Shown: piece by piece, positions 1 to 64,000 of the stretch
How the letters are laid out: the number at the start of each line of letters is the position of its first letter
Position numbering within the stretch: position 1 is the first letter of the stretch
DNA from: a virus
Direction: 5' to 3' (one strand)
Virus record (IMG/VR): IMGVR_UViG_3300027969_000045
DNA: 64,000 nucleotides
Made by a program: the position numbers and the translations under genes
The notes under the pieces: model-generated
What the model was told of the DNA's origin: nothing
Database searches by the model: none
What the model saw: only the letters and a program-made list of their open reading frames with translations

Positions 1-314
1 AAAAGGAAGCAGATGAATTATTGATTGCTCAATGCGAGAGTCAGTTCTTACCAGCACTTTCTAAAATCCCATATTGGAGAGAAATGAATGACAATCAACG
101 CGGAGCACTACTATCCTTTGCTTACAATCTCGGTGCTGGATTTTACGGTGGAAGTGGGTTTAATAGCATCACTCTCAACCTTCGTGAGAAAAATTGGACG
201 GCAATCCCAAAAACATTAGAACTCTATAGAAATCCTGGAAGTAATGTTGAGACGGGATTGCTCCGTAGAAGGATTGCTGAAGGGAAATTATGGAAAAAAA
301 TAATCATTCCTTAG
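1..314 (+). CDS. Phage lysozyme (GH24-like endolysin), 3' part; begins upstream of the window
   Basis: Frame is open from the window edge; ALLSFAYNLG and GLLRRRIAEG are typical C-terminal motifs of phage lysozymes. Confidence 0.85.
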   Translation, partial: KEADELLIAQCESQFLPALSKIPYWREMNDNQRGALLSFAYNLGAGFYGGSGFNSITLNLREKNWTAIPKTLELYRNPGSNVETGLLRRRIAEGKLWKKIIIP

Positions 315-414
315 TCTCCAGATATGCCATTCGTAGTATGTAGTAAATACACCACATAGTAAAAATTAAACCTGCTCCAAGAATTATACATACTCCCCAG
401 GGAAACTCATTCAT
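304..414 (-). CDS. Small membrane protein, 36 aa (MNEFPWGVCIILGAGLIFTMWCIYYILRMAYLETKE)
   Basis: Manually translated; one hydrophobic helix; last gene of a minus-strand mini-operon. Confidence 0.55.
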   Translation of the reverse strand: MNEFPWGVCIILGAGLIFTMWCIYYILRMAYLETKE

Positions 415-415
415 T

Positions 416-607
416 TCATCTTCCTTCTTCTTTGTGTATCCAAACTTTTAAATTTTTAACGTATTTTCTTAATATCTGTGCTTGCTCTTCGTGCCAGTAA
501 TCTCCTGTTTCTAGGTGAATACGTGTATGATTATCTATTGCTTGTAGCATTTGGTGAATGGGTTTGTTCCATTTTTCTCTATGTGGAGTATCAAACTCTC
601 TTGCCAT
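416..607 (-). CDS. Conserved-type cyanophage hypothetical protein
   Basis: 63-aa ORF with GAGG ribosome-binding site upstream; tightly packed with neighbours. Confidence 0.65.
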   Translation of the reverse strand: MAREFDTPHREKWNKPIHQMLQAIDNHTRIHLETGDYWHEEQAQILRKYVKNLKVWIHKEEGR

Positions 608-613
608 AATACC

Positions 614-727
614 TCATTTCTTTTTGCCTCCATTTTTAGCTTTTTTAATAGTTGCATTACCTTGATTTTGTTTGGATTGCTTTCCACCAGCAGAACCTTT
701 TTTACCTTTATTTGCAGACTTACTCAT
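614..727 (-). CDS. Small Lys/Gly-rich basic protein, 37 aa (MSKSANKGKKGSAGGKQSKQNQGNATIKKAKNGGKKK)
   Basis: Manually translated; follows a T4 late promoter on the minus strand. Confidence 0.55.
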   Translation of the reverse strand: MSKSANKGKKGSAGGKQSKQNQGNATIKKAKNGGKKK

Positions 728-748
728 GAGGGCATTTCTATTTGTAAA

Positions 749-756
749 TATTTATA
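749..756 (-). promoter_or_regulatory. T4-type late promoter TATAAATA
   Basis: Exact consensus on the minus strand, about 20 nt upstream of the ATG at 727. Confidence 0.7.
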
Positions 757-781
757 CTTTTTATGGAAGAATTCCAAAAGA

Positions 782-810
782 TTGACAAATCCTAAATATT
801 CTGATATTAT
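782..810 (+). promoter_or_regulatory. Sigma70-type early promoter
   Basis: TTGACA-17 nt-TATTAT. Confidence 0.75.
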
Positions 811-816
811 GTTGAA

Positions 817-929
817 ACCCAAACACATTGGGTCATATCATGAGATTTTGATGTGAAACTTAGAGCCGTGGGCAATGCCTCCCGAGAGGGTTGGAACTTC
901 TCCTTTGCCTATACGGATGTCGAATTCTA
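817..929 (+). ncRNA. Putative structured cis-regulatory leader RNA upstream of the RlpA-like gene (family not identified)
   Basis: Two hairpins, then a multibranch fold: CCGT-GGGCAA pairs with TTGCCT-AT-ACGG and encloses CCC-GAGA-GGG and GGA-ACTTC-TCC; GC-rich island in AT-rich DNA. Confidence 0.55.
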
Positions 930-937
930 TTAAACTA

Positions 938-1309
938 ATGCTTTTCAAAAAAACAATTCAAACCCTTTCGGTCGTTGCTCTGAGTCTTGGTGCTCTTGCC
1001 CCAATTCCCTCTCAAGCGGCGACCTGTTCTTATGCTTCACATTATGGGATTGGTGACGGTTACGATGGTCAAAGAACTGCTAATGGCGAACGGTTCAATG
1101 CTTATGGTAACTCAGCCGCACATCGTGATCTTCCATTTGGCACTAGATTGAGAGTAACTAATGAATCAAATGGAAAATCTGTTGTTATACGAATCAATGA
1201 TCGTGGTCCATATGTAAGTGGTAGGAGTCTTGATCTTTCTTATGGTGCTTTCTCAACGATTGCATCACCAAGTAGGGGAGAGATTAGGGTTTGTTATTCT
1301 AGATTGTAA
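938..1309 (+). CDS. rlpA: RlpA-like (double-psi beta-barrel) lytic transglycosylase with signal peptide
   Basis: ASHYG, TANGERF, AAHRDLPFGT, RINDRGPY and LDLS motifs; start moved to ATG 938, just after the leader RNA. Confidence 0.9.
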   Translation: MLFKKTIQTLSVVALSLGALAPIPSQAATCSYASHYGIGDGYDGQRTANGERFNAYGNSAAHRDLPFGTRLRVTNESNGKSVVIRINDRGPYVSGRSLDLSYGAFSTIASPSRGEIRVCYSRL

Positions 1310-1343
1310 TTGATAAATAGGGGAGAGTTCATTCTCTCCCTTT

Positions 1344-1772
1344 ATGTTTAATTTTAATTTTGGAAATAAAAAACCAGATATTAAACAATATGCAATCATA
1401 GGAATTATCTTAAGTTCTGTGATTGCAACTCTTACACAATGTACTGGAATTCAAGAAACATCCTTATGGGATGTATTTGATGAGGTGCAACGTAAGTTTT
1501 TCCCTCAAACAATCTTGAATGATTTCATCATCAAAGATCCCGAAAAATTGGATCGTAGGGTGAAGAGAGATGTTGATTTGGCAATTGCTGAGTATGAAAG
1601 ATTGACAGGAGATGATGGAAAGATTAGGATGCCTAAACCACGATATTCAGAGAAACCACCAGACGGGTCTTATGTCCAATCAGTTTTGGGTGGTGAAATG
1701 AGATTGTGTGCTCCTTGGGTAAACGATTGCCCCTTTACAGACCAGAATAATGCGGATGTAACTCAGCGGTAG
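1344..1772 (+). CDS. Hypothetical membrane-anchored protein (possibly spanin- or holin-associated)
   Basis: N-terminal hydrophobic segment; ATAAATA late promoter upstream; 3' end overlaps tRNA-Gly. Confidence 0.6.
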   Translation: MFNFNFGNKKPDIKQYAIIGIILSSVIATLTQCTGIQETSLWDVFDEVQRKFFPQTILNDFIIKDPEKLDRRVKRDVDLAIAEYERLTGDDGKIRMPKPRYSEKPPDGSYVQSVLGGEMRLCAPWVNDCPFTDQNNADVTQR

Positions 1773-1823
1773 AGTTCCTGCTTGCCAAGTAGATTGTCGT
1801 CGGTTCGAATCCGATCATCCGCT
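1752..1823 (+). tRNA. tRNA-Gly (GCC)
   Basis: Acceptor stem GCGGATG/CATCCGC, D-arm ACTC/GAGT, loop TT-GCC-AA, T-arm GTCGG-TTCGAAT-CCGAT, U73 discriminator. Confidence 0.9.
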
Positions 1824-1841
1824 TTCCCAGAAACACTGGGA

Positions 1842-1849
1842 TATAAATA
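1842..1849 (+). promoter_or_regulatory. T4-type late promoter TATAAATA
   Basis: Exact consensus 30 nt upstream of the SLH-OMP gene. Confidence 0.75.
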
Positions 1850-1879
1850 AACTTCGTAGTTATAAAACTTAACAAATTT

Positions 1880-2767
1880 ATGAAATTTAAATCAATTTTT
1901 GCTGGTGCCGTTATTGCCTCTGGAATGGTTGCACCTGCTCTTGCGACTCCAAACGGGCAGTTCTCTGATGTTTCTCCAACAAATTGGGCATATCAGGCAA
2001 TTACCAATCTAAATGCTCGTTATGGTTGCCTTGCTGGTTATCCAAATGGTACTCTAAAACCATCCCAGTCTGCTACTCGTGCTGAACTAGTTGCTCTGAC
2101 AAATGCTTGTCTGGATCGTATTTCTGAGTTTTCTAGTGCTGAAGATGCCCGCACTGCTTCTGCTCTTCGTGCTCAATTCTCCAAAGAACTTGCAGTTACT
2201 AATGCTCGTCTGAGTGTATTGGAAGTTGCTTCTGCTCGTAAGGCACAAGGAGTTGGTCAATATGTTGGTGTTGGCGTTCTTCTAAATCAACAAGGTGTAA
2301 GTGGTAATGGTTATGGTGCTAATCGTACCGTTTCTGGTGCTACCGTTCAGGCACGTTTCCCTGTTGCTACTGCTTGGGGTAATGAAGTCTCCGTTCGTCC
2401 TTATGCTAACTTTGTTGGCAGTCCTTCCGGTCAGATTGGATCTGCTGGTGGTGCTCTTGCCACTTATGATTATTCCATTTCAAGCAAAACTCTTGCTGAT
2501 GGAACTAAAGTAAGTCGTGCAAATGTTTATGGTGGTGTTGGTTATCAAGTTCCTTTCGTAAATAACACTACTTCAAACTATCAGTCTGCTGTTGGTTCAC
2601 AAGGTCAAGTTGTTCTTGCTCTTGGTGTTGAAGGTCGTATTACCAATTCTTTGGTTGGTTTTGCCGATGTTAAGTTCCCTACCACCAATGCTGCAAATAG
2701 TTATGGAGTTACTGGAGGTTCTTATAGTCCAGTGTTCACAACTGGTCTTGGTATCAAATTTAACTGA
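1880..2767 (+). CDS. SLH-domain outer-membrane beta-barrel protein (cyanobacterial porin-like N-terminus)
   Basis: Signal peptide; FSDVSPTNWAYQA..RYGCLAGYPNGT..TRAE SLH motif; coiled coil; amphipathic beta strands ending in GIKFN. Confidence 0.85.
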   Translation: MKFKSIFAGAVIASGMVAPALATPNGQFSDVSPTNWAYQAITNLNARYGCLAGYPNGTLKPSQSATRAELVALTNACLDRISEFSSAEDARTASALRAQFSKELAVTNARLSVLEVASARKAQGVGQYVGVGVLLNQQGVSGNGYGANRTVSGATVQARFPVATAWGNEVSVRPYANFVGSPSGQIGSAGGALATYDYSISSKTLADGTKVSRANVYGGVGYQVPFVNNTTSNYQSAVGSQGQVVLALGVEGRITNSLVGFADVKFPTTNAANSYGVTGGSYSPVFTTGLGIKFN

Positions 2768-2790
2768 TAGACTACTCATAAGTTGAGTTG

Positions 2791-2820
2791 GACTACCTCT
2801 TTATGGGGTAGTCTTTTTTT
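2791..2820 (+). terminator. Rho-independent terminator, followed directly by a TATAAATA late promoter (2821-2828)
   Basis: GACTACCTC-TTTAT-GGGGTAGTC plus T-run. Confidence 0.85.
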
Positions 2821-2844
2821 TATAAATAATAAAAAAAGTCTATA

Positions 2845-3279
2845 ATGGAAACTTTATTTAAATCTTTGAGTGATGCTCAAGCATCACTTTTTGTTTTATT
2901 TCAAAAGACGTGGATTTACCATTGGAATGTTGTTGGACCAGACTTTCAACAACTTCATACACTCTTTGGTGGGCAGTATGAGACTATGTTTGAAGAGATT
3001 GATACCCTCACCGAACATATGAGGTATTTGGGAATGAAACCAGTCAGCACTCTCACAAGAGCAGTTGAAGTATCTCAAATTTCAGAAGCAGATAGTTCAA
3101 TTGGTGCTATGGAAATGGTTTCCCAACTACGTGATGATAATAAGAAACTCATTGAAATGCTTACTGTAATATCAGAAGAAGCAGATGACCAAAAGCAATA
3201 CGCAACATCAAATTTAGTTCAAAGTTTATGTGAAACTCACGGTAAATTTGTTTGGCAATTAAGAAGTATTTTAGAATAA
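2845..3279 (+). CDS. dps: Dps-family ferritin-like DNA-protection protein
   Basis: HWNVVGPDFQQLHTLF, ID-x-L-x-E ferroxidase region and C-terminal H-x-K-x-x-W-x-L. Confidence 0.9.
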   Translation: METLFKSLSDAQASLFVLFQKTWIYHWNVVGPDFQQLHTLFGGQYETMFEEIDTLTEHMRYLGMKPVSTLTRAVEVSQISEADSSIGAMEMVSQLRDDNKKLIEMLTVISEEADDQKQYATSNLVQSLCETHGKFVWQLRSILE

Positions 3280-3310
3280 AGACTTGAATTTTTTGAATAG
3301 GTATGGTAAG

Positions 3311-3565
3311 ATGTTAAAGGTTAGATGTAAAAATTGTAATGCTGTGTTGGAGTCTCATCCGACACAGACCAGATGTTGTGGTTGTGATAATTTCACAACT
3401 TTAAGAGGAGAAAATATCTCTGGATTAGATTTAACACGAATAGAATTAATTTCAAATTTTCGTGGTGAATCTAATTCAACAACACTTCTTACACAAGAAG
3501 ATATTGCTTATCACGAAGCAAGACGAAACCGCAAAATTAGAAAAATGGAGTTTGAAATTAGATGA
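3311..3565 (+). CDS. Cys-rich (putative Zn-binding) cyanophage hypothetical protein
   Basis: CKNC...CCGC motif; ATG 3311 preferred to TTG 3284. Confidence 0.65.
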   Translation: MLKVRCKNCNAVLESHPTQTRCCGCDNFTTLRGENISGLDLTRIELISNFRGESNSTTLLTQEDIAYHEARRNRKIRKMEFEIR

Positions 3566-3720
3566 GTTGGGAATCCCCAAAACTTTCAAAAAGAGATATT
3601 GAACTACTTACAGTCACTCTTGATGATTATATTTTTTATGCCAAAAACGATGGTGGCCCTGATACGGGAGAAGTTGAAAGATTTCTTCATAGATTAGAAG
3701 ATCATTTAAATAAGTTTTGA
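3562..3720 (+). CDS. Hypothetical protein, 52 aa
   Basis: Manually translated (MSWESPKLSKRDIELL...); ATGA overlap with the previous gene. Confidence 0.55.
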   Translation: MSWESPKLSKRDIELLTVTLDDYIFYAKNDGGPDTGEVERFLHRLEDHLNKF

Positions 3721-3781
3721 TTTCAACATAGTTATAGATTTTAACATTTATAACTATTAGTATCCTCTTGATACAAAATAA

Positions 3782-3931
3782 ATGGATCAACACACCTATG
3801 ATAATTGGATTAAGATCAAAGAAACTTTTGAAAAATCCGGCAATACCAATAATATGTTTTATAGACGTGCTTGTGAAATTATAAAATCAAAAAAAGACCC
3901 ATTAGCAAAATATCTTGGTGATGAAAAATGA
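3782..3931 (+). CDS. Small cyanophage/cyanobacterial-type hypothetical protein, 49 aa
   Basis: Manually translated (MDQHTYDNWIKIKETFEKSGNTNNMFYRRAC...). Confidence 0.6.
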   Translation: MDQHTYDNWIKIKETFEKSGNTNNMFYRRACEIIKSKKDPLAKYLGDEK

Positions 3932-4071
3932 ATTATGATGATATTGAAAAATTGATTGATAAAAAAATTCAACAGCACGAATTTAGAATTGGTATTATTA
4001 GTGGAATTTTGGGATCCCTATTTGTATTTGGAATTATTCACGCAATTTGGTTAATCAAAGAAAGCATATAA
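3928..4071 (+). CDS. Small membrane protein, 47 aa
   Basis: Manually translated; C-terminal transmembrane helix; ATGA overlap. Confidence 0.5.
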   Translation: MNYDDIEKLIDKKIQQHEFRIGIISGILGSLFVFGIIHAIWLIKESI

Positions 4072-4077
4072 ATTCTC

Positions 4078-4106
4078 TTGACAGATCAACAGATTTTTGG
4101 TATGAT
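4078..4106 (+). promoter_or_regulatory. Sigma70-type early promoter
   Basis: TTGACA-17 nt-TATGAT with extended -10 TG. Confidence 0.8.
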
Positions 4107-4131
4107 TAATTCACACAACTTAAATATGATT

Positions 4132-4314
4132 ATGGAAACTTTTACAATTGAAGAATTTCAAGAAGATTTTGATAATCTTTTAGGAAGAGTTGAGACTGGT
4201 GAATCTTTTGTAATTACTAGTGAATATGGAAATGCTGTTCTTATTCCATATGCTGAATACAAAGAAGTAAATGAATTTGTAAAATGTTTATGTGATCACG
4301 ACGACGGTTGTTGA
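4132..4314 (+). CDS. Phd/YefM-like antitoxin-domain protein (no adjacent toxin)
   Basis: METFTIEEFQEDFDNLLGRVETGESFVITSEYGNAVLIP follows the Phd/YefM pattern. Confidence 0.65.
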   Translation: METFTIEEFQEDFDNLLGRVETGESFVITSEYGNAVLIPYAEYKEVNEFVKCLCDHDDGC

Positions 4315-4330
4315 TTCTTTCTGATGATAC

Positions 4331-4402
4331 GGTTCTGTCGCCTATTGGTTAAGGCCGACACCTTATAAGTGTCTGAACGGAGTTCAATTCTCTGCAGAAC
4401 CA
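4331..4402 (+). tRNA. tRNA-Ile (UAU anticodon)
   Basis: GGTTCTG/CAGAACC acceptor stem; GACAC-CT-TAT-AA-GTGTC anticodon arm; CGGAG-TTCAATT-CTCTG T-arm. Confidence 0.9.
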
Positions 4403-4434
4403 CTATTAATAATATTAAAATTATCTTATTTTTT

Positions 4435-4905
4435 ATGGGGAAAAAACCTACGTGGAACGACAACGAATTGATTGATGCAGTATCTAAATGTAAAAGTTTT
4501 AGTCAAGTTGCATTTTATTTAAATATGTCCAAATCTACCAATTCATTGTTAAAAAAAAGAGCAAATGAATTGGGATTAGATTATACGCATTTTAAAATTT
4601 CAGGATATGATGCAAAACCTATTGCTGAAATATTAATTTATGCAAATGAAGACATAAAGGGAACTCATAAGTTAAAAATAAGATTAATTAAAGAAAAATA
4701 TTTTGATCATAAATGTTATAATTGTGGTATAACAGAATGGAATGGTAAACCAACTCCTATAGAACTGGAACATATTAACGGAGACAGGTGTAATAATAGA
4801 TTGGAAAATCTAACCATATTATGTCCAAATTGCCACGCACAAACCCCAACTTATAGGGGAAAAAATATTAAGTTAAAAAGAATAGCAACATATTTACCAG
4901 ATTAA
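4435..4905 (+). CDS. HNH endonuclease, putative free-standing homing endonuclease in the tRNA locus
   Basis: CYNC...ELEHINGDRCNNRLENLTILCPNCHAQT; start at ATG 4435 because the longer ORF overlaps the tRNA. Confidence 0.9.
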   Translation: MGKKPTWNDNELIDAVSKCKSFSQVAFYLNMSKSTNSLLKKRANELGLDYTHFKISGYDAKPIAEILIYANEDIKGTHKLKIRLIKEKYFDHKCYNCGITEWNGKPTPIELEHINGDRCNNRLENLTILCPNCHAQTPTYRGKNIKLKRIATYLPD

Positions 4906-4939
4906 GGCCTTTGGCAGGGTTCGATACCCTGGGCGACTA
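4903..4939 (+). pseudogene. Orphan tRNA 3' half
   Basis: TAA-GGCCT-TTGG-CAGGG-TTCGATA-CCCTG-GGCGACT-A: end of anticodon loop, T-arm and 3' acceptor strand, with no matching 5' half nearby. Confidence 0.65.
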
Positions 4940-4953
4940 TTACTAAATATAAC

Positions 4954-4978
4954 GAGAGAGTTTATTACTCTCTTTTTT
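4954..4978 (+). terminator. Probable rho-independent terminator
   Basis: GAGAGAGT...ACTCTCTT plus T-run. Confidence 0.6.
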
Positions 4979-5001
4979 AATATAATATTGTAAAATTTTT
5001 T

Positions 5002-5502
5002 ATGAAAATTGGTTTTAATTGTAGTTCATTTGATTTGTTTCACGCTGGGCACGTTACTATGCTTAAAATGGAAAAAGAATTATGCGATTACTTAAAAGTT
5101 GCACTTCAAGTTGATCCGACCGTAGATCGTCCTGGCATTAAAAATAAACCAGTACAATCTGCTTACGAACGTTATGTTCAACTTCAAGGATGCAAGTATG
5201 TTGATGAAATCCTTGTTTATGAAACAGAAGAAGATCTTCTTAATTTAATTCAATCCCAAACAATTCATATAAGATTTTTGAGTGAAGAATATAAAGATAG
5301 AGATTTTACTGGTAAGCAATATTGTATTGATAATGGTATAGAATTATTCTTTCATTTAAGAAGGCACAAATATTCTTCAACTGAAATTAGAACTAGAGTT
5401 CATCATCTTGAAGAACAAAAAAGAATAAAAAAATTAGAAGAAAATGTAATAGAACAATATTCCCCAGAAATTTTAGAAAAATATTCTTTTAAAGATAATT
5501 AA
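5002..5502 (+). CDS. Cytidylyltransferase (TagD/glycerol-3-phosphate cytidylyltransferase-like)
   Basis: FDLFHAGH (HxGH), KYVDE and SSTEIR motifs. Confidence 0.85.
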   Translation: MKIGFNCSSFDLFHAGHVTMLKMEKELCDYLKVALQVDPTVDRPGIKNKPVQSAYERYVQLQGCKYVDEILVYETEEDLLNLIQSQTIHIRFLSEEYKDRDFTGKQYCIDNGIELFFHLRRHKYSSTEIRTRVHHLEEQKRIKKLEENVIEQYSPEILEKYSFKDN

Positions 5503-5504
5503 CT

Positions 5505-6425
5505 ATGACAATTTTAGTGACTGGTGGGTGTGGATTTATTGGCAGTAATTTTATTCACCATTTAAAAAAGAGAACAAGTGAAAAAATCATTTGTATTGAT
5601 AAAATGACTTATGCTGCTGATTATGGAAATATTTCAAATTTAGATATTGAATTATATCCACTTGATATTAATAATTCGGATTATGTATTTAAAGAAAATA
5701 AAATTAAAACCGTCTATCATTTTGCTGCGGAAAGTCACGTAGATAATTCAATTAAAAGTTGCTCCGAATTTATCAATACTAATATTAATGGAACAGTCAA
5801 TCTTTTGAATCTTTCTATGAAATATAATGTTGAGAAGTTTATTCATATTTCTACGGATGAAGTTTATGGTTCAATTGAACACGGTAAATTTACGGAGACA
5901 ACAACATATAATCCAAGAAATCCATATTCAGCATCAAAAGCTGCAAGTGATCATTTTGTGATGGCTTACCATAATACTTACGGTCTTCCTGCTATCATTA
6001 CAAATTGTTCAAATAACTATGGACCAAGACAGCACGAAGAAAAATTAATTCCAAAGACAATTAAAAATTTAATGATGGGGAATAAAGTTCCTATCTATGG
6101 TGATGGGCAACAAATTCGTGATTGGTTATATGTTCAAGACCATTGTGAGGCAATTTTAGTTGTGGCAGAAAAAGGAAAGTTTGGTGAAAAATATAATATT
6201 GGTGGAGAATGTGAAGTCAAAAATCTTGATTTGATAAAAAATATTCTTAATATTATGAAAAAAGACGAAGATATGATAGAATATGTGAAGGACCGTCCAG
6301 GGCACGACCGTAGATATTCAACTGATATTACTAAAATACAAACTGAACTTGGTTGGTCTCCTAGATTTAATTTAGAACAAGGATTGGAAAAAACCATTGA
6401 ATGGTATAAAAGTCATTTACAATAA
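5505..6425 (+). CDS. rfbB: dTDP-glucose 4,6-dehydratase
   Basis: GGCGFIG, AAESHVD, STDEVYG, YSASK, NCSNNYGP, RDWLYV and DRPGHDRRY motifs. Confidence 0.93.
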   Translation: MTILVTGGCGFIGSNFIHHLKKRTSEKIICIDKMTYAADYGNISNLDIELYPLDINNSDYVFKENKIKTVYHFAAESHVDNSIKSCSEFINTNINGTVNLLNLSMKYNVEKFIHISTDEVYGSIEHGKFTETTTYNPRNPYSASKAASDHFVMAYHNTYGLPAIITNCSNNYGPRQHEEKLIPKTIKNLMMGNKVPIYGDGQQIRDWLYVQDHCEAILVVAEKGKFGEKYNIGGECEVKNLDLIKNILNIMKKDEDMIEYVKDRPGHDRRYSTDITKIQTELGWSPRFNLEQGLEKTIEWYKSHLQ

Positions 6426-6473
6426 AGGCATTTTAAACTAAAATACATAGTACATACACTAATAAGTTAATTT

Positions 6474-7520
6474 ATGAGTCAATATAAAAAAACTGCACTT
6501 GTTCTTGGTGCGGGTGGCTTTATTGGAAGTCATATGGTAAAACGATTGAGATCCGAAGGATATTGGGTCACCGGAGTAGATGTTAAACTCCCAGAATATT
6601 CTAAAAGTGAAGCAAATGAATTCATCCTTGGAGATTTGACAAATCAATTATTTACTGATAAAGTAATAATGTTTAAAGGATATCAACAAAACTTTTATAA
6701 ATTTGTCCCATCCAAATACATATCAGCATTTGATGAAATATATCAATTTGCCGCTGATATGGGAGGTGCTGGATATATTTTTACTGGAGAAAACGATGCT
6801 GATGTGATGAACAATTCTTGTTCTATCAATTTGAATATTCTTCGCTCGGTTAAAAATTTAAATGACAATCTTGGCGTGAATAAAACAAAAATATTTTATT
6901 CGTCATCAGCGTGTATGTATCCAGAGCACAATCAATTAGATCCTAATAATCCAAACTGCCGTGAAGAATCTGCTTATCCCGCTAGCCCAGACTCTGAATA
7001 TGGATGGGAAAAACTTTTTTCAGAACGTCTTTACTTTGCGTACAATAGGAATTATAATATACCTGTGCGTGTATGTCGCTACCATAACATCTTTGGCCCC
7101 GAAGGGACCTGGAAAGGCGGAAAAGAAAAATCCCCAGCAGCAATTTGTCGCAAAGTAGCAGAACTTCCTGATCTTGGTGGATCCATTGAAGTTTGGGGTG
7201 ATGGGGAGCAAACTCGTTCGTTCCTTTATATCAATGAATGTATTGAAGCGACACGAAGATTGATGGAATCTGATTTTATGGGACCAGTCAATATTGGATC
7301 TGAAGAGATGGTAACAATCAATCAACTTGTGGATATTACTGCTAAAGTTTCCAGCAAAACAGTACAGAAAAGATATAAATTGGATGCTCCCCTTGGTGTC
7401 CGTGGTCGTAATTCTAATAATGACTTAATTCGTAAAGAACTCGGTTGGGATTATAGTATGACTTTAGAAGAGGGTATTACAAAAACTTACAAATGGATTG
7501 AGGAACAATTAAATGGTTGA
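6474..7520 (+). CDS. GDP-mannose 3,5-epimerase-like NAD-dependent epimerase
   Basis: GAGGFIG, AADMGGAGYI, SSACMYP, YGWEK, PAAICRK, WGDGEQTRSF and GVRGRNS motifs. Confidence 0.85.
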   Translation: MSQYKKTALVLGAGGFIGSHMVKRLRSEGYWVTGVDVKLPEYSKSEANEFILGDLTNQLFTDKVIMFKGYQQNFYKFVPSKYISAFDEIYQFAADMGGAGYIFTGENDADVMNNSCSINLNILRSVKNLNDNLGVNKTKIFYSSSACMYPEHNQLDPNNPNCREESAYPASPDSEYGWEKLFSERLYFAYNRNYNIPVRVCRYHNIFGPEGTWKGGKEKSPAAICRKVAELPDLGGSIEVWGDGEQTRSFLYINECIEATRRLMESDFMGPVNIGSEEMVTINQLVDITAKVSSKTVQKRYKLDAPLGVRGRNSNNDLIRKELGWDYSMTLEEGITKTYKWIEEQLNG

Positions 7521-8166
7521 AAATTTTTCTTGGAGTGATAATAGAAGAGAAGATTGGAGAGATTATGTCCGTTCTTTGGAAAATGATAATATAAGTGAAA
7601 TTCTTGGAGCAATTCCATCAGGATGGAATGTACCACCAAAAAGTCATAATGAATTTGTGATTTGGTTGATGAATAGAATTGATCCAAAATTAACTGTAGA
7701 ACTTGGAGTTGATTGGGGATATTCATCTTTTATGCTTGCTTTGAATACAAAAAATGAGGTTGTTGGTATTGATTGTTTTGATATTTCAAAACATAGTTTA
7801 AGAAAAGATGATGACTATCAATTTGTTATGGACATAAAAGAAAAACTAAAACTTGATAACTTAGAAATTATTAAAGGATATTTTGACGATGTAGCAAAAA
7901 CTTGGAATAAAGAAATCAATCTTCTTCATATTGATGGTCTTCACGATTATAATAATTGTAAAAATGATTGCGATACCTGGGCGCCATTTTTGGAAGAAAG
8001 AGGTGTAGTATTATTCCACGATACTATTTCAAATCCAGATGGAGTTGGACTTTTCTTTTCTCAACTTGAACTTCCAAAAGTGAATTTTACCAATTCTTGT
8101 GGATTGGGTGTTGCTTCAAATGATGTTAAATTGATTGAAGAAATTAAACAAGTTTTTAAACTATGA
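7513..8166 (+). CDS. Class I SAM-dependent methyltransferase (Methyltransf_24-like)
   Basis: VELGVDWGYS, LHIDGLH and LFHDT motifs. Confidence 0.85.
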   Translation: MVENFSWSDNRREDWRDYVRSLENDNISEILGAIPSGWNVPPKSHNEFVIWLMNRIDPKLTVELGVDWGYSSFMLALNTKNEVVGIDCFDISKHSLRKDDDYQFVMDIKEKLKLDNLEIIKGYFDDVAKTWNKEINLLHIDGLHDYNNCKNDCDTWAPFLEERGVVLFHDTISNPDGVGLFFSQLELPKVNFTNSCGLGVASNDVKLIEEIKQVFKL

Positions 8167-8699
8167 TTAAACTTATAATCCTTGATGTGGATGGTGTTCT
8201 TACTGATGGCACCAAATATTATGATCATGATGGGAAAGTAGTTCTTAAACTTTTCTGTGATAAGGATTGGACTGCAATTAAAAGGTTTCGTGCTATTGGA
8301 ATTCCAGTTGTTTTTATAACTGGCGATCCTTATAATGAGATCATTCTTAAGAATAGAAATCTCCCTGTTGTAGTGAATCGTGGCGAAGGATTTCATAAAG
8401 ACAAAGTAAATTATCTTGCAGAAGTTCTTGATGATTACAATTGTCTTGTAGAAGAAGTTGTTTATCTTGGAGATGATCTTTTTGATTATGGTATAATGAG
8501 AGAGGTTGGATATCCTTATTGTGTGTTAAATTCACCAAGAACTCTTCAAGACATTTCTGTAGTTCTTCACTGTAATGGTGGAGAAAATGCAGTGATGTGT
8601 TTGTTTGAATATCTGGAGGATAGAGAATTGATTCCGGTTGTTCCTTATGATGAGGTAATGTCTAAAATTTATGAACTTGACTTGAAGGAAAACTTTTAA
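8163..8699 (+). CDS. KdsC-like HAD phosphatase
   Basis: IILDVDGVLTDG and YLGDDLFD motifs. Confidence 0.85.
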   Translation: MIKLIILDVDGVLTDGTKYYDHDGKVVLKLFCDKDWTAIKRFRAIGIPVVFITGDPYNEIILKNRNLPVVVNRGEGFHKDKVNYLAEVLDDYNCLVEEVVYLGDDLFDYGIMREVGYPYCVLNSPRTLQDISVVLHCNGGENAVMCLFEYLEDRELIPVVPYDEVMSKIYELDLKENF

Positions 8700-9370
8700 T
8701 GAAAGACATTTCTCTTTATGGGCATCTGACTATTGATACGATTCTTGACGGTAATTCTGAAAAGAAAAGTTTAGGATCAATGGCAAATGTTTGGAGATCT
8801 TTACTTGAGATTGATTCAACATTAAATATTGGACTTTCTCCAATTGATGTTGGTCAAGCACTTGTTTATATTGATAAACTTTCAGCACAAAGGTATTCAA
8901 AAGCAAATTTAAATCTAGTTCAACACAAAGTAAAAATCTTCGAATCAAAAGTTCACCATCTAATTTATCTCAATGAAATGTCTATTCATGATTTTATTCC
9001 AAAACTGAATGGTATTATCACTGCAGATATATGTTCTGGAAAATCATTGAATAAAGATTTACTTAAGGGTGTAGATTATCTTTTTATTTCTGATGAAGAT
9101 ATTGATGGCAATCTTTCAGATTACGTGAATACAATAAAGGGGTATGTGATACTTCATAGTTCATCAGGAAGCATTGTATCAAATGGAAAAGATGAGTTTT
9201 TCTATAAACTGCCTAAAGATTTAATACTGAAAGGTGTTAATGTTCTTGGTGCTGGTGATACATTTGCGTCTTGTTTCTTATATAAATTACTAAGGAATGA
9301 AGGAAGCATCCACAACTGGATCGAATTTGCTCATTTAAAGACAACTGAAATTATTAGGAATTCGATATGA
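8699..9370 (+). CDS. PfkB/ribokinase-family carbohydrate kinase (short, lacking the lid)
   Basis: NVLGAGDTF signature; N-terminal G-x-x-x-x-D. Confidence 0.8.
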   Translation: MKDISLYGHLTIDTILDGNSEKKSLGSMANVWRSLLEIDSTLNIGLSPIDVGQALVYIDKLSAQRYSKANLNLVQHKVKIFESKVHHLIYLNEMSIHDFIPKLNGIITADICSGKSLNKDLLKGVDYLFISDEDIDGNLSDYVNTIKGYVILHSSSGSIVSNGKDEFFYKLPKDLILKGVNVLGAGDTFASCFLYKLLRNEGSIHNWIEFAHLKTTEIIRNSI

Positions 9371-10524
9371 AACCAAATATTCTTGTTCCGATGGCGGGAC
9401 TTGGTAGTAGATTTATTAAAGAAGGATTTAAAGTACCAAAGCAGTTAATTAATATCAAAGACAAACATCTAATTGATATTTCGCTTGATTGTTTGAACTA
9501 TGAAGATTGTAATCTAATCTTCGTGGTTAGGGATGAAACTGTTTATAATTTTCATATTGATGAACTCCTAAAGAAAAAGTTTGGTGAAGATATCAAGATT
9601 GTTATTATTGATAAACTTACTGATGGATCTGTGAGCAGTTGTCTGTATGCAGAAGAATATATTGATAATGATGCGCCTCTTGTAATTCATACTCTAGATA
9701 TTGAATTCCGTCCAGTATTTGATCCGCATACTATTAATAACTTGAATGCAGATGGACTCCTTTTGACATTTAAATCAAATTCTGCAAATTATAGTTATGC
9801 TGATGTTAATGAAGATGGATATGTAAAAAGAACTGCTGAAAAGAAAGCAATTAGTTCTAATGCCTGTGTTGGTATCTATGGATTCAAAAAAGGATCCGAC
9901 TTCTGCAAGTATGCAAAGGAAATGATCGAAAGAGATATTAGAACTAATAATGAGTTTTATATTGCACCTTTGTATAATCTTCTTATTGATGATTGTAAGA
10001 AAATCGTTACTTCGGATGTAGATAAAATGCATGTATTTGGAACTCCTGATGAGTTTCATTTCTACAAAGAAAATGTCATTCGTAAGGTTGGTGATAAACC
10101 AATTGCTATTTGCTCAGACCATTCTGGATTTGAATCAAAGGAAAAGTTTAAACATATTCTAGAAAAACACAATCTTGAGTATATTGATTTTGGAACTATC
10201 TTGAATAAGGATTGTGATTATAGTGATTATATTGCACAAGCAGTTAAAGCAATTGCTGAGCGTGATTGTGATTATGGATTTGGTTTCTGTAGAACAGGTC
10301 AAGGTGTGAATATTTGTGCTAACAAATACAAAGGTATTCGTTCAGCACTTATCTATGATGATTTCTCTATGGAGATGGCAATCCGACATAATTGTGCTAA
10401 CTTTTTTGCAATTCCTGCAAAAGATTATACTATCGAAAAAATGGATAAGTATTTGGAAATCTGTTCTACTCATAACTTTGATGGCGGTCGTCATCAGGTT
10501 CGTATTCAGGAATTAGAAAAATGA
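9367..10524 (+). CDS. Sugar-phosphate nucleotidyltransferase fused to an RpiB/LacAB isomerase
   Basis: N-terminal PMAGLGSRF..PK..EK..GTP; C-terminal SDHSG, CRTGQG, ANK, RHN and FDGGRH RpiB motifs. Confidence 0.88.
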   Translation: MKPNILVPMAGLGSRFIKEGFKVPKQLINIKDKHLIDISLDCLNYEDCNLIFVVRDETVYNFHIDELLKKKFGEDIKIVIIDKLTDGSVSSCLYAEEYIDNDAPLVIHTLDIEFRPVFDPHTINNLNADGLLLTFKSNSANYSYADVNEDGYVKRTAEKKAISSNACVGIYGFKKGSDFCKYAKEMIERDIRTNNEFYIAPLYNLLIDDCKKIVTSDVDKMHVFGTPDEFHFYKENVIRKVGDKPIAICSDHSGFESKEKFKHILEKHNLEYIDFGTILNKDCDYSDYIAQAVKAIAERDCDYGFGFCRTGQGVNICANKYKGIRSALIYDDFSMEMAIRHNCANFFAIPAKDYTIEKMDKYLEICSTHNFDGGRHQVRIQELEK

Positions 10525-10841
10525 TTCAAGCAAATATTGTTGACTTTAAAGCAGGATGGTTTGTTGGGGACTTTGAACCATCTATTTTTAAGAATCCATT
10601 TTTTGAAGTTGCACACCATTCTCACACAAAAGGTCAACAAACTTTTCCTCATTACCATGCAGTCACTAATGAACTTAACTACATTGTAAAAGGTGAACTA
10701 ATAGTATCTGGAAAGCATTTGAATGCAGGTAATATGTGGATCTATGAACCAAAGGAAATTTCTGATGTTGAGTTCTTGAGTGATGTTGATCTTATAGTAG
10801 TGAGATGGCCGTCTATTCCTTCGGATAAGTATATGGTATGA
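10521..10841 (+). CDS. Cupin-domain protein
   Basis: GWFVGDF, HYH...ELNYIVKG. Confidence 0.75.
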   Translation: MIQANIVDFKAGWFVGDFEPSIFKNPFFEVAHHSHTKGQQTFPHYHAVTNELNYIVKGELIVSGKHLNAGNMWIYEPKEISDVEFLSDVDLIVVRWPSIPSDKYMV

Positions 10842-11305
10842 AACTGATAGCACATAGAGGTAATATTGTAGGACCTAATCCTCTAGAGGAGAATAAACTA
10901 GAATACATTGAAGCAGCAATTGCAGGTGGATATGATGTTGAGATTGATGTAAGATGGGAAGATCATCAGTTTTATTTGGGACATGATGGACCACAATATT
11001 ATGTCCCTATGACTTGGTTAGTTAAAAGAAAAGATAAACTTTGGATTCATTGTAAAGATTTTAAATCTTTGAATATTTTTTCTAATAGTCCAATAGATTT
11101 TAACTTTTTTTGGCATGAAAACGATAAGTATACTTTGACTAGTAAAGGTTATATTTGGACTTATCCTGGGCAATTATTTGAAAATAATTCTGTTATTGTA
11201 ATGCCAGAAGTATTCGACTTGCAAAATATTCAAGATAATGGTACAATAGCATACAGCAAAAAATCTTTTGCTGTATGTAGTGACTATGTGGAAAAATTTA
11301 AATGA
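10838..11305 (+). CDS. Short glycerophosphodiester phosphodiesterase-like protein
   Basis: IAHRGN, EN, VEIDV, LGHD, HCK and CSD motifs. Confidence 0.8.
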   Translation: MKLIAHRGNIVGPNPLEENKLEYIEAAIAGGYDVEIDVRWEDHQFYLGHDGPQYYVPMTWLVKRKDKLWIHCKDFKSLNIFSNSPIDFNFFWHENDKYTLTSKGYIWTYPGQLFENNSVIVMPEVFDLQNIQDNGTIAYSKKSFAVCSDYVEKFK

Positions 11306-11913
11306 CATCTACGATTTCCCCAGTATTTAAAGAATTAAAACAATATGATAAAATTAATGTTATAGATGTTGGATCTGCAAGAGCATCTTTTTTGGTAGAA
11401 TTGGAAAAATCCTTTGATCTAAAAAATGTTTATTCTATAGGAATTGATCCAATTGATTATGGAGTAGAATCTCATTATGATAAGTTTTATCGTGTTTGTC
11501 TGGATGACGTTAAAACTCCTCAAAAGCAAATATTTTATAACGATGATCAATCCTCTTCGCTGCTTTCTTCCAAAGGTGAAAAAATGGGCTTGGTTGACAT
11601 TTTAAATATCAATAGCATTATCGATGTTGATATACCAGAAAATATTATACATTTTATTAAAATAGATGCAGAAGGAAAGGATTTGTCTATTGTAAAATCT
11701 TTATCAAAACAAAATTTAAATAGAACAAAATTTATTGCAATAGAATGTCCAAATAAAATTCCAAGATATGATGGCGAATATATTAAAAAAGATTGTATTG
11801 AATATTTTAATTCTATAAATTTTGAATTTTTTTATGAATACGATACTAATATTGAATCTTGGAACAAATCAGATTTGAGTGATGTCGTTTTTATAAACAA
11901 ACGAGAATTATGA
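11302..11913 (+). CDS. FkbM-family methyltransferase
   Basis: IDVGSA and FIKIDAEG motifs. Confidence 0.75.
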   Translation: MTSTISPVFKELKQYDKINVIDVGSARASFLVELEKSFDLKNVYSIGIDPIDYGVESHYDKFYRVCLDDVKTPQKQIFYNDDQSSSLLSSKGEKMGLVDILNINSIIDVDIPENIIHFIKIDAEGKDLSIVKSLSKQNLNRTKFIAIECPNKIPRYDGEYIKKDCIEYFNSINFEFFYEYDTNIESWNKSDLSDVVFINKREL

Positions 11914-12650
11914 AAGTAGCATTATGTTTATCCGGTCAACCAAGAGTAGTTGACATTGGGTTTCAAAAACTAAGCCAATCAATTCTTCAGCACAATGATG
12001 TTGATGTGTTTATTCATACTTGGTTTGATCCTGAAAATCTTAGTACAAATTCTGTCATTCCTGGCAGAGAATCTCATAGGTTAGATCCTCAAGCAATTGA
12101 TAAATTGATTCATTATTATCAACCAAAACGCATTATGGTTGAAAAACCAAAAAAGTGGTCAAAAAGATATGAGTTTCCTGATAAGGTTTTTACACATTCG
12201 CATACTTGGGCACTTGAAGTTCCTGTAGGATTGGAAGCGGCAAAAGATTATATTTGTGATACTACAAATAGTATGTTTTATAGTATTATGATGTCAAATC
12301 TTTTGAAGGAGCAATATTCAACAGAAATCGGAATTGAATATGATTTAGTAATTCGAAATAGAATTGACTATTCTCCTCATGTAGTGCTAAAATTGAATGA
12401 GATTCCAATAGATGATTGTACACTAATATATCAAGATCTATATCAACCTGATGGTATGATTAGTGATTGGTTTGGTATGGGATCAACAAACACTATGAAT
12501 GTTTTTTGTGGCGTATATAATCAAATAGGTCATCTCATCCGACAATCAAATGAAGTTGATGGATATTGGTGCAATGAACTTCTTCTTAAACATCATATCA
12601 AAAATAATAAAATTAAAACAAATCCTATAGACTATCAAGTTCACTATTAA
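11910..12650 (+). CDS. Putative glycosyltransferase-like protein (ALCLSGQPR family)
   Basis: [21 protein letters not shown] and YDLVIRxRxD; sits in the glycan island. Confidence 0.6.
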
Positions 12651-12651
12651 C

Positions 12652-13677
12652 ATGAAGAAAGCACTTATTACTGGCATTACTGGTCAAGATGGATCATATC
12701 TTGCGGATTTACTTTTGAGCAAAGGATATGAAGTTCATGGAATTATTCGTAGAAATTCAACATCAGATTGTACTGATAGAATTAATTATCTTTTAGGAAA
12801 TCCCAAAATCACTTTACATTACGGAGATCTAACTGATTTCTCAAATATTACATCTATCATTCAAGAAACTCGTCCTGATGAGATCTATAATCTTGCAGCA
12901 CAAAGTCATGTAAAAGTATCTTTTTCCAATGCACTTTATACTGCTGATGTAGATGCTTTAGGTGTTTGTCGTATTCTTGAAGCACTACGAATTCTTGGCA
13001 TGATTAATACGACCAAGTTTTATCAGGCAAGCACTTCAGAAATGTATGGTCTTGTTCAAGAAATTCCTCAACGTGAAGGTACAAAATTTCATCCAAGATC
13101 TCCTTATGGTGTGGCAAAACTTTATGCTTATTGGATTACTAAAAACTATCGTGAAGCATATGGTTTGTTTGGATGTAACGGAATTCTTTTTAATCATGAA
13201 AGTCCTCGTCGCGGAGAAACTTTTGTGACTCGTAAGATTACTAAAACTCTTGCAGAGATCAAGAATGGTAAACGTAGTCTACCATTAGAACTTGGTAATA
13301 TAGACGCAAAACGTGATTGGGGTCATGCAAAAGATTATGTGGAGGCAATGTGGTTAATACTTCAACGTAATAAACCAGATGATTATGTTGTTGCAATGGG
13401 TGAACAGCATTCTGTTCGTGAATTTGTTGAGATTGCCTGTGAACATTTTGGATTTGATATTGAATGGAAAGGAGAGGGAATAGAGGAGGTGGCAGTCTTT
13501 AGAAATACAAATAATGTTCTTATAAAAATTAATTCAGAATTTTATCGTCCTGCTGAAGTTGATTCTCTTGTTGGTGATTCTAGTTATACTAAAAGCAGAA
13601 TTGGTTGGATTCCCAGATACTCTTTTTCTGATCTTGTAACGGAAATGTGCGATAGTGATTTGGAGGCAACAAAGTGA
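12652..13677 (+). CDS. gmd: GDP-mannose 4,6-dehydratase
   Basis: [45 protein letters not shown] and RDWGHA motifs. Confidence 0.95.
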
Positions 13678-14603
13678 AGAAAAGGATTGTATTTTGGGTA
13701 GAAAATAAACCATATCAAACTTTTTCTTACATCTATGCTGGAATGAAAAAAGCATTTGAAAGATTGGGTTGTGAAACATATTGGTTTAGTGATTCTAATT
13801 ATCCTTCAAAATTGGAGTTTGATTACTCGGATTGTATTTTTTTTGTAGATAATCAAGGTCCACTTGATTGGAATGTTCCTATTATTGATAGTGGAATTTA
13901 TTTTTCTTATGATAAATTTACAAATCTGGATAAGTATCTTGATAAGGTCAAGTGTCTTGTGAATTATCGAGTTGCTGAATTCAAAAAACCAATTCCGGAT
14001 AATGATAGGTATATTGAAGTTGAAAAAGGAGTTACTTTTGATACTCAAGCACCAGAACCTTATAATGTTGTTTATTTTAGTTGGGCAACTAATTTGCTTC
14101 CTGATGAAATTGATTTTGATTGGGCCAATAAACAGAGAAATGATGAATATAATTTTGTTGGTACTATTCATTCTCCCCGTCCAAATTCCAAACCCCTTCA
14201 TCAAGATTTTATTGATATTGTAAAAAATAAAAATATTACATTCAATCATTATAATCCTAATATTAATCCTGCAACTGATCAGGAACATATTGAGATTCTT
14301 CAAAAATCGATGTTTGTTCCAGATTTTAGACCACAAGAACAAAAAGATAATTGGTATGTTTCATGTCGTGTTTTGAAGGCAATTAGTTATGGTTGTCTTA
14401 CTGTTTCGGATTCTTCTTATCTTAAACACTTTATTGATGATAGTCTTTTGGTTTCTGAAAATGCTCAAGAAATATTTGATCTTGGAATGAGAAATCAGTA
14501 TAATAAAGATTTAATTGTACATCAAATGGAAATTATAAAAAGAGATCATACTTATTTAAATAGGTGCAAAGGTATTCTTCAAATCGTAGAAAATATAAAA
14601 TGA
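13674..14603 (+). CDS. Putative GT-B glycosyltransferase
   Basis: FVGT, R-x-x-x-AISYG and C-terminal HTYLNR motifs, typical of CgeB-like GTs. Confidence 0.6.
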
Positions 14604-15457
14604 AAATTACAATTTTAGGTTCCAGTGGACAGATCGGTGCCTATCTTACCGAGTATCTGCGTAAAAAAGGACATGTAGTTGAAGAGTTTGATGTAGTTAA
14701 TGGACCTTCACAGGATATGACCGTAATTCCTAATCAATATCTTGAAATAAAAATTAGAGATTCTGATTTTGTATTCTTCCTTGCATTTGATGTGGGTGGA
14801 TCACGTTATCTTAAAAAGTATCAACATACTTTCCAGTTCATTGATAATAATACTCGTTTGATGGCAAATGCTTTTGGATTTCTTCAAAAGTATAATAAGA
14901 GGTTCATCTTTGCCTCATCTCAGATGAGTAACATGAGTTATTCTCCTTATGGAGTTCTCAAGAACGTTGGTGAACTGTATACCAAATCACTTAAAGGACT
15001 GATCGTTAAGTTTTGGAATGTTTATGGTATTGAGAAAGATCAAGAAAAAGCACACGTCATCACAGACTTTATTCGTAAAGGATTTGAGACTGGTTTGATT
15101 GATATGCTTACTGATGGCGAAGAGGAACGTGAGTTTCTTTATGCTGAAGATTGTTGTGAAGCACTTGAAACCATTATGGAGAATTATACTGACTTTACCT
15201 CAGAAGATAATCTTCATATTACTAGTTACCATCCAACTAAGATTATTGATATTGCAAATATGATTATTGGGCAATTTAATTTGATTGGTAAGTATGATAT
15301 AAAACTTCAACCATCTACCGAAAAAGATAGTGTTCAGATGGATAAAAAGAATCGTCCAGATTTATATCTTTCTAAGTGGTGGATTCCCAAAACAACAATA
15401 GATCAAGGAATTTCAAAAGTTTTTAAAAGTATGGAGAAAAATTATGTTAGCGTGTAA
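14600..15457 (+). CDS. NAD-dependent epimerase/dehydratase
   Basis: GSSGQIG, YGVLK, NVYG and REFLY; start at ATG 14600. Confidence 0.85.
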   Translation: MKITILGSSGQIGAYLTEYLRKKGHVVEEFDVVNGPSQDMTVIPNQYLEIKIRDSDFVFFLAFDVGGSRYLKKYQHTFQFIDNNTRLMANAFGFLQKYNKRFIFASSQMSNMSYSPYGVLKNVGELYTKSLKGLIVKFWNVYGIEKDQEKAHVITDFIRKGFETGLIDMLTDGEEEREFLYAEDCCEALETIMENYTDFTSEDNLHITSYHPTKIIDIANMIIGQFNLIGKYDIKLQPSTEKDSVQMDKKNRPDLYLSKWWIPKTTIDQGISKVFKSMEKNYVSV

Positions 15458-16286
15458 TCAACTTGGCAATAATGGAAGACTTGGGAATCAAATGTTCCAA
15501 TATGCTGCACTAAAAGGTATCGCACATCGTAGAGGATTTGATTATTGTATTCCCCCATTTGACCAACAAGGAATTGATAATTATGGACTTGGTGATGCCT
15601 TTAATATTAAATCTTTTACTGGTATAGCAAATCTTCCATCAGTTGGAGAACCTCATTTTCATTACAGTGAAGAATTTCACAATACTTGTCCAGATGATGT
15701 TACTCTTGTTGGATATTTCCAAACTGAAAAATATTTCAAAGATATTGAAGACCAAATCCGCCAAGACTTTATTTTTAGAGATGAATGGATGGAACCCTGT
15801 AAGGGGTTTCTTCAAGAGTTTGAGGGACAAGAGATCGCTTTCCTTCATGTTCGCCGTGGAGATCCAAATCTAGTGGATCGTAGGGGATTTAAATGGGCAT
15901 ACGTGAATTGTTCCGATCAACATCCAGTTCAATCTTTGGAATATTATGAGGAGGCAATCAAGAGATTGCCAGAAGATATGCCGATACTTGTTTTTTCTGA
16001 TTCAATTGAATGGTGTAAAGAACAAGAATTCTTTCAACCAGATAGATTTTTATTTTCGGAATCAGAAGACAAATATTCAGATGGCGCTTTGGTTCCATAT
16101 GTTGATTTGTGCTTGATGTCCTTGTGTGATCATGCTATAATTGCTAATAGTAGTATGAGTTGGTGGGGTGCTTGGTTGATGAAAAATCCAAACAAAAAAG
16201 TAATCGCACCAAAAATGTGGTTTGGAACAGCATATTCTCACCACATCACAAAAGACATTTACTGCGATAATTGGGAGATTATTTGA
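15444..16286 (+). CDS. Alpha-1,2-fucosyltransferase-like protein (GT11)
   Basis: GRLGNQMFQYA, GYFQ, HVRRGD, FSD and NSSMSWWGAW motifs. Confidence 0.92.
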   Translation: MLACNQLGNNGRLGNQMFQYAALKGIAHRRGFDYCIPPFDQQGIDNYGLGDAFNIKSFTGIANLPSVGEPHFHYSEEFHNTCPDDVTLVGYFQTEKYFKDIEDQIRQDFIFRDEWMEPCKGFLQEFEGQEIAFLHVRRGDPNLVDRRGFKWAYVNCSDQHPVQSLEYYEEAIKRLPEDMPILVFSDSIEWCKEQEFFQPDRFLFSESEDKYSDGALVPYVDLCLMSLCDHAIIANSSMSWWGAWLMKNPNKKVIAPKMWFGTAYSHHITKDIYCDNWEII

Positions 16287-17113
16287 TGATTTATATTTCT
16301 GGGTCTAATGGATTGATCGGAACAGAACTGACAAAAAATATTCAAAACTATATTCCAATCTCTTATAGGAATCAATATCCAGAAATAAATTTTTTATCGA
16401 ATTCTACATTGATTCATTTATCTTCATCAACCACTCCTAGAAATAGTTTTGGTGAATTGCAATCATCATTTAATAGTGATGTTTTGATTCCTTTTGAATT
16501 GTTTCAAAATTATTTAAAAGTAAATTCAAATGGAAGAATTATTTTTCTTTCTACTGCTGGGGATTTACATAGTTCTGAATTTGATGTTTGGTCTAATGAA
16601 GAATCAGAACCTATTCCAAAGTCAATTTATGGCGCACATAAATTACTTTTAGAACATTGTACAAAGTTACTTCATAGTCAATATGATTTTACGAGTATAG
16701 TTTTAAGAACTACAAATGTTTATGGTGGAAAGATTGACCCAAAAAGAGTGAATGGATTGATTGATAAATTGATTTCAAATAATAATGAAATCGTAATAAC
16801 ATCAAATATTAAAACGACAGTTAATTTTATTCATATTAGTGATTTGATTAGTTTAATTTTGCAATCATTGGATGCGAATCTTAAAGGATTTAATTTATTT
16901 TTGGTTGGCAGTGAAAAATCCATTTCTATTCAGGATTTGATTGAAAAAATATCATCATATATTTCTCCAAATATTGTATTTAAAAATGAGAATTCAAATC
17001 CCTCATACATAAACATAGACACCTCAAAGGTGCAAAAATATCTCAATTGGAAATGCAAATATTCAATTGATAGTGGTATAATTAAACAAGTACAATCTTT
17101 GAATTCTTTATGA
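16286..17113 (+). CDS. NAD-dependent epimerase/reductase (extended SDR)
   Basis: GSNGLIG, YGAHK, NVYG and FIHISD motifs. Confidence 0.8.
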   Translation: MIYISGSNGLIGTELTKNIQNYIPISYRNQYPEINFLSNSTLIHLSSSTTPRNSFGELQSSFNSDVLIPFELFQNYLKVNSNGRIIFLSTAGDLHSSEFDVWSNEESEPIPKSIYGAHKLLLEHCTKLLHSQYDFTSIVLRTTNVYGGKIDPKRVNGLIDKLISNNNEIVITSNIKTTVNFIHISDLISLILQSLDANLKGFNLFLVGSEKSISIQDLIEKISSYISPNIVFKNENSNPSYINIDTSKVQKYLNWKCKYSIDSGIIKQVQSLNSL

Positions 17114-17829
17114 AAATTGCTATTTCATTTTTTGGGACAGGAAGTTATTTGAATTTTCTTCCTAATTGGTATACGTCCATTCATGATAATTTTCTTCCAG
17201 GTGTAGAAAAAAAGTTTATTGTATTTACAGATGGAGAGGGTGATTTTCCAGAAGATGTTACTAAAATAGAAATAGAACATTTTGGGTGGCCTGATGTTTT
17301 TTACAAAACATTTGAAACAATCTTGAAAGCAAAAGAAATTATTTCTGAATGCGATTGGTTTATTTCTATTGATGCGGATATGATTGTTAATGGCAAAGTA
17401 TCTATTGAAGAATTTATTGATGAAACCAAAGATTATATTGGAGTTCATCATCCTTGTGCTTATTTAAAACTTCCACCACACGACAAATATCCAGGATCTT
17501 TTGATGTAAATCCACTATCAAATGCTTACATCACCGAAGATATGGATACTTCTGTTTATTATCAAGGATGTTTATGGGGTGGAAAGGTTCCTGAAATTAT
17601 TGAAATGATGGAACTTTTAGATGAATGGACAAAGAAAGATATTGAAAAGAATTCTACTCCCGTTTGGTATGAAGAATCTTATTTTAATAAGTTTTTTATT
17701 ACAAACAAAGAAAGAGTACATACACTTCCTCCGTCATTTGCTTATCCAGAAGACTTTAAACAATATTGCGATTTTGAAGAAAAAATCACACATATCTCTA
17801 AAAATAATCAACAATATCATAATCAATGA
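17110..17829 (+). CDS. GT6-family glycosyltransferase (ABO/alpha-1,3-Gal(NAc)T-like)
   Basis: GTGSY, FTD, WP, DAD, HP, YYQGCLWGG and W-x-EES-x-x-NKF motifs. Confidence 0.88.
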   Translation: MKIAISFFGTGSYLNFLPNWYTSIHDNFLPGVEKKFIVFTDGEGDFPEDVTKIEIEHFGWPDVFYKTFETILKAKEIISECDWFISIDADMIVNGKVSIEEFIDETKDYIGVHHPCAYLKLPPHDKYPGSFDVNPLSNAYITEDMDTSVYYQGCLWGGKVPEIIEMMELLDEWTKKDIEKNSTPVWYEESYFNKFFITNKERVHTLPPSFAYPEDFKQYCDFEEKITHISKNNQQYHNQ

Positions 17830-18608
17830 CTATGACTAAAAATTTATCAGTTTATTATCATATCTGGAGTCCTGGCGGAACGGATCTTTGGAAATTGATG
17901 GTAGACGAACAACTTAAAAGAATTTATCGCAATGGACTTACGGAAAGTGCTTCTATCTATTGCGCTATTAATGGACCACAAGCAAACCGAATTGCAGAAT
18001 ATATCTCCATCTATGATTGGTTAAATGTTCTTGATGTTTCAATTGATGAAAGTGAGTATGAAGGATTCACTTTAAAGAGAGCATACGAAGAGGCACATTT
18101 CAATCCAGATTTGAAAGCAGTTGCTTATCTTCATACAAAAGGCATTAGTCATATGTGTGGAGTTCGGGATCATTACTCTGATCGTAAGTTTAGAGCAGTG
18201 AATAGTTGGAGACATCAAATGGAATGGGGCATTCTTGATCGGTGGAAAGAAGCGGTAGAAAAACTTGACGAATATCAAGTTTCTGGTGTAAATTATTGTT
18301 TGGATCCTTGGCCTCATATGAGTGGAAACTTTTGGTGGGCACGGGCGGATTATCTTAAAACTTTAATTCATCCCACTAGAGATAGATTTCCAAATGACAA
18401 TAGAGATTTTGGACCAATTCAAAGAATGAATTTTGAAAAATGGATTGGACTGAATAATCCAAAATCTTTCAGTTTTTACGATGCTCCATTTAGTTATGAT
18501 TTTAAAGGAATGACACCAGATGTACAACCAACACCCCCAGGAGAACCGCATTGGTTCTGGTTGTACCGAGACGACATTGAACCCTATTATAGAAAGGAAG
18601 GTAACTGA
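17826..18608 (+). CDS. Putative glycosyltransferase-like protein (YLHTKG family)
   Basis: YEGFTL, YLHTKG, SGNFWWARADY and EKWIG; context in the glycan island. Confidence 0.55.
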   Translation: MTMTKNLSVYYHIWSPGGTDLWKLMVDEQLKRIYRNGLTESASIYCAINGPQANRIAEYISIYDWLNVLDVSIDESEYEGFTLKRAYEEAHFNPDLKAVAYLHTKGISHMCGVRDHYSDRKFRAVNSWRHQMEWGILDRWKEAVEKLDEYQVSGVNYCLDPWPHMSGNFWWARADYLKTLIHPTRDRFPNDNRDFGPIQRMNFEKWIGLNNPKSFSFYDAPFSYDFKGMTPDVQPTPPGEPHWFWLYRDDIEPYYRKEGN

Positions 18609-18609
18609 T

Positions 18610-19332
18610 ATGACTTTTGGATGCTTTCATACAGTGTATGAAAATAAAAGAGCAACAGAGTTTATTTTGCAAGAGTTTAGAAAATATTATCCAGATGCTC
18701 CTTATACTTTGATTTGTGATGGTGGAGTAGATTACTCTGATCTTGCTGTAAAGTACAATTGTAAATATATTCATTCGTATATGCATATTGGCAGAAGAAA
18801 TTCTGGGGATCCTTCTGGAATTTATGGATTCACAAAGGATGAAAGTCTTCATTGGATTCATATGTTTAGGGAGGCAGCAAGACACGTTAAAGAAAATGGT
18901 GGAACACATATGATTATGATGGAAGATGATGTTCTCACTCAAGGTGAAGTGAAAATTAATCCAATTTGGGAATGTGCTGGATTTGATGTTCCGGGAAATA
19001 AAATTTCTCCTGGTCTTTTGAAGTTTATTGAAGAAAAGTATAATGCAAAACCAAATGTTGATTGGTATGGTGCTGGTGGCGGAACCATTTATAATATTGA
19101 AACATTTTTAGATAACTATCATAAAATCTATGATTTTATTGATTTTGATTTTGAAAATATTCTAGAAAATATGGATTATAGATTTGGTTGGTTGGATCTT
19201 TATATGCAAATTGCTTATTTTGTAATTGGTAAACATTATTCAATTAATACAAATTTAACTGAAGTTTGGAAAACACCAAACTTTAGGGATAGTGAATTTA
19301 CTCTTGTTCATGCTTATAAGGAATTATACTGA
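18610..19332 (+). CDS. Putative GT-A fold glycosyltransferase
   Basis: CDGG, MEDDV and GGG motifs; start at ATG 18610. Confidence 0.6.
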   Translation: MTFGCFHTVYENKRATEFILQEFRKYYPDAPYTLICDGGVDYSDLAVKYNCKYIHSYMHIGRRNSGDPSGIYGFTKDESLHWIHMFREAARHVKENGGTHMIMMEDDVLTQGEVKINPIWECAGFDVPGNKISPGLLKFIEEKYNAKPNVDWYGAGGGTIYNIETFLDNYHKIYDFIDFDFENILENMDYRFGWLDLYMQIAYFVIGKHYSINTNLTEVWKTPNFRDSEFTLVHAYKELY

Positions 19333-20309
19333 TGAAAATTGCATTTATTGGACCTGGAATTATGCCCATTCCTCCTGATGGGTGGGGGGCAGTTGAATCT
19401 TTAATCTGGGAAATTGCTTGTGAACTTGGGGAAATGGGTCATAGTGGAACAATTATTAATGATCCAAATTTGAATGAAATTATTAAAACAGTCCAACAAG
19501 ATGAGTACGATTTCATTCATTTATTTTATGATGTTTTTCACCCAATTATGGATGAGATTAAAAGGTTGTGTCCCAAATCTATAACTGCGATTAGTAGTGC
19601 TTATCCTTATGTGGATCAATTTCAATTTCATCAAAGAGATGGATATGATAAAACATATAAGTGGTTGATTGAACAAAAAAATCATTATAATTTTTGTTTG
19701 TCTGATAAAGATTTTGAAACATTTAAAAAGGGTGGAGCAGACGAATCAAAACTTTTGAGACTTGGACTTGGTGCTCAACATAAGAATTTTAAATTTAATA
19801 TTGAATGCGAAAAACCAAATAAAACCCTATATATGGCAAAAATTGAAGTTAGAAAACGTCAATGGGTCTATCAGTCAATTGATAGCATTGAGTTTGTTGG
19901 TAGATATTCTCCCACAACTACATTTGATAAACTTCATAAAAGTTATATTGGAGAGTGGACAACAGAACAAAAACACGAAAATGTAACCAAGTATGCAAAT
20001 TTACTTCTTCTTTCTGATGGTGAAAATGGGACTCCGCTCGTAATTAAAGAGGCACTTGTTTCTGGTATTGGTGTGGTTTGTTCTAAGTATGCTGCTTATG
20101 ATTTGGATCATAGTCTTCCATTTATTACAGTTGTTCCTGATGATAAATTAAATGACTTGAATTATGTGAGTAATGCAATTAAAGAAAATCGTGAAGTATC
20201 TGTGAACATGCGACAGCAAATTCATGAATATGGTGTAAATAATTTTTCTTGGGAGAATATTGTAAAACCTTATATTCAAACTATTGAAAAATTGGAGAGT
20301 GTTCAGTGA
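19332..20309 (+). CDS. GT4-like glycosyltransferase
   Basis: PIPPDGWGAVE, E-x-x-x-PLVIKEAL and FSW motifs. Confidence 0.8.
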   Translation: MKIAFIGPGIMPIPPDGWGAVESLIWEIACELGEMGHSGTIINDPNLNEIIKTVQQDEYDFIHLFYDVFHPIMDEIKRLCPKSITAISSAYPYVDQFQFHQRDGYDKTYKWLIEQKNHYNFCLSDKDFETFKKGGADESKLLRLGLGAQHKNFKFNIECEKPNKTLYMAKIEVRKRQWVYQSIDSIEFVGRYSPTTTFDKLHKSYIGEWTTEQKHENVTKYANLLLLSDGENGTPLVIKEALVSGIGVVCSKYAAYDLDHSLPFITVVPDDKLNDLNYVSNAIKENREVSVNMRQQIHEYGVNNFSWENIVKPYIQTIEKLESVQ

Positions 20310-21259
20310 AAATCTGCATCATTGGTCCTGGATTTTCTCAAATTCCACCAGTTGGTTGGGGTGCTGTTGAAATTGTAATTTGGGATACAGCAAATACGTT
20401 GAAAGAATTAGGACATCAAGTAGATATTATTAATACTACTGATCCCCAACAAATTCTTTCAACAATTAATCAAATTAATCCGGATTTTGTTCACGTTCAT
20501 TATGATGATTATGTCTTCTTGTATCCATATATTCAATTTCCAAAAGCAATTACAACGCATTATGGATATCTAGAAAGACCAGAAATGTATGGTGCTTACT
20601 CATATAAAGCAAATGGATTTGCAAATATCAAACCAAATGTTTTTGCTTTGTCTGATGGTATTAAAAGTATCTATCAAAATCAAATGAGAATTCCGGAACA
20701 AAACTTATATACTGTTCCAAATGGTGTGATTAATGAGAATTTTAAATTTACTAATACACCAGAATTTCCAAATAGATCAATCTACCTAGCAAAAGTAGAT
20801 TACAGAAAGAGGCAGTGTTTATTTCAATCAATATCTTCAATTTATTATGCTGGAAATATTGTAGATGAAAGATTTGATAGAAATAAAAATTATCTTGGGG
20901 AATGGTCAAAAGAAGATTTGTATAATAATTTAACTGATTATGCGAATCTTATTTTACTCTCTGATGGTGAAGCACATCCACTTGTTTGTATGGAAGCACT
21001 CTCTGCTGGATTGGGTCTTGTGATTTCTGAATGGGCAACTGCTAATTTGGATTTAAATAAAGATTTCATTACTGTTATTCCTGAAAGTAAAATTATAGAC
21101 TTGGAATATGTGTCTTTAAAAATTGAAGAAAATAGAACAATATCTTTACAAAAAAGAAATGAAATAGTAGAGTATTCAAAAGAATTTGCTTGGAAAAAAC
21201 AAATTGAAAACTATTATATTCCTGCTGTAAAACAAGTTATGCAAAAATCTAATGGATAA
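20306..21259 (+). CDS. GT4-like glycosyltransferase (paralog of the previous gene)
   Basis: IPPVGWGAVE and LSDGEAHPLVCMEALSAG motifs. Confidence 0.8.
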   Translation: MKICIIGPGFSQIPPVGWGAVEIVIWDTANTLKELGHQVDIINTTDPQQILSTINQINPDFVHVHYDDYVFLYPYIQFPKAITTHYGYLERPEMYGAYSYKANGFANIKPNVFALSDGIKSIYQNQMRIPEQNLYTVPNGVINENFKFTNTPEFPNRSIYLAKVDYRKRQCLFQSISSIYYAGNIVDERFDRNKNYLGEWSKEDLYNNLTDYANLILLSDGEAHPLVCMEALSAGLGLVISEWATANLDLNKDFITVIPESKIIDLEYVSLKIEENRTISLQKRNEIVEYSKEFAWKKQIENYYIPAVKQVMQKSNG

Positions 21260-22049
21260 AAACAAATCTACCTACAAACTTCAAGGAATTGGTCCAATTT
21301 ATTACATTAATCTTGATGGACAACCAGAAAGAAAACAATATGTAGAAGATCAATTTGAGTATTGGGAAATTGAAAATTACACTCGTATTTCTGCTTATGA
21401 TGGTCGTAATGATGATTTAAGTGATATTATATCTGGTCGTTATCCAGATAATATGACTTCTGGTGAGATTGGGTGTGTCACCTCCCACCTTAAAGCAATC
21501 AAGCATTGGTACGAAACAACAGATAGTCCATATGCAATTATTATGGAAGATGATGTTGATCTGCAACTTGTAAAGAATTGGGATTTTTCTTGGAAAGATT
21601 TTTACTCATTGATTCCCTATGATTGGGATGTAGTTCAACTTGCTATTATTTGTACTGGACCTTTACATATCAAACTTCATAAAAGATTTGTAAATAACTT
21701 TTCTACTGCCGCTTATATGATTAATCGGCATCACGCAGAAAAACTTTTAAAGTTTCATATTCGGGGTGATAAGTATAAACTTGATAATGGATGCAAACCA
21801 AGAGCGGTTGCAGATGATCTAGTTTATAATTCTGGAAATACTTATAGTATTCCTTTACTTCTTTATAAAATTCAATTGGGTTCTTCTATTCACCCAGAGC
21901 ACGTTGATATTTTTCACAAATCAAGTCACGATGGTCTCTTAGAATTTTGGCAACAGAAAGGGGCAGGATTGAATATTCGGGAACTGATGGATTATGATCC
22001 TTATCTTGGTAGAATTACTGAAAATGTTCCAGAACAAAGTAACACTTGA
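21252..22049 (+). CDS. GT25-family glycosyltransferase
   Basis: YYINLD...R, AYDG, GEIGCVTSH and MEDDV motifs. Confidence 0.88.
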   Translation: MDKNKSTYKLQGIGPIYYINLDGQPERKQYVEDQFEYWEIENYTRISAYDGRNDDLSDIISGRYPDNMTSGEIGCVTSHLKAIKHWYETTDSPYAIIMEDDVDLQLVKNWDFSWKDFYSLIPYDWDVVQLAIICTGPLHIKLHKRFVNNFSTAAYMINRHHAEKLLKFHIRGDKYKLDNGCKPRAVADDLVYNSGNTYSIPLLLYKIQLGSSIHPEHVDIFHKSSHDGLLEFWQQKGAGLNIRELMDYDPYLGRITENVPEQSNT

Positions 22050-22074
22050 CAAGTCTTAACATTTCCTATATAAT
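22046..22074 (+). promoter_or_regulatory. Sigma70-type promoter for the hli genes
   Basis: TTGACA-17 nt-TATAAT. Confidence 0.85.
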
Positions 22075-22101
22075 TGTGTAGTAAAACTTCATAAAACAAA
22101 A

Positions 22102-22311
22102 ATGACTGTAACAACCAATGAGCGCGGGCAAAATAATATGTGGGCACTTGAGCCAAAAGTTTATATTTCTGATGAAGATGCAATCAAATATGGAATTAAA
22201 ACTTATGCCGAACGTGCAGAGCTTGCTAATGGAAAATTTGCGATGCTTGGATTTGTTGCCGCAATTATATCTTATGCGACAACAGGACACCTCTTTTTTG
22301 GTGTAATCTAA
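22102..22311 (+). CDS. hli: High-light-inducible protein
   Basis: AELANGKFAMLGF chlorophyll-binding motif (K where R is usual). Confidence 0.92.
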   Translation: MTVTTNERGQNNMWALEPKVYISDEDAIKYGIKTYAERAELANGKFAMLGFVAAIISYATTGHLFFGVI

Positions 22312-22397
22312 TGGGAGAAGCAATCTTTACCATCGCAAGCATTGCCTTCTTTGTGCTTCTTTCACATTCTATCAATCAACTTTCAGAAACTTACTAA
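22311..22397 (+). CDS. Small hydrophobic peptide, 28 aa (MGEAIFTIASIAFFVLLSHSINQLSETY)
   Basis: TAATG overlap with the hli stop codon; fills the gap between the two hli genes. Confidence 0.5.
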   Translation: MGEAIFTIASIAFFVLLSHSINQLSETY

Positions 22398-22410
22398 CGG
22401 AGAAACAAAA

Positions 22411-22530
22411 ATGAAATTCGGATTTACCCCTGAGGCAGAACTTCTTAATTCTCGCCTCGCAATGCTTGGATTTGTAATCGCAGTTGGCACTTATCTCGCC
22501 ACTGGGCAAATTCTGCCTGGAGTATGGTGA
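22411..22530 (+). CDS. hli: High-light-inducible protein (short, 39 aa)
   Basis: MKFGFTPEAELLNSRLAMLGF...TGQILPG; GGAG ribosome-binding site upstream. Confidence 0.92.
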   Translation: MKFGFTPEAELLNSRLAMLGFVIAVGTYLATGQILPGVW

Positions 22531-22569
22531 GACCCTAACACAAGTAAGCAATTATACTTATTCTTTGCT

Positions 22570-22602
22570 ATCCTCACTCTAAATAAGGGTGAGGATTTTT
22601 TT
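22570..22602 (+). terminator. Rho-independent terminator
   Basis: ATCCTCACTCT...AGGGTGAGGAT plus T-run. Confidence 0.8.
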
Positions 22603-22690
22603 GTTTGGACGATGTATAATATATTGGAGATTTATTTTTTAGTCATTTTTGTCGTTCTGGTGCTGAAGGCAGCGACTTTCAAATGACCCC

Positions 22691-22724
22691 TTGACAGGAC
22701 CCAGGGACCGTGCTATGATAAATA
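22691..22724 (+). promoter_or_regulatory. psbA promoter: sigma70 type with an overlapping late-like ATAAATA
   Basis: TTGACA-17 nt-TATGAT followed directly by AAATA. Confidence 0.8.
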
Positions 22725-22759
22725 AGTCAGGAAACGAAGACAAATCTTTACGTTTCTTA

Positions 22760-22872
22760 ACCTTCTGTAACCGAGATCATCAGAAGTAAAGCGTCTCTCA
22801 TATCCGTACTGGAGGGTGGTACGGAAATAACTGTAACATTCAGTTCCCCCTGAATTCTTATTTACCCTTTAA
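22760..22872 (+). ncRNA. Structured psbA 5' leader, likely PhotoRC-II-type cis-regulatory RNA
   Basis: Hairpins CTTCTG/CAGAAG, TCCGTACT-GGAGGGT-GGTACGGA and ATTCAG/CTGAAT; PhotoRC-II RNAs are known upstream of cyanophage psbA. Confidence 0.6.
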
Positions 22873-22878
22873 CGAAAA

Positions 22879-23958
22879 ATGACTGCTACAATTGCTACAC
22901 GTTCTGATAATAATGTCTGGGAACAGTTTTGTTCTTGGATTACTTCTACCGACAACCGTCTTTATGTTGGTTGGTTCGGTGTTCTACTTATTCCAACAGT
23001 TTTAACTGCAACCATCTGCTTTATTCTTGCTTTTATTGCGGCACCTCCAACAGATCTGGACGGAATTAGGGAAGCAGTATCTGGTTCTCTAATGTATGGC
23101 AATAACATTATTAGTGCTTCAGTAATTCCTAGTTCTAATGCCATAGGATTGCATCTATACCCAATTTGGGAAGCACAATCTCTGGAAGAATGGCTATACA
23201 ATGGAGGCGAATATCAACTTATTGTTTTCCATTTTATGATTGCAATTTATGCTTATATGGGTCGTGAATGGGAACTTTCATATAGGTTGTCAATGCGCCC
23301 TTGGATTTGTGTTGCTTATAGTGCTCCTGTTGCTGCTGCTACTGCTATCTTTCTTGCTTATCCAATTTCACAAGGTTCATTTTCTGATGGATTTCCTTTG
23401 GGAATTTCGGGCCAATTTAATTTTATGTTAGTCTTTCAGGCAGAGCATAATATTCTTATGAATCCGTTTCATATGTTAGGTGTTGCTGGTGTTTTTGGTG
23501 GCGCTTTAGTTTCTGCCACTCACGGATCACTCGTAACAAGTTCTCTTGTGAGAGAAACTACTGAGGAGGAAAGTCAAAATAAAGGATATAAATTTGGTCA
23601 AGAACAAGAAACTTATAATTTAGTTGCCGCACACGGGTATCTGGGTCGTCTTCTGTTTCAATATGCATCCTTTAATAATAGTCGTTCATTGCACTTTGTG
23701 ATGGCTGCACTACCTGTTATTGGTATTTGGTTTGCTGCTTGTGGAATTTTTATGTCTGGTTTTAATCTCAACGGACTAAATTTCAACCAAAGTATCTTAG
23801 ATCATCAGGGGCGTGTTGTTCCTACTTGGGCGGACGTATTGAACCGGGCAAATCTTGGTCTAGAAACTATTCATGAACGCAATAGTCATCAGTTTCCATT
23901 AGATTTGGCATTTTCTTCTGGTTCTGAAGTTGCACTTGTTGCACCTTCAGTTGGTTGA
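22879..23958 (+). CDS. psbA: Photosystem II D1 protein, strongly divergent
   Basis: Colinear with D1; D61, Y161, D170, E189, H190, H198, H215, H252, S264, H272, H332, E333, H337, D342 and A344 are all present; no intron. Confidence 0.97.
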
Positions 23959-23983
23959 CAAATAAATTATTATTTGGTATAAT
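23955..23983 (+). promoter_or_regulatory. Sigma70-type promoter overlapping the psbA stop codon
   Basis: TTGACA-17 nt-TATAAT with extended -10 TG. Confidence 0.75.
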
Positions 23984-23998
23984 AATCCCATAAATACC

Positions 23999-24024
23999 AA
24001 GAGGAAGGAAACTTCCTCTTTTTT
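23999..24024 (+). terminator. Rho-independent terminator after psbA
   Basis: AAGAGGAAG-GAAA-CTTCCTCTT plus T-run. Confidence 0.85.
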
Positions 24025-24039
24025 AATAACTCAACTTTT

Positions 24040-24750
24040 ATGGACACTATATACGAACAATTTATTTCATATTTAAAGGAAAAGGAAAAAAATATATCTG
24101 GATATGTTGAAAAGCATAGGATTATTCCGGGACATTCTGGTGGAAAATATATTGATAATAATATAGTATTAGTCTCTTTTCCAGAACATTGTTTGGCGCA
24201 TTTTTACCGATATTTAGCATATGGAAATTCTATTGACTTATATGCCTATCATAAAATGGTAGGAGATACAGTAGAAGCGAGAATATCTAGGTCAAAATCG
24301 GGTGGAGAAGCAGCAAAAAATATTAAAGTTGGATGTTTTAAAGATTATAAATGTAGGGAAGATACTTTAATAAACCCAGGAAGAAGTGCATATTATAATA
24401 AGGATATACAATCGTCTAATGGCAAAAAAAGAAAGAAACAACTTACAGAAGAAGATTTTTTTTCTTCTGAAAATCAAAAAGTTCGCGGTAAAAAAGGAGC
24501 AGAAGTTAATAGAAAAAATGGTACTGGAGCATTTGACTCAAAAAATTTAGAGAAGGCAAGAAAAAAACAAAAAGAAATGGGAATTGGTGTTCATAATAAG
24601 TTGTTTCAAAAATCTATGGCATTTAGAAGATGGGGTGCGGTACTTGATGGTAAAAGATTATTTTATGATTTGGATATGAGAACTACTCTATCGGAAACTT
24701 TTGTCGATTATCATCTTAATTATGGATTAATTAATAATTACTCTAACTAA
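24040..24750 (+). CDS. Free-standing HNH-type homing endonuclease downstream of psbA
   Basis: EKHRIIPGHSGG..NNIV..EHCLAH HNH module; basic C-terminal DNA-binding-like region; same position as the psbA-targeting endonuclease F-CphI of S-PM2. Confidence 0.8.
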   Translation: MDTIYEQFISYLKEKEKNISGYVEKHRIIPGHSGGKYIDNNIVLVSFPEHCLAHFYRYLAYGNSIDLYAYHKMVGDTVEARISRSKSGGEAAKNIKVGCFKDYKCREDTLINPGRSAYYNKDIQSSNGKKRKKQLTEEDFFSSENQKVRGKKGAEVNRKNGTGAFDSKNLEKARKKQKEMGIGVHNKLFQKSMAFRRWGAVLDGKRLFYDLDMRTTLSETFVDYHLNYGLINNYSN

Positions 24751-24789
24751 AATCCTCCCCTTGATACCACCCCCCAGTAATATTAAAAA

Positions 24790-25413
24790 ATGTCTTATTT
24801 GAATCATAACTTACCTGATTGGAGTTGTTACATTCGTAATGAGTTTCTATATAATCACAAAAAAGGACAAGGTGAAGTTACAAAATGTGATGTTCACTCT
24901 GTCGCAAGTATGGAGAAACGAGTTCCATTATTTGAATGTTTTCTAGAGAATGGTGTAAACTGGACACGCAGACCATTACATTCACTTTGTTGGAAACTTG
25001 ATGCAGAAATAGAACCTCTCAATCAAATTATGTATTGGGACTGTTTCTCTTCTTATGTGGATGTTCAACGAAGAAATCGTCTTGCCGGATTGAAAGCAGA
25101 ACTTATTCGTCCCGATAATACTAAAGTTCAAGGTGAGTATATGTTCACTCTTGACTGGGGATTTGAGAATAAAGGAATGACGGACTTTAATTATTCAGAA
25201 ACTCCAGAACATAAATGCGCTCATTTGTTCAAGGTGGAGACTGGTAATTATTATGCATATCCAAATAATAGAATTATATGGATGGACTCCGCCTGGACAT
25301 TCAATCGCATCCAGTCAAATCCCGGATATGAGATTGATACGAATTTGTATTCTGTAGAGAACACAAGAACCTTTGAGACTTCAGACCATTACATTTACGA
25401 CATTAAAGAATAA
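24790..25413 (+). CDS. Conserved-type cyanophage hypothetical protein
   Basis: 207-aa ORF with phage-like codon usage (YMFTLDW, EHKCAH, YPNNRI). Confidence 0.7.
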   Translation: MSYLNHNLPDWSCYIRNEFLYNHKKGQGEVTKCDVHSVASMEKRVPLFECFLENGVNWTRRPLHSLCWKLDAEIEPLNQIMYWDCFSSYVDVQRRNRLAGLKAELIRPDNTKVQGEYMFTLDWGFENKGMTDFNYSETPEHKCAHLFKVETGNYYAYPNNRIIWMDSAWTFNRIQSNPGYEIDTNLYSVENTRTFETSDHYIYDIKE

Positions 25414-25421
25414 TTTTTGAA

Positions 25422-25458
25422 AGACCCTCTTGTGGGGTCTCATTTTTTGTGCTATAAT
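25422..25458 (+). terminator. Terminator hairpin fused to an extended -10 promoter
   Basis: AGACCCT...GGGGTCT, T-run, then TGCTATAAT. Confidence 0.65.
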
Positions 25459-25490
25459 AAATAAATCATAAGACGAAAAATAGTTCATAA

Positions 25491-27740
25491 GTGGCACTCA
25501 GAAAACCATCAGATATTTTTGATAAAAAAATTGAAGATATTAACATTCCAGTTGTTGAGTCTGATAGTTCTTTGTATCTTGAGTTAAGTAAAGTAGAAAG
25601 TTTATCAGAACAAGTATCTCAATTACAACAAGAACTATCGCAAAAAGTAATTCAAACTGATCTTGAGAAGTTAGTTCTATCTCAGATCAATTCAATGCGG
25701 GAGAATTTCAATTACCTGCAAAATGACTTTAAGAAATCAAATAAAAAAGATATTTCTGAATTTAAAGATAAAGTATCACAACTTACGGAGATTGTTGGTA
25801 ATCTCATAGAAGAAGAAATACCAAAATACAAAAAACAAGTCACCAAAAATGAAGTTCGTATTGGTGAAAAGTTTGATACTCTTAAAGAAGTAGTAGAAGA
25901 AAATATTGTTGATATTAGAGGTGAGATAGACACTCAAGTTAACAATATTGCCGAAGTAATTGATAATAATCTAGAGTATTTTAACAATCAACTTCAAGAA
26001 ACTTCTTCTAAAGTAAAAGACACTACCGATACTTATAATAAACTTTCTAAAATTTTAGAAAGTAAACTAGTAAAGGAAAATGAGAAGTTAGAAGAATACT
26101 CACAGATTATTCAATCTCTTCACGAAGAATTTGTAGAACTTCAATCATTACTAGAAGAAAAGACCTCTTCTTATGATCAAGTAATTCAAGAAAAGTTTGG
26201 GGATATTTCTTCAGATATAAACAAAAAAATTCGTAGTATTGATGAAGAAGTAGATACCTTTAAGAATAAAGTATCTTCAGATATAAACAAAAAAATTAGT
26301 AGTATTGATGAAGAAGTAGATACCTTTAAGAATAAAGTATCTTCAGAAATTTCAAATATCAAAGCAGATGTTGTTATTAACGAACAGCATATTAAGAATG
26401 TAGATAAGTATCTAAAAGAAAATCATTCAGAACTTATAGAACTCAAAGAAGAAGTTTTTGGTGAGATTGAAAAATTACCTATTGGAAATCTTCAAGAAAA
26501 TTTAGAAAGACTTGAAAAGAAAATTGATTTTATCAAAGAAACTTATTCTCGAATTGAACCTGAAGTTATTGTAAAGGAAGTTATCCGAGAAGGACTATTA
26601 AATGAACCTCCAGATACAAAGAACTCTGATCCTCTTACTCCATTAGATCAGAAGTTTGTAACACTAGAACAACTACAAGAACATTATCGTCTGTTCATTA
26701 ATCGTATTCAACAACAACTCTCCACATTAGGTGGAGGTGGTGAAACTAGATTAAGATATCTTGATGATATTGTTGGTATTGCCACAAATGCAAGTGCTTA
26801 TGATGGAAAGTTTCTTAAGTATAATCACAGTATAGGGAAATTTGAATTTGATGCAGTCTCTGGTGGTGGTGATTATGCAAGTGTTGCTGGTATAGCAACC
26901 TATGCAATAACAGCAGGTATAGCAACCTATGCAACTTATAGTGGTATAGCAACAACTGCGACTTATCTAGCAGATGCTGCAAATATTATAACCGGAGTTA
27001 TTGATAGAAATAGAATAAACACAACTAGTGCTCTTTCTGTTGTTGGTGACTTGTATGTGAGTGGCAATATCTCATTTGGAGGAACAACTGCTCAACTCAA
27101 TACCGAACAACTTCAGATTGCTGATAGTGATATTATATTAGGTATTGGAACTTCTTTTAGTCCAACGGATAATACTGCAAATCATGGTGGTATTGCGATT
27201 GCATCTACCGAAGGAACACCATTAGTAAATCTCAATATTATTCCATCAGAAATACTTCCACCCACATATAAGAAGATTATGTGGTTCAAAGGAAATACAA
27301 TTGGTGCCGGAATTACAGATGCCTGGTTATTTAATTATGGCGTTGGTATTGGTTCTACACAAGTTCCAAATGGAGTTCGTTTGGCGGTTGGTGGTGTTCA
27401 TATCACTGATACTACTATTTCGGCAAATTCTTATAATGGTAGGGGAACTAATCTAACCGGAATTGTAACTTCTATTATTGCCGGAACTGGAATGACGGTA
27501 ACTTCTTCTACGGGGCAAGTTACGGTTTCTTCCATATATCCTGTTCTCAAAAATCCAGTTTTTACTTATACTAGTGGAGTTCTTACGAGCATCCTATATA
27601 GTGATGGGTCAACAAAAACATTTACTTATACGTCTGGGACATTGACTAGAATTGATTTAGTTGTTGGAAGTAGAACTTACAGAAAAACTTTCAATTATAC
27701 AAGTGGTATTTTGACATCTATTACGGAGACTGAGTTTTAA
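25491..27740 (+). CDS. Large virion/fibre-associated protein: coiled-coil N-terminus, GIAT-repeat fibre-like C-terminus
   Basis: Heptad-rich N-terminal half; GGGGETRLRYLDD linker; AGIATYA repeats; three C-terminal FxYTSGxLTxI repeats. Confidence 0.7.
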   Translation: MALRKPSDIFDKKIEDINIPVVESDSSLYLELSKVESLSEQVSQLQQELSQKVIQTDLEKLVLSQINSMRENFNYLQNDFKKSNKKDISEFKDKVSQLTEIVGNLIEEEIPKYKKQVTKNEVRIGEKFDTLKEVVEENIVDIRGEIDTQVNNIAEVIDNNLEYFNNQLQETSSKVKDTTDTYNKLSKILESKLVKENEKLEEYSQIIQSLHEEFVELQSLLEEKTSSYDQVIQEKFGDISSDINKKIRSIDEEVDTFKNKVSSDINKKISSIDEEVDTFKNKVSSEISNIKADVVINEQHIKNVDKYLKENHSELIELKEEVFGEIEKLPIGNLQENLERLEKKIDFIKETYSRIEPEVIVKEVIREGLLNEPPDTKNSDPLTPLDQKFVTLEQLQEHYRLFINRIQQQLSTLGGGGETRLRYLDDIVGIATNASAYDGKFLKYNHSIGKFEFDAVSGGGDYASVAGIATYAITAGIATYATYSGIATTATYLADAANIITGVIDRNRINTTSALSVVGDLYVSGNISFGGTTAQLNTEQLQIADSDIILGIGTSFSPTDNTANHGGIAIASTEGTPLVNLNIIPSEILPPTYKKIMWFKGNTIGAGITDAWLFNYGVGIGSTQVPNGVRLAVGGVHITDTTISANSYNGRGTNLTGIVTSIIAGTGMTVTSSTGQVTVSSIYPVLKNPVFTYTSGVLTSILYSDGSTKTFTYTSGTLTRIDLVVGSRTYRKTFNYTSGILTSITETEF
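26208..26346 (+). repeat. In-frame 66-bp tandem duplication (22 aa)
   Basis: SSDINKKIRSIDEEVDTFKNKV / SSDINKKISSIDEEVDTFKNKV; the copies differ at one base. Confidence 0.9.
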
Positions 27741-27808
27741 ATTTATGAAAAAAACGAAGATAATTATGATCAATAAATATAGTATATTCTTGGGAGAAGT
27801 GATCTGAT

Positions 27809-30800
27809 ATGGCAATTGTCAACGTCGCGTCAAGCCAGAACCTTACGGCGGTCACCTACGCGCAAGACGACATCATCAACGTGAACGATGGCGTTACTCT
27901 CACGATTAACTCTCAGTGGTCGATTAAGCCAAGACTGATTCAGGCGCTTGGCACTGGTCGTATTGAGGTTAGCAACACCAGCACTAGCGTTGCTCATCTG
28001 CAAGAGTTTTTCATGGGTGCTGGCGGAAACTCTGGCGGCATCAGTGTTACGCAGAATGGTGTGTTTCAAGTAAGGGGCGCATGGATTACCGTAGGCACCT
28101 CCACAGGCACAAATAATGAAACACTGTTTAGCGCAAACTCTGTCGGCGGCGTAGCACTTGACTACCCTACTCACATTGAAGTCGAAACAGGTAGCGGCAC
28201 AAACGTCTGGGAAGTTTGGCAGGCGCTTCCACTAGACGTAACTGGCGGAGTAGTCAACACACTTGGGTTCAACGGAAATAACGCCACTGCTGGAACGGTT
28301 GCAGTAACAACTGCGGGCGTAGTAACGGGCACGGGCACCAATTTTGTGACCACAAACGCAGGTCAATTTTTCAAACTTCCTAGCATCACCCGTGACTTTG
28401 TTGTTGGCTCCTACACTTCTGCCACATCAATCATCATCCAGGAACTAGATGGTTCTACCTATACAGGTGGTGTGATTGCCGCAGGAACGTCGTATATTCT
28501 TCGCAGTGGTTCACTTATCAGCGCCACTCAAGTAGGCAGCGGTGACATTGGCAAGGTGTTGTTCTTTAACCCATTGACCACTGCGGTAACAATGGGAGAT
28601 GGCACCAACGGCACAAAGATTCCCACAGGCGCCCGAGTTCGTGTTCCTAATATTCATTTTAATTCCGCTGTTCAGCAAACAACGCTTGCAGCAGCCATTA
28701 CAAGTACAGCAGCGCAGGCCATCACGCTTACAGCAGCAATAGGGGCGGGAACAAACAGTGCTTCTGCAACGGGATATTTTGGCACATTGCTATTGGTCAA
28801 CGGTTCAACTATTGAACGCATTTCATACACTACACGCTCGGGCACAACGGTCAGCGCAACAGGTATGTTCAGGGGCGCTCTTGGAACTACAGCGCAAGCG
28901 AGCTTTCCAATCGGCACATCGGTCTATTGGATTCCAGCGAATAACACTACCACCAATAACGCCACATTTACAACCAACGCATCAGGCACGGTTGATATGC
29001 AGGTGTGCAGCACTGGCTTAAGAATGTGCTGTACGTTTAACAACTATGCAGCTCTAACATTAAAAAACTTTGGCGCCTATTTCTTGACGGTCACAAGCTC
29101 TGCTGGGACATACAGCCTAGATACCATTAGTGCAACTGGCGGCGGCTATCAAGCTCCGGGGGGTGCGGCGGCTGTAATTTCATTTGCTTCTATGATCGGC
29201 AGCGGAAGTTTTGCCAATATCCATGCAAATGTCAACTATACTTTGGCCACTAATGCTACAGGGCTTACATTCTCTAACGTCCAAAACGCGCAAGCAATAA
29301 GCAATGTGCGAGTGAGGATGTATAACCGATCATCCAGTACCAACTTCAACACTAGGTCAATCGCATTTTCAACCGTCAAGTGCGCCACACCTATCGACGG
29401 CATCTACGCTAACTTCACTATCTATACCACTGCACTAACCAACGCAGACATTAAAAATATCTACATATCGTCGCAGCCTGGTAGCTACTCCGCTGGCACT
29501 AGCGACACTGCCGTTGTGCTGTATCTAACCAGCACAGTCAACAGTACCTTCCGTGGCATCCAAATTTGGGATGGCGGCCTTGCCCACCGTAACTACATAG
29601 CCTTGATTAACTCGGATTGTGAAAGTGTTGTAGTTCACAATAAAGGCTACCCCGCAATCAACGGTGGATCACAACTCGCTGCAATCTCCAACGACGCCGG
29701 ACTAAACAGCATCATCGCGTGGATTTCAGTTACAAGCCCTCGCATTACAACGACTCAAAGCTACCTTACAAGTAACGTCACAAGTAACAGCGGTCGCCTA
29801 TTTCGGATGCTGCTGATTGACTCAATCACAGCCACCACGACATCCACTGGTGGCGCAATGAAAGGCGGAGTAGAGCTTGACATGCTGGCAGGCCCCCATC
29901 GTTTTTACTCTTCTACTGCTACAGCCTCCATCGTCCCCAATCTGGTGGACGTTCAACCCATCGTCGTCCTATCCAATACTGCAAAAACCGTTGGCTCCGT
30001 CTACGTCGGCCCGTTCTCAGCACAGAACAGCTTTGATATGTACGCCTTTACAGGTGGCACCTACCTAGACAACCTGGGCCGCATCTACTACCAGACCACA
30101 GGCGATTCAATTATCGTCAAGTCTGCGTTTGCGCTCAAAGGGTTTACAAACTTCACAGGCACAGCGTTTGATTTTAACTACAACTTGGGCTCAGGCACCA
30201 ACCCCATTCCCGCTGGCACGACTGTCGAGTTCCGCATGGTGAACTGGGGCACGGCAAACACAGGCGCCTGGATTGCGTTCACCGATAACTCCAGTTTGGA
30301 GACTACTAGGGCTGCATTGACAGGGTACAGTTCAAGCGTTGGTCTTGACTTGCAACTACGCATTACTGCCACGACAACAGTGGCAGGGCGTTACTTGATG
30401 AGCATGAAGCTGCCCGTCACCATTGACGCAGCATATAATCCTCCTGTATCCGAAACGCAAATCGGATTTACTGGTGCTCAAATTGGTACTTTAATTGCTG
30501 GCTACCTAAATGCAGACCCAAATAACCCTGCTCTGCAAAGCAGCCTGACCTTGACGGGCACCAGTGGTTCCGTACCAATGCCTTATGACTACGATGCCGT
30601 TCCAGTGGCCTACAGACTGATTGCTCGATTGGCAGGCTGGACATTTAGCAACCTTACAGGCACCTACCTCAAGGAAAACATTTCTATTCCGATTACGCAG
30701 ACAAGAGTTAATGATTTGAACGGCAATGCTCTATACACGTCAGGTGTTACAGGCGTGACGGTTAATTATGGTGCATCAACAATCACACTATCCGCAAGTC

Positions 30801-31972
30801 GATCGGCAGTGCAAGTTTGGTCGGCAGTGCAGGATAACCTTTCCCTGCTAGCAAACCTAACTCGCCCTGATCCATTCGCCACCACTAACGGATTGTCATT
30901 TGTTAGCACTTACACACTAGTTGTAACAGGCACATTGTCAGCGGGTAACGTGATTGGTAACGTCACGCTATCGGGCAGTTTATCAAGCGGCGTAACAATC
31001 ACTGGTAATGTGGCACAAGCAACGCCTACAAACTTAACAGGCGTGATAATCAATGGTAATTTAACTTACAACACAAACACACCAATAACTGTAACACTAA
31101 CCAACTGTAATGTTACAGGAACGATAAGTAATAGTGGAAGTGGGTTGGTAAAAGTAGTCAAATCTGGTACAACTTCGTGGCTTACCGCAGGTTCTAATGT
31201 CTCCGTGATCGTCAACGTAACTATTACAACTCCTGGTGGTCTTGCGCTCTCCACTTACATAATCAAAAATGGTGCCACAGACCTGGGATGGGTTGCCACC
31301 AATGCTGCTCGTGCATTAGAAATTCAAGAAACAGATACATTCTCAATCTATGCCATCGCATATGGATATAAGGCTAAACTTGTGAGTGCTAATGCTTTGG
31401 ATTTGGCGACATTTCAGTTTGATCTATTGCCAGAGATATATGTTGATACAACGTTATCAACAGTAACAAGAGACTTTATTGCCTCTAAGTTCAGCACGTC
31501 TATGGATGCTTTTAGTCATATTGCGCTGTCTTTGAATTACGATCTGCGCTCTTATACCCCAGACGATGTATTGAATGCAATTCAATACTTTATTGTAACG
31601 CAAGGTGATCTTATTGCGGCGGGAGTTGTTTATGGTGGTTCTATTGATGGAGTGGAGATTATTGAAGGTGGTATTATTATTGGTACGCCAGGTTTCTATG
31701 GGAAGGTCGCAGATTCGGTTACGACAACAAGTGACTTAGGAATCCTTGTTCCCCTCTATATTGAAGTTCTTGCCTCAGTATATATTACAGACCCGACATA
31801 TTCACCTATACGAAAAAATACATCTGGGATTATTTTACAATATGCTCCGTGGACAAAACAAACCGCAGACATTAGTTCTACTGATATCTCTAGTATTCGA
31901 GATGGTCTAGCAACTGAGGTAAATGTAAATGTGGTAAAAACAAATACAAATCTTATTCCCGGATTGTTCTAA
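27809..31972 (+). CDS. 1387-aa Thr/Gly/Ser-rich beta-strand protein (putative receptor-binding, tail-associated or adhesin); GC-rich
   Basis: Long ORF; beta-helix-like composition; base composition and codon usage clearly differ from the flanks. Confidence 0.7.
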   Translation: MAIVNVASSQNLTAVTYAQDDIINVNDGVTLTINSQWSIKPRLIQALGTGRIEVSNTSTSVAHLQEFFMGAGGNSGGISVTQNGVFQVRGAWITVGTSTGTNNETLFSANSVGGVALDYPTHIEVETGSGTNVWEVWQALPLDVTGGVVNTLGFNGNNATAGTVAVTTAGVVTGTGTNFVTTNAGQFFKLPSITRDFVVGSYTSATSIIIQELDGSTYTGGVIAAGTSYILRSGSLISATQVGSGDIGKVLFFNPLTTAVTMGDGTNGTKIPTGARVRVPNIHFNSAVQQTTLAAAITSTAAQAITLTAAIGAGTNSASATGYFGTLLLVNGSTIERISYTTRSGTTVSATGMFRGALGTTAQASFPIGTSVYWIPANNTTTNNATFTTNASGTVDMQVCSTGLRMCCTFNNYAALTLKNFGAYFLTVTSSAGTYSLDTISATGGGYQAPGGAAAVISFASMIGSGSFANIHANVNYTLATNATGLTFSNVQNAQAISNVRVRMYNRSSSTNFNTRSIAFSTVKCATPIDGIYANFTIYTTALTNADIKNIYISSQPGSYSAGTSDTAVVLYLTSTVNSTFRGIQIWDGGLAHRNYIALINSDCESVVVHNKGYPAINGGSQLAAISNDAGLNSIIAWISVTSPRITTTQSYLTSNVTSNSGRLFRMLLIDSITATTTSTGGAMKGGVELDMLAGPHRFYSSTATASIVPNLVDVQPIVVLSNTAKTVGSVYVGPFSAQNSFDMYAFTGGTYLDNLGRIYYQTTGDSIIVKSAFALKGFTNFTGTAFDFNYNLGSGTNPIPAGTTVEFRMVNWGTANTGAWIAFTDNSSLETTRAALTGYSSSVGLDLQLRITATTTVAGRYLMSMKLPVTIDAAYNPPVSETQIGFTGAQIGTLIAGYLNADPNNPALQSSLTLTGTSGSVPMPYDYDAVPVAYRLIARLAGWTFSNLTGTYLKENISIPITQTRVNDLNGNALYTSGVTGVTVNYGASTITLSASRSAVQVWSAVQDNLSLLANLTRPDPFATTNGLSFVSTYTLVVTGTLSAGNVIGNVTLSGSLSSGVTITGNVAQATPTNLTGVIINGNLTYNTNTPITVTLTNCNVTGTISNSGSGLVKVVKSGTTSWLTAGSNVSVIVNVTITTPGGLALSTYIIKNGATDLGWVATNAARALEIQETDTFSIYAIAYGYKAKLVSANALDLATFQFDLLPEIYVDTTLSTVTRDFIASKFSTSMDAFSHIALSLNYDLRSYTPDDVLNAIQYFIVTQGDLIAAGVVYGGSIDGVEIIEGGIIIGTPGFYGKVADSVTTTSDLGILVPLYIEVLASVYITDPTYSPIRKNTSGIILQYAPWTKQTADISSTDISSIRDGLATEVNVNVVKTNTNLIPGLF

Positions 31973-31999
31973 ATTAATTTTAGTTCCGAAACTGACACA

Positions 32000-32035
32000 G
32001 AGACCCCTTGCAGGGTCTCTTTTTTGTGCTATAAT
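32000..32035 (+). terminator. Terminator hairpin fused to an extended -10 promoter
   Basis: GAGACCC...GGGTCTC, T-run, then TGCTATAAT. Confidence 0.7.
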
Positions 32036-32054
32036 ACGGGAAACACACAGACGT

Positions 32055-32192
32055 ATGATTTCCTCCACCACACCATATAAACTTGCAGAAATAATCAGAG
32101 ATACGTGGTATAATCTTTATACACCAACCAAGTACAATCAAATTCACAAAGAACTTATACTGAAAGAGAAATCAAATGACGAACAAAATTGA
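32055..32192 (+). CDS. Small hypothetical protein, 45 aa (MISSTTPYKLAEIIRDTW...)
   Basis: Manually translated; directly after the promoter. Confidence 0.5.
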   Translation: MISSTTPYKLAEIIRDTWYNLYTPTKYNQIHKELILKEKSNDEQN

Positions 32193-32484
32193 AACTTATG
32201 GAAATCCTTTTCGTTCAGGTGAAAAGAATATTGATGACCTTTATAAGAAACTGATTGAAGACCTTGCAGAAAAAAGTCGTGAGGAGCAGAAGTTTCAATA
32301 CATCTTTGCGGATGTATGTACTGTAATGAAAGATTTGGGATGGGACGCAAGTGATACTATTCTCACACAGATTGCAGGGACCCTCAAGAGTGATAAGTTT
32401 ATTGTGATTAAGAATGAGTCTCTCAATCCTAGACCAAACTCCAAAGCACTTCCAGAAGGACAGGGAAAACCTTTTAGACCTTAA
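32176..32484 (+). CDS. Hypothetical protein
   Basis: 102-aa ORF. Confidence 0.6.
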   Translation: MTNKIETYGNPFRSGEKNIDDLYKKLIEDLAEKSREEQKFQYIFADVCTVMKDLGWDASDTILTQIAGTLKSDKFIVIKNESLNPRPNSKALPEGQGKPFRP

Positions 32485-32510
32485 ATAGATAAAGAGTATA
32501 AGAAATTAAA

Positions 32511-33215
32511 ATGACTTACGATACGGTCTTCATTTCCGACGCACATATAGGGACTTCTAGATGTAATACTGAAAAGTTCCTGAAGTTTCTGAAAGAACTT
32601 AAAACCAAAAAACTTGTAATGGTTGGAGATATTCTAGACATTCATTGTATGGAAAAGTATCATACAAGATGGAAGAAAGAACATACCGAATGTGTTCATG
32701 CAATTTTGAACTTGTGTAAAAAAGGTACAGAAGTTGTCTATGTTCTTGGTAATCACGAAGCAACGATGAGAAGATACTGTGATTTTGAACACAAGAATCT
32801 TTTGATTTGTAATGAATATGTTCACAAGGATTCCAAAGGAAATAAGTTCTTATGTGTTCACGGAGATAAGTATTCTGAATATTCTTCAGGTTCTTGGAAG
32901 CAACTTATCTTTAATTGGGGATATGAGTTCGTCACACCTTTGAGTATCTGGTTAAATCGTTTCTTTCGTTTCTCTTTGGTTCATTACCTAAAGAATACCG
33001 TGAGAGGTAAGGAATATCTAAATCGTTATGAAACTGACATTACGGTTTTCTGTGCTCAAAGAAGTAGAAACTATGCTGGAATTATTTGTGGTCATATTCA
33101 CCATGCAAACATTCGTGAGTTTGGTAAAATAACTTATATGTGCTGTGGTGATTGGTGTGATACTTGCTCTGCGATTGTGGAAAAAGATGGAGTCTATTGT
33201 TTAGAGAAATATTAA
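32511..33215 (+). CDS. Metallophosphoesterase, LpxH (UDP-2,3-diacylglucosamine hydrolase)-like
   Basis: ISDAHIG, GDILD, GNHE, HGD, GHIH and GDW motifs. Confidence 0.85.
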   Translation: MTYDTVFISDAHIGTSRCNTEKFLKFLKELKTKKLVMVGDILDIHCMEKYHTRWKKEHTECVHAILNLCKKGTEVVYVLGNHEATMRRYCDFEHKNLLICNEYVHKDSKGNKFLCVHGDKYSEYSSGSWKQLIFNWGYEFVTPLSIWLNRFFRFSLVHYLKNTVRGKEYLNRYETDITVFCAQRSRNYAGIICGHIHHANIREFGKITYMCCGDWCDTCSAIVEKDGVYCLEKY

Positions 33216-33220
33216 TAAGA

Positions 33221-33385
33221 ATGTACACACCTGAGGGTTACTTAAATGATCCCCCAGATAGTAAATGTCCATACTGTGGGGAGTCTAAAAAAATTTGTTC
33301 TTATAATGACAGTCTATTGAGATTTTGGGCAAGAGAATCCTGTGCCAAAAAGAATAATTTTAAATTTAGAAATTTAGAAATTTAG
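33221..33385 (+). CDS. Small Cys-containing hypothetical protein
   Basis: MYTPEGYLNDPPDSKCPYCG...; start at ATG 33221. Confidence 0.5.
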   Translation: MYTPEGYLNDPPDSKCPYCGESKKICSYNDSLLRFWARESCAKKNNFKFRNLEI

Positions 33386-33413
33386 AATAAATAATTATAA
33401 GTCGCAACTACTT

Positions 33414-33785
33414 ATGGTTCCTCTGCACTCGCCTAAGGACTATCTGTTTAATTTACATACCTCATCTAAAAGTGAAGCAAAACGATTATGGAGACAGAAT
33501 ATAAAAGATGCCTGGAATCACGAGTGTGCTTATTGCGAATCCAAAGAAAACATAACACTAGACCACGTTATACCTCAATGTAAGGGTGGTCTAGATATTA
33601 AAACAAATGTAATTGCCTGTTGTCATTCTTGCAATCAATCCAAAGGTCATATTCCTTGGGAAGAATGGTATTATAATCAGTGCTTTTTTTCTATTGAAAA
33701 TTATGAAAAGATTGAAGAATGGATGAAACCCGATGCTCCTTCAAATGTTTATGCTTATAAACCAAGAAGAAATATCAATTACTAA
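33414..33785 (+). CDS. Small HNH endonuclease
   Basis: CAYC..TLDHVIP..GG...NVIACCHSCNQSKG. Confidence 0.88.
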   Translation: MVPLHSPKDYLFNLHTSSKSEAKRLWRQNIKDAWNHECAYCESKENITLDHVIPQCKGGLDIKTNVIACCHSCNQSKGHIPWEEWYYNQCFFSIENYEKIEEWMKPDAPSNVYAYKPRRNINY

Positions 33786-33807
33786 ATACCAAGTATGAAA
33801 AAAAGAA

Positions 33808-34158
33808 ATGCAAATAGAAACATTGGGAGTACATTATATTTTAGATTTATGTTCTTGTAATGTAACTCTATTGAATGATACTACTCATATTATGAGTTCT
33901 CTAAAAGAAGCGATATTAAAATCAAATGCTACATTACTTGAAGAACTTAAATACGAATTTACTCCCCAAGGAGTAACAGCAATTTGTTTATTGTCAGAAA
34001 GTCATATCTCAATTCATACTTGGCCAGAAAAGCAATATGCGGCAGTAGATATTTTTACTTGTGGCGATCATACGCAACCAGCAAAAGCTTGCGAATATAT
34101 GATAAATGCACTAAAATCTAAGAAGCCAAATATGACTATTGTAAGTAGAGGCATATGA
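33808..34158 (+). CDS. speD: S-adenosylmethionine decarboxylase proenzyme
   Basis: LSESHISIHTWPE and DIFTCG motifs. Confidence 0.92.
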   Translation: MQIETLGVHYILDLCSCNVTLLNDTTHIMSSLKEAILKSNATLLEELKYEFTPQGVTAICLLSESHISIHTWPEKQYAAVDIFTCGDHTQPAKACEYMINALKSKKPNMTIVSRGI

Positions 34159-34246
34159 TTTCTGGCAGTATTAGCCCCCTAGATTTTCTGGGGGGAACTA
34201 TAATTTCATTTTTAATTATTTTTTTACCATTATTAATAATACTACT

Positions 34247-34495
34247 ATGAGTTTTACAGTTTATTCCAAGCACGGATGCCCATATTGTGATAAAATTAAA
34301 ACAGTTTTAAGTCACGTTTCTGCTACAAAAGGAACTCCAGTTGTTTATTATGACTTGGGAACTAATTTTACTAGAGAAGAATTTTACGCTGAATTTGGAG
34401 AGGGATCTACTTTCCCCCAAGTCATTTATGAAAATTCTCATTTGGGTGGATGCTCTGATACAGTTAAGTTCTTACAAGAACAAAATATGCTTTGA
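34247..34495 (+). CDS. Glutaredoxin
   Basis: CPYC, TFPQV and GGCSD motifs. Confidence 0.92.
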   Translation: MSFTVYSKHGCPYCDKIKTVLSHVSATKGTPVVYYDLGTNFTREEFYAEFGEGSTFPQVIYENSHLGGCSDTVKFLQEQNML

Positions 34496-34680
34496 TGGAT
34501 TCTATAAATAAGTTTGAAAGACACGATATAAATCGTGGCGTTGAATTAATGCTTCGTCGGGGGGAAAAACGCATTCCAGAAGAACTTAAAGAAAGAAAGT
34601 TTATTTTTGGTAGAGTTTTTTCCTTTCTGAAAAGGGAAATACGATTTAATTTTGAACTTTCTATAATTAAAAAAACGTAA
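34492..34680 (+). CDS. Hypothetical protein
   Basis: 62-aa ORF in operon order. Confidence 0.55.
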   Translation: MMDSINKFERHDINRGVELMLRRGEKRIPEELKERKFIFGRVFSFLKREIRFNFELSIIKKT

Positions 34681-34698
34681 ATTTCTCGGAGTAATAGA

Positions 34699-34983
34699 AT
34701 GACCGCACCAGAACTCACACTTTTTTGTTTAGTTAGTTTTTTATTTTTATGCGTTGGTGTAGTTGGTGGTTGGGGATTAAAGTCTTATCTAGATAATATG
34801 CTTCCTTCTAGAATGGGTGTTCTTCATCAAGAGTTCTTTGATGAAGACGGTAATGTAATTGCCGATGAAGTAGTTTCCCTTCGTTTGGAATCTGGATTTA
34901 TTGAAGAATTTCAAGAAGATTATAGAGGTCTTTTTGAAGATGGAGATGACGATGACAATGATGACGATGATGACGAAGATTGA
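34699..34983 (+). CDS. Membrane protein with acidic tail
   Basis: N-terminal transmembrane helix, HQEFFDEDGN, poly-Asp C-terminus. Confidence 0.65.
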   Translation: MTAPELTLFCLVSFLFLCVGVVGGWGLKSYLDNMLPSRMGVLHQEFFDEDGNVIADEVVSLRLESGFIEEFQEDYRGLFEDGDDDDNDDDDDED

Positions 34984-35027
34984 TAGATAGATAGTATTAT
35001 AAATTATTACTGATTTTTTAAACAAAT

Positions 35028-35609
35028 ATGACTGTAACAACTGGAGCAAAAAAAGTATCAGTTTCAAGAACAAAAGAAGTTAGTTTGGATCTTCCTCCAA
35101 ATCCACTTGTATTTGAAGTTTTGAATCTTGTATCTAAACAAAGGACAAATGAGAAAAAAGTAGAAGTTCTTAGAAAATATGAAGATCCTTCTTTGAAAGC
35201 AATTTTTATTTGGAACTTTGATGAAAGTATTGTTTCACTTCTACCCGAAGGTGAAGTTCCTTTCTTTGGTGATAATGTTTTAAAAACATCTACAATCACC
35301 GAAAGAATTGGTGATGCTGTCTCTACAATGAATGGCGGAAGTTCTAATTCCCTTGGAACAATTGATGAAAAGCATTCTACGATTCGTAGAGAATATAAGA
35401 AATTTTATAATTTCATTAAGGGCGGAAATGATAGTTTGAATAGTATTCGTAGAGAAACTATTTTTATCAACCTTCTTGAAGGTGTTCATCCATTAGAAGC
35501 AGAAATTCTTTGCTTGTGTAAGGACAAAAAACTACAAACAAAATATAAGATTACGAAGGAAATCGTATCTACCGCATATCCAGATATTCAATGGGGTGGT
35601 AGATCCTAA
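35028..35609 (+). CDS. Conserved T4-like phage hypothetical protein
   Basis: LPEGEVP and RRETIFINLLEGVHPLEAEIL motifs. Confidence 0.75.
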   Translation: MTVTTGAKKVSVSRTKEVSLDLPPNPLVFEVLNLVSKQRTNEKKVEVLRKYEDPSLKAIFIWNFDESIVSLLPEGEVPFFGDNVLKTSTITERIGDAVSTMNGGSSNSLGTIDEKHSTIRREYKKFYNFIKGGNDSLNSIRRETIFINLLEGVHPLEAEILCLCKDKKLQTKYKITKEIVSTAYPDIQWGGRS

Positions 35610-35628
35610 TTATAACTAAAAAAATATT

Positions 35629-35880
35629 ATGAAAATCATTCACCAAAAATGTGAAAAATCTTTATCTAACAATAAAAGTCTTCCAATTAATTCTTATTTG
35701 GTAGGATACATTCTTGAGGACATTAAATCATATGATATTGTTCAAGCTTCTTCTCAAGTAGAAGTATTTGATTATTATCACGATTTAACTAAAAATGTAC
35801 TTTCAATTGAATGGACAAGTGGTAAAGTAAGTTTAAAAGTTTATGGTTATACAAAACCAGAAGGAAAAAAGAAAAAATAA
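35629..35880 (+). CDS. Hypothetical protein
   Basis: 83-aa ORF. Confidence 0.6.
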   Translation: MKIIHQKCEKSLSNNKSLPINSYLVGYILEDIKSYDIVQASSQVEVFDYYHDLTKNVLSIEWTSGKVSLKVYGYTKPEGKKKK

Positions 35881-35885
35881 GTTAA

Positions 35886-35925
35886 AGGGGGAGGAATTGA
35901 CGGTTCCTCCTTTTTTGTGTATAAT
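35886..35925 (+). promoter_or_regulatory. Terminator hairpin overlapping a sigma70 promoter
   Basis: GGAGGAA-TTGACGG-TTCCTCC plus T-run; TTGACG-17 nt-TATAAT. Confidence 0.75.
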
Positions 35926-35947
35926 GGTAGATGTTAAATTCTAAAAT

Positions 35948-36094
35948 ATGAATAAAGAAAAAGTAAAACTTATCATTAGAAATATGGAATTACTTATTGA
36001 ATCATTAAAGAATGAAATTTTAGATAAAGGAGAACCACAAAAATGTTCTCCGGATACAGATGATTACGATGAAGTTTTTGGAGATTTTGATTAA
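35948..36094 (+). CDS. Small hypothetical protein, 48 aa
   Basis: Manually translated (MNKEKVKLIIRNMELLIESLK...DYDEVF). Confidence 0.6.
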   Translation: MNKEKVKLIIRNMELLIESLKNEILDKGEPQKCSPDTDDYDEVFGDFD

Positions 36095-36255
36095 TGAAAG
36101 CAAAGAAATTAGTTAAGTTGATGAGTAGATTGATTAAGCAGGATCATTTATATTCTCCTGAAAAATTAAAAGAAATGAAATCCCGACTTAGAATGTTAAA
36201 AGAAGAACTAGCAAAACTAGAAGCACAAACATCAAAAGGATTTGGAAAGAAATGA
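36094..36255 (+). CDS. Small hypothetical protein, 53 aa, ending in SKGFG
   Basis: Manually translated; TAATG and ATGA overlaps on either side. Confidence 0.6.
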   Translation: MKAKKLVKLMSRLIKQDHLYSPEKLKEMKSRLRMLKEELAKLEAQTSKGFGKK

Positions 36256-37007
36256 AACCTATTAGAGCAAAAGACCTCCTAGAATTGGATCAAAATATGA
36301 AAGTTGTGATGCTTCGGCAGGCACAACTTCCACAAACTCTGGTTTGGCAGGCAGGAAAGAATGATTACTCTGAGGAACCTATTCATACAATATTTCCACC
36401 AAATGAGAAAGAGTGTGGTAAATGGGTTATTGAGCAACTACTTGCAAATGAGCGTGGGCACTGGGGTCCATTGGAGCACCCTGCGATTACTTTTGATTGT
36501 GTTGGATTTGTTCATAATGTAATTGTTCAGGCACGAACTCATCGTGTTGGAGTAACCTTTGATGTTCAATCTCAACGTTATACCGGTCGTCGTGTTCTAA
36601 AGGTTGCCAAAGGTGAACTGAGACCACAAGAAGTTTTCTATGTGCGTCCAGAAGGTCTTTATCTTGACCGTAAAGGGCACAAGTATGAATGGACTCAGAA
36701 AGACTATGAACGAGAACTTAAGTTCTGTGTAGAGGCATCTGAGCGTTATACGGATCTATTTGAGAATCGTGGTATGGCAGAGGAGCATCTTCGTGATTAT
36801 GTTCAACAGAACATTCGCCAGAACTTTGTGGTTACTTTCTCACTTCGTGCTGCTTTGCACTTTCTTGATCTTCGTGCCAAATTGGACGCACAGGTGGAAA
36901 TTCAGGCACTCTGTGAAGGTATGGTTCCTGTGATTAAAGCATGGGTTCCTGAGATCTTTAGTTATTACGAAGAAAAGAGACTTCATAAAGCTAGATTATC
37001 TCCATAA
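36252..37007 (+). CDS. thyX: Flavin-dependent thymidylate synthase
   Basis: GHWGPLEH and QARTHRVGVTFDVQSQRY ThyX motif; LRA..AQVEIQ. Confidence 0.93.
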   Translation: MKPIRAKDLLELDQNMKVVMLRQAQLPQTLVWQAGKNDYSEEPIHTIFPPNEKECGKWVIEQLLANERGHWGPLEHPAITFDCVGFVHNVIVQARTHRVGVTFDVQSQRYTGRRVLKVAKGELRPQEVFYVRPEGLYLDRKGHKYEWTQKDYERELKFCVEASERYTDLFENRGMAEEHLRDYVQQNIRQNFVVTFSLRAALHFLDLRAKLDAQVEIQALCEGMVPVIKAWVPEIFSYYEEKRLHKARLSP

Positions 37008-37009
37008 AA

Positions 37010-37168
37010 ATGAAAACTTATTGTGTCAAGGACCATCTTACAGGCAAAATATTTAAAATTCTTTTTAGTGAACAAGAATTCTTGGAATTCTTAAAAAAGA
37101 ATCCAGACATAGATGAGTGTGTTGATTGTATAGAATGCGAAGATGCACCATCTATTACGCTAGAATAA
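37010..37168 (+). CDS. Small hypothetical protein, 52 aa
   Basis: Manually translated (MKTYCVKDHLTGKIF...CVDCIEC). Confidence 0.5.
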   Translation: MKTYCVKDHLTGKIFKILFSEQEFLEFLKKNPDIDECVDCIECEDAPSITLE

Positions 37169-37193
37169 ATAATTTTGTAAATAATTGTAAATT

Positions 37194-37433
37194 ATGCCAA
37201 CTTATTATAAAATTCATAAAGAAACTAAAGAGACTCAAACATTCTTTGCTTCATTTAGTGAGCACGATGAATGGACAAAAAATAATCCAGACTGGGAAAC
37301 CGACTGGTCCAAAGGATGTCCTTCTACTGTCAGTCAAGTTGGAGATTTCCAAATGAAGACCGATGGTGGTTGGAATGAAGTATTGCACAAGGTCAGTAAA
37401 ATTCCTGGCAGCAATGTTCGCCCTCATAAGTAA
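37194..37433 (+). CDS. Conserved T4-like small protein upstream of phoH
   Basis: MPTY... and DGGWNEVLHKVSKIPGS motifs. Confidence 0.7.
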   Translation: MPTYYKIHKETKETQTFFASFSEHDEWTKNNPDWETDWSKGCPSTVSQVGDFQMKTDGGWNEVLHKVSKIPGSNVRPHK

Positions 37434-37452
37434 ATCTTAAACTAAAAATACA

Positions 37453-38220
37453 ATGGCACGTAGAAGAAGAAGTACCCAAGAGAATCAAAATCTTGGTGTT
37501 GATAGTAGTATGACTTCTAAGCAAATGAAAAAAAAGAAGCCAATTAATCTAGCTTCTTTAATTGATATTGAACCACTTACTGAAAATCAAAAAAAATTAT
37601 TTGGTTTTTATAGTGAAGGTAAAAATATCTTTGCACACGGAGTTCCTGGATCAGGAAAAACATTTTCGCTTTTGTATAAAGCACTTCAAGATGTATTAGA
37701 TGAAACCTCACCATACGAAAAGATCTATATTGTTCGTTCATTAGTTCAAACAAGAGAGATTGGTTTTATGCCTGGTGGTGAAGATGATAAGAAATCATTA
37801 TTTGAAATTCCATATAAAAATATGGTAAAATATATGTTCCAAATGCCATCTGATGCTGACTTTGAAATGCTTTATGGTAATTTAAAAGCACAAAATACTA
37901 TTTCATTTTGGTGTACTTCTTTCATTCGTGGTATAACACTTGATAATTGTATTATTATTGTAGATGAAGCACAAAACTGTAATGCTCACGAATGTTTTTC
38001 TGTAATCTCAAGAGTTGGTGAGAATGCAAAAATTATGTTTGCAGGTGATGCAGAACAGAGTGATTTGATTAAAACTTCGGAAAGAAATGGAATCATAGAT
38101 TTCATTAAAATTATTGATATTATGCCTTCATTTGAAAGAATTGAATTTGGTGTTGATGATATATGTCGTTCGCAACTAGTTAAAGAATTTGTAATTGCCA
38201 AAAAATCACTTGGTTTGTGA
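37453..38220 (+). CDS. phoH: PhoH-family ATPase
   Basis: PLTENQ, GVPGSGKT (Walker A), REIGFMPG, RGITLD, VDEAQN and GDAEQSD motifs. Confidence 0.92.
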   Translation: MARRRRSTQENQNLGVDSSMTSKQMKKKKPINLASLIDIEPLTENQKKLFGFYSEGKNIFAHGVPGSGKTFSLLYKALQDVLDETSPYEKIYIVRSLVQTREIGFMPGGEDDKKSLFEIPYKNMVKYMFQMPSDADFEMLYGNLKAQNTISFWCTSFIRGITLDNCIIIVDEAQNCNAHECFSVISRVGENAKIMFAGDAEQSDLIKTSERNGIIDFIKIIDIMPSFERIEFGVDDICRSQLVKEFVIAKKSLGL

Positions 38221-38274
38221 AATTAGTTTAAGATTGGTGAAAGAATAAATAAGTATGAAGATATTTTAATTCAT

Positions 38275-38976
38275 ATGTACCATTTCATATATAAAACAAC
38301 TTCTCAATCTGGTTTTTATTATTATGGTAGGCACAGCACCTATAATTTGGATGATGGATATTTGGGTAGTGGTAAGTGGGTAAGATCAATAAAAAATAAA
38401 TCTTCTCTTGCAAAAGAAATTGTTTTATTTTGTCAAACATTTGATGAACTTATTTTGATGGAAAGCGATTATATACAAAAGCACATCAATGATCCAAATT
38501 GTATGAATTTTAATGAAAACCCGATTGGATTTTCATCAATCAATAACCCTAATAAATTATTAAAAGGATCAAAAATTTTGAGTGATAGGACCAAAGGTGA
38601 AAGAAATGGTATGTATGGAAAAAACCATACCGAAAAAGTCAAAGAGCATTTGAGAAAAATGAATAGTGGAGAAAATGGAAATTTTTATGGCAGAAAACAC
38701 ACAGAAGAAGCAAAAGAAAAGATAAGGCAAAAACATATAGGAAGAAAATTTTCCCCCGAAGTAATTGAAAAATTAAAAATGAGATTTCCTGGAACATCTC
38801 ATCCTATGAGTAAATTAAATGAAGAACAAATCATAGAAATTTATAATCTTGCTTGGGGGGGTAATTTGACACAAAAACAAATAGCAGAAATGTTTGATGT
38901 TAGACAGGGCCACGTAACAAAAATAAAAAATGGTAAGTTATGGGGCAATATCACAAAACACAATACTGTGTTATAA
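38275..38976 (+). CDS. Seg-like GIY-YIG homing endonuclease with NUMOD3 repeats and a C-terminal HTH
   Basis: FIYKTT..YYYGRHST..DDGYLGSG; two YG-x-x-HTE repeats; TQKQIAEMFDV. Confidence 0.88.
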   Translation: MYHFIYKTTSQSGFYYYGRHSTYNLDDGYLGSGKWVRSIKNKSSLAKEIVLFCQTFDELILMESDYIQKHINDPNCMNFNENPIGFSSINNPNKLLKGSKILSDRTKGERNGMYGKNHTEKVKEHLRKMNSGENGNFYGRKHTEEAKEKIRQKHIGRKFSPEVIEKLKMRFPGTSHPMSKLNEEQIIEIYNLAWGGNLTQKQIAEMFDVRQGHVTKIKNGKLWGNITKHNTVL

Positions 38977-38998
38977 TAAATTTAAAGTGGGAATGTAA

Positions 38999-39745
38999 AT
39001 GACTAATCCTTGTATTGAAAAATATCTTGAACTCTATCCAGAAAAAAAAGTAGAGAAATCAACTGCTCGCTTTGAGCACGTTGAACTCAATTTGTCTCCT
39101 CTGGATAGAGAAACTATTGATTCGGTGAGATATTATTCTATCCCCAATGGAAATGAGAAACCAACAAAAATGGTTTCCATCACTTCTATAACCAGCCATT
39201 TCAATCGTCAAATCTTTATTGATTGGAGAAGAAAAGTAGGTGATGTAAAAGCAGATGCGATTACTAAAGCAGCAACTACAAGAGGAACAAACTTACATAG
39301 TTTGGTTGAGAATTATATTACCAATCAAGAACTTCCTGAAGTTCCAGAACCTGCTCCTACATTGTTTAAAACAATTGAACCAGCACTTCAAAGAATGAAT
39401 AAAATATATGGAGTAGAAACTGCTCTGTATAGTACTGTGTTGGGTGTTGCTGGTACTTGTGATACCATCGCAGAGTTTGATGAAGAACTTGCGATTATTG
39501 ACTATAAGACTTCTGCAAAACCAAAACCTCGGGAGTGGATTGAAAACTATTTCGTTCAGGCGATGTTTTATGGTATGGCTCTTTTTGAAAGAACTGGATT
39601 TCAAGTAAAGAAACTTGTCATCATTATGGCTTGTGAAAATGGAAAACTTGTTGTTTATGAAGAAAGAGATTTAGAAAAATATATGAAATTAGTTATTAAG
39701 TATATCAAAAAATTCACTAATGATAAGTTGCAAGAATATTCTTGA
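38999..39745 (+). CDS. PD-(D/E)XK exonuclease (Cas4-like exonuclease A of T4-like cyanophages)
   Basis: SITS, RGT-x-x-H, E, AGTCD, IIDYKTS and YFVQ motifs. Confidence 0.88.
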   Translation: MTNPCIEKYLELYPEKKVEKSTARFEHVELNLSPLDRETIDSVRYYSIPNGNEKPTKMVSITSITSHFNRQIFIDWRRKVGDVKADAITKAATTRGTNLHSLVENYITNQELPEVPEPAPTLFKTIEPALQRMNKIYGVETALYSTVLGVAGTCDTIAEFDEELAIIDYKTSAKPKPREWIENYFVQAMFYGMALFERTGFQVKKLVIIMACENGKLVVYEERDLEKYMKLVIKYIKKFTNDKLQEYS

Positions 39746-39770
39746 CAGATTGATTAATTTATCTTATAAT
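39742..39770 (+). promoter_or_regulatory. Sigma70-type promoter
   Basis: TTGACA-17 nt-TATAAT. Confidence 0.8.
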
Positions 39771-39777
39771 AGATATT

Positions 39778-40092
39778 ATGTTATGGTGCCTTATGCCTAA
39801 TCCACTAGAAAGTTTTTTAAATTTAAATCTACCCAGTATGAATGACGAAATAAAAGAAGAATTGAGTAATAAGTTCTTATGTCCTCAAAAATTTGCACAG
39901 GATATTGAGCAAATTGTAAAAATCTCTAAAGTCAATTATATTGATGCTATTGTGTCTTATTGTGAACAGAATAGCATTGAAATTGATACAGTTTCAAAAT
40001 TAGTTTCAAAACCACTCAAAGAAAAATTAAAGTGTGATGCTATTCATTTAAATTTTCTCAAAAAAACCACCAAGGCACGTTTGCCTATATGA
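39778..40092 (+). CDS. gp33: Late-transcription coactivator gp33 (start uncertain, possibly 39838)
   Basis: YIDAIVSYCEQNSIE..KLVSKPLKEKL..LNFL; synteny with gp59 and gp32. Confidence 0.88.
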   Translation: MLWCLMPNPLESFLNLNLPSMNDEIKEELSNKFLCPQKFAQDIEQIVKISKVNYIDAIVSYCEQNSIEIDTVSKLVSKPLKEKLKCDAIHLNFLKKTTKARLPI

Positions 40093-40682
40093 GTCCATTT
40101 GAAGTTTATAAATCATATATTTCTATTAAAAATCATTTCTCCAACCCAAAATATGATTATTTTAAATATGGAGGAAAATCAAGAGTGACTGAAACTTCTT
40201 TCAAAAAAAGAAAAGATATTTACTGGTTTCAGAAAATATCTCGTCAAAAAAACGATGAAGAAATAAAATCTTTCTTTGTTGCTAATTTTGCTGAATGTAA
40301 TGATCCAGAACGATTATGGATCGGTGATATTATTCGTAACGGTGAAGACACATATTCAAATTGGTTAAAGAAATCCCAAAGTTTAACATATTTGTTTAAA
40401 ACTGAATGTGAAGTTTTTATATCAAAAGAAAATTTTGAAAACTTATTTGATTGTAAAAATGGCAATCATCCAGAACTACTTAAAAAGTATCTACAAAAAG
40501 CACTTACATTAGAAACCTTGGTTATTTTAAATATGATTTTGAATTATGTAAAAGATTTTGATAAAAAAATGAATGATCCTGTGTGGGAAATGATGAGTTT
40601 AAAAATTCAGAAGTACCAATGCTTCCTAAATATTGATGTGGCAGGATATAAGAACATCCTCAAGGAGATTGTTTATGAGTAA
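40089..40682 (+). CDS. gp59: Helicase loader gp59
   Basis: Y..IKNHF...YDYFKYGGK, F.KRKD.YWF and ETLVIL motifs. Confidence 0.9.
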   Translation: MSPFEVYKSYISIKNHFSNPKYDYFKYGGKSRVTETSFKKRKDIYWFQKISRQKNDEEIKSFFVANFAECNDPERLWIGDIIRNGEDTYSNWLKKSQSLTYLFKTECEVFISKENFENLFDCKNGNHPELLKKYLQKALTLETLVILNMILNYVKDFDKKMNDPVWEMMSLKIQKYQCFLNIDVAGYKNILKEIVYE

Positions 40683-41007
40683 GTTTTTTGACTCCGAATT
40701 AGTCAGAGAATCTTTGATAGAACTAGACCAATTGCAAGAAAAGCTTTTTAATCAATTGTACGATCTTCCTTCTTCTACAAAAGAAAAGAAGAAGGAACAT
40801 TTGGATACAATGAGAGAATTTTTAGAAAAACAAAAATTGTTTATTTTTAGAATGTCTCTTTCTGAAGATCCAGAAGCAGTAAAAATGAAAGAAAAAATCA
40901 CTCAATCCGCTCAACTTTTTGGATTTAATCCAGAAAAAGGATTAAGCGTTTTCTTTGAGCAATTAGAAAATACTATCAATAAACTTGAAAAATCACTTGA
41001 CGACTGA
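40675..41007 (+). CDS. Conserved cyanobacterial/cyanophage protein (DUF1825-like)
   Basis: FFDSELV..LEKQK.F.FRMSLSEDPEA; start at ATG 40675. Confidence 0.75.
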   Translation: MSKFFDSELVRESLIELDQLQEKLFNQLYDLPSSTKEKKKEHLDTMREFLEKQKLFIFRMSLSEDPEAVKMKEKITQSAQLFGFNPEKGLSVFFEQLENTINKLEKSLDD

Positions 41008-41025
41008 CTTTATATCTGCTATACT
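40997..41025 (+). promoter_or_regulatory. Sigma70-type promoter for gp32
   Basis: TTGACG-17 nt-TATACT. Confidence 0.75.
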
Positions 41026-41068
41026 TAAAAAGTCCAATCCAAAACATCCAATTTATCCAAAAAATCTT

Positions 41069-41971
41069 ATGTCATTCGCAAACTTAAAAAAACAATCCAA
41101 ACTTGGTTCTTTAACCGAAAAACTAGTCAAAGAAGTTGAAAAACTGAATAGTGCTGGTTCTTCTGAAGATGATCGTTATTGGAAATTGACCACAGATAAG
41201 AGCCAAAATGGTTATGCCGTTATTCGCTTTCTTCCTGCTCCAAACGGTGAAGATCTGCCATTTGTGAAGCTCTATTCTCACGCATTCCAAGGTTCTGGTG
41301 GATGGTTGATTGATAATTGTGTTACGACACTCGGTCAACAATGTCCTATCTGTGAGCACAACTCTGGTCTCTGGAATTCAGGAATTGACGCAAACAAAGA
41401 GATTGCTCGTAAGCAGAAAAGAAAACTGACTTACATTAGCAACATCTATGTTGTAAAAGATCCATCTAATCCTGAAAATGAAGGTAAAAATTTCCTTTAT
41501 AAGTATGGTAAAAAAATCTTTGATAAGATCTCTGCCGCTATGAAGCCAGAGTTTGAAGATGAAACTCCTATTGATCCATTTGATTTCTGGCAGGGTGCTA
41601 ACTTCAAACTGAAGGCAAAGAACGTTGCTGGTTATCGTAATTATGATTCTAGTGAGTTTGCTTCTTCTGGTGCTCTTCTAGATAATGATGATGAACTGGA
41701 AGCAATCTGGAAGCAAGAGTTTTCTCTTGCTGAACTTGTTGCTAACGATCAGTTCAAGTCTTATGATGATTTGAAGAAGCGTCTTTCTTCTGTTCTTGGA
41801 ACTAAAGGTGCTCGCACCCAAGACCCAGAAACAGTATCAGAAGAAGATGAGTATGAGGTAGAGCGTTCAACGAAGAGTACTTCTTCTTTTAGTTCTTCGT
41901 CTAGTTCTAGTTCTGATGATGAGGATGATGATGAAGCACTTTCATACTTCTCAAAGCTTGCTAACTCCTGA
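41069..41971 (+). CDS. gp32: Single-stranded DNA-binding protein gp32
   Basis: MSFANLKK, GYAVIRFLP, HAF, CPIC, YGKKIFDKI, PFDFWQGANFKLK and RNYD motifs; acidic tail. Confidence 0.95.
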   Translation: MSFANLKKQSKLGSLTEKLVKEVEKLNSAGSSEDDRYWKLTTDKSQNGYAVIRFLPAPNGEDLPFVKLYSHAFQGSGGWLIDNCVTTLGQQCPICEHNSGLWNSGIDANKEIARKQKRKLTYISNIYVVKDPSNPENEGKNFLYKYGKKIFDKISAAMKPEFEDETPIDPFDFWQGANFKLKAKNVAGYRNYDSSEFASSGALLDNDDELEAIWKQEFSLAELVANDQFKSYDDLKKRLSSVLGTKGARTQDPETVSEEDEYEVERSTKSTSSFSSSSSSSSDDEDDDEALSYFSKLANS

Positions 41972-41998
41972 TTTCAAAATCAACTTTTAATTACCTTT

Positions 41999-42029
41999 AT
42001 CCCCGGAAAAAATCTCCGGGGATTTTTTT
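41999..42029. terminator. Terminator hairpin between the convergent gp32 and gp53 genes
   Basis: ATCCCCGGA...TCCGGGGAT plus T-run. Confidence 0.8.
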
Positions 42030-42042
42030 GTCTGTAGGGTTT

Positions 42043-42702
42043 TTATACGCCTGTTAGATTTGGATTATAAGATTGTTTAGTAGTTTGATTGACATATTGT
42101 GAAGATTGGTCATATTTCATTATATTTCTTAAATCTGTAATCACTGCCGATAGATATGCTGGTTTTAATACTCTTATCTTTCTTTTTTCTTCGTTGATAT
42201 TAGTTTCATACTCGTAGTTTGTTACTTGCTTCACGGGCGAAATAGTGGATAAAGTATTATCAAATTTAGTATAAGTAACTGTAAAATTTGAATCTACTTG
42301 AAGTCCAGAAGGCACCACAAGGCGATCATATTCATCCTTAACTTCAATAGTTTCATAATGATGAATGGATGATAGTGATTGTTCTGTGCCATACTTATCA
42401 AGCATATAATTGTATAGATCATTATTACTCAAAGGCCACTGTTCTCTTACATTTGTGATATTGTTAGTAATTAGAATAACCCAATCAAGTTCTGGGTCAT
42501 TATAAAGTTTAGAAGCAACTACTTCTGGTCTTTGATTATCTTCTACTTGATAATAATTGAAAGCAGTAATAATATTAACTATATCTGTCCTTAACTTTGC
42601 CCTTTTGAAGAGATTTTTGACAGTAATATATTCTTCGTTTGAACTTACGTCAGGCAAACGAGAAATATATGAGATATTTGGAATTTCTCTAAAATATGCC
42701 AT
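42043..42702 (-). CDS. gp53: Baseplate wedge subunit gp53
   Basis: YF..PN, RPE.VA.KLY.D.ELDWVIL..N, WPL, HHYE and YE...NEEKRKI motifs. Confidence 0.9.
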   Translation of the reverse strand: MAYFREIPNISYISRLPDVSSNEEYITVKNLFKRAKLRTDIVNIITAFNYYQVEDNQRPEVVASKLYNDPELDWVILITNNITNVREQWPLSNNDLYNYMLDKYGTEQSLSSIHHYETIEVKDEYDRLVVPSGLQVDSNFTVTYTKFDNTLSTISPVKQVTNYEYETNINEEKRKIRVLKPAYLSAVITDLRNIMKYDQSSQYVNQTTKQSYNPNLTGV

Positions 42703-42703
42703 T

Positions 42704-44278
42704 TTAGTATCCTACCTCATCATCTGTGATTTGGTAAAGATCACCAAGAGGGTTTTTATCTGCATTTCTTTCATCTTCAACATTACTTTGATAATCAGTA
42801 TCATAAACTGGTTCAAGTTCTTTAAATGACATATTCATAATCACAGATACTGGTTGCCCTTCATCATATGCCGCCCAGTTTCCATCGGCAGCATAATTCA
42901 TAGCAAATCCAGTTAAAGCGCAAGTTTTGATACGATTTACGCCTTTGATTGTTTTCCCCCCAGTAGTCTTATATTGTAATTGAAAAACATTTGGCGTTCC
43001 CAAGAAATATGATTGAGCACCAGCAGAACCACCACCAGAGATTGAACTTATTTTTTTTGCTGCCATTCCTTGCTTAAAAAATCTTATAATATTGTTTATT
43101 ATTTTTGCTTCACTGCTACTTCTTGGACTCATTCTATATTGAAATGTAAATTCTCTTAATGTTGGAGCATTGAATAGAAGTTCAAGGTTGCTATTTGGAA
43201 CAATTCCATAACCTCTTGCTAAAATACTTTCTGGTGATACACTAACACCAAGCATTCCAAGTACTTGGGAATTTAATGTCCCTCCAAGTAAGGTTTTCAT
43301 TGCTGGAGTTGCTCCTGTTTTAAATGCTTCCATACCTGCTAGAGCACCAAGGAATGATGCTATTTGTGCTGCTCCACCACCAATGCCAGCAGCAGAAGCC
43401 AATGCTCTTAAACCTGCTGCTCCTCCTAACGTTTTTAATGGATCATTTGTAACATATGATGTCAGCGCAGCACTTAAATTATTCATATTATCATCTGCCC
43501 AAGAAACATTATTAGAATCAGTTATGTTATTTGGCATAGGAAGATTTACCATACCCAATAAATCTTTTAAGGGTGATGTTCGTTTAGAACCATTTCGTAA
43601 AGTATCTAAAGCATCTCCAAATATATCATTACTTCTTGGTGGTTTATAACTGTATTGTGCTATTGATAGATGATCTTGGGTTTTATTATATAAAGCATCT
43701 TCTGGGTAGTTCAATAACGGCATTTTTTTGATTACATCATCTACTTTGCCAAATTCAAATTTTAAATCTTTGTCTAGTTTTAATGTATCAACATCAACAC
43801 CTATTTTTTTTAGAATTGGACCGAGAACATCAACAGTTATATTTGCATCTAATATAGAACTTTCTGATGATGGTGTTTTTGATAAATTAGGGTCTATTGA
43901 AGGTGCAGACGTGATTAAACCCGCAGAAGATGCTTTTTGATTGAAAGTTTCAATCATTCTAGATTTTAGATGATTGATATTATCTGGATTTATGGGAAAT
44001 CCAGCATTAGCATCACCACCATCCGCTAATTCTTGAATTGTATTATATTGTCGTCTTTTTTTTCCCGTATCATCAAAAGATGCATATGTCACTTTTCCGT
44101 CAGTTTGAATTGCATAAAAAATTCTATCTTTTGCTGGACCACTAGCAAAAATTGAAGTATAACCATCAGGAAGACTTGGAGAAATAGTGGTCAGTTTGTC
44201 GCCATCCGCCAATACTACTGGGCCATTTCCTATTTTGTCTTTTCCTGGTCTCCAAACTGTACCTTGTGGTGTTGCCAT
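42704..44278 (-). CDS. gp48: Baseplate tail-tube cap gp48
   Basis: LPMP, ELLF..PTLREF.F, PRS..EA..I..IIRFFK and F.ELEP motifs; synteny. Confidence 0.85.
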   Translation of the reverse strand: MATPQGTVWRPGKDKIGNGPVVLADGDKLTTISPSLPDGYTSIFASGPAKDRIFYAIQTDGKVTYASFDDTGKKRRQYNTIQELADGGDANAGFPINPDNINHLKSRMIETFNQKASSAGLITSAPSIDPNLSKTPSSESSILDANITVDVLGPILKKIGVDVDTLKLDKDLKFEFGKVDDVIKKMPLLNYPEDALYNKTQDHLSIAQYSYKPPRSNDIFGDALDTLRNGSKRTSPLKDLLGMVNLPMPNNITDSNNVSWADDNMNNLSAALTSYVTNDPLKTLGGAAGLRALASAAGIGGGAAQIASFLGALAGMEAFKTGATPAMKTLLGGTLNSQVLGMLGVSVSPESILARGYGIVPNSNLELLFNAPTLREFTFQYRMSPRSSSEAKIINNIIRFFKQGMAAKKISSISGGGSAGAQSYFLGTPNVFQLQYKTTGGKTIKGVNRIKTCALTGFAMNYAADGNWAAYDEGQPVSVIMNMSFKELEPVYDTDYQSNVEDERNADKNPLGDLYQITDDEVGY

Positions 44279-44280
44279 AT

Positions 44281-44796
44281 TTATGGTGCCGATGAGTTAT
44301 CTGGATAATCCCAAACTTTGGATTTGAATACTGGTTGTCCTCTTTTATCTACAAATCTTTCGGTGGGAAGTAAAGAAACTCCTCTCCATTCACTTTCGGG
44401 TACTTTAAAAAAATGACTAGTTACACCAGAAAAAAGATAATTATGCAAAGTCTTTCTTGGTGCATTCACATTTCCTGATTTATTTATGTAAGAAGCGGCA
44501 ATACCTCCACGATATTGTGGATTTAGATAATGAAGATTAGAACCAAAGAATATTCCAGATTTTGTGTCAATACTTATAATATAAGTAAGTGGTTGCATAT
44601 CCCAGAATTTGTATTTTTGGGGATATTTTGCCGAATACATAAAAAATACCAAATCTCCCGGCGAAATAAAATTTGTATCAATTTCACTAGAATCCTCATT
44701 TTGATATCTTGCTAACTCATTCATCAATCTGTTTGTATACCAGTTAGTGGACCAACGTTTCGTTCCCGCCTCTTTGAGTATTTTTTCTGCGATCAT
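44281..44796 (-). CDS. gp2: DNA end-protector protein gp2
   Basis: G..FF.Y.AK, WD..PL, G.NLHYL and LPTE.F motifs; start at ATG 44796. Confidence 0.85.
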   Translation of the reverse strand: MIAEKILKEAGTKRWSTNWYTNRLMNELARYQNEDSSEIDTNFISPGDLVFFMYSAKYPQKYKFWDMQPLTYIISIDTKSGIFFGSNLHYLNPQYRGGIAASYINKSGNVNAPRKTLHNYLFSGVTSHFFKVPESEWRGVSLLPTERFVDKRGQPVFKSKVWDYPDNSSAP

Positions 44797-45257
44797 ATTT
44801 CTATGCCTAATTGTTCTTCTGTGAATATGCGGAATTCCCATCCCCTATCAGCACAATATTCCTTACAAGCATTCCATTTTGCTTGATTGGTGACCCAAGT
44901 TTTTACTGAATATGCCCAAGATTTTGTTCTTCTTTTTGGAGTTCTTTGTGGTTCTTTCAAGTCCTTTGCTGGTTTAATTTCAATTACCACGATTCTAATA
45001 TTTTCGTCTTTGTCTTTGTATTTCAATTTCATATCTGGAAAATATCTATGGGTTTTATTGTCTATTGGGGAAACATATGGAACCCAAAATTCTTCACTCT
45101 GGTAAGATATAACATTTTCAGTCAAATCGCAATATTGAAACATTTTTAATTCATAAGATGAACGATATATTATATTTGTTGGATCTCCATTGTATTTTTG
45201 AGGATTTTTGGGTTTAAATTTTCCTTGATGGTATCCACTATCTTCGTTACGGGGCAT
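44793..45257 (-). CDS. gp4: Head completion nuclease gp4 (TnsA-like)
   Basis: PKNPQKY.GDPTNIIYRSSYE, HRYFPD, EIKP, NQAKW and TE motifs. Confidence 0.93.
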   Translation of the reverse strand: MPRNEDSGYHQGKFKPKNPQKYNGDPTNIIYRSSYELKMFQYCDLTENVISYQSEEFWVPYVSPIDNKTHRYFPDMKLKYKDKDENIRIVVIEIKPAKDLKEPQRTPKRRTKSWAYSVKTWVTNQAKWNACKEYCADRGWEFRIFTEEQLGIEI

Positions 45258-45288
45258 ACATAGTATATAATCGTATACGCTTATTTAG

Positions 45289-46185
45289 ATGGCTAGAGCA
45301 AATACATATAGAGTAGATCCTCTTTATGTAAAGATGACTACCCCGAGAGATATGGGGGGATCTTCTTTGCCTTCAGTTCAAGAGATGTTTGGTAATGTAT
45401 CTCTTACAAGTCAATTTAAAGTTAATATGTTTCTAGGTGGATCAAATGGGGCACAGGATGGAAATTTATTAGAATATTTAAACAAATGTGGAATAACTAA
45501 TAATGTTTCAAAAACATTTACTTATGATTTTATGTGTGCGGAAGCAGTTCTTCCCGGAGCAACTTTTGACGTTGGAGAAGAAAGTGGAAGTCGTCAGGGC
45601 ATAATTGAGAGATTTCCAAATCGTAGAATATTTTCAGATTTCAATTTAACTTTTTATGTTGATAGTGAATATAATATTATTCGTTTATTTGAAGAATGGA
45701 TGAATTTTATAAATCCAATTTGCACAAAAGACGGAGAACAAATACCAAATCCTCGTGGACAAGTTGGGTATGAGCAAAGTGAAAATTATTATAGATTTAA
45801 ATATCCAGATCAATACAAAAGAATAATTTCAATCACCAAATTTGAAAGGGACTTTTTGTCAAATCCAAATAATCCAAAAAGTCCAACCGAGACACAAAAT
45901 CTTTTGACCTATCAATTTATTGATGCTTTTCCAACTAATATTACCGCACTTCCATTATCTTATGAAGGAAGCACAATAACTAAAACTACAATTAATTTTA
46001 GTTATACTAGATATACTGTAATAAAACATAAAGGAACACAGATAAATCCATATCCATCAAATCTAAACAATACAGACAAACCTAAACCAACAACAACTCC
46101 TGTTCAATATTATGGTCCTGCTTTTGGTAGTAATGAAGAGGCATATAAACAGGCGGCGATATATAGAGGAGAAACCAACCAATAA
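45289..46185 (+). CDS. Tail-tube initiator / gp54-like protein (gp19 fold)
   Basis: C.EA.LPG, LTFYVD, FEEWM.FI and AFP..I..LSY motifs. Confidence 0.75.
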   Translation: MARANTYRVDPLYVKMTTPRDMGGSSLPSVQEMFGNVSLTSQFKVNMFLGGSNGAQDGNLLEYLNKCGITNNVSKTFTYDFMCAEAVLPGATFDVGEESGSRQGIIERFPNRRIFSDFNLTFYVDSEYNIIRLFEEWMNFINPICTKDGEQIPNPRGQVGYEQSENYYRFKYPDQYKRIISITKFERDFLSNPNNPKSPTETQNLLTYQFIDAFPTNITALPLSYEGSTITKTTINFSYTRYTVIKHKGTQINPYPSNLNNTDKPKPTTTPVQYYGPAFGSNEEAYKQAAIYRGETNQ

Positions 46186-46214
46186 ATAATCACAACTGGA
46201 CTTAATCATTCAAA

Positions 46215-46940
46215 ATGCCTTTACCTAAAATTGCTACGCCACAATATACTCTTGATTTGCCATCAACAGGAAAAAGTATCAAATATCGCCCATTTTTAGT
46301 CAAAGAAGAAAAGATACTTATTCTTGCTCTTGAAAGCGAAGACGTAAAACAAATTACATCGGCAATCAAACAAATTTTAAAAGATTGTATCCTAACAAAG
46401 GGCATTAAAGTAGAAGAACTTCCTACTTTTGATATTGAATATATCTTCCTAAATGTTCGTGGAAAATCAGTTGGCGAAGCAATTGAACTGATTGTAACTT
46501 GTAGTGATGATGGAACTACCGAAGTTCCAGTTAAGATTTATATTGACGAAATTCAAGTTCAAAAAGATCCAGAACACTCTACTGATATTAATTTGGGTGA
46601 TGGATTGGTATTAAGAATGAAGTATCCATCTTTGAATGAATTTATCAAGAATAACTTTGATTTCAGTTCAAATGATGTTTCTTCTATTGAAAAGTCATTT
46701 GATATTGTTTCTTCTTGTATTGATATGGTCTTTAATGCCGATGAGTCCTGGGCGGCAGCAGATTGCACTAAAAAGGAACTTAATGATTGGATTGAGACTT
46801 TGACTCCACAACAGTTCCAAGAAGTAGAAAAGTTTTTCAATACGATGCCTAAACTTGCACACACTTTCAAAGTGACTAATCCAAATACAAAAAAAGAAAG
46901 TGAAGTTACGTTGGAGGGATTGACAAGTTTTTTCGGTTGA
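46215..46940 (+). CDS. gp26: Baseplate hub assembly protein (annotated gp26 in cyanophages)
   Basis: MPLPKI..P.Y.L.LPSTG..IKYRPFLVKEEKIL, DIEYIFL..RGKSVGE, MPKL and LEGL.SFF motifs. Confidence 0.9.
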   Translation: MPLPKIATPQYTLDLPSTGKSIKYRPFLVKEEKILILALESEDVKQITSAIKQILKDCILTKGIKVEELPTFDIEYIFLNVRGKSVGEAIELIVTCSDDGTTEVPVKIYIDEIQVQKDPEHSTDINLGDGLVLRMKYPSLNEFIKNNFDFSSNDVSSIEKSFDIVSSCIDMVFNADESWAAADCTKKELNDWIETLTPQQFQEVEKFFNTMPKLAHTFKVTNPNTKKESEVTLEGLTSFFG

Positions 46941-46942
46941 TA

Positions 46943-47119
46943 ATGGCTCATATGGATCTTGAGTCATACTTTAAAATCAATTTCTCTTTAATAACGCATT
47001 ATAAATATTCTTTGACCGAGATAGAAAATATGATGCCCTGGGAGCGGGACATCTACCTAGCATTATTAAATCAGTTTGTAGAAGAAGAAAACTTAAAGGC
47101 ACAACAAAATAATGGTTAG
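46943..47119 (+). CDS. gp51: Baseplate hub assembly catalyst (annotated gp51 in cyanophages)
   Basis: YSLTEIENMMPWERDIYLALL; lies in the -1 frame relative to gp26. Confidence 0.85.
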   Translation: MAHMDLESYFKINFSLITHYKYSLTEIENMMPWERDIYLALLNQFVEEENLKAQQNNG

Positions 47120-48797
47120 TTCTGTTCTCCAACCAGAAAAAATTATAGGAAAGCAAAAACCAACAAAGGAACAGGCACTTAGCTTTGTTTCTGGTGGTTC
47201 TTCTCTTGGTTCCTCGGTTCTTTCTAGTGCGAAGAATAAAATTGTAAATTTTGATAGAGCAAAAGTATCGGCAAAACCAAATAATTTGCAGGCATTAATT
47301 AGCAATCTTTCTTCAACTGTCTTTAATACTACAAACACAATTCAAAATATTTTTGGAAATAAAGAAACAAAGGAAAAGAAAAGTTCCAAATTCTTTGGTG
47401 GATTCTTTGATAAATTTAAAGAAGCACTTGCTTTTATCACTTTCTTTGGGGCAAAGAAGAATTTAGATAGAGTTAAAGAAAATATAGACAATTTAAAGAC
47501 TACTTTTACCGAAACTTTTGATGTTGCAAAGGCATTAAGAAAAGCAATACTTAAAATTATAGAGCAAATCTCTGGACTTTCTGGTGGCGGAGGTGGTGGA
47601 GGAATAATTGGTGCTATAATGTCTGCACTTGGTGGATTGGCTGCTGGATTGGTTCCTGGAATGAAAGGAAGGCGACCACCAAATATTGCTGGTCCTGCGA
47701 TGAAGCAAGAAGGGAATTTATTATCAAAAATACCAAAAGGACTGAAAGGTGGTGGGGGTGGAATAGGAAAATTACTTTTAGGTGGTACTGCTGCTCTTGG
47801 AGTTGGATCTGTCGTAAATGGACTTTCACAACCTGGAGGCGAAGATGTCCAACCAGGAAATACTACACCAGAAGTTCCAGGAAATGTTTTAGATAAATTC
47901 AATTCCATTTTAGATAGATTTGATAAAATACTTGATGGGATGAAAGGAAAACCCGGAAAATCTTCTGGTGGAAGTTCTAGTTCCGGTTCTAGTTCAAAAC
48001 CTGCTAGTCCTGGTTCTAATGTTGGTCCTAGTCCTGGTGGTGCTCCTACTGGAATTACGATAAAAGACGATAAACAAGGTCTTTCCGAATTGGGCGTAAC
48101 ACAAGAACAATTTAATGCATATAAACAAGGAATTGCAGATGTAGAAGGAGCAAGATATAATCAAATGGGTGGTGCTGGGGGTAGATTTGCTGGAAGATAT
48201 CAAATGGGAAGTGGAGAAATTGCATCTGCTTCTTCTGTGATGGGAATTCCAACTCCATCACAGCAGGAATATCTATCTAATCCAGAATTACAAGAAAAAA
48301 TTTATATGGGAAGAACCATATTAATGAATAGAAGAATGATGCAATTATCCCCAGAATATAAAGGTATGTCCGCAACGGAAAGGTTATCAAATCTTGCTGG
48401 GGCGCAACTTGGAGAGGGTAGTCTTACTGATTTTCTTAAAGGCAAATCAATAAAAGATTCCAATAATGTAGAAATACAAAGATGGATTAATTCTGCAAAA
48501 AGGAGAATGGGACAAGTCGCAGCAGGAAACCCCATTCCACAAGCACCAACAAAACCAGGACAACAAGCACCACAAGCACCGTCAGCATCAAAATCAGGAC
48601 CACAACCAATACAAGTCATTCCATTCCAACAACCATCGCCACAAGTTCAACCAGCATCATCTGGGGGTGGTGGTAAAATATCTGCACCACCATCACCACA
48701 ACAAAATGGACCAACTGCCCCATTTTACCCATCATCAAACTATGATAATTTTTTAACATTGTATTCAAGAATGGTTTATAATATTGTGGATGGATAA
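47112..48797 (+). CDS. Tape-measure-like/baseplate protein with a lysozyme-like domain
   Basis: Helical, Gly-rich N-terminal half; IADVEG.RYN...AGRYQ lysozyme-like motif; Pro/Gln-rich tail. Confidence 0.6.
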   Translation: MVSSVLQPEKIIGKQKPTKEQALSFVSGGSSLGSSVLSSAKNKIVNFDRAKVSAKPNNLQALISNLSSTVFNTTNTIQNIFGNKETKEKKSSKFFGGFFDKFKEALAFITFFGAKKNLDRVKENIDNLKTTFTETFDVAKALRKAILKIIEQISGLSGGGGGGGIIGAIMSALGGLAAGLVPGMKGRRPPNIAGPAMKQEGNLLSKIPKGLKGGGGGIGKLLLGGTAALGVGSVVNGLSQPGGEDVQPGNTTPEVPGNVLDKFNSILDRFDKILDGMKGKPGKSSGGSSSSGSSSKPASPGSNVGPSPGGAPTGITIKDDKQGLSELGVTQEQFNAYKQGIADVEGARYNQMGGAGGRFAGRYQMGSGEIASASSVMGIPTPSQQEYLSNPELQEKIYMGRTILMNRRMMQLSPEYKGMSATERLSNLAGAQLGEGSLTDFLKGKSIKDSNNVEIQRWINSAKRRMGQVAAGNPIPQAPTKPGQQAPQAPSASKSGPQPIQVIPFQQPSPQVQPASSGGGGKISAPPSPQQNGPTAPFYPSSNYDNFLTLYSRMVYNIVDG

Positions 48798-50743
48798 TGG
48801 AAAATAAACTTTTTTCTCCCCTATTAACTGCTGCGAATAATATTGTAAAAACTAGACGCCCATTAACAAAAAGGGCGAAAGAATATGATGCCTTTATTAA
48901 TTGGTTAGATACAAGCAATAAAGATGTCAAAAAAATAAAATTACCAAAAGTCAAAAAAGTAGAAGACCTTGAATTTTCTATTGGGATGGATGGTGGTGGA
49001 GGAAATGGCGGATTATTTGGTTCTCTTCTTTCTGCACTTGGAGTTGGTGCCGCCGGAGGATTTGGATTAAGATCTTTAATTAAAAAATTTGGTAAAGGAA
49101 AACCAGCAATAACAGCAACAAAAGGAAGTAAAAATATTTTTTTGGGAATATCTAAAATAGGACAAAAAACTAAACCAACAGGAGTTAAGGCAGCAAATAA
49201 TATTGTCAATTTTAATAGACAACCAAGCAAAATTGAAGATGTTGGTTCCGCAAAAGCACCAAAAGGAAAAATTGGAAAAATAGGAAGAATTGGTGGCGGA
49301 TTATTGTCCGTTGGATTGACTGCTGCCGACTTTATGGGAAGAAAAGGCGAAGGGCAATCAAACCTTCAAGCAGGAGTTGGGGCGGGCGGTGGTCTTGCTG
49401 GTGGTCTTGCTGGTGCTTGGGCTGGTGGGCAAGCGGGGGCAGCAGTAGGTGCAGGTATAGGCGCTTTGTTTGGTGGTGTTGGTGCAGCTCCTGGTGCAGT
49501 AATTGGTGGAATTATTGGTTCTCTTGCTGGTGGATTTGGTGGAGGACAACTTGGTGGAAATTTAGCAGATAAACTGACTGGTGCTGATAAGATGGACCAG
49601 AGACTGAAAGCACAAGAAAAAATACAAAGAGAAGCAGCATCTGCAAGTAATGTTACGTTTGTAAGTATTACTGATAAGTTTGATAAAGTTGTAAGTAAGT
49701 TTGAAAAGATAAAGTTTGGAATGTCTGGTGTTCAAAATAAAAATGGTTCTAGCAAAGAAATAGAAGACTCCGATTCTATGGAACCCACAGATTCAATTGA
49801 TACTGGAAATAAACCAGAACCAACTGGGTTGCAACTTGAAGATGTTGAATCATCTGGAGGGGAAGTTCCTGGGGCTCCAGATTCAAGTTTTAGATCGGCA
49901 CATCGTCCGGGACATAATGGTAATGATTATTTTAAAAATGCCGGAACACCAATTAGTTTAATTCAAGAAGGAACAGTTACTGTTGCAGATATGAATTATA
50001 ATCCTGGTGGATGGGGGGCTGTAGTTGAAGTTAGACATAAAGATGGTTCTTTGAGTAGATACGCGCACTTAAGTAAAATTTCTGTTTCTGTTGGATCTAA
50101 AATTTCCCCAGGGCAAGTTATTGGTTATTCTGGTGGAGCACCAGGAGCACCTGGTGCCGGAAATTCAGAAGGAGAACATTTGCACTTTGAATATCTTCCT
50201 GCTGGTTCTGGTCCGGTTGACCCAACAGAAGCAGCCAAAAGAATTTTTAGATTTGGTGGTAATGTAAAAGTAAAGGCAAAAAAAGCAGAAAAGCAAAGAT
50301 CACAAGGAATGGCAGATATAAGAGGAAGCACCCCAGACACAAAGCAACAAACAATTGAAGATTTTGCAAAACAAACTATGGGCAAAGAAAGAGCAGATAG
50401 AGCACTCAAAGATCCCAAACTACCAGAATTCAAACAACTACAAAAAAATTATAATGTTTATATCAAAGGTCTTAGGGAAAGAAGACAAGCACAAATAGCG
50501 CCAGGACAAATACCACAAGTTCCAGAAGCAATTACAACACCATTACAAGAACAAACACCTGGATCGGCAATATTGCTTGGACAACCATCAGTAGCACCAG
50601 CAGGACAATCATCTATAGTTCCAGTTCCCATTCCAATGGGAGGAGGTGGTGGTGGCGGAGTTGCTGTTGTATCAATTCCCGAAGGACAGATATTAAATAG
50701 TCTATGGAAGACTATGCTTCTTACTAACCTCTCTTCAGCATAA
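48797..50743 (+). CDS. Tape-measure-like tail protein with an M23 peptidase domain
   Basis: Gly/Ala-rich segment; HNGND, YAHL, GQVIG and HLHFE M23 motifs. Confidence 0.75.
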   Translation: MENKLFSPLLTAANNIVKTRRPLTKRAKEYDAFINWLDTSNKDVKKIKLPKVKKVEDLEFSIGMDGGGGNGGLFGSLLSALGVGAAGGFGLRSLIKKFGKGKPAITATKGSKNIFLGISKIGQKTKPTGVKAANNIVNFNRQPSKIEDVGSAKAPKGKIGKIGRIGGGLLSVGLTAADFMGRKGEGQSNLQAGVGAGGGLAGGLAGAWAGGQAGAAVGAGIGALFGGVGAAPGAVIGGIIGSLAGGFGGGQLGGNLADKLTGADKMDQRLKAQEKIQREAASASNVTFVSITDKFDKVVSKFEKIKFGMSGVQNKNGSSKEIEDSDSMEPTDSIDTGNKPEPTGLQLEDVESSGGEVPGAPDSSFRSAHRPGHNGNDYFKNAGTPISLIQEGTVTVADMNYNPGGWGAVVEVRHKDGSLSRYAHLSKISVSVGSKISPGQVIGYSGGAPGAPGAGNSEGEHLHFEYLPAGSGPVDPTEAAKRIFRFGGNVKVKAKKAEKQRSQGMADIRGSTPDTKQQTIEDFAKQTMGKERADRALKDPKLPEFKQLQKNYNVYIKGLRERRQAQIAPGQIPQVPEAITTPLQEQTPGSAILLGQPSVAPAGQSSIVPVPIPMGGGGGGGVAVVSIPEGQILNSLWKTMLLTNLSSA

Positions 50744-52062
50744 TGTCAAACGCAATATCAGGATTAAGACTTCAATCAGTAGTCATTGCACCAAATATAG
50801 ATGGAATAAAACCTATTGACTTAACAAATTCAATTCTTGAAATGAATTATTATGAGGATATTTTATCTCCTTGTATTACTATGACAATTGACATATTAAA
50901 TGCCAATTCTATTTTTAATGGAATTCAAATTCGTGGAGGAGAAAGAGTTGCAATAGAAGTTGAAACTGCCTCTGGACCATTTGTTTTAAATGGGGAAAAA
51001 GTATTATATGTGAATAAAGTAAGTAATCTTAACGCAGAAGGAACAAATGAAAAATTTACATTACATCTTGTTTCAAGAGAAGCACTATCCAATGAAACTT
51101 CAAGATGTATGAAAAAGTATCAAAAACAAACAATAGATAATCACGTAAAAGATATTTTAAAAAATACTCTAGTTACAAATAAAATAGGAATTATTGAACC
51201 AACTTCAAATTCTTATACTTTTATTGGAAATAATAAAAAACCATTTCATACTTTAATTTGGTTAGGTCCAAAATCAGTCTCACAAAGTACAAAAGTATCT
51301 AATACTTCTGGAAATGGACAAAGTGGGCAGGCAAAGGGAACTGCTGGATTTTTATTTTATGAAAACTATGATGGATTTAATTTTCGTAGTATTGATAATT
51401 TAGTTGCAAATACTCAATTAGGAACTGGAAATAAAAAAGCAAAATATACTTACCATCAACCCCAGAAAGTAATAGAACACAATAACTCAAAAAATAATTT
51501 TAATATGTTAAATTATAATTATGAAAAAAATATTGATACTCTAAAAGCGTTGAGAGTGGGAATGTATAAAAATATAACTTATTTCTATGATACGTATGAA
51601 CAATCAGTTCATACGTATACGTATACATTAAAAGAAGAAATGAAGAAATCCACAAAGTTGGGTGGGCAGGAAAATATTCCAATACCAAAAGGTTTTGAGG
51701 AAAGTATTTCTCGTATTGTAAGTAGAACATCAGATCACGGAATATTGAGTAACACCTTACAAATTGAAGATAGCGGAAGAGATAATGCAGATGTAGCTAA
51801 ATCATATTCCAGATATAATTTATTATTTTCACAGGCAGTAAATATAAATATACCTATGAATTTAAATCTTAAAGCAGGTGATATAATTGAAGCAATCTTT
51901 CCAAGAATAGAAGAAGCAACTAGTGGAGAAGCAGATCCAGAACAAAGTGGAAATTATTTAATTAAAGAACTTTGTCATCACTTTGATCCTCGTGGTGGGC
52001 ATATGCTTACAAGTGCAAAATTAATTCGTGATAGTTATGGTCTCTATGGTCCAAACCAATAA
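50743..52062 (+). CDS. Baseplate hub protein (gp27-like)
   Basis: YYEDILSP, GGERV, FYE..DGFNFRSID and SGNYLI..LCH motifs; upstream of gp5. Confidence 0.7.
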   Translation: MSNAISGLRLQSVVIAPNIDGIKPIDLTNSILEMNYYEDILSPCITMTIDILNANSIFNGIQIRGGERVAIEVETASGPFVLNGEKVLYVNKVSNLNAEGTNEKFTLHLVSREALSNETSRCMKKYQKQTIDNHVKDILKNTLVTNKIGIIEPTSNSYTFIGNNKKPFHTLIWLGPKSVSQSTKVSNTSGNGQSGQAKGTAGFLFYENYDGFNFRSIDNLVANTQLGTGNKKAKYTYHQPQKVIEHNNSKNNFNMLNYNYEKNIDTLKALRVGMYKNITYFYDTYEQSVHTYTYTLKEEMKKSTKLGGQENIPIPKGFEESISRIVSRTSDHGILSNTLQIEDSGRDNADVAKSYSRYNLLFSQAVNINIPMNLNLKAGDIIEAIFPRIEEATSGEADPEQSGNYLIKELCHHFDPRGGHMLTSAKLIRDSYGLYGPNQ

Positions 52063-52070
52063 ATACTAAA

Positions 52071-52280
52071 ATGGAACTACAAGAACTTATCATCAAAATA
52101 TGTGAAGAATTAGAAACTTCTTCACTTAATGAACAGAGAAAAAGATACCTTCAATCATATCTAGAAGAACTTTTTTCTTATAAAAGAAATCATCCAACAG
52201 CAACAGAAGTTCCAAATTCATTCCAATTATTTTGTGATCTAAACCCAGAAGCACTAGAATGTAGAAAATACGAATTATGA
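52071..52280 (+). CDS. cp12: CP12 Calvin-cycle inhibitor (cyanophage type)
   Basis: C-terminal FCDLNPEALECRKYE CP12 motif. Confidence 0.85.
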   Translation: MELQELIIKICEELETSSLNEQRKRYLQSYLEELFSYKRNHPTATEVPNSFQLFCDLNPEALECRKYEL

Positions 52281-54601
52281 TTGAAGAAAGTTTATTGAAA
52301 TCCGGCATTCTTGGTAAAGACGGATTTGTTTGGTGGATTGGTAGAGTTGCACATTCTAAATTTTGGAAAAATGAAAATGATGCTTTTTCTAAATCTGGAA
52401 TAAAGGGGGGAAGATGCAAAGTTAGAATTATTGGATATCATCCATTTGATGCAACTTTGCCAGAAAAAGATTTGCCTTGGGCAAGTGTTATGATTGATGC
52501 CTTTACTGGAAGTGGTCAAGGCGGATTGGGGCAAACTTTGAATTTGGTGGGCGGAGAAACTTGTATTGGTTTTTTTCTTGATGGTGAAGAAGCACAACAA
52601 CCAGTTGTGATGGGATTATTGCATAGAAGTTCTAATGTTAAAGATAGTATAACAGAAAATGACATAATTGAATCTGGAAGTTCTCAATTTAAAACATTTA
52701 CTGGATTTCCTGGAAATGTATCTGGAGGAACTAAAAGAGCACCTATCAATACAAATCCTATTGCACCAGGAGGAACTCCTGGCGGAGCTAATGGAGGAAA
52801 ACCAATTAATGCTTGCGATGCTCAATATAAGGGATCATTAGCAGCTCAAGGAGCAGAAAAAAGATTTACTAGAACCATAGTAAAACCAAGCAATTGTGGA
52901 AACGATTTTATAGGTCAAATTACAAGAGCTTTACAAGATTTTATTGGTATGATAAGTATTCTTGATAGTGCTTTTGATCAATTTGTTGATCCACTTTTGA
53001 ATGAAATTGTTGATATTACAAATAGCATTCGTAATATTGCTGGTCAAATTGCAGGATTCATAAAAGGAATTATCAATAACATAAGAAGCGGAATTCTCAA
53101 ATGTATTATATCTTTATTTAAAAAATTTCTTGGTTTGAATAAAAAAACAAATCCAACTCATCCAATTACAAATCCAGCAGCAGAATTTGCAGCAAAAAAT
53201 ATTTTTGAAAAAATTTATTGTATTTTTGAATCTTTATTTGATGAGATTATAGATTTTATTGTTAATATGCTCACTAATCTTGTTGGGCAGGTTATAAATG
53301 GTCCATTGTGTGCGGTAGAACAATTTGTATCCGGCATTCTTGCTAAATTGATGGATATGATAGAACAAGCACTTCAACCCATTTTGTCGGGAATTAGTTG
53401 GCTAACTGGCGGAATGTCAAATATTAGAAGTGTTCTTTCGCAAGTAAGCACATTAGCATCACAAATCTATAATCTTATTGGTGATTGTGGTGGGTTGAAA
53501 TGTAAGCAACCAAGTCAATGGGTTTCTTCAACTGCTGCTGCTCTAGCAGTAGCATCAGATGATTGGAAAAAACAACTTAAAAATATTAATGTTTTGCAAG
53601 ATGTAAGCAAAGATTTAACTAAAATTAATGATGCCCTGAATACCAATGTTGTATTGAAAGATATTGTTGGAAAAGTTGAATCTTCTCCTGGAGTATTTTC
53701 TGTTGATTATATGACCGAAAATGGAAATGTGGTTACTAGACAAGAAGATGGAAATGGAAATGTACTTTTTGAAAATACTGGAGGATACACAAATACTAAT
53801 CAACTTCAAGGAATATTAAAAACAACAAAGGCTTTGGGTGGGGATTTGACTACTATCGAAGCTGCAATTGGAACTATTTCACTTTTTGGAAATGGAAATA
53901 GTGCATTTGATGCTTGCAATCAACTTACTACAAATCCACAAACACAATATGATTTATCTCCAGTTCCACTTGGATATAAATTTGCATATTGTATTCCACC
54001 AATTGCAGAAGTTCTTGGGGATGGTGTTGGCGCAAAACTTATTCCTATTGTAACTGATGGGCGAGTATTCTCTGTAGAAGTCATAAATGGTGGATATGGT
54101 TATGCTTCTCCATTGTCAATTGCAATTATAGACAATAGTGGACACGGATCTGGTGCTAGAGCAACTGCAATTGTGGAAAATGGTATAATTACTGGTGCAA
54201 TTGTTTTGAGAACAGGGTATGGTTATTGTGGTGGAAATTATAATAATATTGGTGATAATCAATCAACTACTGGCGTTTCTTCTTCTGTGGTTGGTATAGT
54301 AACTTCAATTTATGTTGAAACTCCAGGAATAGGATATACTTCCGGTGATACTATTAGTATTGGATCTACGACTGCTACTCCACTTATAACTCAAAATGGT
54401 TCAATTGTTAAAGTAAATCTTCCAACAAATTACAATGAAACTTTCAATACCATTCCAACAATCATAATAAATACAACAACAGGTGTTGGAGCAAAAGTGA
54501 TTCCAGTAATGAAATTTACTCCTCAAGGGACATTTGTAAATGAAAATGCAACAACTAATATAAATCAAAAACAAGTTATTAACGTGGTGGATTGTATATG
54601 A
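52277..54601 (+). CDS. gp5: Baseplate central spike gp5, N-terminal OB-fold protein
   Basis: FVWWIG.V, R.KVRIIGYH, LPWA and GFFLDG.EAQQPVVMG motifs. Confidence 0.85.
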   Translation: MIEESLLKSGILGKDGFVWWIGRVAHSKFWKNENDAFSKSGIKGGRCKVRIIGYHPFDATLPEKDLPWASVMIDAFTGSGQGGLGQTLNLVGGETCIGFFLDGEEAQQPVVMGLLHRSSNVKDSITENDIIESGSSQFKTFTGFPGNVSGGTKRAPINTNPIAPGGTPGGANGGKPINACDAQYKGSLAAQGAEKRFTRTIVKPSNCGNDFIGQITRALQDFIGMISILDSAFDQFVDPLLNEIVDITNSIRNIAGQIAGFIKGIINNIRSGILKCIISLFKKFLGLNKKTNPTHPITNPAAEFAAKNIFEKIYCIFESLFDEIIDFIVNMLTNLVGQVINGPLCAVEQFVSGILAKLMDMIEQALQPILSGISWLTGGMSNIRSVLSQVSTLASQIYNLIGDCGGLKCKQPSQWVSSTAAALAVASDDWKKQLKNINVLQDVSKDLTKINDALNTNVVLKDIVGKVESSPGVFSVDYMTENGNVVTRQEDGNGNVLFENTGGYTNTNQLQGILKTTKALGGDLTTIEAAIGTISLFGNGNSAFDACNQLTTNPQTQYDLSPVPLGYKFAYCIPPIAEVLGDGVGAKLIPIVTDGRVFSVEVINGGYGYASPLSIAIIDNSGHGSGARATAIVENGIITGAIVLRTGYGYCGGNYNNIGDNQSTTGVSSSVVGIVTSIYVETPGIGYTSGDTISIGSTTATPLITQNGSIVKVNLPTNYNETFNTIPTIIINTTTGVGAKVIPVMKFTPQGTFVNENATTNINQKQVINVVDCI

Positions 54602-55206
54602 GCTTAACTCCCGAAGAAGAAAAGCAGTTAAAAGAATTATTGAATAATCCTTTGGATTTTTATAGAAGGTCTTTTCCTGGATTTGAATTTAGTAGTGGAC
54701 ACGAAACTTTAGGTCACGGAAATGCTGAATTTTGCTTAACCACTGATAGTGGGCAAATTATTCATTTTTACGAACAAGGAAACTGTAAAATTGGTTCAAA
54801 TTCTACTTTTGAGATTTATGGTGCAACCAAAAAAGGAACCGAAAAAGATGTTGGAATTTTAATTCACGCGGATAATGGTTATGTGCATATTACAGCACCA
54901 AATGGCGATTTAGTATTAGAGGGAAAAAGTGTACTTATAAAAGCAAATGATGGAAAGGGGGATGTGACTATTAAATCTGCACATACTGTTCAATTTGAAG
55001 CTCCCAATGTAACTACTAATACGGACAATCATCAAGTAAATGCAACACTTACTAATCAAACAATTGCCGGAAGTGTCACTTCAGTTGGGGAAATTTCATC
55101 CAGCAATACTAATGGAGTTGATGCATTAGTGAATGATAGTTTAGTCAGTAAAATAATTCATATCATGGAAAAAGTTAAATTATTCTTCAAATCTATTTGT
55201 GCATAA
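54598..55206 (+). CDS. gp5 C-terminal-like beta-helix spike protein
   Basis: Short beta repeats (HADNG.V.I.APNGD.VLEGK.V.I.A); follows gp5. Confidence 0.6.
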   Translation: MSLTPEEEKQLKELLNNPLDFYRRSFPGFEFSSGHETLGHGNAEFCLTTDSGQIIHFYEQGNCKIGSNSTFEIYGATKKGTEKDVGILIHADNGYVHITAPNGDLVLEGKSVLIKANDGKGDVTIKSAHTVQFEAPNVTTNTDNHQVNATLTNQTIAGSVTSVGEISSSNTNGVDALVNDSLVSKIIHIMEKVKLFFKSICA

Positions 55207-56015
55207 TGGCAGATCCTTATATTCAAACTCAAAAATTAGTAGTTGGTGCTTTTGATACTTCTGTAGCATCTCTTGGATCATTATTGGGACTAAAATCGGG
55301 AACATTTGTGAATTGCGGTGTATCATATTTTGGTGCATCATTTCCAACTGGAATTGATTTAGGAACAGTTACAATTGGACATCCAGTTGCAATTCCTGGA
55401 GTTGGAGCTATTCCAAATTCATTAAATGTTCTTGGTATTTCAAACTTTGCTGGGGATACAAATCAACTTGGATTATATACTTGCAATGGTGCATCAATAT
55501 TCAATGGATCAAATGTTTTAAATGGTGCAACTATTTCAAATGGTTCTTTGGTCATAAATGCTCCTACGATAATAAATGCATCATTAGTTGTAAATGGCGC
55601 AACTCACATTAATGGATTTTTGAGTTTTACTAATTCAATTGTAGGGACAACAAAATTATTTGACATTAAACATCCAAATAAAGAAGGATATAGATTAAGA
55701 CACGCTTGTATTGAAGGACCAGAAATTGGTGTGTATTATCGCGGAAGACTTGAAAGAGAAAACACAATCAAACTCCCAGATTATTGGAATGGATTAGTAC
55801 ATCCAGGAAGTATTACAGTTAATCTTACTCCACATAAAGTTTATCAAGAACTTTTTATAAAAAGTATGGATGTTTCTAAAATTACTATTATGAATAATTC
55901 TGGAGGACCAATTGATTGTAGTTATGTGGTTTATGCGGAAAGGATTGATACTGATAAATTGATAATAGAATATCAAAGTAATTCTATTCTATACCAATCT
56001 GCAGGAGAACAATAA
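55206..56015 (+). CDS. Spike/fibre protein with a C-terminal chaperone-like domain
   Basis: NG-spaced beta repeats; FDIKHP...LRHACIEGPE..VYYRG...LPDYW. Confidence 0.65.
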   Translation: MADPYIQTQKLVVGAFDTSVASLGSLLGLKSGTFVNCGVSYFGASFPTGIDLGTVTIGHPVAIPGVGAIPNSLNVLGISNFAGDTNQLGLYTCNGASIFNGSNVLNGATISNGSLVINAPTIINASLVVNGATHINGFLSFTNSIVGTTKLFDIKHPNKEGYRLRHACIEGPEIGVYYRGRLERENTIKLPDYWNGLVHPGSITVNLTPHKVYQELFIKSMDVSKITIMNNSGGPIDCSYVVYAERIDTDKLIIEYQSNSILYQSAGEQ

Positions 56016-57055
56016 TGACAAAACAAAATATTATAAATCAATATAATTCAAAATATATTTTATTAGACAACCAAATACCATCCCTAGATGGTTATATTGT
56101 TTCCACACAATCCGCAATTAATGAACTCAAATCACCAACTGCACAAGTAGATGAACAAATAGCACAACTAACTGTTGATTTGAATAATGAAATCTACAAT
56201 CTTTCTATTATTTCAAATGCTGCATTTGCTTGTGGGTGTGGAACAACAGCACTAGTTACTGTTCCTGTTGCTCCTCCTGGAACTGGAACAACAACAGTTA
56301 CAATTGTTGTTGGTAATACTTATTATTATGAAAATGCAAAGGCTCATCGTATCAATGCAGAAAATACTTCATATGGGGATATCTATCCATATGAACCTTT
56401 AGAAGGAACTGATGGTTCTACATCATTTAATAGTGGTTATGCAAATAATACAGTGATTGTTGGTTCTTCTTCAAATTCAATTTTAGAATTAATTATAAAC
56501 AATCCTGGTTCTGGTTTCATTTCTTCTACTTATTATAATCAATCATTAGTTGGTGGTACTGGAAATTCAGCAAAAGCAGATATTACTGTTTCTCCTGCTG
56601 GTACTGTATCAAATGTAATTGTAAATAATGGTGGCACGGGATATTCTGTTAATGATGTGCTTACTATTACAGCATTTCCTGGGGCTTCATTTACAGTTAC
56701 AGATATTGGTTCTCCAATTTTAGGAATTGGTATAGATACTTATATTGTAGCAAGTTCTGGAATTGGAAGTGTATTCATCCCAACTATAGTTTCTTCTAGT
56801 GTAAGTAGTTGTGCGACATCTTGTGCGACTTACAGTTCTCAAGCAAATACAGTTTTGTCTAATATTACAGCAATTAGAAATTATAGAGACACTTTGTTGT
56901 TTGGCACAAACTCAATGAAAATTGAAATGAAGCATTTATATACAGAAAGATATAGTTATGTTTTTGGAAAACAAAAAACAAATGAAAGAAAAACTGAAAT
57001 TAATAATATCATAAACACCTTAAATAATTCAACATACAATCAATACTTCTTATGA
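56015..57055 (+). CDS. Virion structural protein
   Basis: NPGSGF and NGGTGY repeats typical of cyanomyovirus structural proteins. Confidence 0.6.
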   Translation: MTKQNIINQYNSKYILLDNQIPSLDGYIVSTQSAINELKSPTAQVDEQIAQLTVDLNNEIYNLSIISNAAFACGCGTTALVTVPVAPPGTGTTTVTIVVGNTYYYENAKAHRINAENTSYGDIYPYEPLEGTDGSTSFNSGYANNTVIVGSSSNSILELIINNPGSGFISSTYYNQSLVGGTGNSAKADITVSPAGTVSNVIVNNGGTGYSVNDVLTITAFPGASFTVTDIGSPILGIGIDTYIVASSGIGSVFIPTIVSSSVSSCATSCATYSSQANTVLSNITAIRNYRDTLLFGTNSMKIEMKHLYTERYSYVFGKQKTNERKTEINNIINTLNNSTYNQYFL

Positions 57056-60000
57056 TTACCTTACTATTTGACAGTATAGCAGGAATAAGAACTAGTACTG
57101 AATTAACTGGTGTTAATCTGGATTTATATTTAAGAGAACATCCAAATCTAACTAAAGTTGGAATTGCAACCACTACAAATGCTAATTATTATGTACTTTT
57201 AAATGAAACAACAGAAGAATTTAGACCACCATATGTAAGTAATAATTTAATTTTTAATCCATATTTATCAAGACTTGGAATAGGAACAAATGATCCACAA
57301 GCAACTCTTGATGTAAATGGAAGTATAAAGTATAGTGGTCCATTTACAAATAGTGGAATTGCAACTTTTGCTGGACCAGTTTATTTTACAAGTGATGTGT
57401 CATTTGATCATTTTGATGTAAATGTAGCAACAGTACTTAAAAGATTTAATATTGGTGTTGGTGGAACAATTTTAATTGGAATTGCTTCAACTGATCCAAA
57501 TGTTGTTGGAAGTGCCTCCACCTATTATGGAAATGTTGGTATAGGTTCCACAATTCCACAACAAAAATTAGATGTTGGTGGAAGTGTAAAGATAAGTAAG
57601 GATATTTACGATTCTTTAAATAGTTCTGGTGTTTTTGGATCATTTTTAACCAAAGATACCCAAGGAATTAAATGGACTGTTTTTACTCCATCATTTTCTG
57701 AAGGAATTTTTATCTACAATGATGAAACATTAGTTGGGGTTCAATCATTTAGAGGTTTAAATTTTAAAACTGGTCGTAGTTCGGGAGTTGGAACAGATCC
57801 AATACAAGCATACGTGGGTGTAGCAAATCCCAATATTGCTGATGTATATGTTTCTAACTATTGGGATTATGTAAATGGAACAAATAACATTTACAGAATG
57901 TCCAATGTTGGTATTAATGTAAACAATCCATCAGTAGCATTAGATATTGCTGGAAGTGCTTCTATCACTCAAACTATGAGTGCTGCTTATGGTGAAATAT
58001 CACAAACTCTAAATGCTCACGGTGCAGTTACATTTTATTCTACATTAAACACAAAAGGAATTACGACACTTGAAGATAAATTAAACGTCACTGGCGATAC
58101 TACATTGTATTCAACACTTAAAGTTGGTGTTGGTGGTACAGTCATTACCACAACAGGTATTGGTTCTGTTGGTATTGGAACTACAAACCCATCAAGAGAT
58201 ATTGATTTAGCAAAAGATATTAGAATTCGTGAAGCAATATTTGATTCTAATAATAATGTTGGATACGTTACAAACTTTTATCAAAATCCAAGAGCAGTAT
58301 TAACTACTGTTGGTATTGGAAGTACTGGTCAAATCATAGGGGGAAGATTCTTTGATGCTGCAAATATGATTCGTTTGAATCTTGATTTTATTGCAAATGA
58401 AGCAATCGGATTTCTTACGAGTACTGATTATAAAAGTCCGGCATTTCAAGTTCCTGGTGTTGGTGGAGTTTCTACTTGCAGAAACGATATTAAACAAATT
58501 TTAAAGGCAATCACTCTTGATATTACTAAAGGTGGGAATTCGCAATCTGTAGGTGCTGGATTATCTTATTATAATGGACCATCACTCATTCATATTACCG
58601 GAAATGATGTAAATGGTTATTCAATTAAAGATGCTACGATTGTTGCAATTACAACAGCGGTTCAACTTTCCAAATATGTTATCAATAATGCTTTATTGCC
58701 AAAATCATATCAAAGTGGTATAAGTAGCATTCGTCAAATTCGTGATTTGACTCTCCAAGAAGATAATGGAAGTAATGTTAGTCCAACCGGATGTTCAAAT
58801 GTAGTTTCCGCAATTTATACTTGTGCTGGAATTGTAACTACTATTATTGGTGGAGGTCCAACTTCTGCGCCAAATGTTACTTACCCTGACGGTAAAGTAA
58901 TTTGGGCACCAGCAGGAGCAGATTCTAGAAATTCAATTTGGGTTACAAAATATGGAAATGACGATAATACTGGAAAAACAGAAGGAGATGCAAAACTAAC
59001 AATTGCTGCTGCAGCAGCAATTGCAAAATCAGGAGATACTGTGGTTGTTCGTCCTGGTGTTTATTATGAAAATAATCCAATTGGATTGAGAACTGATGTC
59101 GCTATTAGCGGTCAAGATTTAAGACTTGTTACGGTTGTTCCTCAAAATTTAGGAAAAGATTTCTTCCACGTAAGAAGAGGGTGTTTGGTTGAAAATATGA
59201 ATTTTTCTTGTGATACTGGACAATCCAATCCAGGTGGTGGAGCAGTTGCATTCCCACCAACCGATACATCCAAAATAGCAGTATCTGGTTATATTGCTCC
59301 TGGTCCAGCAACAGAAGGTCCATCAGGAAGATGGAGATCTCCTTATATAAGAAACTGCACAAACTTTATGCCAAAAAGTATTGGTATGAGAATTGATGGA
59401 AATAATGCAACTGCTTCTACGATTGGAGCAGATCTTAAATGTATGGTTTGCGATTCCTTTACTCAATATAATGAAGCAGGAATTGGTGTGTCAGTCACAA
59501 ATAATGGATATGCCCAATTAGTTTCTATTTTTACTATCAACTGTGATATTGCAATCTATGCCTCAAGTGGAGGACAATGCGATTTAACTAACTCAAACTC
59601 ATCATTTGGAAACTATGGATTGGTTGCTGATGGTCTTGGTGCTTTGGAATTCACGGCAAATGTTGGGGTGGAATTTACTGGTGGTGGAGATACGATTGTC
59701 TTTAATAATGTAAAAGATACTTCTTTAAATTATCGTATTCCATATGATGGACAGGCGCTTTGGTTCCAGGTTCCAGTAAATGGAACTTATATTACAAGTC
59801 CAATGCAACAATTGGATAGTGTAACTGTACTTAATGGTGGTAGTGGTTATAGCGCAGCATCTCCACCAAGCATAACTCTTGTTGATATTGGAAATAGCAA
59901 TAGCCTATTGCCATTAGGACCAGAAGGAATTATTGCAGAAGTATCCCCAACTATAAATGATTCTGGTGCAATTACAGCAATTGATATTGTAAATAGTGGA

Positions 60001-60480
60001 AGAAATTACCTATCAACACAAACTTTAAGAATTGCGATTAATGGAGTACCACAAAGCACAAGCAACTACGTTGCAAATATGTCTCCAATATATTATACAG
60101 TAAATACTGCAACATCAACGAATACTGGAATTGCAACAGTTACATTTAATGAGTTTGTTCCATTTAATATTGGAATTGGAACAACAGTTAGAATGTATAG
60201 AATTAGTCGTATTCTTACTAGTGGTCATTCATTTGAATATATTGGTACTGGAACGGATATAAATACAGCAACACCCCAAAAGGGTGGTGTTCCAATTGCA
60301 GAAAATCAAGTTGTTGCTCGTAATGGTGCCCAAATACCATATACCAGCACCAATCAAAAAGGAGATTTTGAAATCGGAAAAGGAATTATTATAGATCAAA
60401 CTACCAATACAATTCGTGGTAGAGATTTCAGTAGAGCGATACAAGCAGAAGTTACACCTTTAATTCTTGCGTTGAGATAA
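57052..60480 (+). CDS. Large tail-fibre/virion protein with a parallel beta-helix-like domain
   Basis: VGIGTTNP repeats; V.K.G.D.N.G...AK.TI..A..G.Y.E motif; SPYIRNCT, DSFTQYN and GHSFEYIG motifs. Confidence 0.75.
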   Translation: MITLLFDSIAGIRTSTELTGVNLDLYLREHPNLTKVGIATTTNANYYVLLNETTEEFRPPYVSNNLIFNPYLSRLGIGTNDPQATLDVNGSIKYSGPFTNSGIATFAGPVYFTSDVSFDHFDVNVATVLKRFNIGVGGTILIGIASTDPNVVGSASTYYGNVGIGSTIPQQKLDVGGSVKISKDIYDSLNSSGVFGSFLTKDTQGIKWTVFTPSFSEGIFIYNDETLVGVQSFRGLNFKTGRSSGVGTDPIQAYVGVANPNIADVYVSNYWDYVNGTNNIYRMSNVGINVNNPSVALDIAGSASITQTMSAAYGEISQTLNAHGAVTFYSTLNTKGITTLEDKLNVTGDTTLYSTLKVGVGGTVITTTGIGSVGIGTTNPSRDIDLAKDIRIREAIFDSNNNVGYVTNFYQNPRAVLTTVGIGSTGQIIGGRFFDAANMIRLNLDFIANEAIGFLTSTDYKSPAFQVPGVGGVSTCRNDIKQILKAITLDITKGGNSQSVGAGLSYYNGPSLIHITGNDVNGYSIKDATIVAITTAVQLSKYVINNALLPKSYQSGISSIRQIRDLTLQEDNGSNVSPTGCSNVVSAIYTCAGIVTTIIGGGPTSAPNVTYPDGKVIWAPAGADSRNSIWVTKYGNDDNTGKTEGDAKLTIAAAAAIAKSGDTVVVRPGVYYENNPIGLRTDVAISGQDLRLVTVVPQNLGKDFFHVRRGCLVENMNFSCDTGQSNPGGGAVAFPPTDTSKIAVSGYIAPGPATEGPSGRWRSPYIRNCTNFMPKSIGMRIDGNNATASTIGADLKCMVCDSFTQYNEAGIGVSVTNNGYAQLVSIFTINCDIAIYASSGGQCDLTNSNSSFGNYGLVADGLGALEFTANVGVEFTGGGDTIVFNNVKDTSLNYRIPYDGQALWFQVPVNGTYITSPMQQLDSVTVLNGGSGYSAASPPSITLVDIGNSNSLLPLGPEGIIAEVSPTINDSGAITAIDIVNSGRNYLSTQTLRIAINGVPQSTSNYVANMSPIYYTVNTATSTNTGIATVTFNEFVPFNIGIGTTVRMYRISRILTSGHSFEYIGTGTDINTATPQKGGVPIAENQVVARNGAQIPYTSTNQKGDFEIGKGIIIDQTTNTIRGRDFSRAIQAEVTPLILALR

Positions 60481-60483
60481 GAA

Positions 60484-61146
60484 ATGGCAGTTGCACCACT
60501 TAATAAGTTCCTTACATTTGCGGTTCCAGTTGCACCAGGAGAGCAAGTAGTATATACAACTCCAGTGGGAGTATCGGCAATTTTGCTTTATGCCCAGGCA
60601 TCAAATGTTGCTGGAATTACAACTTATCCAAGATTTACATTTACTCATCGCAGAACAACAATTAAAACAGGCAATGTAAGAAATAATAGAGTCATTAAAG
60701 GAGGGGCAATTCTACCAAATGATAGTTTAATAATAATTGATGGCAGATTAGTATTAGAAAGAACGGCTTTAATTTCAGATTCAATTGTCATTTCTGGCAC
60801 TCAATCGGGTATTGTTTCTGTTACTAACTGCAAATACGATAATACCACTGGTATTACGACAGTTACTACAATCAGTCCTCATAATTTTATTGTGGGTGAT
60901 GAAATTACAATGAGTGGTCTTGGATTTACTTGTAGTGGAACTAGTGGAGTCACGACAACAATCTATCCATCCCCACAAACATCTTTTGTCGTGACTGGAA
61001 TTACAGGAAGTGTTGGAACTTCTCTCACCTTTACTACAACTAGTGGTGTAATTGCAGGAATAGCACATACTTATGTGAGTGGAGGAAAAGTGGCACCACT
61101 TCAAATGGAATTTATTTGTAGTATTTTGGAAAATAGTACAGTATAA
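60484..61146 (+). CDS. Virion structural protein
   Basis: YDNTTG..TVTT..PH.F.VGD and HTYVSGG module. Confidence 0.65.
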   Translation: MAVAPLNKFLTFAVPVAPGEQVVYTTPVGVSAILLYAQASNVAGITTYPRFTFTHRRTTIKTGNVRNNRVIKGGAILPNDSLIIIDGRLVLERTALISDSIVISGTQSGIVSVTNCKYDNTTGITTVTTISPHNFIVGDEITMSGLGFTCSGTSGVTTTIYPSPQTSFVVTGITGSVGTSLTFTTTSGVIAGIAHTYVSGGKVAPLQMEFICSILENSTV

Positions 61147-61148
61147 TA

Positions 61149-64000
61149 ATGGCAAAGTATTTAAGCGGAAGAGTACAAAGAATTCCACAATCTGGATTAA
61201 CTTCTGATAGATATAATTATCTTTCATTGGATCAAGCAGAACCAAATCTTGGCGATCCTGTAATTCCAGGAGTAGCACTTCCTGCTGGCGATCAATACCA
61301 GATAGTATCAGTACTTAATCATCCAGGAGAAAGATATTGGATTCCTGTTGGTGGTGGTTTAATTCCAGGTGCTATTAGTGTTTATGACGAAGGGGTATTG
61401 GTTCCACCTGGAGGAGTAAGTAGTATTCGTCAGCTTAATTTTGTTGGTGCTGCTATTAGTGCTTCTGGGTATTTGGATTCTTATGGAAATCCAGGTGCAA
61501 TCTCAACAATTACTGTTTTTGCTCCAGGAAATAACAAAGAATTAATTTTCAATAGCAATAATGAGTTCTCATCTTCTGTTGATTTAAGCTATGATACTAA
61601 CACTGGAATCTTAACTGCGGGAAGACGATTAAATGTTGGTGTCGGTGGTACAGTTATTTCAACGACAGGGATTGGTTCTGTTGGTATTGGAACTACAAAT
61701 CCAACAGCAAAACTTCATATTGTTGGAGATTTAAGATTAACTGGAACTATTTACGATTATCTTAATAATCCAGGAACAGCTCAACAAATATTAGTAAAAA
61801 ATAATTTTGGTTCATTGATATGGACAAATCAAGGTTCAATTAAAGCAGGAGCGGGGGGAACTTACACTCAAGTTCAATATCACAATTCTGCTGGATTAGT
61901 TGATGGTGCTTCTGTATTTGTATATGATCCAATCAATAGTCGTGTTGGTATTGGAAGTACATTACCAACTTATCTTTTAGATATTACAGGTGATACTAGA
62001 ATTTCTGGAATTGCTACATTAAATAAACTTTATGTAACTGGAATTTCCACTTTTAGTTCTTCTGTAGATTCTACAAATGCGACATCTGGCGCATTAATTA
62101 TATCTGGTGGTGTTGGAGTTGCTAAAAACTTAAACGTAGGAACAGCAGTTTCTACAGTAAGTTTAACTGTAACTGGCCAAACAACAACTCAAAATTTAAA
62201 TGTTGTTGGTGTTTCTAGTTTATTTGATATTACTGGAACAAATGCTAATTTTACTGGCATTGTTACGGCATCTACATTCAAAGGACAGATTAATTCTGGT
62301 GTTGGCACAATTACCACATTCAATTCTACAAATGGAACAATAACTGCTTTAACTGGAACAGCAGTTACTTATACGACTGGAAATATTACTACTTTAAATG
62401 GTTCTAATGCTTACTATAATGTAGGTATTGTAACAACATTAACAAGTACAAATTCATCTCTTGCAAATATCATTTCATCTGGAATTAGTACTCTTGGAAT
62501 TACATCAACAACTCAATTAACTTCTAGAAGTTTAAATGTTTCTGGAATTACAACAACTCAAACATTAAATGTTTCTAGTACTTCTACCTTTGGTGGTAGT
62601 ATCACACCATCGACAAATACATCTTATAATATTGGAAGCATTAATTATAAGTGGAATAGTCTTTATGTTAGTACAATTGTTGCCGATCAAATTACAGGAA
62701 ATACAACTACTGCTACTAGTGTAATAGGTGGTATTGCAGACATAACATCATCAAATGTTTCTGGAATTTCTACTACTCAATCTTTGATAGTTTTGGGTAA
62801 TAGCACTTTAGGTATTGCTACTGCTACCAGCTTATCGTCTCAATCTTTAAGTGTTGCTGGTGTCGCAACTATACCAACACTTAATAGCACATCTGGAAAT
62901 ATCGCTACTTTAAGTGGTTCCAATCTTTACTATAATATAGGCATCATTACAGCACTTACTGGTACTGCTGCTACAATTACAACTGGAAATATTACTACTT
63001 TAAATGGTTCTAATGCTTACTATAATGTTGGTATTGTTACTACTTTAAGTGGTACTAATTTATCTTATAATTCTCTAACTGGTACTGCTGCTACAATTAC
63101 AACTGGAAATATCGCTACTTTAAGTGGAAGTAATGCTTATTATAATACTGGTATTGTTACTACTTTAAGTGGTACTAATTTATCTTATAATTCTCTAACT
63201 GGTACTGCTGCTACAATTACAACTGGCAACATCGCTACTTTAAATGGTTCTAATCTTTATTATAATGTTGGGGTTGTTACTACTTTAAGTGGTACTAATT
63301 TATCTTATAATTCTCTAACTGGTACTGCTGCTACAATTACTAATGGTAACATTACTACTTTAAGTGGAAGTAATGCTTACTACAATACTGGTATTGTTAC
63401 TACTTTAAGTGGTACTAACTTAACTTATACTAACGGAAATGTAAGTTATCTTGTTGGTACATCTTTAACATACACAAATGCAAACTTTACTAATTTGAGT
63501 GGTGGTACTATAACTTATAGTACTACATCTTCAAATACTTTATCAGCATTTAATGGTTATATTAATACTGGAATTGTCACTACACTTTCTGGTACTAATT
63601 TAACTTATACTAATGGCAATATTACTACATTAAATGGTTCTAATGCTTACTATAATGTTGGTATTGTAACTACTTTAAGTGGTAATTCTTTAACTTATCC
63701 TATTGGAAATATTACTAGTTTAATCTCCCAATCTATAAACGTTACTGGTGTTATTACTGCAACTACATTTAAAGGTGCTTTGAATGGAAATGCTGATACG
63801 GCTACAAAGTTAGCAACAGGTAGAACCATTGCCATTACAGGAGACTTGGCATACACAAGTCCATCATTTGATGGTACTACTAATGTAACTGCAACTGGAA
63901 CATTAGCGAATACTGGTGTTGTTGCGAATACTTATGGTTCTTCTACACAAATACCGGTATTTGCCGTTGATAGTAAAGGTAGGGTTACATCAGTCACCAA
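61149..64000 (+). CDS. Long tail-fibre protein, truncated by the window end (absent from the ORF track)
   Basis: Starts MAKYLSGRVQ..AEPNLGDP; spot-checked in frame at 62961 and at the end (YGSSTQIPVFAVDSKGRVT); VGIGTTNP repeats. Confidence 0.8.
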   Translation, partial: MAKYLSGRVQRIPQSGLTSDRYNYLSLDQAEPNLGDPVIPGVALPAGDQYQIVSVLNHPGERYWIPVGGGLIPGAISVYDEGVLVPPGGVSSIRQLNFVGAAISASGYLDSYGNPGAISTITVFAPGNNKELIFNSNNEFSSSVDLSYDTNTGILTAGRRLNVGVGGTVISTTGIGSVGIGTTNPTAKLHIVGDLRLTGTIYDYLNNPGTAQQILVKNNFGSLIWTNQGSIKAGAGGTYTQVQYHNSAGLVDGASVFVYDPINSRVGIGSTLPTYLLDITGDTRISGIATLNKLYVTGISTFSSSVDSTNATSGALIISGGVGVAKNLNVGTAVSTVSLTVTGQTTTQNLNVVGVSSLFDITGTNANFTGIVTASTFKGQINSGVGTITTFNSTNGTITALTGTAVTYTTGNITTLNGSNAYYNVGIVTTLTSTNSSLANIISSGISTLGITSTTQLTSRSLNVSGITTTQTLNVSSTSTFGGSITPSTNTSYNIGSINYKWNSLYVSTIVADQITGNTTTATSVIGGIADITSSNVSGISTTQSLIVLGNSTLGIATATSLSSQSLSVAGVATIPTLNSTSGNIATLSGSNLYYNIGIITALTGTAATITTGNITTLNGSNAYYNVGIVTTLSGTNLSYNSLTGTAATITTGNIATLSGSNAYYNTGIVTTLSGTNLSYNSLTGTAATITTGNIATLNGSNLYYNVGVVTTLSGTNLSYNSLTGTAATITNGNITTLSGSNAYYNTGIVTTLSGTNLTYTNGNVSYLVGTSLTYTNANFTNLSGGTITYSTTSSNTLSAFNGYINTGIVTTLSGTNLTYTNGNITTLNGSNAYYNVGIVTTLSGNSLTYPIGNITSLISQSINVTGVITATTFKGALNGNADTATKLATGRTIAITGDLAYTSPSFDGTTNVTATGTLANTGVVANTYGSSTQIPVFAVDSKGRVTSVT
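62961..63428 (+). repeat. In-frame 120-bp tandem repeat, about 3.9 copies (40 aa: GTAATITTGNITTLNGSNAYYNVGIVTTLSGTNLSYNSLT)
   Basis: GGTACTGCTGCTACAATTAC recurs at 62961, 63081, 63201 and 63321; degenerate partial copies near 62380, 62895 and 63570-63700. Confidence 0.92.

Follow-up and report, generated by a model that had tools for sequence, protein, structure and literature searches.

A predicted nucleotide-sugar cassette built around a nucleotidyltransferase–RpiB fusion in the glycan island of a lake cyanophage

What does a cyanophage make with a nucleotidyltransferase that is fused to a sugar-phosphate isomerase and encoded among a phosphatase, a kinase, a cupin and a phosphodiesterase-like protein? 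This question is raised by a five-gene block at positions 8163–11305 of the window, the 64,000-nucleotide stretch of DNA analyzed here (IMG/VR record IMGVR_UViG_3300027969_000045), whose source is a lake cyanophage. The five ORFs listed in the earlier note are all present on the plus strand with overlapping starts and stops, and they encode a KdsC-type HAD-IIIA phosphatase (8163..8699, 178 aa), a short PfkB/ribokinase-family kinase (8699..9370, 223 aa, ~80 aa below the usual length), the nucleotidyltransferase–RpiB fusion (9367..10524, 385 aa in one ORF), a small single-domain metal cupin (10521..10841, 106 aa) and a mini-GDPD, a trimmed protein of the glycerophosphodiester-phosphodiesterase fold (10838..11305, 155 aa). 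The gene junctions are ATGA overlaps, except for one TAATG, and the block is enclosed in a glycan island with terminator-like hairpins at its bounds. Our reading, to which we give a probability of roughly 60%, is that the five genes would act together in the cytoplasm as one cassette, turning a central sugar phosphate into a nucleotide-activated sugar.

The grouping of the five genes far exceeds what would be expected by chance. Across 89 related loci the set kept its order, with the HAD phosphatase present in 76 of 77 cases, the kinase in 79 of 82, the cupin in 81 of 82 and the GDPD-like protein in 47 of 52. Identity among these loci ran from 99% down to ~25%, with the order still kept at 25–50%, and it was likewise kept in low- and high-GC DNA, including contigs of ~70% G+C. 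The earlier note had proposed to look for the gene set elsewhere, and the same order was indeed found in 80 IMG/VR contigs, two cultured cyanophages and MAG contigs, such that the fusion and its four partners stay together over deep divergence and in differing genome neighbourhoods. With median dN/dS values of 0.08–0.30, each of the five genes is under purifying selection. In two further types of cyanophage module, too, this nucleotidyltransferase family is found together with the cupin and the mini-GDPD.

The in-frame fusion to a complete RpiB, as first noticed from the sequence, was confirmed by the identification of both Pfam domains in the single ORF (NTP_transferase, residues 10–176; LacAB_rpiB, residues 246–383). 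Relatives of the fusion comprised 1421 proteins at E<=0.001 (90% clusters) and 395 representatives at E<=1e-30; both halves are retained in 34 full-length relatives of 34–47% identity, and the dN/dS of the gene is 0.08. The nucleotidyltransferase domain (residues 1–240, 9367..10086) belongs to an uncharacterized subfamily typified by PDB 4evw (profile match 8e-40), after which came mannose-1-P guanylyltransferases (6e-12), the HddC-like 5xhw/6jq8 (4e-11) and RmlA, in a span of 6e-12 to 1e-9, then inositol-1-P cytidylyltransferase (9e-8) and LicC (2e-5); besides NTP_transferase there were weak matches to IspD and NTP_transf_3. Residues G11, R15, K25, D111 and E196 are invariant, and on its sequence the domain is assigned to the sugar-1-phosphate class. 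The same family also occurs joined to HAD_2 (phosphatase/mutase-type) domains in other proteins, and in S-CAM9 it lies near a beta-phosphoglucomutase-like HAD, both of which are consistent with a scheme running from the omega-phosphate to the 1-phosphate to the NDP-sugar. The second domain (residues 245–385, 10099..10521) is an RpiB/LacAB-type sugar-phosphate aldose-ketose isomerase that matched PF02502 at 2.1e-34 over 138 of 138 profile positions and T. maritima RpiB in the PDB at 1.7e-25, with a score of 107.5 bits against TIGR01120, below the cutoff of 138.65. As D251, H252, C308, H341, R375 and R379 are invariant among the 34 relatives, this domain is predicted to be catalytically intact.

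The HAD protein is of the KdsC/KDN-9-P phosphatase type, based on matches to TIGR01670 (KdsC subfamily; 3.9e-25, 88.6 bits, below the cutoff of 106.95), PDB 2p9j (3.7e-19) and KdsC chains; D8, D10, K81 and G103-D104-D105 do not vary among 65 distinct orthologs (dN/dS 0.20). The kinase (dN/dS 0.14) matched Pfam PfkB at 5.8e-6 (26.3 bits, just over the 25.8-bit gathering score) and PDB YdjH by profile at 1.8e-7, and G8, D13, N30, N181 and the GAGD motif (G184-x-G186-D187) are invariant in 21 orthologs. A ribose-1-phosphate kinase model was matched by 11 of these 21 orthologs (best E 1.6e-9) and the heptose-7-P kinase model (HldE domain I) by none of them, the kinase family matches being weak and far under the curated cutoffs. 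The structural matches of the cupin were topped by small phosphomannose isomerases, tied with many unrelated cupins, and a homologous cupin sits between kinase and nucleotidyltransferase in nearby phage modules (loci L001–L003). Given this resemblance, the cupin is unlikely to be the counterpart of the heptose pathway's epimerase; we infer that it may be a further isomerase of sugar phosphates, or may epimerize the activated sugar. The mini-GDPD carries no signal peptide and was not detected by Pfam, its nearest Atlas clusters are viral throughout, and it is a putative phosphodiesterase whose substrate may be a pathway intermediate or by-product.

The sequences give the fold, the family and the intact catalytic residues of the proteins, from which each activity, the order of the steps and the substrate are inferred, and the pathway would run as follows. 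The RpiB domain would interconvert a ketose phosphate and an aldose phosphate, and the cupin is possibly a second isomerase, the two jointly epimerizing C2. The PfkB kinase would phosphorylate the anomeric (C1) hydroxyl of the sugar omega-phosphate to give a 1,omega-bisphosphate, from which the KdsC-type phosphatase would take off the terminal phosphate, the pair standing in for a phosphomutase. The nucleotidyltransferase domain would then convert the sugar-1-phosphate and an NTP into an NDP-sugar to be consumed by glycosyltransferases of the surrounding island. The four predicted activities, with their intact catalytic residues, bear out the proposed isomerase, kinase, phosphatase and nucleotidyltransferase logic, but that logic is already known and the novelty of the cassette is limited to its enzyme families and two extra genes. 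Similarly, the claim that no characterized pathway has this composition stands insofar as we found no published description of it in the literature, but the same logic has been described for a pentose (PMC13326640).

A pentose is also our leading guess for the sugar, although a tentative one, with ribose-5-P/ribulose-5-P passing through arabinose- or ribose-1,5-bisphosphate and the 1-phosphate to an NDP-pentofuranose; we speculate that the mini-GDPD would then serve to open the sugar 1,2-cyclic phosphate shed by labile furanosyl nucleotides. Supporting a pentose are the RpiB domain, which is nearest to true ribose-5-P isomerases, the matches of kinase orthologs to the ribose-1-phosphate but not the heptose-7-P kinase model, and both the top matches of the cupin and the placement of its homologs. 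However, the host is already rich in ribose-5-P and ribulose-5-P, so a dedicated RpiB seems needless for such a route. The known substrates of KdsC-family enzymes are 8- and 9-carbon sugar acids with a terminal phosphate on the side chain, which favors a sugar longer than a pentose, and the frequent Gmd and GME-like epimerase neighbours suggest a GDP-hexose or GDP-heptose. The earlier note had also tied the cassette to CP12; only a CP12-like C-terminal motif was present, far off at 52035–52280, and the link to the pathway is speculation.

The Gmd and GME-like neighbours bring in a serious rival, although one we consider unlikely, in which the cassette would stand in for ManA/ManB/ManC or GmhA/HddA/GmhB/HddC with non-orthologous enzymes and supply ordinary GDP-mannose or GDP-manno-heptose to Gmd, the GME-like epimerase, Fcl-like reductases and GT11, with the cupin as phosphomannose- or sedoheptulose-phosphate isomerase. 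The GDP-mannose 4,6-dehydratase (Gmd; 12652..13677, plus strand, PF16363 1.3e-141) has a counterpart of >=44% identity no more than 7 kb from the cassette in many loci, among them those of the distant L056–L075 clade. The GDP-mannose-3,5-epimerase-like SDR (6474..7520, plus strand, outside the core; Pfam Epimerase 3.8e-35; NCBIfam GDP-fucose synthase 3e-24, heptose epimerase 1e-19) was found in 24 of 56 loci with sufficient flank, and one or other of the two lies within 7 kb in most such loci, the distant clade included. Either is a possible user of the cassette product, Gmd under the GDP-hexose or GDP-heptose reading. Canonical ManC and ManB were not seen among the scanned island genes, and the mannose-1-P guanylyltransferase and HddC-like matches of the nucleotidyltransferase, its best characterized relatives after 4evw, together with the matches and the L001–L003 placement of the cupin, fit this rival as well. 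Yet it would leave the RpiB domain, the best-conserved part, with no role, and RpiB-type enzymes, to judge by the stereochemistry of the known ribose, allose and galactose members, yield sugars whose configuration at C2 is the reverse of manno. SynMITS9220M01 carries the cassette plus an annotated heptose-7-P kinase and phosphoheptose isomerase, and Bellamy carries it plus an S-SM2-type module, such that the cassette would be redundant if it served the same heptose. Moreover, loci L078–L085 have the cassette but neither Gmd nor GME within 7 kb, and the heptose-7-P kinase model failed with every kinase ortholog. Other genes of the island include a DUF7796-like protein (11910..12650, plus strand; Pfam DUF7796 2.6e-4, below cutoff; phrog_13607 7.5e-33), found in 37 of 69 loci, whose relatives are annotated 'capsular polysaccharide biosynthesis' and which is a possible transferase, and, at the island head, an HldE-domain-II-like adenylyl/cytidylyltransferase (5002..5502, plus strand; PF01467 2.4e-12; TIGR02199 6.9e-16 versus TagD-type 7.2e-10).

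We consider it improbable that the nucleotidyltransferase instead activates a sugar or polyol at the terminal phosphate, in the manner of TarI and AbpA, which make CDP-ribitol and CDP-xylulose, for teichoic-acid-like, phosphodiester-linked decorations that the mini-GDPD would edit or recycle. The weak IspD and NTP_transf_3 matches would suit such a donor, the RpiB fusion could represent consecutive steps from ribose-5-P to ribulose-5-P to NDP-ribulose, and the island includes SDR reductases. The GDPD fold is classic for cutters of glycerophosphodiesters and teichoic acid, including the spike domains of phages K and phi812, and a bacterial relative of the nucleotidyltransferase adjoins an LtaS-type 'Sulfatase' membrane protein. 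Nevertheless, the profile groups the nucleotidyltransferase with RmlA, GMPP, HddC and GlmU (1e-12 to 1e-9), ahead of inositol-1-P cytidylyltransferase and LicC, the conserved kinase and phosphatase pair would have no role, and the scan of the island revealed no phosphotransferase of the TagF, LicD or Stealth type. Least probable is that RpiB, amid unrelated glycan genes, is an auxiliary pentose-phosphate-pathway gene raising ribose-5-P for nucleotide synthesis, the role that Enav et al. (2014) gave to rpiB after finding it enriched in viromes, where cyanophage-like scaffolds carried it (PMC4022391); the catalytic residues of the domain do match ribose-5-P isomerases, but the cyanophage records searched have RpiB only as the C-terminal half of the fusion, RpiB-only matches in the same collection all came from non-cyanophage records, and neither the cohesion of the five genes nor their place within the hairpin-flanked glycan island fits a booster.

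The nucleotide-sugar cassette that we favor is most readily compared with the pathways to ADP-L-glycero-beta-D-manno-heptose and GDP-D-glycero-alpha-D-manno-heptose, which use GmhA, HldE or HldA/HldC, or HddA/HddC, GmhB and HldD. Both have an isomerase, an anomeric kinase, a HAD phosphatase for the terminal phosphate, a nucleotidyltransferase and SDR epimerases nearby, and HldE also has a PfkB-family kinase and fuses two non-consecutive steps. The families differ: the cassette isomerase is RpiB-type rather than SIS (GmhA), its kinase resembles the HldE-like kinase of S-SM2 in the GAGD region only, its phosphatase is KdsC-type rather than GmhB-type, its nucleotidyltransferase is a subfamily of its own, and the cupin and mini-GDPD have no heptose-pathway counterpart; some phages hold the cassette beside genes that annotation or models assign to the heptose pathway. 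The type II phosphomannose isomerase/GDP-mannose pyrophosphorylases AlgA/ManC/XanB similarly place a sugar-1-phosphate nucleotidyltransferase and the pathway-opening isomerase in one polypeptide, in which the isomerase is a fused cupin and the step between is carried out by a phosphomutase, whereas the cassette fuses RpiB, keeps the cupin separate and has a kinase and phosphatase in place of the mutase. Also close in logic is the UDP-D-arabinofuranose route of the T4-like RB69, DLP3 and HY126, which runs from ribulose-5-P through arabinose-5-P isomerase, a 1-kinase giving the 1,5-bisphosphate, a HAD 5-phosphatase (AfhF) and a nucleotidyltransferase, the latter fused to the kinase in AfhE (PMC13326640). 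As in the cassette, a nucleotidyltransferase is fused to another pathway enzyme, but as described in that paper the isomerase is SIS, the kinase aminoglycoside/choline-kinase-like and the nucleotidyltransferase MurU-like, there is no cupin or GDPD, and the product decorates DNA bases. Compared with ribose-5-phosphate isomerase B and allose-6-phosphate isomerase (RpiB/AlsB; PDB 1o1x, 3he8, 1nn4), the cassette domain is full-length and conserves Asp-His, Cys-x-Thr/Ser, His-Asn and Arg...Arg, but it is always the C-terminal half of a nucleotidyltransferase fusion, falls under the equivalog cutoff and in most relatives has Gln for the hydrophobic residue of the C-x-T-G-x-G loop. Lastly, in contrast to the 220–330 aa of GlpQ/UgpQ (PDB 1o1z, 1vd6, 7e0v), the mini-GDPD has 155 aa, is cytoplasmic and keeps a constant association with a single family of nucleotidyltransferases.

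The window is DNA of a T4-like cyanophage, with psbA at 22879-23958, and between 5002 and 22049 its genes lie nearly gap-free in a glycan-synthesis island flanked by terminator-like hairpins (4954-4974 and 22570-22596). Matches to sigma-70-type promoters in the island were not in excess over shuffled sequence. Within the island the five plus-strand open reading frames for which the earlier note had proposed a nucleotide-sugar pathway were recovered at exactly the positions it gave: a HAD phosphatase (8163-8699), a PfkB kinase (8699-9370), a nucleotidyltransferase fused to RpiB (NT::RpiB, 9367-10524), a cupin (10521-10841) and a mini-GDPD (10838-11305), joined by ATGA overlaps and, once, by TAATG. 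The block is syntenic in the Synechococcus phages Bellamy and SynMITS9220M01 at ~76% nucleotide identity. Scanning IMG/VR yielded 134 fusion relatives; 80 of these were retrieved, and partners were counted over 89 loci, restricted to those with enough flank. On this basis the HAD gene was present in 76/77 loci, the kinase in 79/82, the cupin in 81/82 and the mini-GDPD in 47/52, and the conserved order across the 89 loci bore out the idea that the five genes occur together elsewhere. Neighbors outside the cassette were variable, including a GME-like SDR (6474-7520 in the window; 24/56), a DUF7796-like gene (11910-12650; 37/69) and methyltransferases (<25%). Comparison of the DUF7796-like with the WavE-like neighbors of other loci detected no homology, so we put forward no single gene as a sixth conserved member. 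Gene order was kept in three loci (L005-L007) at only 25-50% protein identity, as well as on contigs of 69-71% G+C, versus ~31% in the window, and in one clade the cassette adjoins gp33, gp59 and gp32 and is not within a large island. Median dN/dS values against orthologs were 0.20 for the HAD, 0.14 for the kinase, 0.08 for the fusion, 0.11 for the cupin and 0.30 for the mini-GDPD. The fusion family comprises 1421 proteins at E<=0.001 (90% clusters) and 395 representatives at E<=1e-30 (50% clusters); hundreds of cassette relatives occur in marine and lake-water viral metagenomes, and versions exist in high-GC DNA too. The cassette is real and widespread, and most likely a nucleotide-sugar module that varies a logic already known.

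The HAD protein matched TIGR01670 (3.9e-25) with 88.6 bits, under the cutoff of 106.95, and the PRK09484 equivalog with 76.7 versus 208 bits, and its relatives in the PDB are KdsC and KDN-9-P phosphatases. Since it falls below the KdsC cutoffs and its core motifs are all intact, it is predicted to be a KdsC-like C0 HAD phosphatase and not KdsC itself. The kinase, which is ~80 aa shorter than typical members of its family, matched PF00294 at 26.3 versus 25.8 bits and has retained both the sugar motif of ribokinase type (G...D) and the catalytic GAGD loop, with G8, D13, N181, G184, G186 and D187 invariant. Against the models for iolC, fructoselysine kinase and ribose-1-phosphate kinase its orthologs gave weak matches, and none of 21 matched the heptose-7-P kinase model (HldE domain I, TIGR02198) at E<=0.01. 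The kinase of phage S-SM2 does match TIGR02198 (1e-31) but aligns to the window kinase only around GAGD. A 242-aa neighbor in S-CAM9 was considered as a hidden PfkB and rejected (hhalign probability of 0.3%).

The fusion protein (385 aa) has an NT domain at residues 10-176 and a full RpiB/LacAB domain at residues 246-383 (2.1e-34). The latter covers profile positions 1-138 of 138 in PF02502 with 118.9 bits (curated score of 24.7), and in alignment to T. maritima RpiB it keeps the catalytic Cys with Thr/Ser two residues on, Asp-His, His-Asn and Arg...Arg; residues D251, H252, C308, H341, R375 and R379 were invariant in 34 relatives of 34-47% identity. It scored 107.5 bits against the 138.65 cutoff of the TIGR01120 equivalog, so that ribose-5-P cannot be assumed as its substrate from the sequence alone. 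The NT half matched Pfam PF00483 marginally (22.0 versus 21.2 bits), and its G-x-G-x-R loop, Lys and metal-binding Asp are all present, with G11, R15, K25 and D111 invariant. As its profile matched PDB structure 4evw at 8e-40 and GMPP, HddC and RmlA at 6e-12 to 1e-9, the NT half belongs to the sugar-1-phosphate class (RmlA/GMPP/HddC), in a subfamily of its own represented by 4evw. In our literature search on 4evw, a structural-genomics entry, the sole citing paper found was a crystallization-prediction study. In GenBank the fusion is annotated as 'phosphatase' in both cultured phages (10205-11362 in SynMITS9220M01 and likewise 10205-11362 in Bellamy). A cellular setting for the 4evw family is provided by a locus in a Cellulosilyticum MAG (L008, 13-8976), where a stand-alone bacterial NT relative has an SDR on one side and an LPG_synthase_TM membrane protein on the other; next come a HAD_2 phosphatase, three genes of GT2 type and a membrane protein of the LtaS-type 'Sulfatase' kind.

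The two remaining small proteins had no match in Pfam or NCBIfam, and their orthologs were aligned and the proteins folded. The 106-aa protein (model pLDDT of 95) consists of one cupin domain, in which the metal motif H-x-H...E...G is invariant. It shares the fold and metal-binding motif 1 of the small archaeal phosphomannose isomerase (PDB 7zvy/7zvm), and the fold search did not discriminate among functions for it. A homologous cupin (hhalign 92%, 7.8e-7) in S-SM2, Bellamy and SynMITS9220M01 lies between kinase and NT, a placement that suggests that these cupins are front-end isomerases; in SynMITS9220M01 an intact cupin gene at 11359-11679 is unannotated. For the mini-GDPD, the profile reached only 0.059 against PDB 7e2a (residues 3-52) and the PF03009 model was unmatched. 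The protein nevertheless has the GDPD barrel fold and the His-Arg, Glu-Asn, Glu-x-Asp and His active-site residues, and the signature residues H6, R7, E18, N19, E35, D37 and H49 are invariant and align to those of GDPD in the profile search. It lacks a signal peptide and, though trimmed, is probably an active phosphodiesterase. The mini-GDPD follows the same NT family in three types of module, namely the RpiB cassette, the S-CAM9 type (HAD_2::NT, an unknown protein, a beta-PGM-like HAD and GDPD) and the S-SM2/Bellamy type (tandem NT::NT, a GT61-like protein, a class II aldolase, a small HAD and GDPD), which ties its role to the NT chemistry and not to RpiB. A speculative possibility is that sugar 1,2-cyclic phosphates arising from labile furanosyl nucleotides are opened by it.

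The NT::NT module was located at 12430-16519 in Bellamy, at 3388-9000 in S-SM2 and at 7962-12033 in a contig from a 'Methanobacteriota archaeon' MAG (L003, PCAW01000016.1). Its class II aldolase best matched L-ribulose-5-P 4-epimerase (1e-16), and in S-SM2 the module extends into a DUF7796-like gene, a further small HAD and a related cupin. It appears to be a sister pathway whose front end differs. Two S-SM2 genes annotated as 'phosphoheptose isomerase' (6693-7004 and 8334-8663) matched the domain of a small HAD phosphatase (HAD_PNKP), weakly and below the curated cutoff, instead of an isomerase, and the S-SM2 gene annotated as 'cysteine dioxygenase' (8623-9000) encodes a small cupin homologous to that of the cassette. 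A scan of GTDB genomes for the cassette returned seven MAG contigs only, two of which had just a stand-alone NT or RpiB. The 'Methanobacteriota archaeon' contig, which retains a Bellamy-like gene order, and one from a 'Crocinitomicaceae' MAG (L004, PACT01000001.1) have cassettes of 83-85% protein identity to the window and G+C contents of 0.33-0.36, and are apparently cyanophage contigs that were binned with unrelated genomes. A Holophagaceae MAG (L006, G+C 0.69) has the mini-GDPD, HAD, kinase, fusion and cupin, and a Brocadiaceae bin (L007, G+C 0.71), whose contig begins at the HAD gene, has the HAD, kinase, fusion and cupin; a WavE-like gene adjoins the cupin in both.

A sugar-1-phosphate nucleotidyltransferase requires an anomeric phosphate, terminal phosphates come from central metabolism, and in heptose pathways the phosphate is shifted by a kinase and a phosphatase. 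Because a kinase and a phosphatase adjoin the NT here, the cassette would run from an isomerase to an anomeric kinase, a terminal phosphatase and finally the nucleotidyltransferase, each with its predicted activity. The fusion of the NT family elsewhere to HAD_2 domains, together with the beta-phosphoglucomutase-like HAD near it in S-CAM9, points in the same direction as this phosphate-moving scheme. The parallel to NDP-heptose synthesis that the earlier note had drawn stands insofar as the four enzyme classes are encoded together, but none of them is an ortholog of the heptose enzymes.

With respect to the sugar itself, we give a chance of roughly one in four to the reading that the cassette makes NDP-D-arabinofuranose or NDP-D-ribofuranose from pentose-phosphate intermediates by way of enzyme families not known from any nucleotide-sugar route, with the mini-GDPD as a new 1,2-cyclic-phosphate repair enzyme and viral rpiB as a glycan gene. 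In favor of a pentose we count that true ribose-5-P isomerases are the nearest relatives of the RpiB domain, that the kinase is ribokinase-like and that the homologous cupin sits between kinase and NT in the three phages. The cupin, as a relative of small phosphomannose isomerases, could convert ribulose-5-P to the C2-epimeric aldose arabinose-5-P, with RpiB providing the link to ribose-5-P. Weighing against a pentose, ribose-5-P and ribulose-5-P are both abundant already, and KdsC-type enzymes are known for acting on terminal phosphates of longer sugars. A GDP-hexose or GDP-heptose is the other candidate product, given that most loci, those of a distant clade included, have a Gmd (12652-13677 in the window) or GME-like epimerase close to the cassette, and that ManC and ManB were not seen among the island genes scanned. 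However, such a product would leave the RpiB domain idle, SynMITS9220M01 has the cassette in addition to an annotated heptose kinase and isomerase, and Bellamy has both the cassette and the S-SM2-type module. A Kdo-type pathway was rejected, as the NT is not of KdsB type and neither KdsA nor KdsB was found, the DAHP-synthase-type family and CTP_transf_3 being absent among 30 proteins scanned (875-25410).

In the distant T4-like clade (L056, 88-5813, and its relatives L069 and L073), Gmd, a 255-aa protein, a 134-aa protein, three proteins of ~310-405 aa and a WavE-like gene come before the cassette, and a cell-wall hydrolase, gp33, gp59 and gp32 come after it. The 255-aa protein has a cytidylyltransferase fold and is neither related to the cassette NT nor a ManC; no PDB relative was found for the adjoining 134-aa protein, and no Pfam family for the two of the three ~310-405 aa proteins that were scanned. 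At the head of the window's island (5002-5502, plus strand) is an HldE-domain-II-like adenylyltransferase (TIGR02199, 6.9e-16), and among the island genes scanned there was neither an HldE-type kinase nor a GmhA or GmhB. This adenylyltransferase might share the kinase and phosphatase of the cassette.

Viral rpiB has been reported from cyanophage scaffolds, where it was interpreted as a gene of the pentose-phosphate pathway that serves nucleotide synthesis (Enav et al. 2014, PMC4022391). In the phage collection, only three cyanophage records had an RpiB match and all three hold the NT::RpiB fusion, so the viral rpiB signal may be that of this glycan cassette; RpiB-only matches came from gut, Listeria-sample and other phage records. 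For the CP12 that the earlier note had placed in the window, the canonical 'AWD-VEEL' motif was found nowhere in the window, and only a C-terminal Cys-pair motif was present. A small ORF at 52035-52280 (plus strand) ends in C-x3-P-x4-C-R-K-Y-E, like the CP12 C-terminal Cys pair.

Identification of the product would show which sugar is added to a glycan by abundant cyanophages in the course of infection, and bears on the purpose of these large, flippase-less phage glycan islands. It would also assign a function to three groups that are blank or mislabeled in databases (4evw-type NTs, the viral mini-GDPD and the viral mini-cupin) and call for a revised view of viral rpiB, which has been taken to boost the pentose-phosphate pathway in support of nucleotide synthesis. 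The question can already be addressed, as the cassette is present in two phages that are in culture with their hosts, Bellamy with Synechococcus WH8109 and SynMITS9220M01 with MIT S9220.

The observation of the five-gene set is confirmed, and the interpretation proposed from the sequence is supported in part. No description of the cassette was found in the literature on the fusion, 4evw or cyanophage heptose/LPS genes. A close parallel, which likewise shifts the phosphate by a kinase and a phosphatase, is the UDP-arabinofuranose pathway of RB69/DLP3/HY126-type phages, in which an A5P isomerase is followed by the AfhE kinase (giving a 1,5-bisphosphate), the AfhF HAD phosphatase and the AfhE NT (PMC13326640). 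Compared with that pathway as described there, which employs a SIS isomerase and a protein-kinase-like sugar kinase fused to the NT, the cassette has an RpiB-type isomerase, a PfkB-type kinase and an NT fused to the isomerase. In joining a transferase to an isomerase the cassette fusion resembles AlgA/ManC, and HldE and AfhE, each of which joins two non-consecutive steps, provide a precedent for it.

Follow-up and report, generated by a model that had tools for sequence, protein, structure and literature searches.

The psbA gene carried by a 64,000-nucleotide stretch of viral DNA (IMG/VR record IMGVR_UViG_3300027969_000045; hereafter the window) is probably the working psbA of an uncultivated lake T4-like cyanomyovirus, and comparison with other D1 proteins suggests that it belongs to a virus-only, G4-derived lineage in which two cofactor pockets, those of QB and of ChlD1, have been rebuilt. 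D1 is among the most conserved proteins known. The residues of the donor side are all present in the window protein, and a set of otherwise near-constant residues around the two pockets is replaced.

The reading frame is open and complete and encodes 359 residues (P0001). In profile searches the product scores 675.4 bits against the psbA equivalog TIGR01151, above its cut-off of 596, which places it in D1, and it matches PF00124 with an E value of 3.9e-88. Its best match among solved structures is PsbA3 of Thermosynechococcus (7yq7_A, E 1e-194), to which it aligns without a gap over residues 1–358, so that residue numbers in the window protein are standard D1 numbers. An earlier, sequence-only reading of this DNA had listed 30 substitutions and a Phe at position 345, and alignment to the solved D1 confirms every one of them. 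Each residue that the same reading had described as intact is likewise found in the alignment. The Mn4CaO5 ligands (D170, E189, H332, E333, D342 and A344), second-sphere residues D61, E65 and H337, the YZ pair Y161/H190, H198 of P680, H215 and H272 of the non-haem iron and S264 of the QB site are kept in the window D1 and in every member of the clade described below, and position 130 is Glu, the D1:2 or high-light type, throughout the same proteins. As judged from this alignment, the window protein has the residue set of a water-oxidising D1.

The genes around psbA identify the window as part of a T4-like cyanomyovirus, with a gp32-like SSB, a gp5-like baseplate hub, a gp48-like tail-tube cap, tail fibres, speD and hli. 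A large glycosyltransferase island is also seen in the window. For a conserved tail protein, identity to isolates does not exceed 45%, the nearest isolates being large Synechococcus myoviruses. The features of the psbA locus are collected in Table 1. Cyanomyoviruses usually have hli next to psbA, and Rfam searches place the PhotoRC-II motif 5′ of psbA in three related viral loci as well (L007, L069 and L077). The claim that this is a viral D1 is thus borne out by the cyanomyovirus context, the PhotoRC-II leader, hli and the nearby homing endonuclease. The gene is a cyanophage psbA auxiliary metabolic gene with typical locus features.

Table 1 Features of the psbA locus in the window.
Feature	Coordinates	Strand	Evidence or remark
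hli, 62-aa ORF upstream of psbA	22342..22530	+	Pfam Chloroa_b-bind, 22.4 bits against a cut-off of 22.3; borderline
Sigma-70-like promoter candidate of psbA	22691..22719	+	TTGACA-17-TATGAT with TG extension, 11/12; consensus match only
PhotoRC-II RNA motif in the psbA leader	22748..22838	+	RF01717, 60.4 bits, gathering threshold 39, E 5e-9
psbA, divergent yet complete D1 (P0001)	22879..23958	+	Mature residues 1–344 plus a 15-residue C-terminal extension
Terminator-like hairpin 3′ of psbA	23999..24020	+	9-bp stem followed by a T run; consensus match only
Free-standing homing-endonuclease-like gene	24040..24750	+	phrog_655, E 1e-8

To measure how unusual the protein is, we took as the conservation baseline 129 D1 representatives from outside the clade, drawn at 95% clustering from cellular, viral and other metagenomic sources. 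Of the 205 positions with conservation of 95% or more, 14 are altered in the window D1 (L41V, V58T, P66A, L120M, G122A, G138S, V157I, G164S, T179Q, M214T, I248L, F255L, I259L and L275M), and the median for other D1s is one. Counts at or above that of the window are found only in rogue D1s (38 each), in members of its own clade and in a sister viral sequence (L046, 18). Fourteen changes at such positions make the description of dozens of altered near-invariant residues too strong. Indeed, several supposedly canonical residues are polymorphic among 132 background D1s, where position 93 is F in 67 and L in 61, position 80 is A in 35, position 286 is A in 50, position 300 is L in 24, position 195 is N in 16, and M is the minority residue at 328. 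F93L, G80A, T286A, M328L, F300L and H195N are all frequent in phage and picocyanobacterial D1. Most of the substitutions in the window D1 are conservative hydrophobic swaps.

Two trees rooted on rogue D1, one built with FastTree (146 rows) and the other with IQ-TREE (74 rows), agree on the position of the protein. The window D1 falls in a clade of 15 representatives (support 99 in both) within the picocyanobacterial-plus-phage group of G4 D1 (support 99 and 97 in FastTree and IQ-TREE, respectively). This clade is nested in a wider group that has no cellular members and that itself lies inside the picocyanobacterial-type G4 branch, and the G3-like (D1′) and rogue forms fall outside that branch in both trees. 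On these topologies, the lineage is a derived phage branch of ordinary G4 D1. Its other members, which are metagenomic proteins and proteins of IMG/VR contigs, include relatives of the window D1 at 97, 92, 91, 90, 87, 84 and 80–82% identity, and the closest D1 from an isolate phage is at most 77.7% identical. The clade is seen only on viral or metagenomic contigs, with lakes predominating. All of its contigs examined with flanks have phage-like gene content, and the order in one member (glycosyltransferases, psbA, endonuclease, metallophosphatase, HNH gene, speD) matches that of the window. Freshwater and lake metagenome runs of some ten or more studies contain near-identical DNA, as does one run labelled marine. 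The proposal of a viral D1 class therefore stands in so far as the lineage is distinct, conserved and known only from viral or metagenomic contigs; however, it nests inside standard G4 phage D1 and not beside G0–G4. The sequence-only reading had treated commonness among freshwater phage D1s as an argument against its own proposal, and the changes are indeed common to the whole lake-phage D1 group.

The changes shared across the clade include V58T, P66A and P111E, together with a QB-side block located in helices D and E and in the DE loop (F211V/I, M214T, I248L, F255L, I259L, F274V, L275M and W278L). Within the QB niche, the window D1 keeps H215, L218, V219, A251, S264, F265 and L271. The literature describes F211, L218, F255, F265, L271, F274 and L275 as the conserved hydrophobic niche of QB, with hydrogen bonds to H215, S264 and F265 and with M214 touching herbicides (PMC8398153); the same source supports the earlier assignment of positions 211, 255 and 275 to the lining of the QB pocket. 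Fragment-orbital calculations show that stacking with F255 and F265 is the largest binding term of the QB head, and that F211 contacts the tail (PMC4030317). The 14 changes common to the clade take in five of the ten QB-niche residues named in the literature (post hoc Fisher test, p 1e-5), and the hydrogen-bonding QB residues are unchanged in the clade.

A comparable niche is found in other kinds of D1. Six rogue D1s from five cyanobacterial genomes have F211L, usually M214L, F255L, I259L and W278L/F/V, with Mn ligands and S264 missing, and paralogs from Nostoc, Nodularia and Chroococcales combine intact ligands, Q130 and W260 with F211V/I, F255L, F274V and W278L. The protein had been called unlike both standard phage D1 and rogue D1; it is certainly atypical, but its QB set is shared in part, at F211L/V/I, F255L, F274V/L and W278L, with rogue D1 and with some Nostocales paralogs. 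A search of protein representatives brought up mainly fragments and frameshifted D1s and no new information on atypical forms. Recombination with a rogue or atypical D1 was considered as the source of the set and rejected, as residues 201–285 are only 66–67% identical to rogue D1 compared with 84–86% to standard D1. Nor does this segment resemble rogue D1 more than the other parts of the protein do, which indicates convergence and not recombination. On the evidence of these alignments, the recurrent aliphatic state of the QB niche is a case of convergence.

The second set of changes is restricted to a sub-clade of ten members, the window D1 among them, which adds A81S, V157I, G164S, M172F, T179Q, L288C, S291F, T292M, M293S and A294G. 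V157I, G164S, M172F and T179Q make up the ChlD1-pocket set. According to QM/MM calculations, D1-M172 and D1-T179 lower the excitation energy of ChlD1 by 10 and 4 meV, and the D1/D2 pairs to which they belong stabilise ChlD1+ by 52 and 90 meV (PMC7368266). Additionally, a passage of PMC10498673 cites a T179H mutant in which the ChlD1 Qy band and triplet signals are shifted. M172 and T179, which the sequence-only reading had named as neighbours of ChlD1, are exactly the two D1 residues singled out in PMC7368266. Both are replaced in the window D1, without a compensating Met at 173. Given the roles that the literature assigns to the altered residues, the earlier localisation of the changes to QB and ChlD1 is well founded. 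The Q179 motif is rare, being present on 14 IMG/VR contigs against at least 120 with T179, and three of the 14 (L274, L277 and L279) encode an otherwise canonical D1. L277 and L279 fall outside the clade in the free tree, and a single origin of T179Q is left unrejected by the AU test (p 0.25, lnL difference 29.8).

The lineage has the signature of a protein under constraint. Pairwise dN/dS within the clade is 0.05–0.11 for unsaturated pairs (dS 0.29–1.26), far from the value near 1 expected of a decaying gene, and a host pair gives 0.14. The closest relative of the window D1 (P0010) is identical to it over residues 41–359, and the pairwise dN/dS of 0.27 arises because all differences are confined to the first 40 residues. 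A lake RNA library contains three contigs of 165–174 nt that match psbA exactly, with DNA carry-over possible. The RNA run X19 has no cover beyond psbA, and in X20 there is lower-identity cover of part of the endonuclease gene. The exact contigs in this one library give a weak indication that psbA is transcribed.

Base composition also bears on how the protein diverged. The GC3 of psbA is 0.23 in the window, the lowest of the genes compared, 0.38 in the nearest phage relative (G001), 0.23–0.41 across the clade and 0.83–0.91 in host D1 genes. The low value shows a gene closely adapted to an AT-rich phage genome and fits long residence in such phages. The window D1 is also poorer in Gly and Pro, with losses at P66A, P111E, G122A, G138S and G164S. 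AT mutational bias and long phage residence probably explain part of the divergence, including some of these losses. As the sole cause, AT bias was rejected: FYMINK residues are not enriched (96 versus 104 and 99), and the D1 of the AT-rich G001 keeps the canonical residues.

These observations also frame the strongest competing explanation, in which psbA is a working gene that has diverged near-neutrally. Here the protein would be a long-resident, fast-evolving phage D1 under AT pressure, its constraint relaxed because it is needed for a few hours only, and its changes would have no meaningful phenotype. The very low GC3, the Gly and Pro losses and the conservative nature of the majority of changes all suit this explanation, as do sister viral clades whose changes are graded and partly overlapping (H195N, M293S, A294S and W278L). 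However, the clade is held under constraint that matches that of the hosts, a similarly AT-rich relative retains the canonical residues, and the changes are concentrated in residues named as lining cofactors. Furthermore, finding the same QB set in D1 types of unrelated origin speaks for an alternative state kept by selection. We therefore regard near-neutral divergence as fairly unlikely.

The surroundings of the gene raise a different question, namely whether the history of psbA is that of the mobile elements next to it. The product of the endonuclease-like gene 3′ of psbA shares 31% identity, along 95% of its length, with the endonuclease of psbA intron 1 in Synechococcus phage S-CBWM1, an intron inserted after codon 218 in the QB-coding region. 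The same endonuclease-like gene lies 3′ of psbA in the three closest alleles (L090, L002 and L003) at 94–99.6% identity, and a GIY-YIG enzyme takes its place in another clade member. The psbA genes of clade members are interrupted after about codons 92, 185 and 333, and Rfam assigns the interruption in L077 to the group I introns. On both flanks, G001 and the window are collinear, with 88–97% nucleotide identity. In psbA itself, identity falls to 74% for the DNA and 77% for the protein, and the G001 D1 groups with another set of viral D1s; no counterpart of the endonuclease-like ORF aligned in G001. This pattern looks like a cassette swap of psbA beside a homing endonuclease. One clade member (P0014) is a natural mosaic, canonical over residues 211–278 and clade-type in the remainder, and P0010 is also mosaic. 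The swap relative to G001, the mosaics, the endonucleases and the introns together indicate that psbA is exchanged as a cassette at a site where selfish elements cluster. Such behaviour may help the allele to spread, but is no explanation for some 40 conserved replacements.

It could be argued from the same locus that psbA hitch-hikes with homing endonucleases and introns, and that some of the changes, those near endonuclease target sites (for example, around codons 211–218), have been kept because they block cleavage. The relationship of the adjoining enzyme to one whose intron follows codon 218, the enzymes 3′ of related alleles, the interrupted genes and the swapped and mosaic alleles are all in keeping with this idea. 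Immunity to cleavage, however, usually takes few changes, which are often synonymous, and so many amino-acid replacements would be left unexplained, as would those around ChlD1. Additionally, L004, L006 and L008 do not have this endonuclease and yet have the same QB set. That selfish elements have shaped part of the pattern thus appears improbable.

Phage psbA is host-derived in general, and the clade lies within a picocyanobacterial-type group; it is conceivable on these grounds that the window D1 comes from an unsampled freshwater cyanobacterial lineage, was recently captured by phages and owes its oddities to host biology. Cellular D1 is nonetheless at most 79% identical to the window D1, both among the best 80 of 585 loci from species-representative prokaryote genomes and among 81 picocyanobacterial genomes. 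Every genomic context examined in the clade is viral, and the GC3 range of the clade points to long residence in AT-rich phage genomes, so we consider a recent host source very improbable. Least credible is a non-oxygenic or regulatory D1, rogue/sentinel- or ChlF-like, that switches photosystem II off: the QB niche is partly rogue-like at the sites of F211L, F255L, I259L and W278L, but the full retention of the Mn4CaO5 ligands, S264, Y262 and F265 contradicts such a role, as do the low identity of residues 201–285 to rogue D1 and the tree position in G4.

We thus favour a functional viral D1 with altered pockets, for which the following account can be proposed. A picocyanobacterial-type G4 D1 would have passed through a burst of change in phages and then come under purifying selection. 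In the infected cell, the phage protein would take the place of host D1 in photosystem II. It would probably pair with host D2; we consider this the most likely arrangement because no psbD turned up in the partial genomes searched, which are the window, G001 (70 kb) and clade contigs of 125, 91.6, 91.4, 48.5 and 48.5 kb. The donor side has been left as it was, with the Mn4CaO5 ligands, YZ/H190 and H198 of P680 in place. On the acceptor side, the replacements at 211 (Val in the window), 214, 248, 255, 259, 274, 275 and 278 would have stripped the QB niche of aromatic or bulky side chains. Judging from the identity of the residues, stacking with the quinone head should be weaker, which may alter the affinity for QB or for inhibitors, the rate of exchange or the redox poise. 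The replacements around ChlD1 would similarly be expected to shift its site energy and the stability of ChlD1+. Together with E130, shifts at ChlD1 and QB may alter how charge separation and recombination are balanced during infection. Related phages would pass the allele on as a cassette, at a locus rich in homing endonucleases and group I introns.

A broader proposal, which we put forward only tentatively from the sequence comparisons, is that lake cyanophages install such a D1 in order to alter the energetics of photosystem II, and that the aliphatic QB niche is a general, selectable setting of the acceptor side. In this D1, both residues that give ChlD1 its place as low-energy primary donor (M172 and T179) would have been exchanged, and aliphatic side chains would have taken over from the aromatic QB lining with water oxidation preserved. 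If this is true, quinone binding could be faster or weaker, recombination could take other routes, and insensitivity to QB-site inhibitors would be possible; the virus would exploit this setting while shutting down host carbon fixation. M172, T179, F255 and the residues near them are routinely mutated in photosystem II biophysics. The present lineage would offer a natural, selected and widespread combination of changes of this type on a water-oxidising background, and in natural mosaics, such as the allele with a canonical 211–278 block, the QB and ChlD1 sets come apart. The lineage also opens the questions of how far ChlD1 and QB can be tuned without loss of function, what a phage gains from a D1 unlike that of its host, and how a viral D1 would affect the photophysiology or herbicide sensitivity of lake picocyanobacteria. 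Finally, it exemplifies psbA as a cassette exchanged between closely related freshwater phages.

Comparison with the known kinds of D1 sets the window protein apart from several of them. It shares A80 and A286 with D1′ (the type of Thermosynechococcus PsbA2 and Synechocystis PsbA1), and these two residues had been cited as hallmarks of the microaerobic form. Both are indeed present; however, they are common in phage and picocyanobacterial D1, and F158 is kept, which leaves no link to D1′. The G3 form, defined by G80A, F158L and T286A, was rejected on this basis, the window having A80, F158 and A286 where G3-like proteins have A80, L158 and A286, and the trees exclude it as well. Residue 172 is altered in both PsbA2 (M172L, PMC7368266) and the window D1 (M172F), the latter without P173M. 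Rogue or sentinel D1 (G1/G2) and ChlF (G0) were rejected because the window D1 retains every ligand of the Mn cluster and S264, whereas D170, E189, E333, D342 or S264 is lost in the six rogue D1s examined. The likeness to rogue D1 lies in the de-aromatised QB niche, with F211L, F255L, I259L and W278L in five or six of the six proteins, and overall identity is 63–64%.

Two other specialised forms were also rejected. Far-red D1 (D1FR) has Tyr120 with Thr155 as its hallmarks (PMC9740203); the window D1 has M120 and T155, the latter also usual in standard D1. D1INT is recognised by Trp126 and Trp260 (Sheridan et al. 2020, as cited in passages of PMC9740203 and PMC12096807), and the window D1 has Y126 and F260. 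D1INT and the W260-bearing paralogs of Nostocales and Chroococcales nevertheless resemble it in being G4-derived, with intact ligands and changes in acceptor-side contacts. The W260 paralogs are 76–77% identical to the window D1 and take another position in the tree, and the window D1 adds M214T, I248L, I259L, L275M and the ChlD1 set.

A close described parallel comes from freshwater. In a global study of freshwater viromes, nearly half of the viral PsbA sequences grouped in a clade that contains no RefSeq reference (Elbehery and Deng 2022, PMC9554406), and that clade, like the window D1, is freshwater, viral and apart from all RefSeq phage references. By its description, it is probably the same phenomenon, or includes the window lineage. 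Unlike the present lineage, it was presented as a tree only, without residue-level or cofactor analysis. We found no residue-level account of this lineage in the literature, and a 2026 preprint on cyanophage D1 and D2 mentions none of these positions.

Another close counterpart is the standard cyanophage D1, as found in T4-like cyanomyoviruses such as S-PM2, Syn1, S-RIM44 and S-CREM1, which is presumed to replace host D1 during infection. Like the window D1, it is of G4 type with intact ligands and E130, and its psbA loci have the same hli neighbour, PhotoRC-II leader and endonucleases or introns. The window D1 differs from it in its rebuilt QB niche and ChlD1 pocket, its lake habitat and its low identity to the D1 of any isolate.

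Alignment of the window with its nearest phage relative, G001, reveals a region 3′ of psbA that contains two large genes, one encoding a tail-fibre-like protein of 749 aa and the other a 1387-aa product without a family match. The GC content of these genes is 0.45–0.49, compared with about 0.32 in their surroundings. An aligned counterpart of the region is absent from G001, which is elsewhere collinear, and in that phage the equivalents of window positions 25416 and 32054 are directly connected. Upstream of psbA, the window carries a long series of nucleotide-sugar and glycosyltransferase genes (5002–22049), with PHROG glycosyl/glucosyltransferase matches at 19332–22049. The glycosyltransferase run from 14590 onward is mostly kept in G001 (about 89%), and window 8168–14589 has no aligned counterpart there. 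Conversely, the glycosyltransferase/hli region of G001 is separated from the psbA leader by about 2.6 kb (C1, about 52149–54750) that is missing from the window. At the far end, the 3′ part (62893–63998) of an open-ended ORF gives many staggered matches to several places in G001, at 65–85% identity, which indicates that the predicted product of this ORF resembles a fibre or decoration protein and contains internal repeats.

Features of the window and psbA interruptions in compared D1 loci (L-numbers)
Feature	Location	Remark
Phage-encoded tRNA-Gly(GCC)	window 1752–1823	
Phage-encoded tRNA-Ile	window 4331–4403	anticodon TAT
Two large genes	window 25417–32053	between psbA and metallophosphatase gene
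Open-ended ORF	window 61149–63998	950 aa
psbA interruption	L077:2618–2854	group I intron by Rfam, 110.6 bits
psbA interruption	L069:3890–4194	group I intron by Rfam, 87.3 bits
psbA interruption	L281 about 10494–11379	
psbA interruption	L007 about 4002–4212	

Within the D1 lineage of the window, as well as in its sister clade, psbA is found interrupted, and the codons concerned differ (about 92, 185 and 333). Two metagenomic proteins, P0014 and P0010, are natural mosaic alleles of D1: in P0014 the block of residues 211–278 is canonical and the remainder is of the clade type, while P0010 is identical to the window D1 over residues 41–359 and only 77.5% identical over residues 1–40. When compared with window 22300–24800, sequencing run X9, which is labelled 'marine metagenome', yields exact contigs of the lake-type psbA allele and the adjacent endonuclease region, one of which matches window 23469–23827 with 0 differences. 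This raises the possibility that the range of the lineage extends into brackish or coastal water.

T179Q is present in three viral D1s from IMG/VR contigs (L274, L277 and L279) that are 75–79% identical to the window D1; it is accompanied by V58T in L277 and L279, and in all three, positions 157, 164 and 172 and the QB niche are canonical. Changes in the QB niche (F211V/I, F255L, I259F, F274V and W278L) are seen in cellular D1 paralogs of Nodularia, Nostoc and Chroococcales (P0053, P0073, P0082 and L126), which have intact ligands together with Q130 and W260. In cyanobacteria, this residue set makes up an alternative arrangement of the QB niche, possibly related to D1INT.
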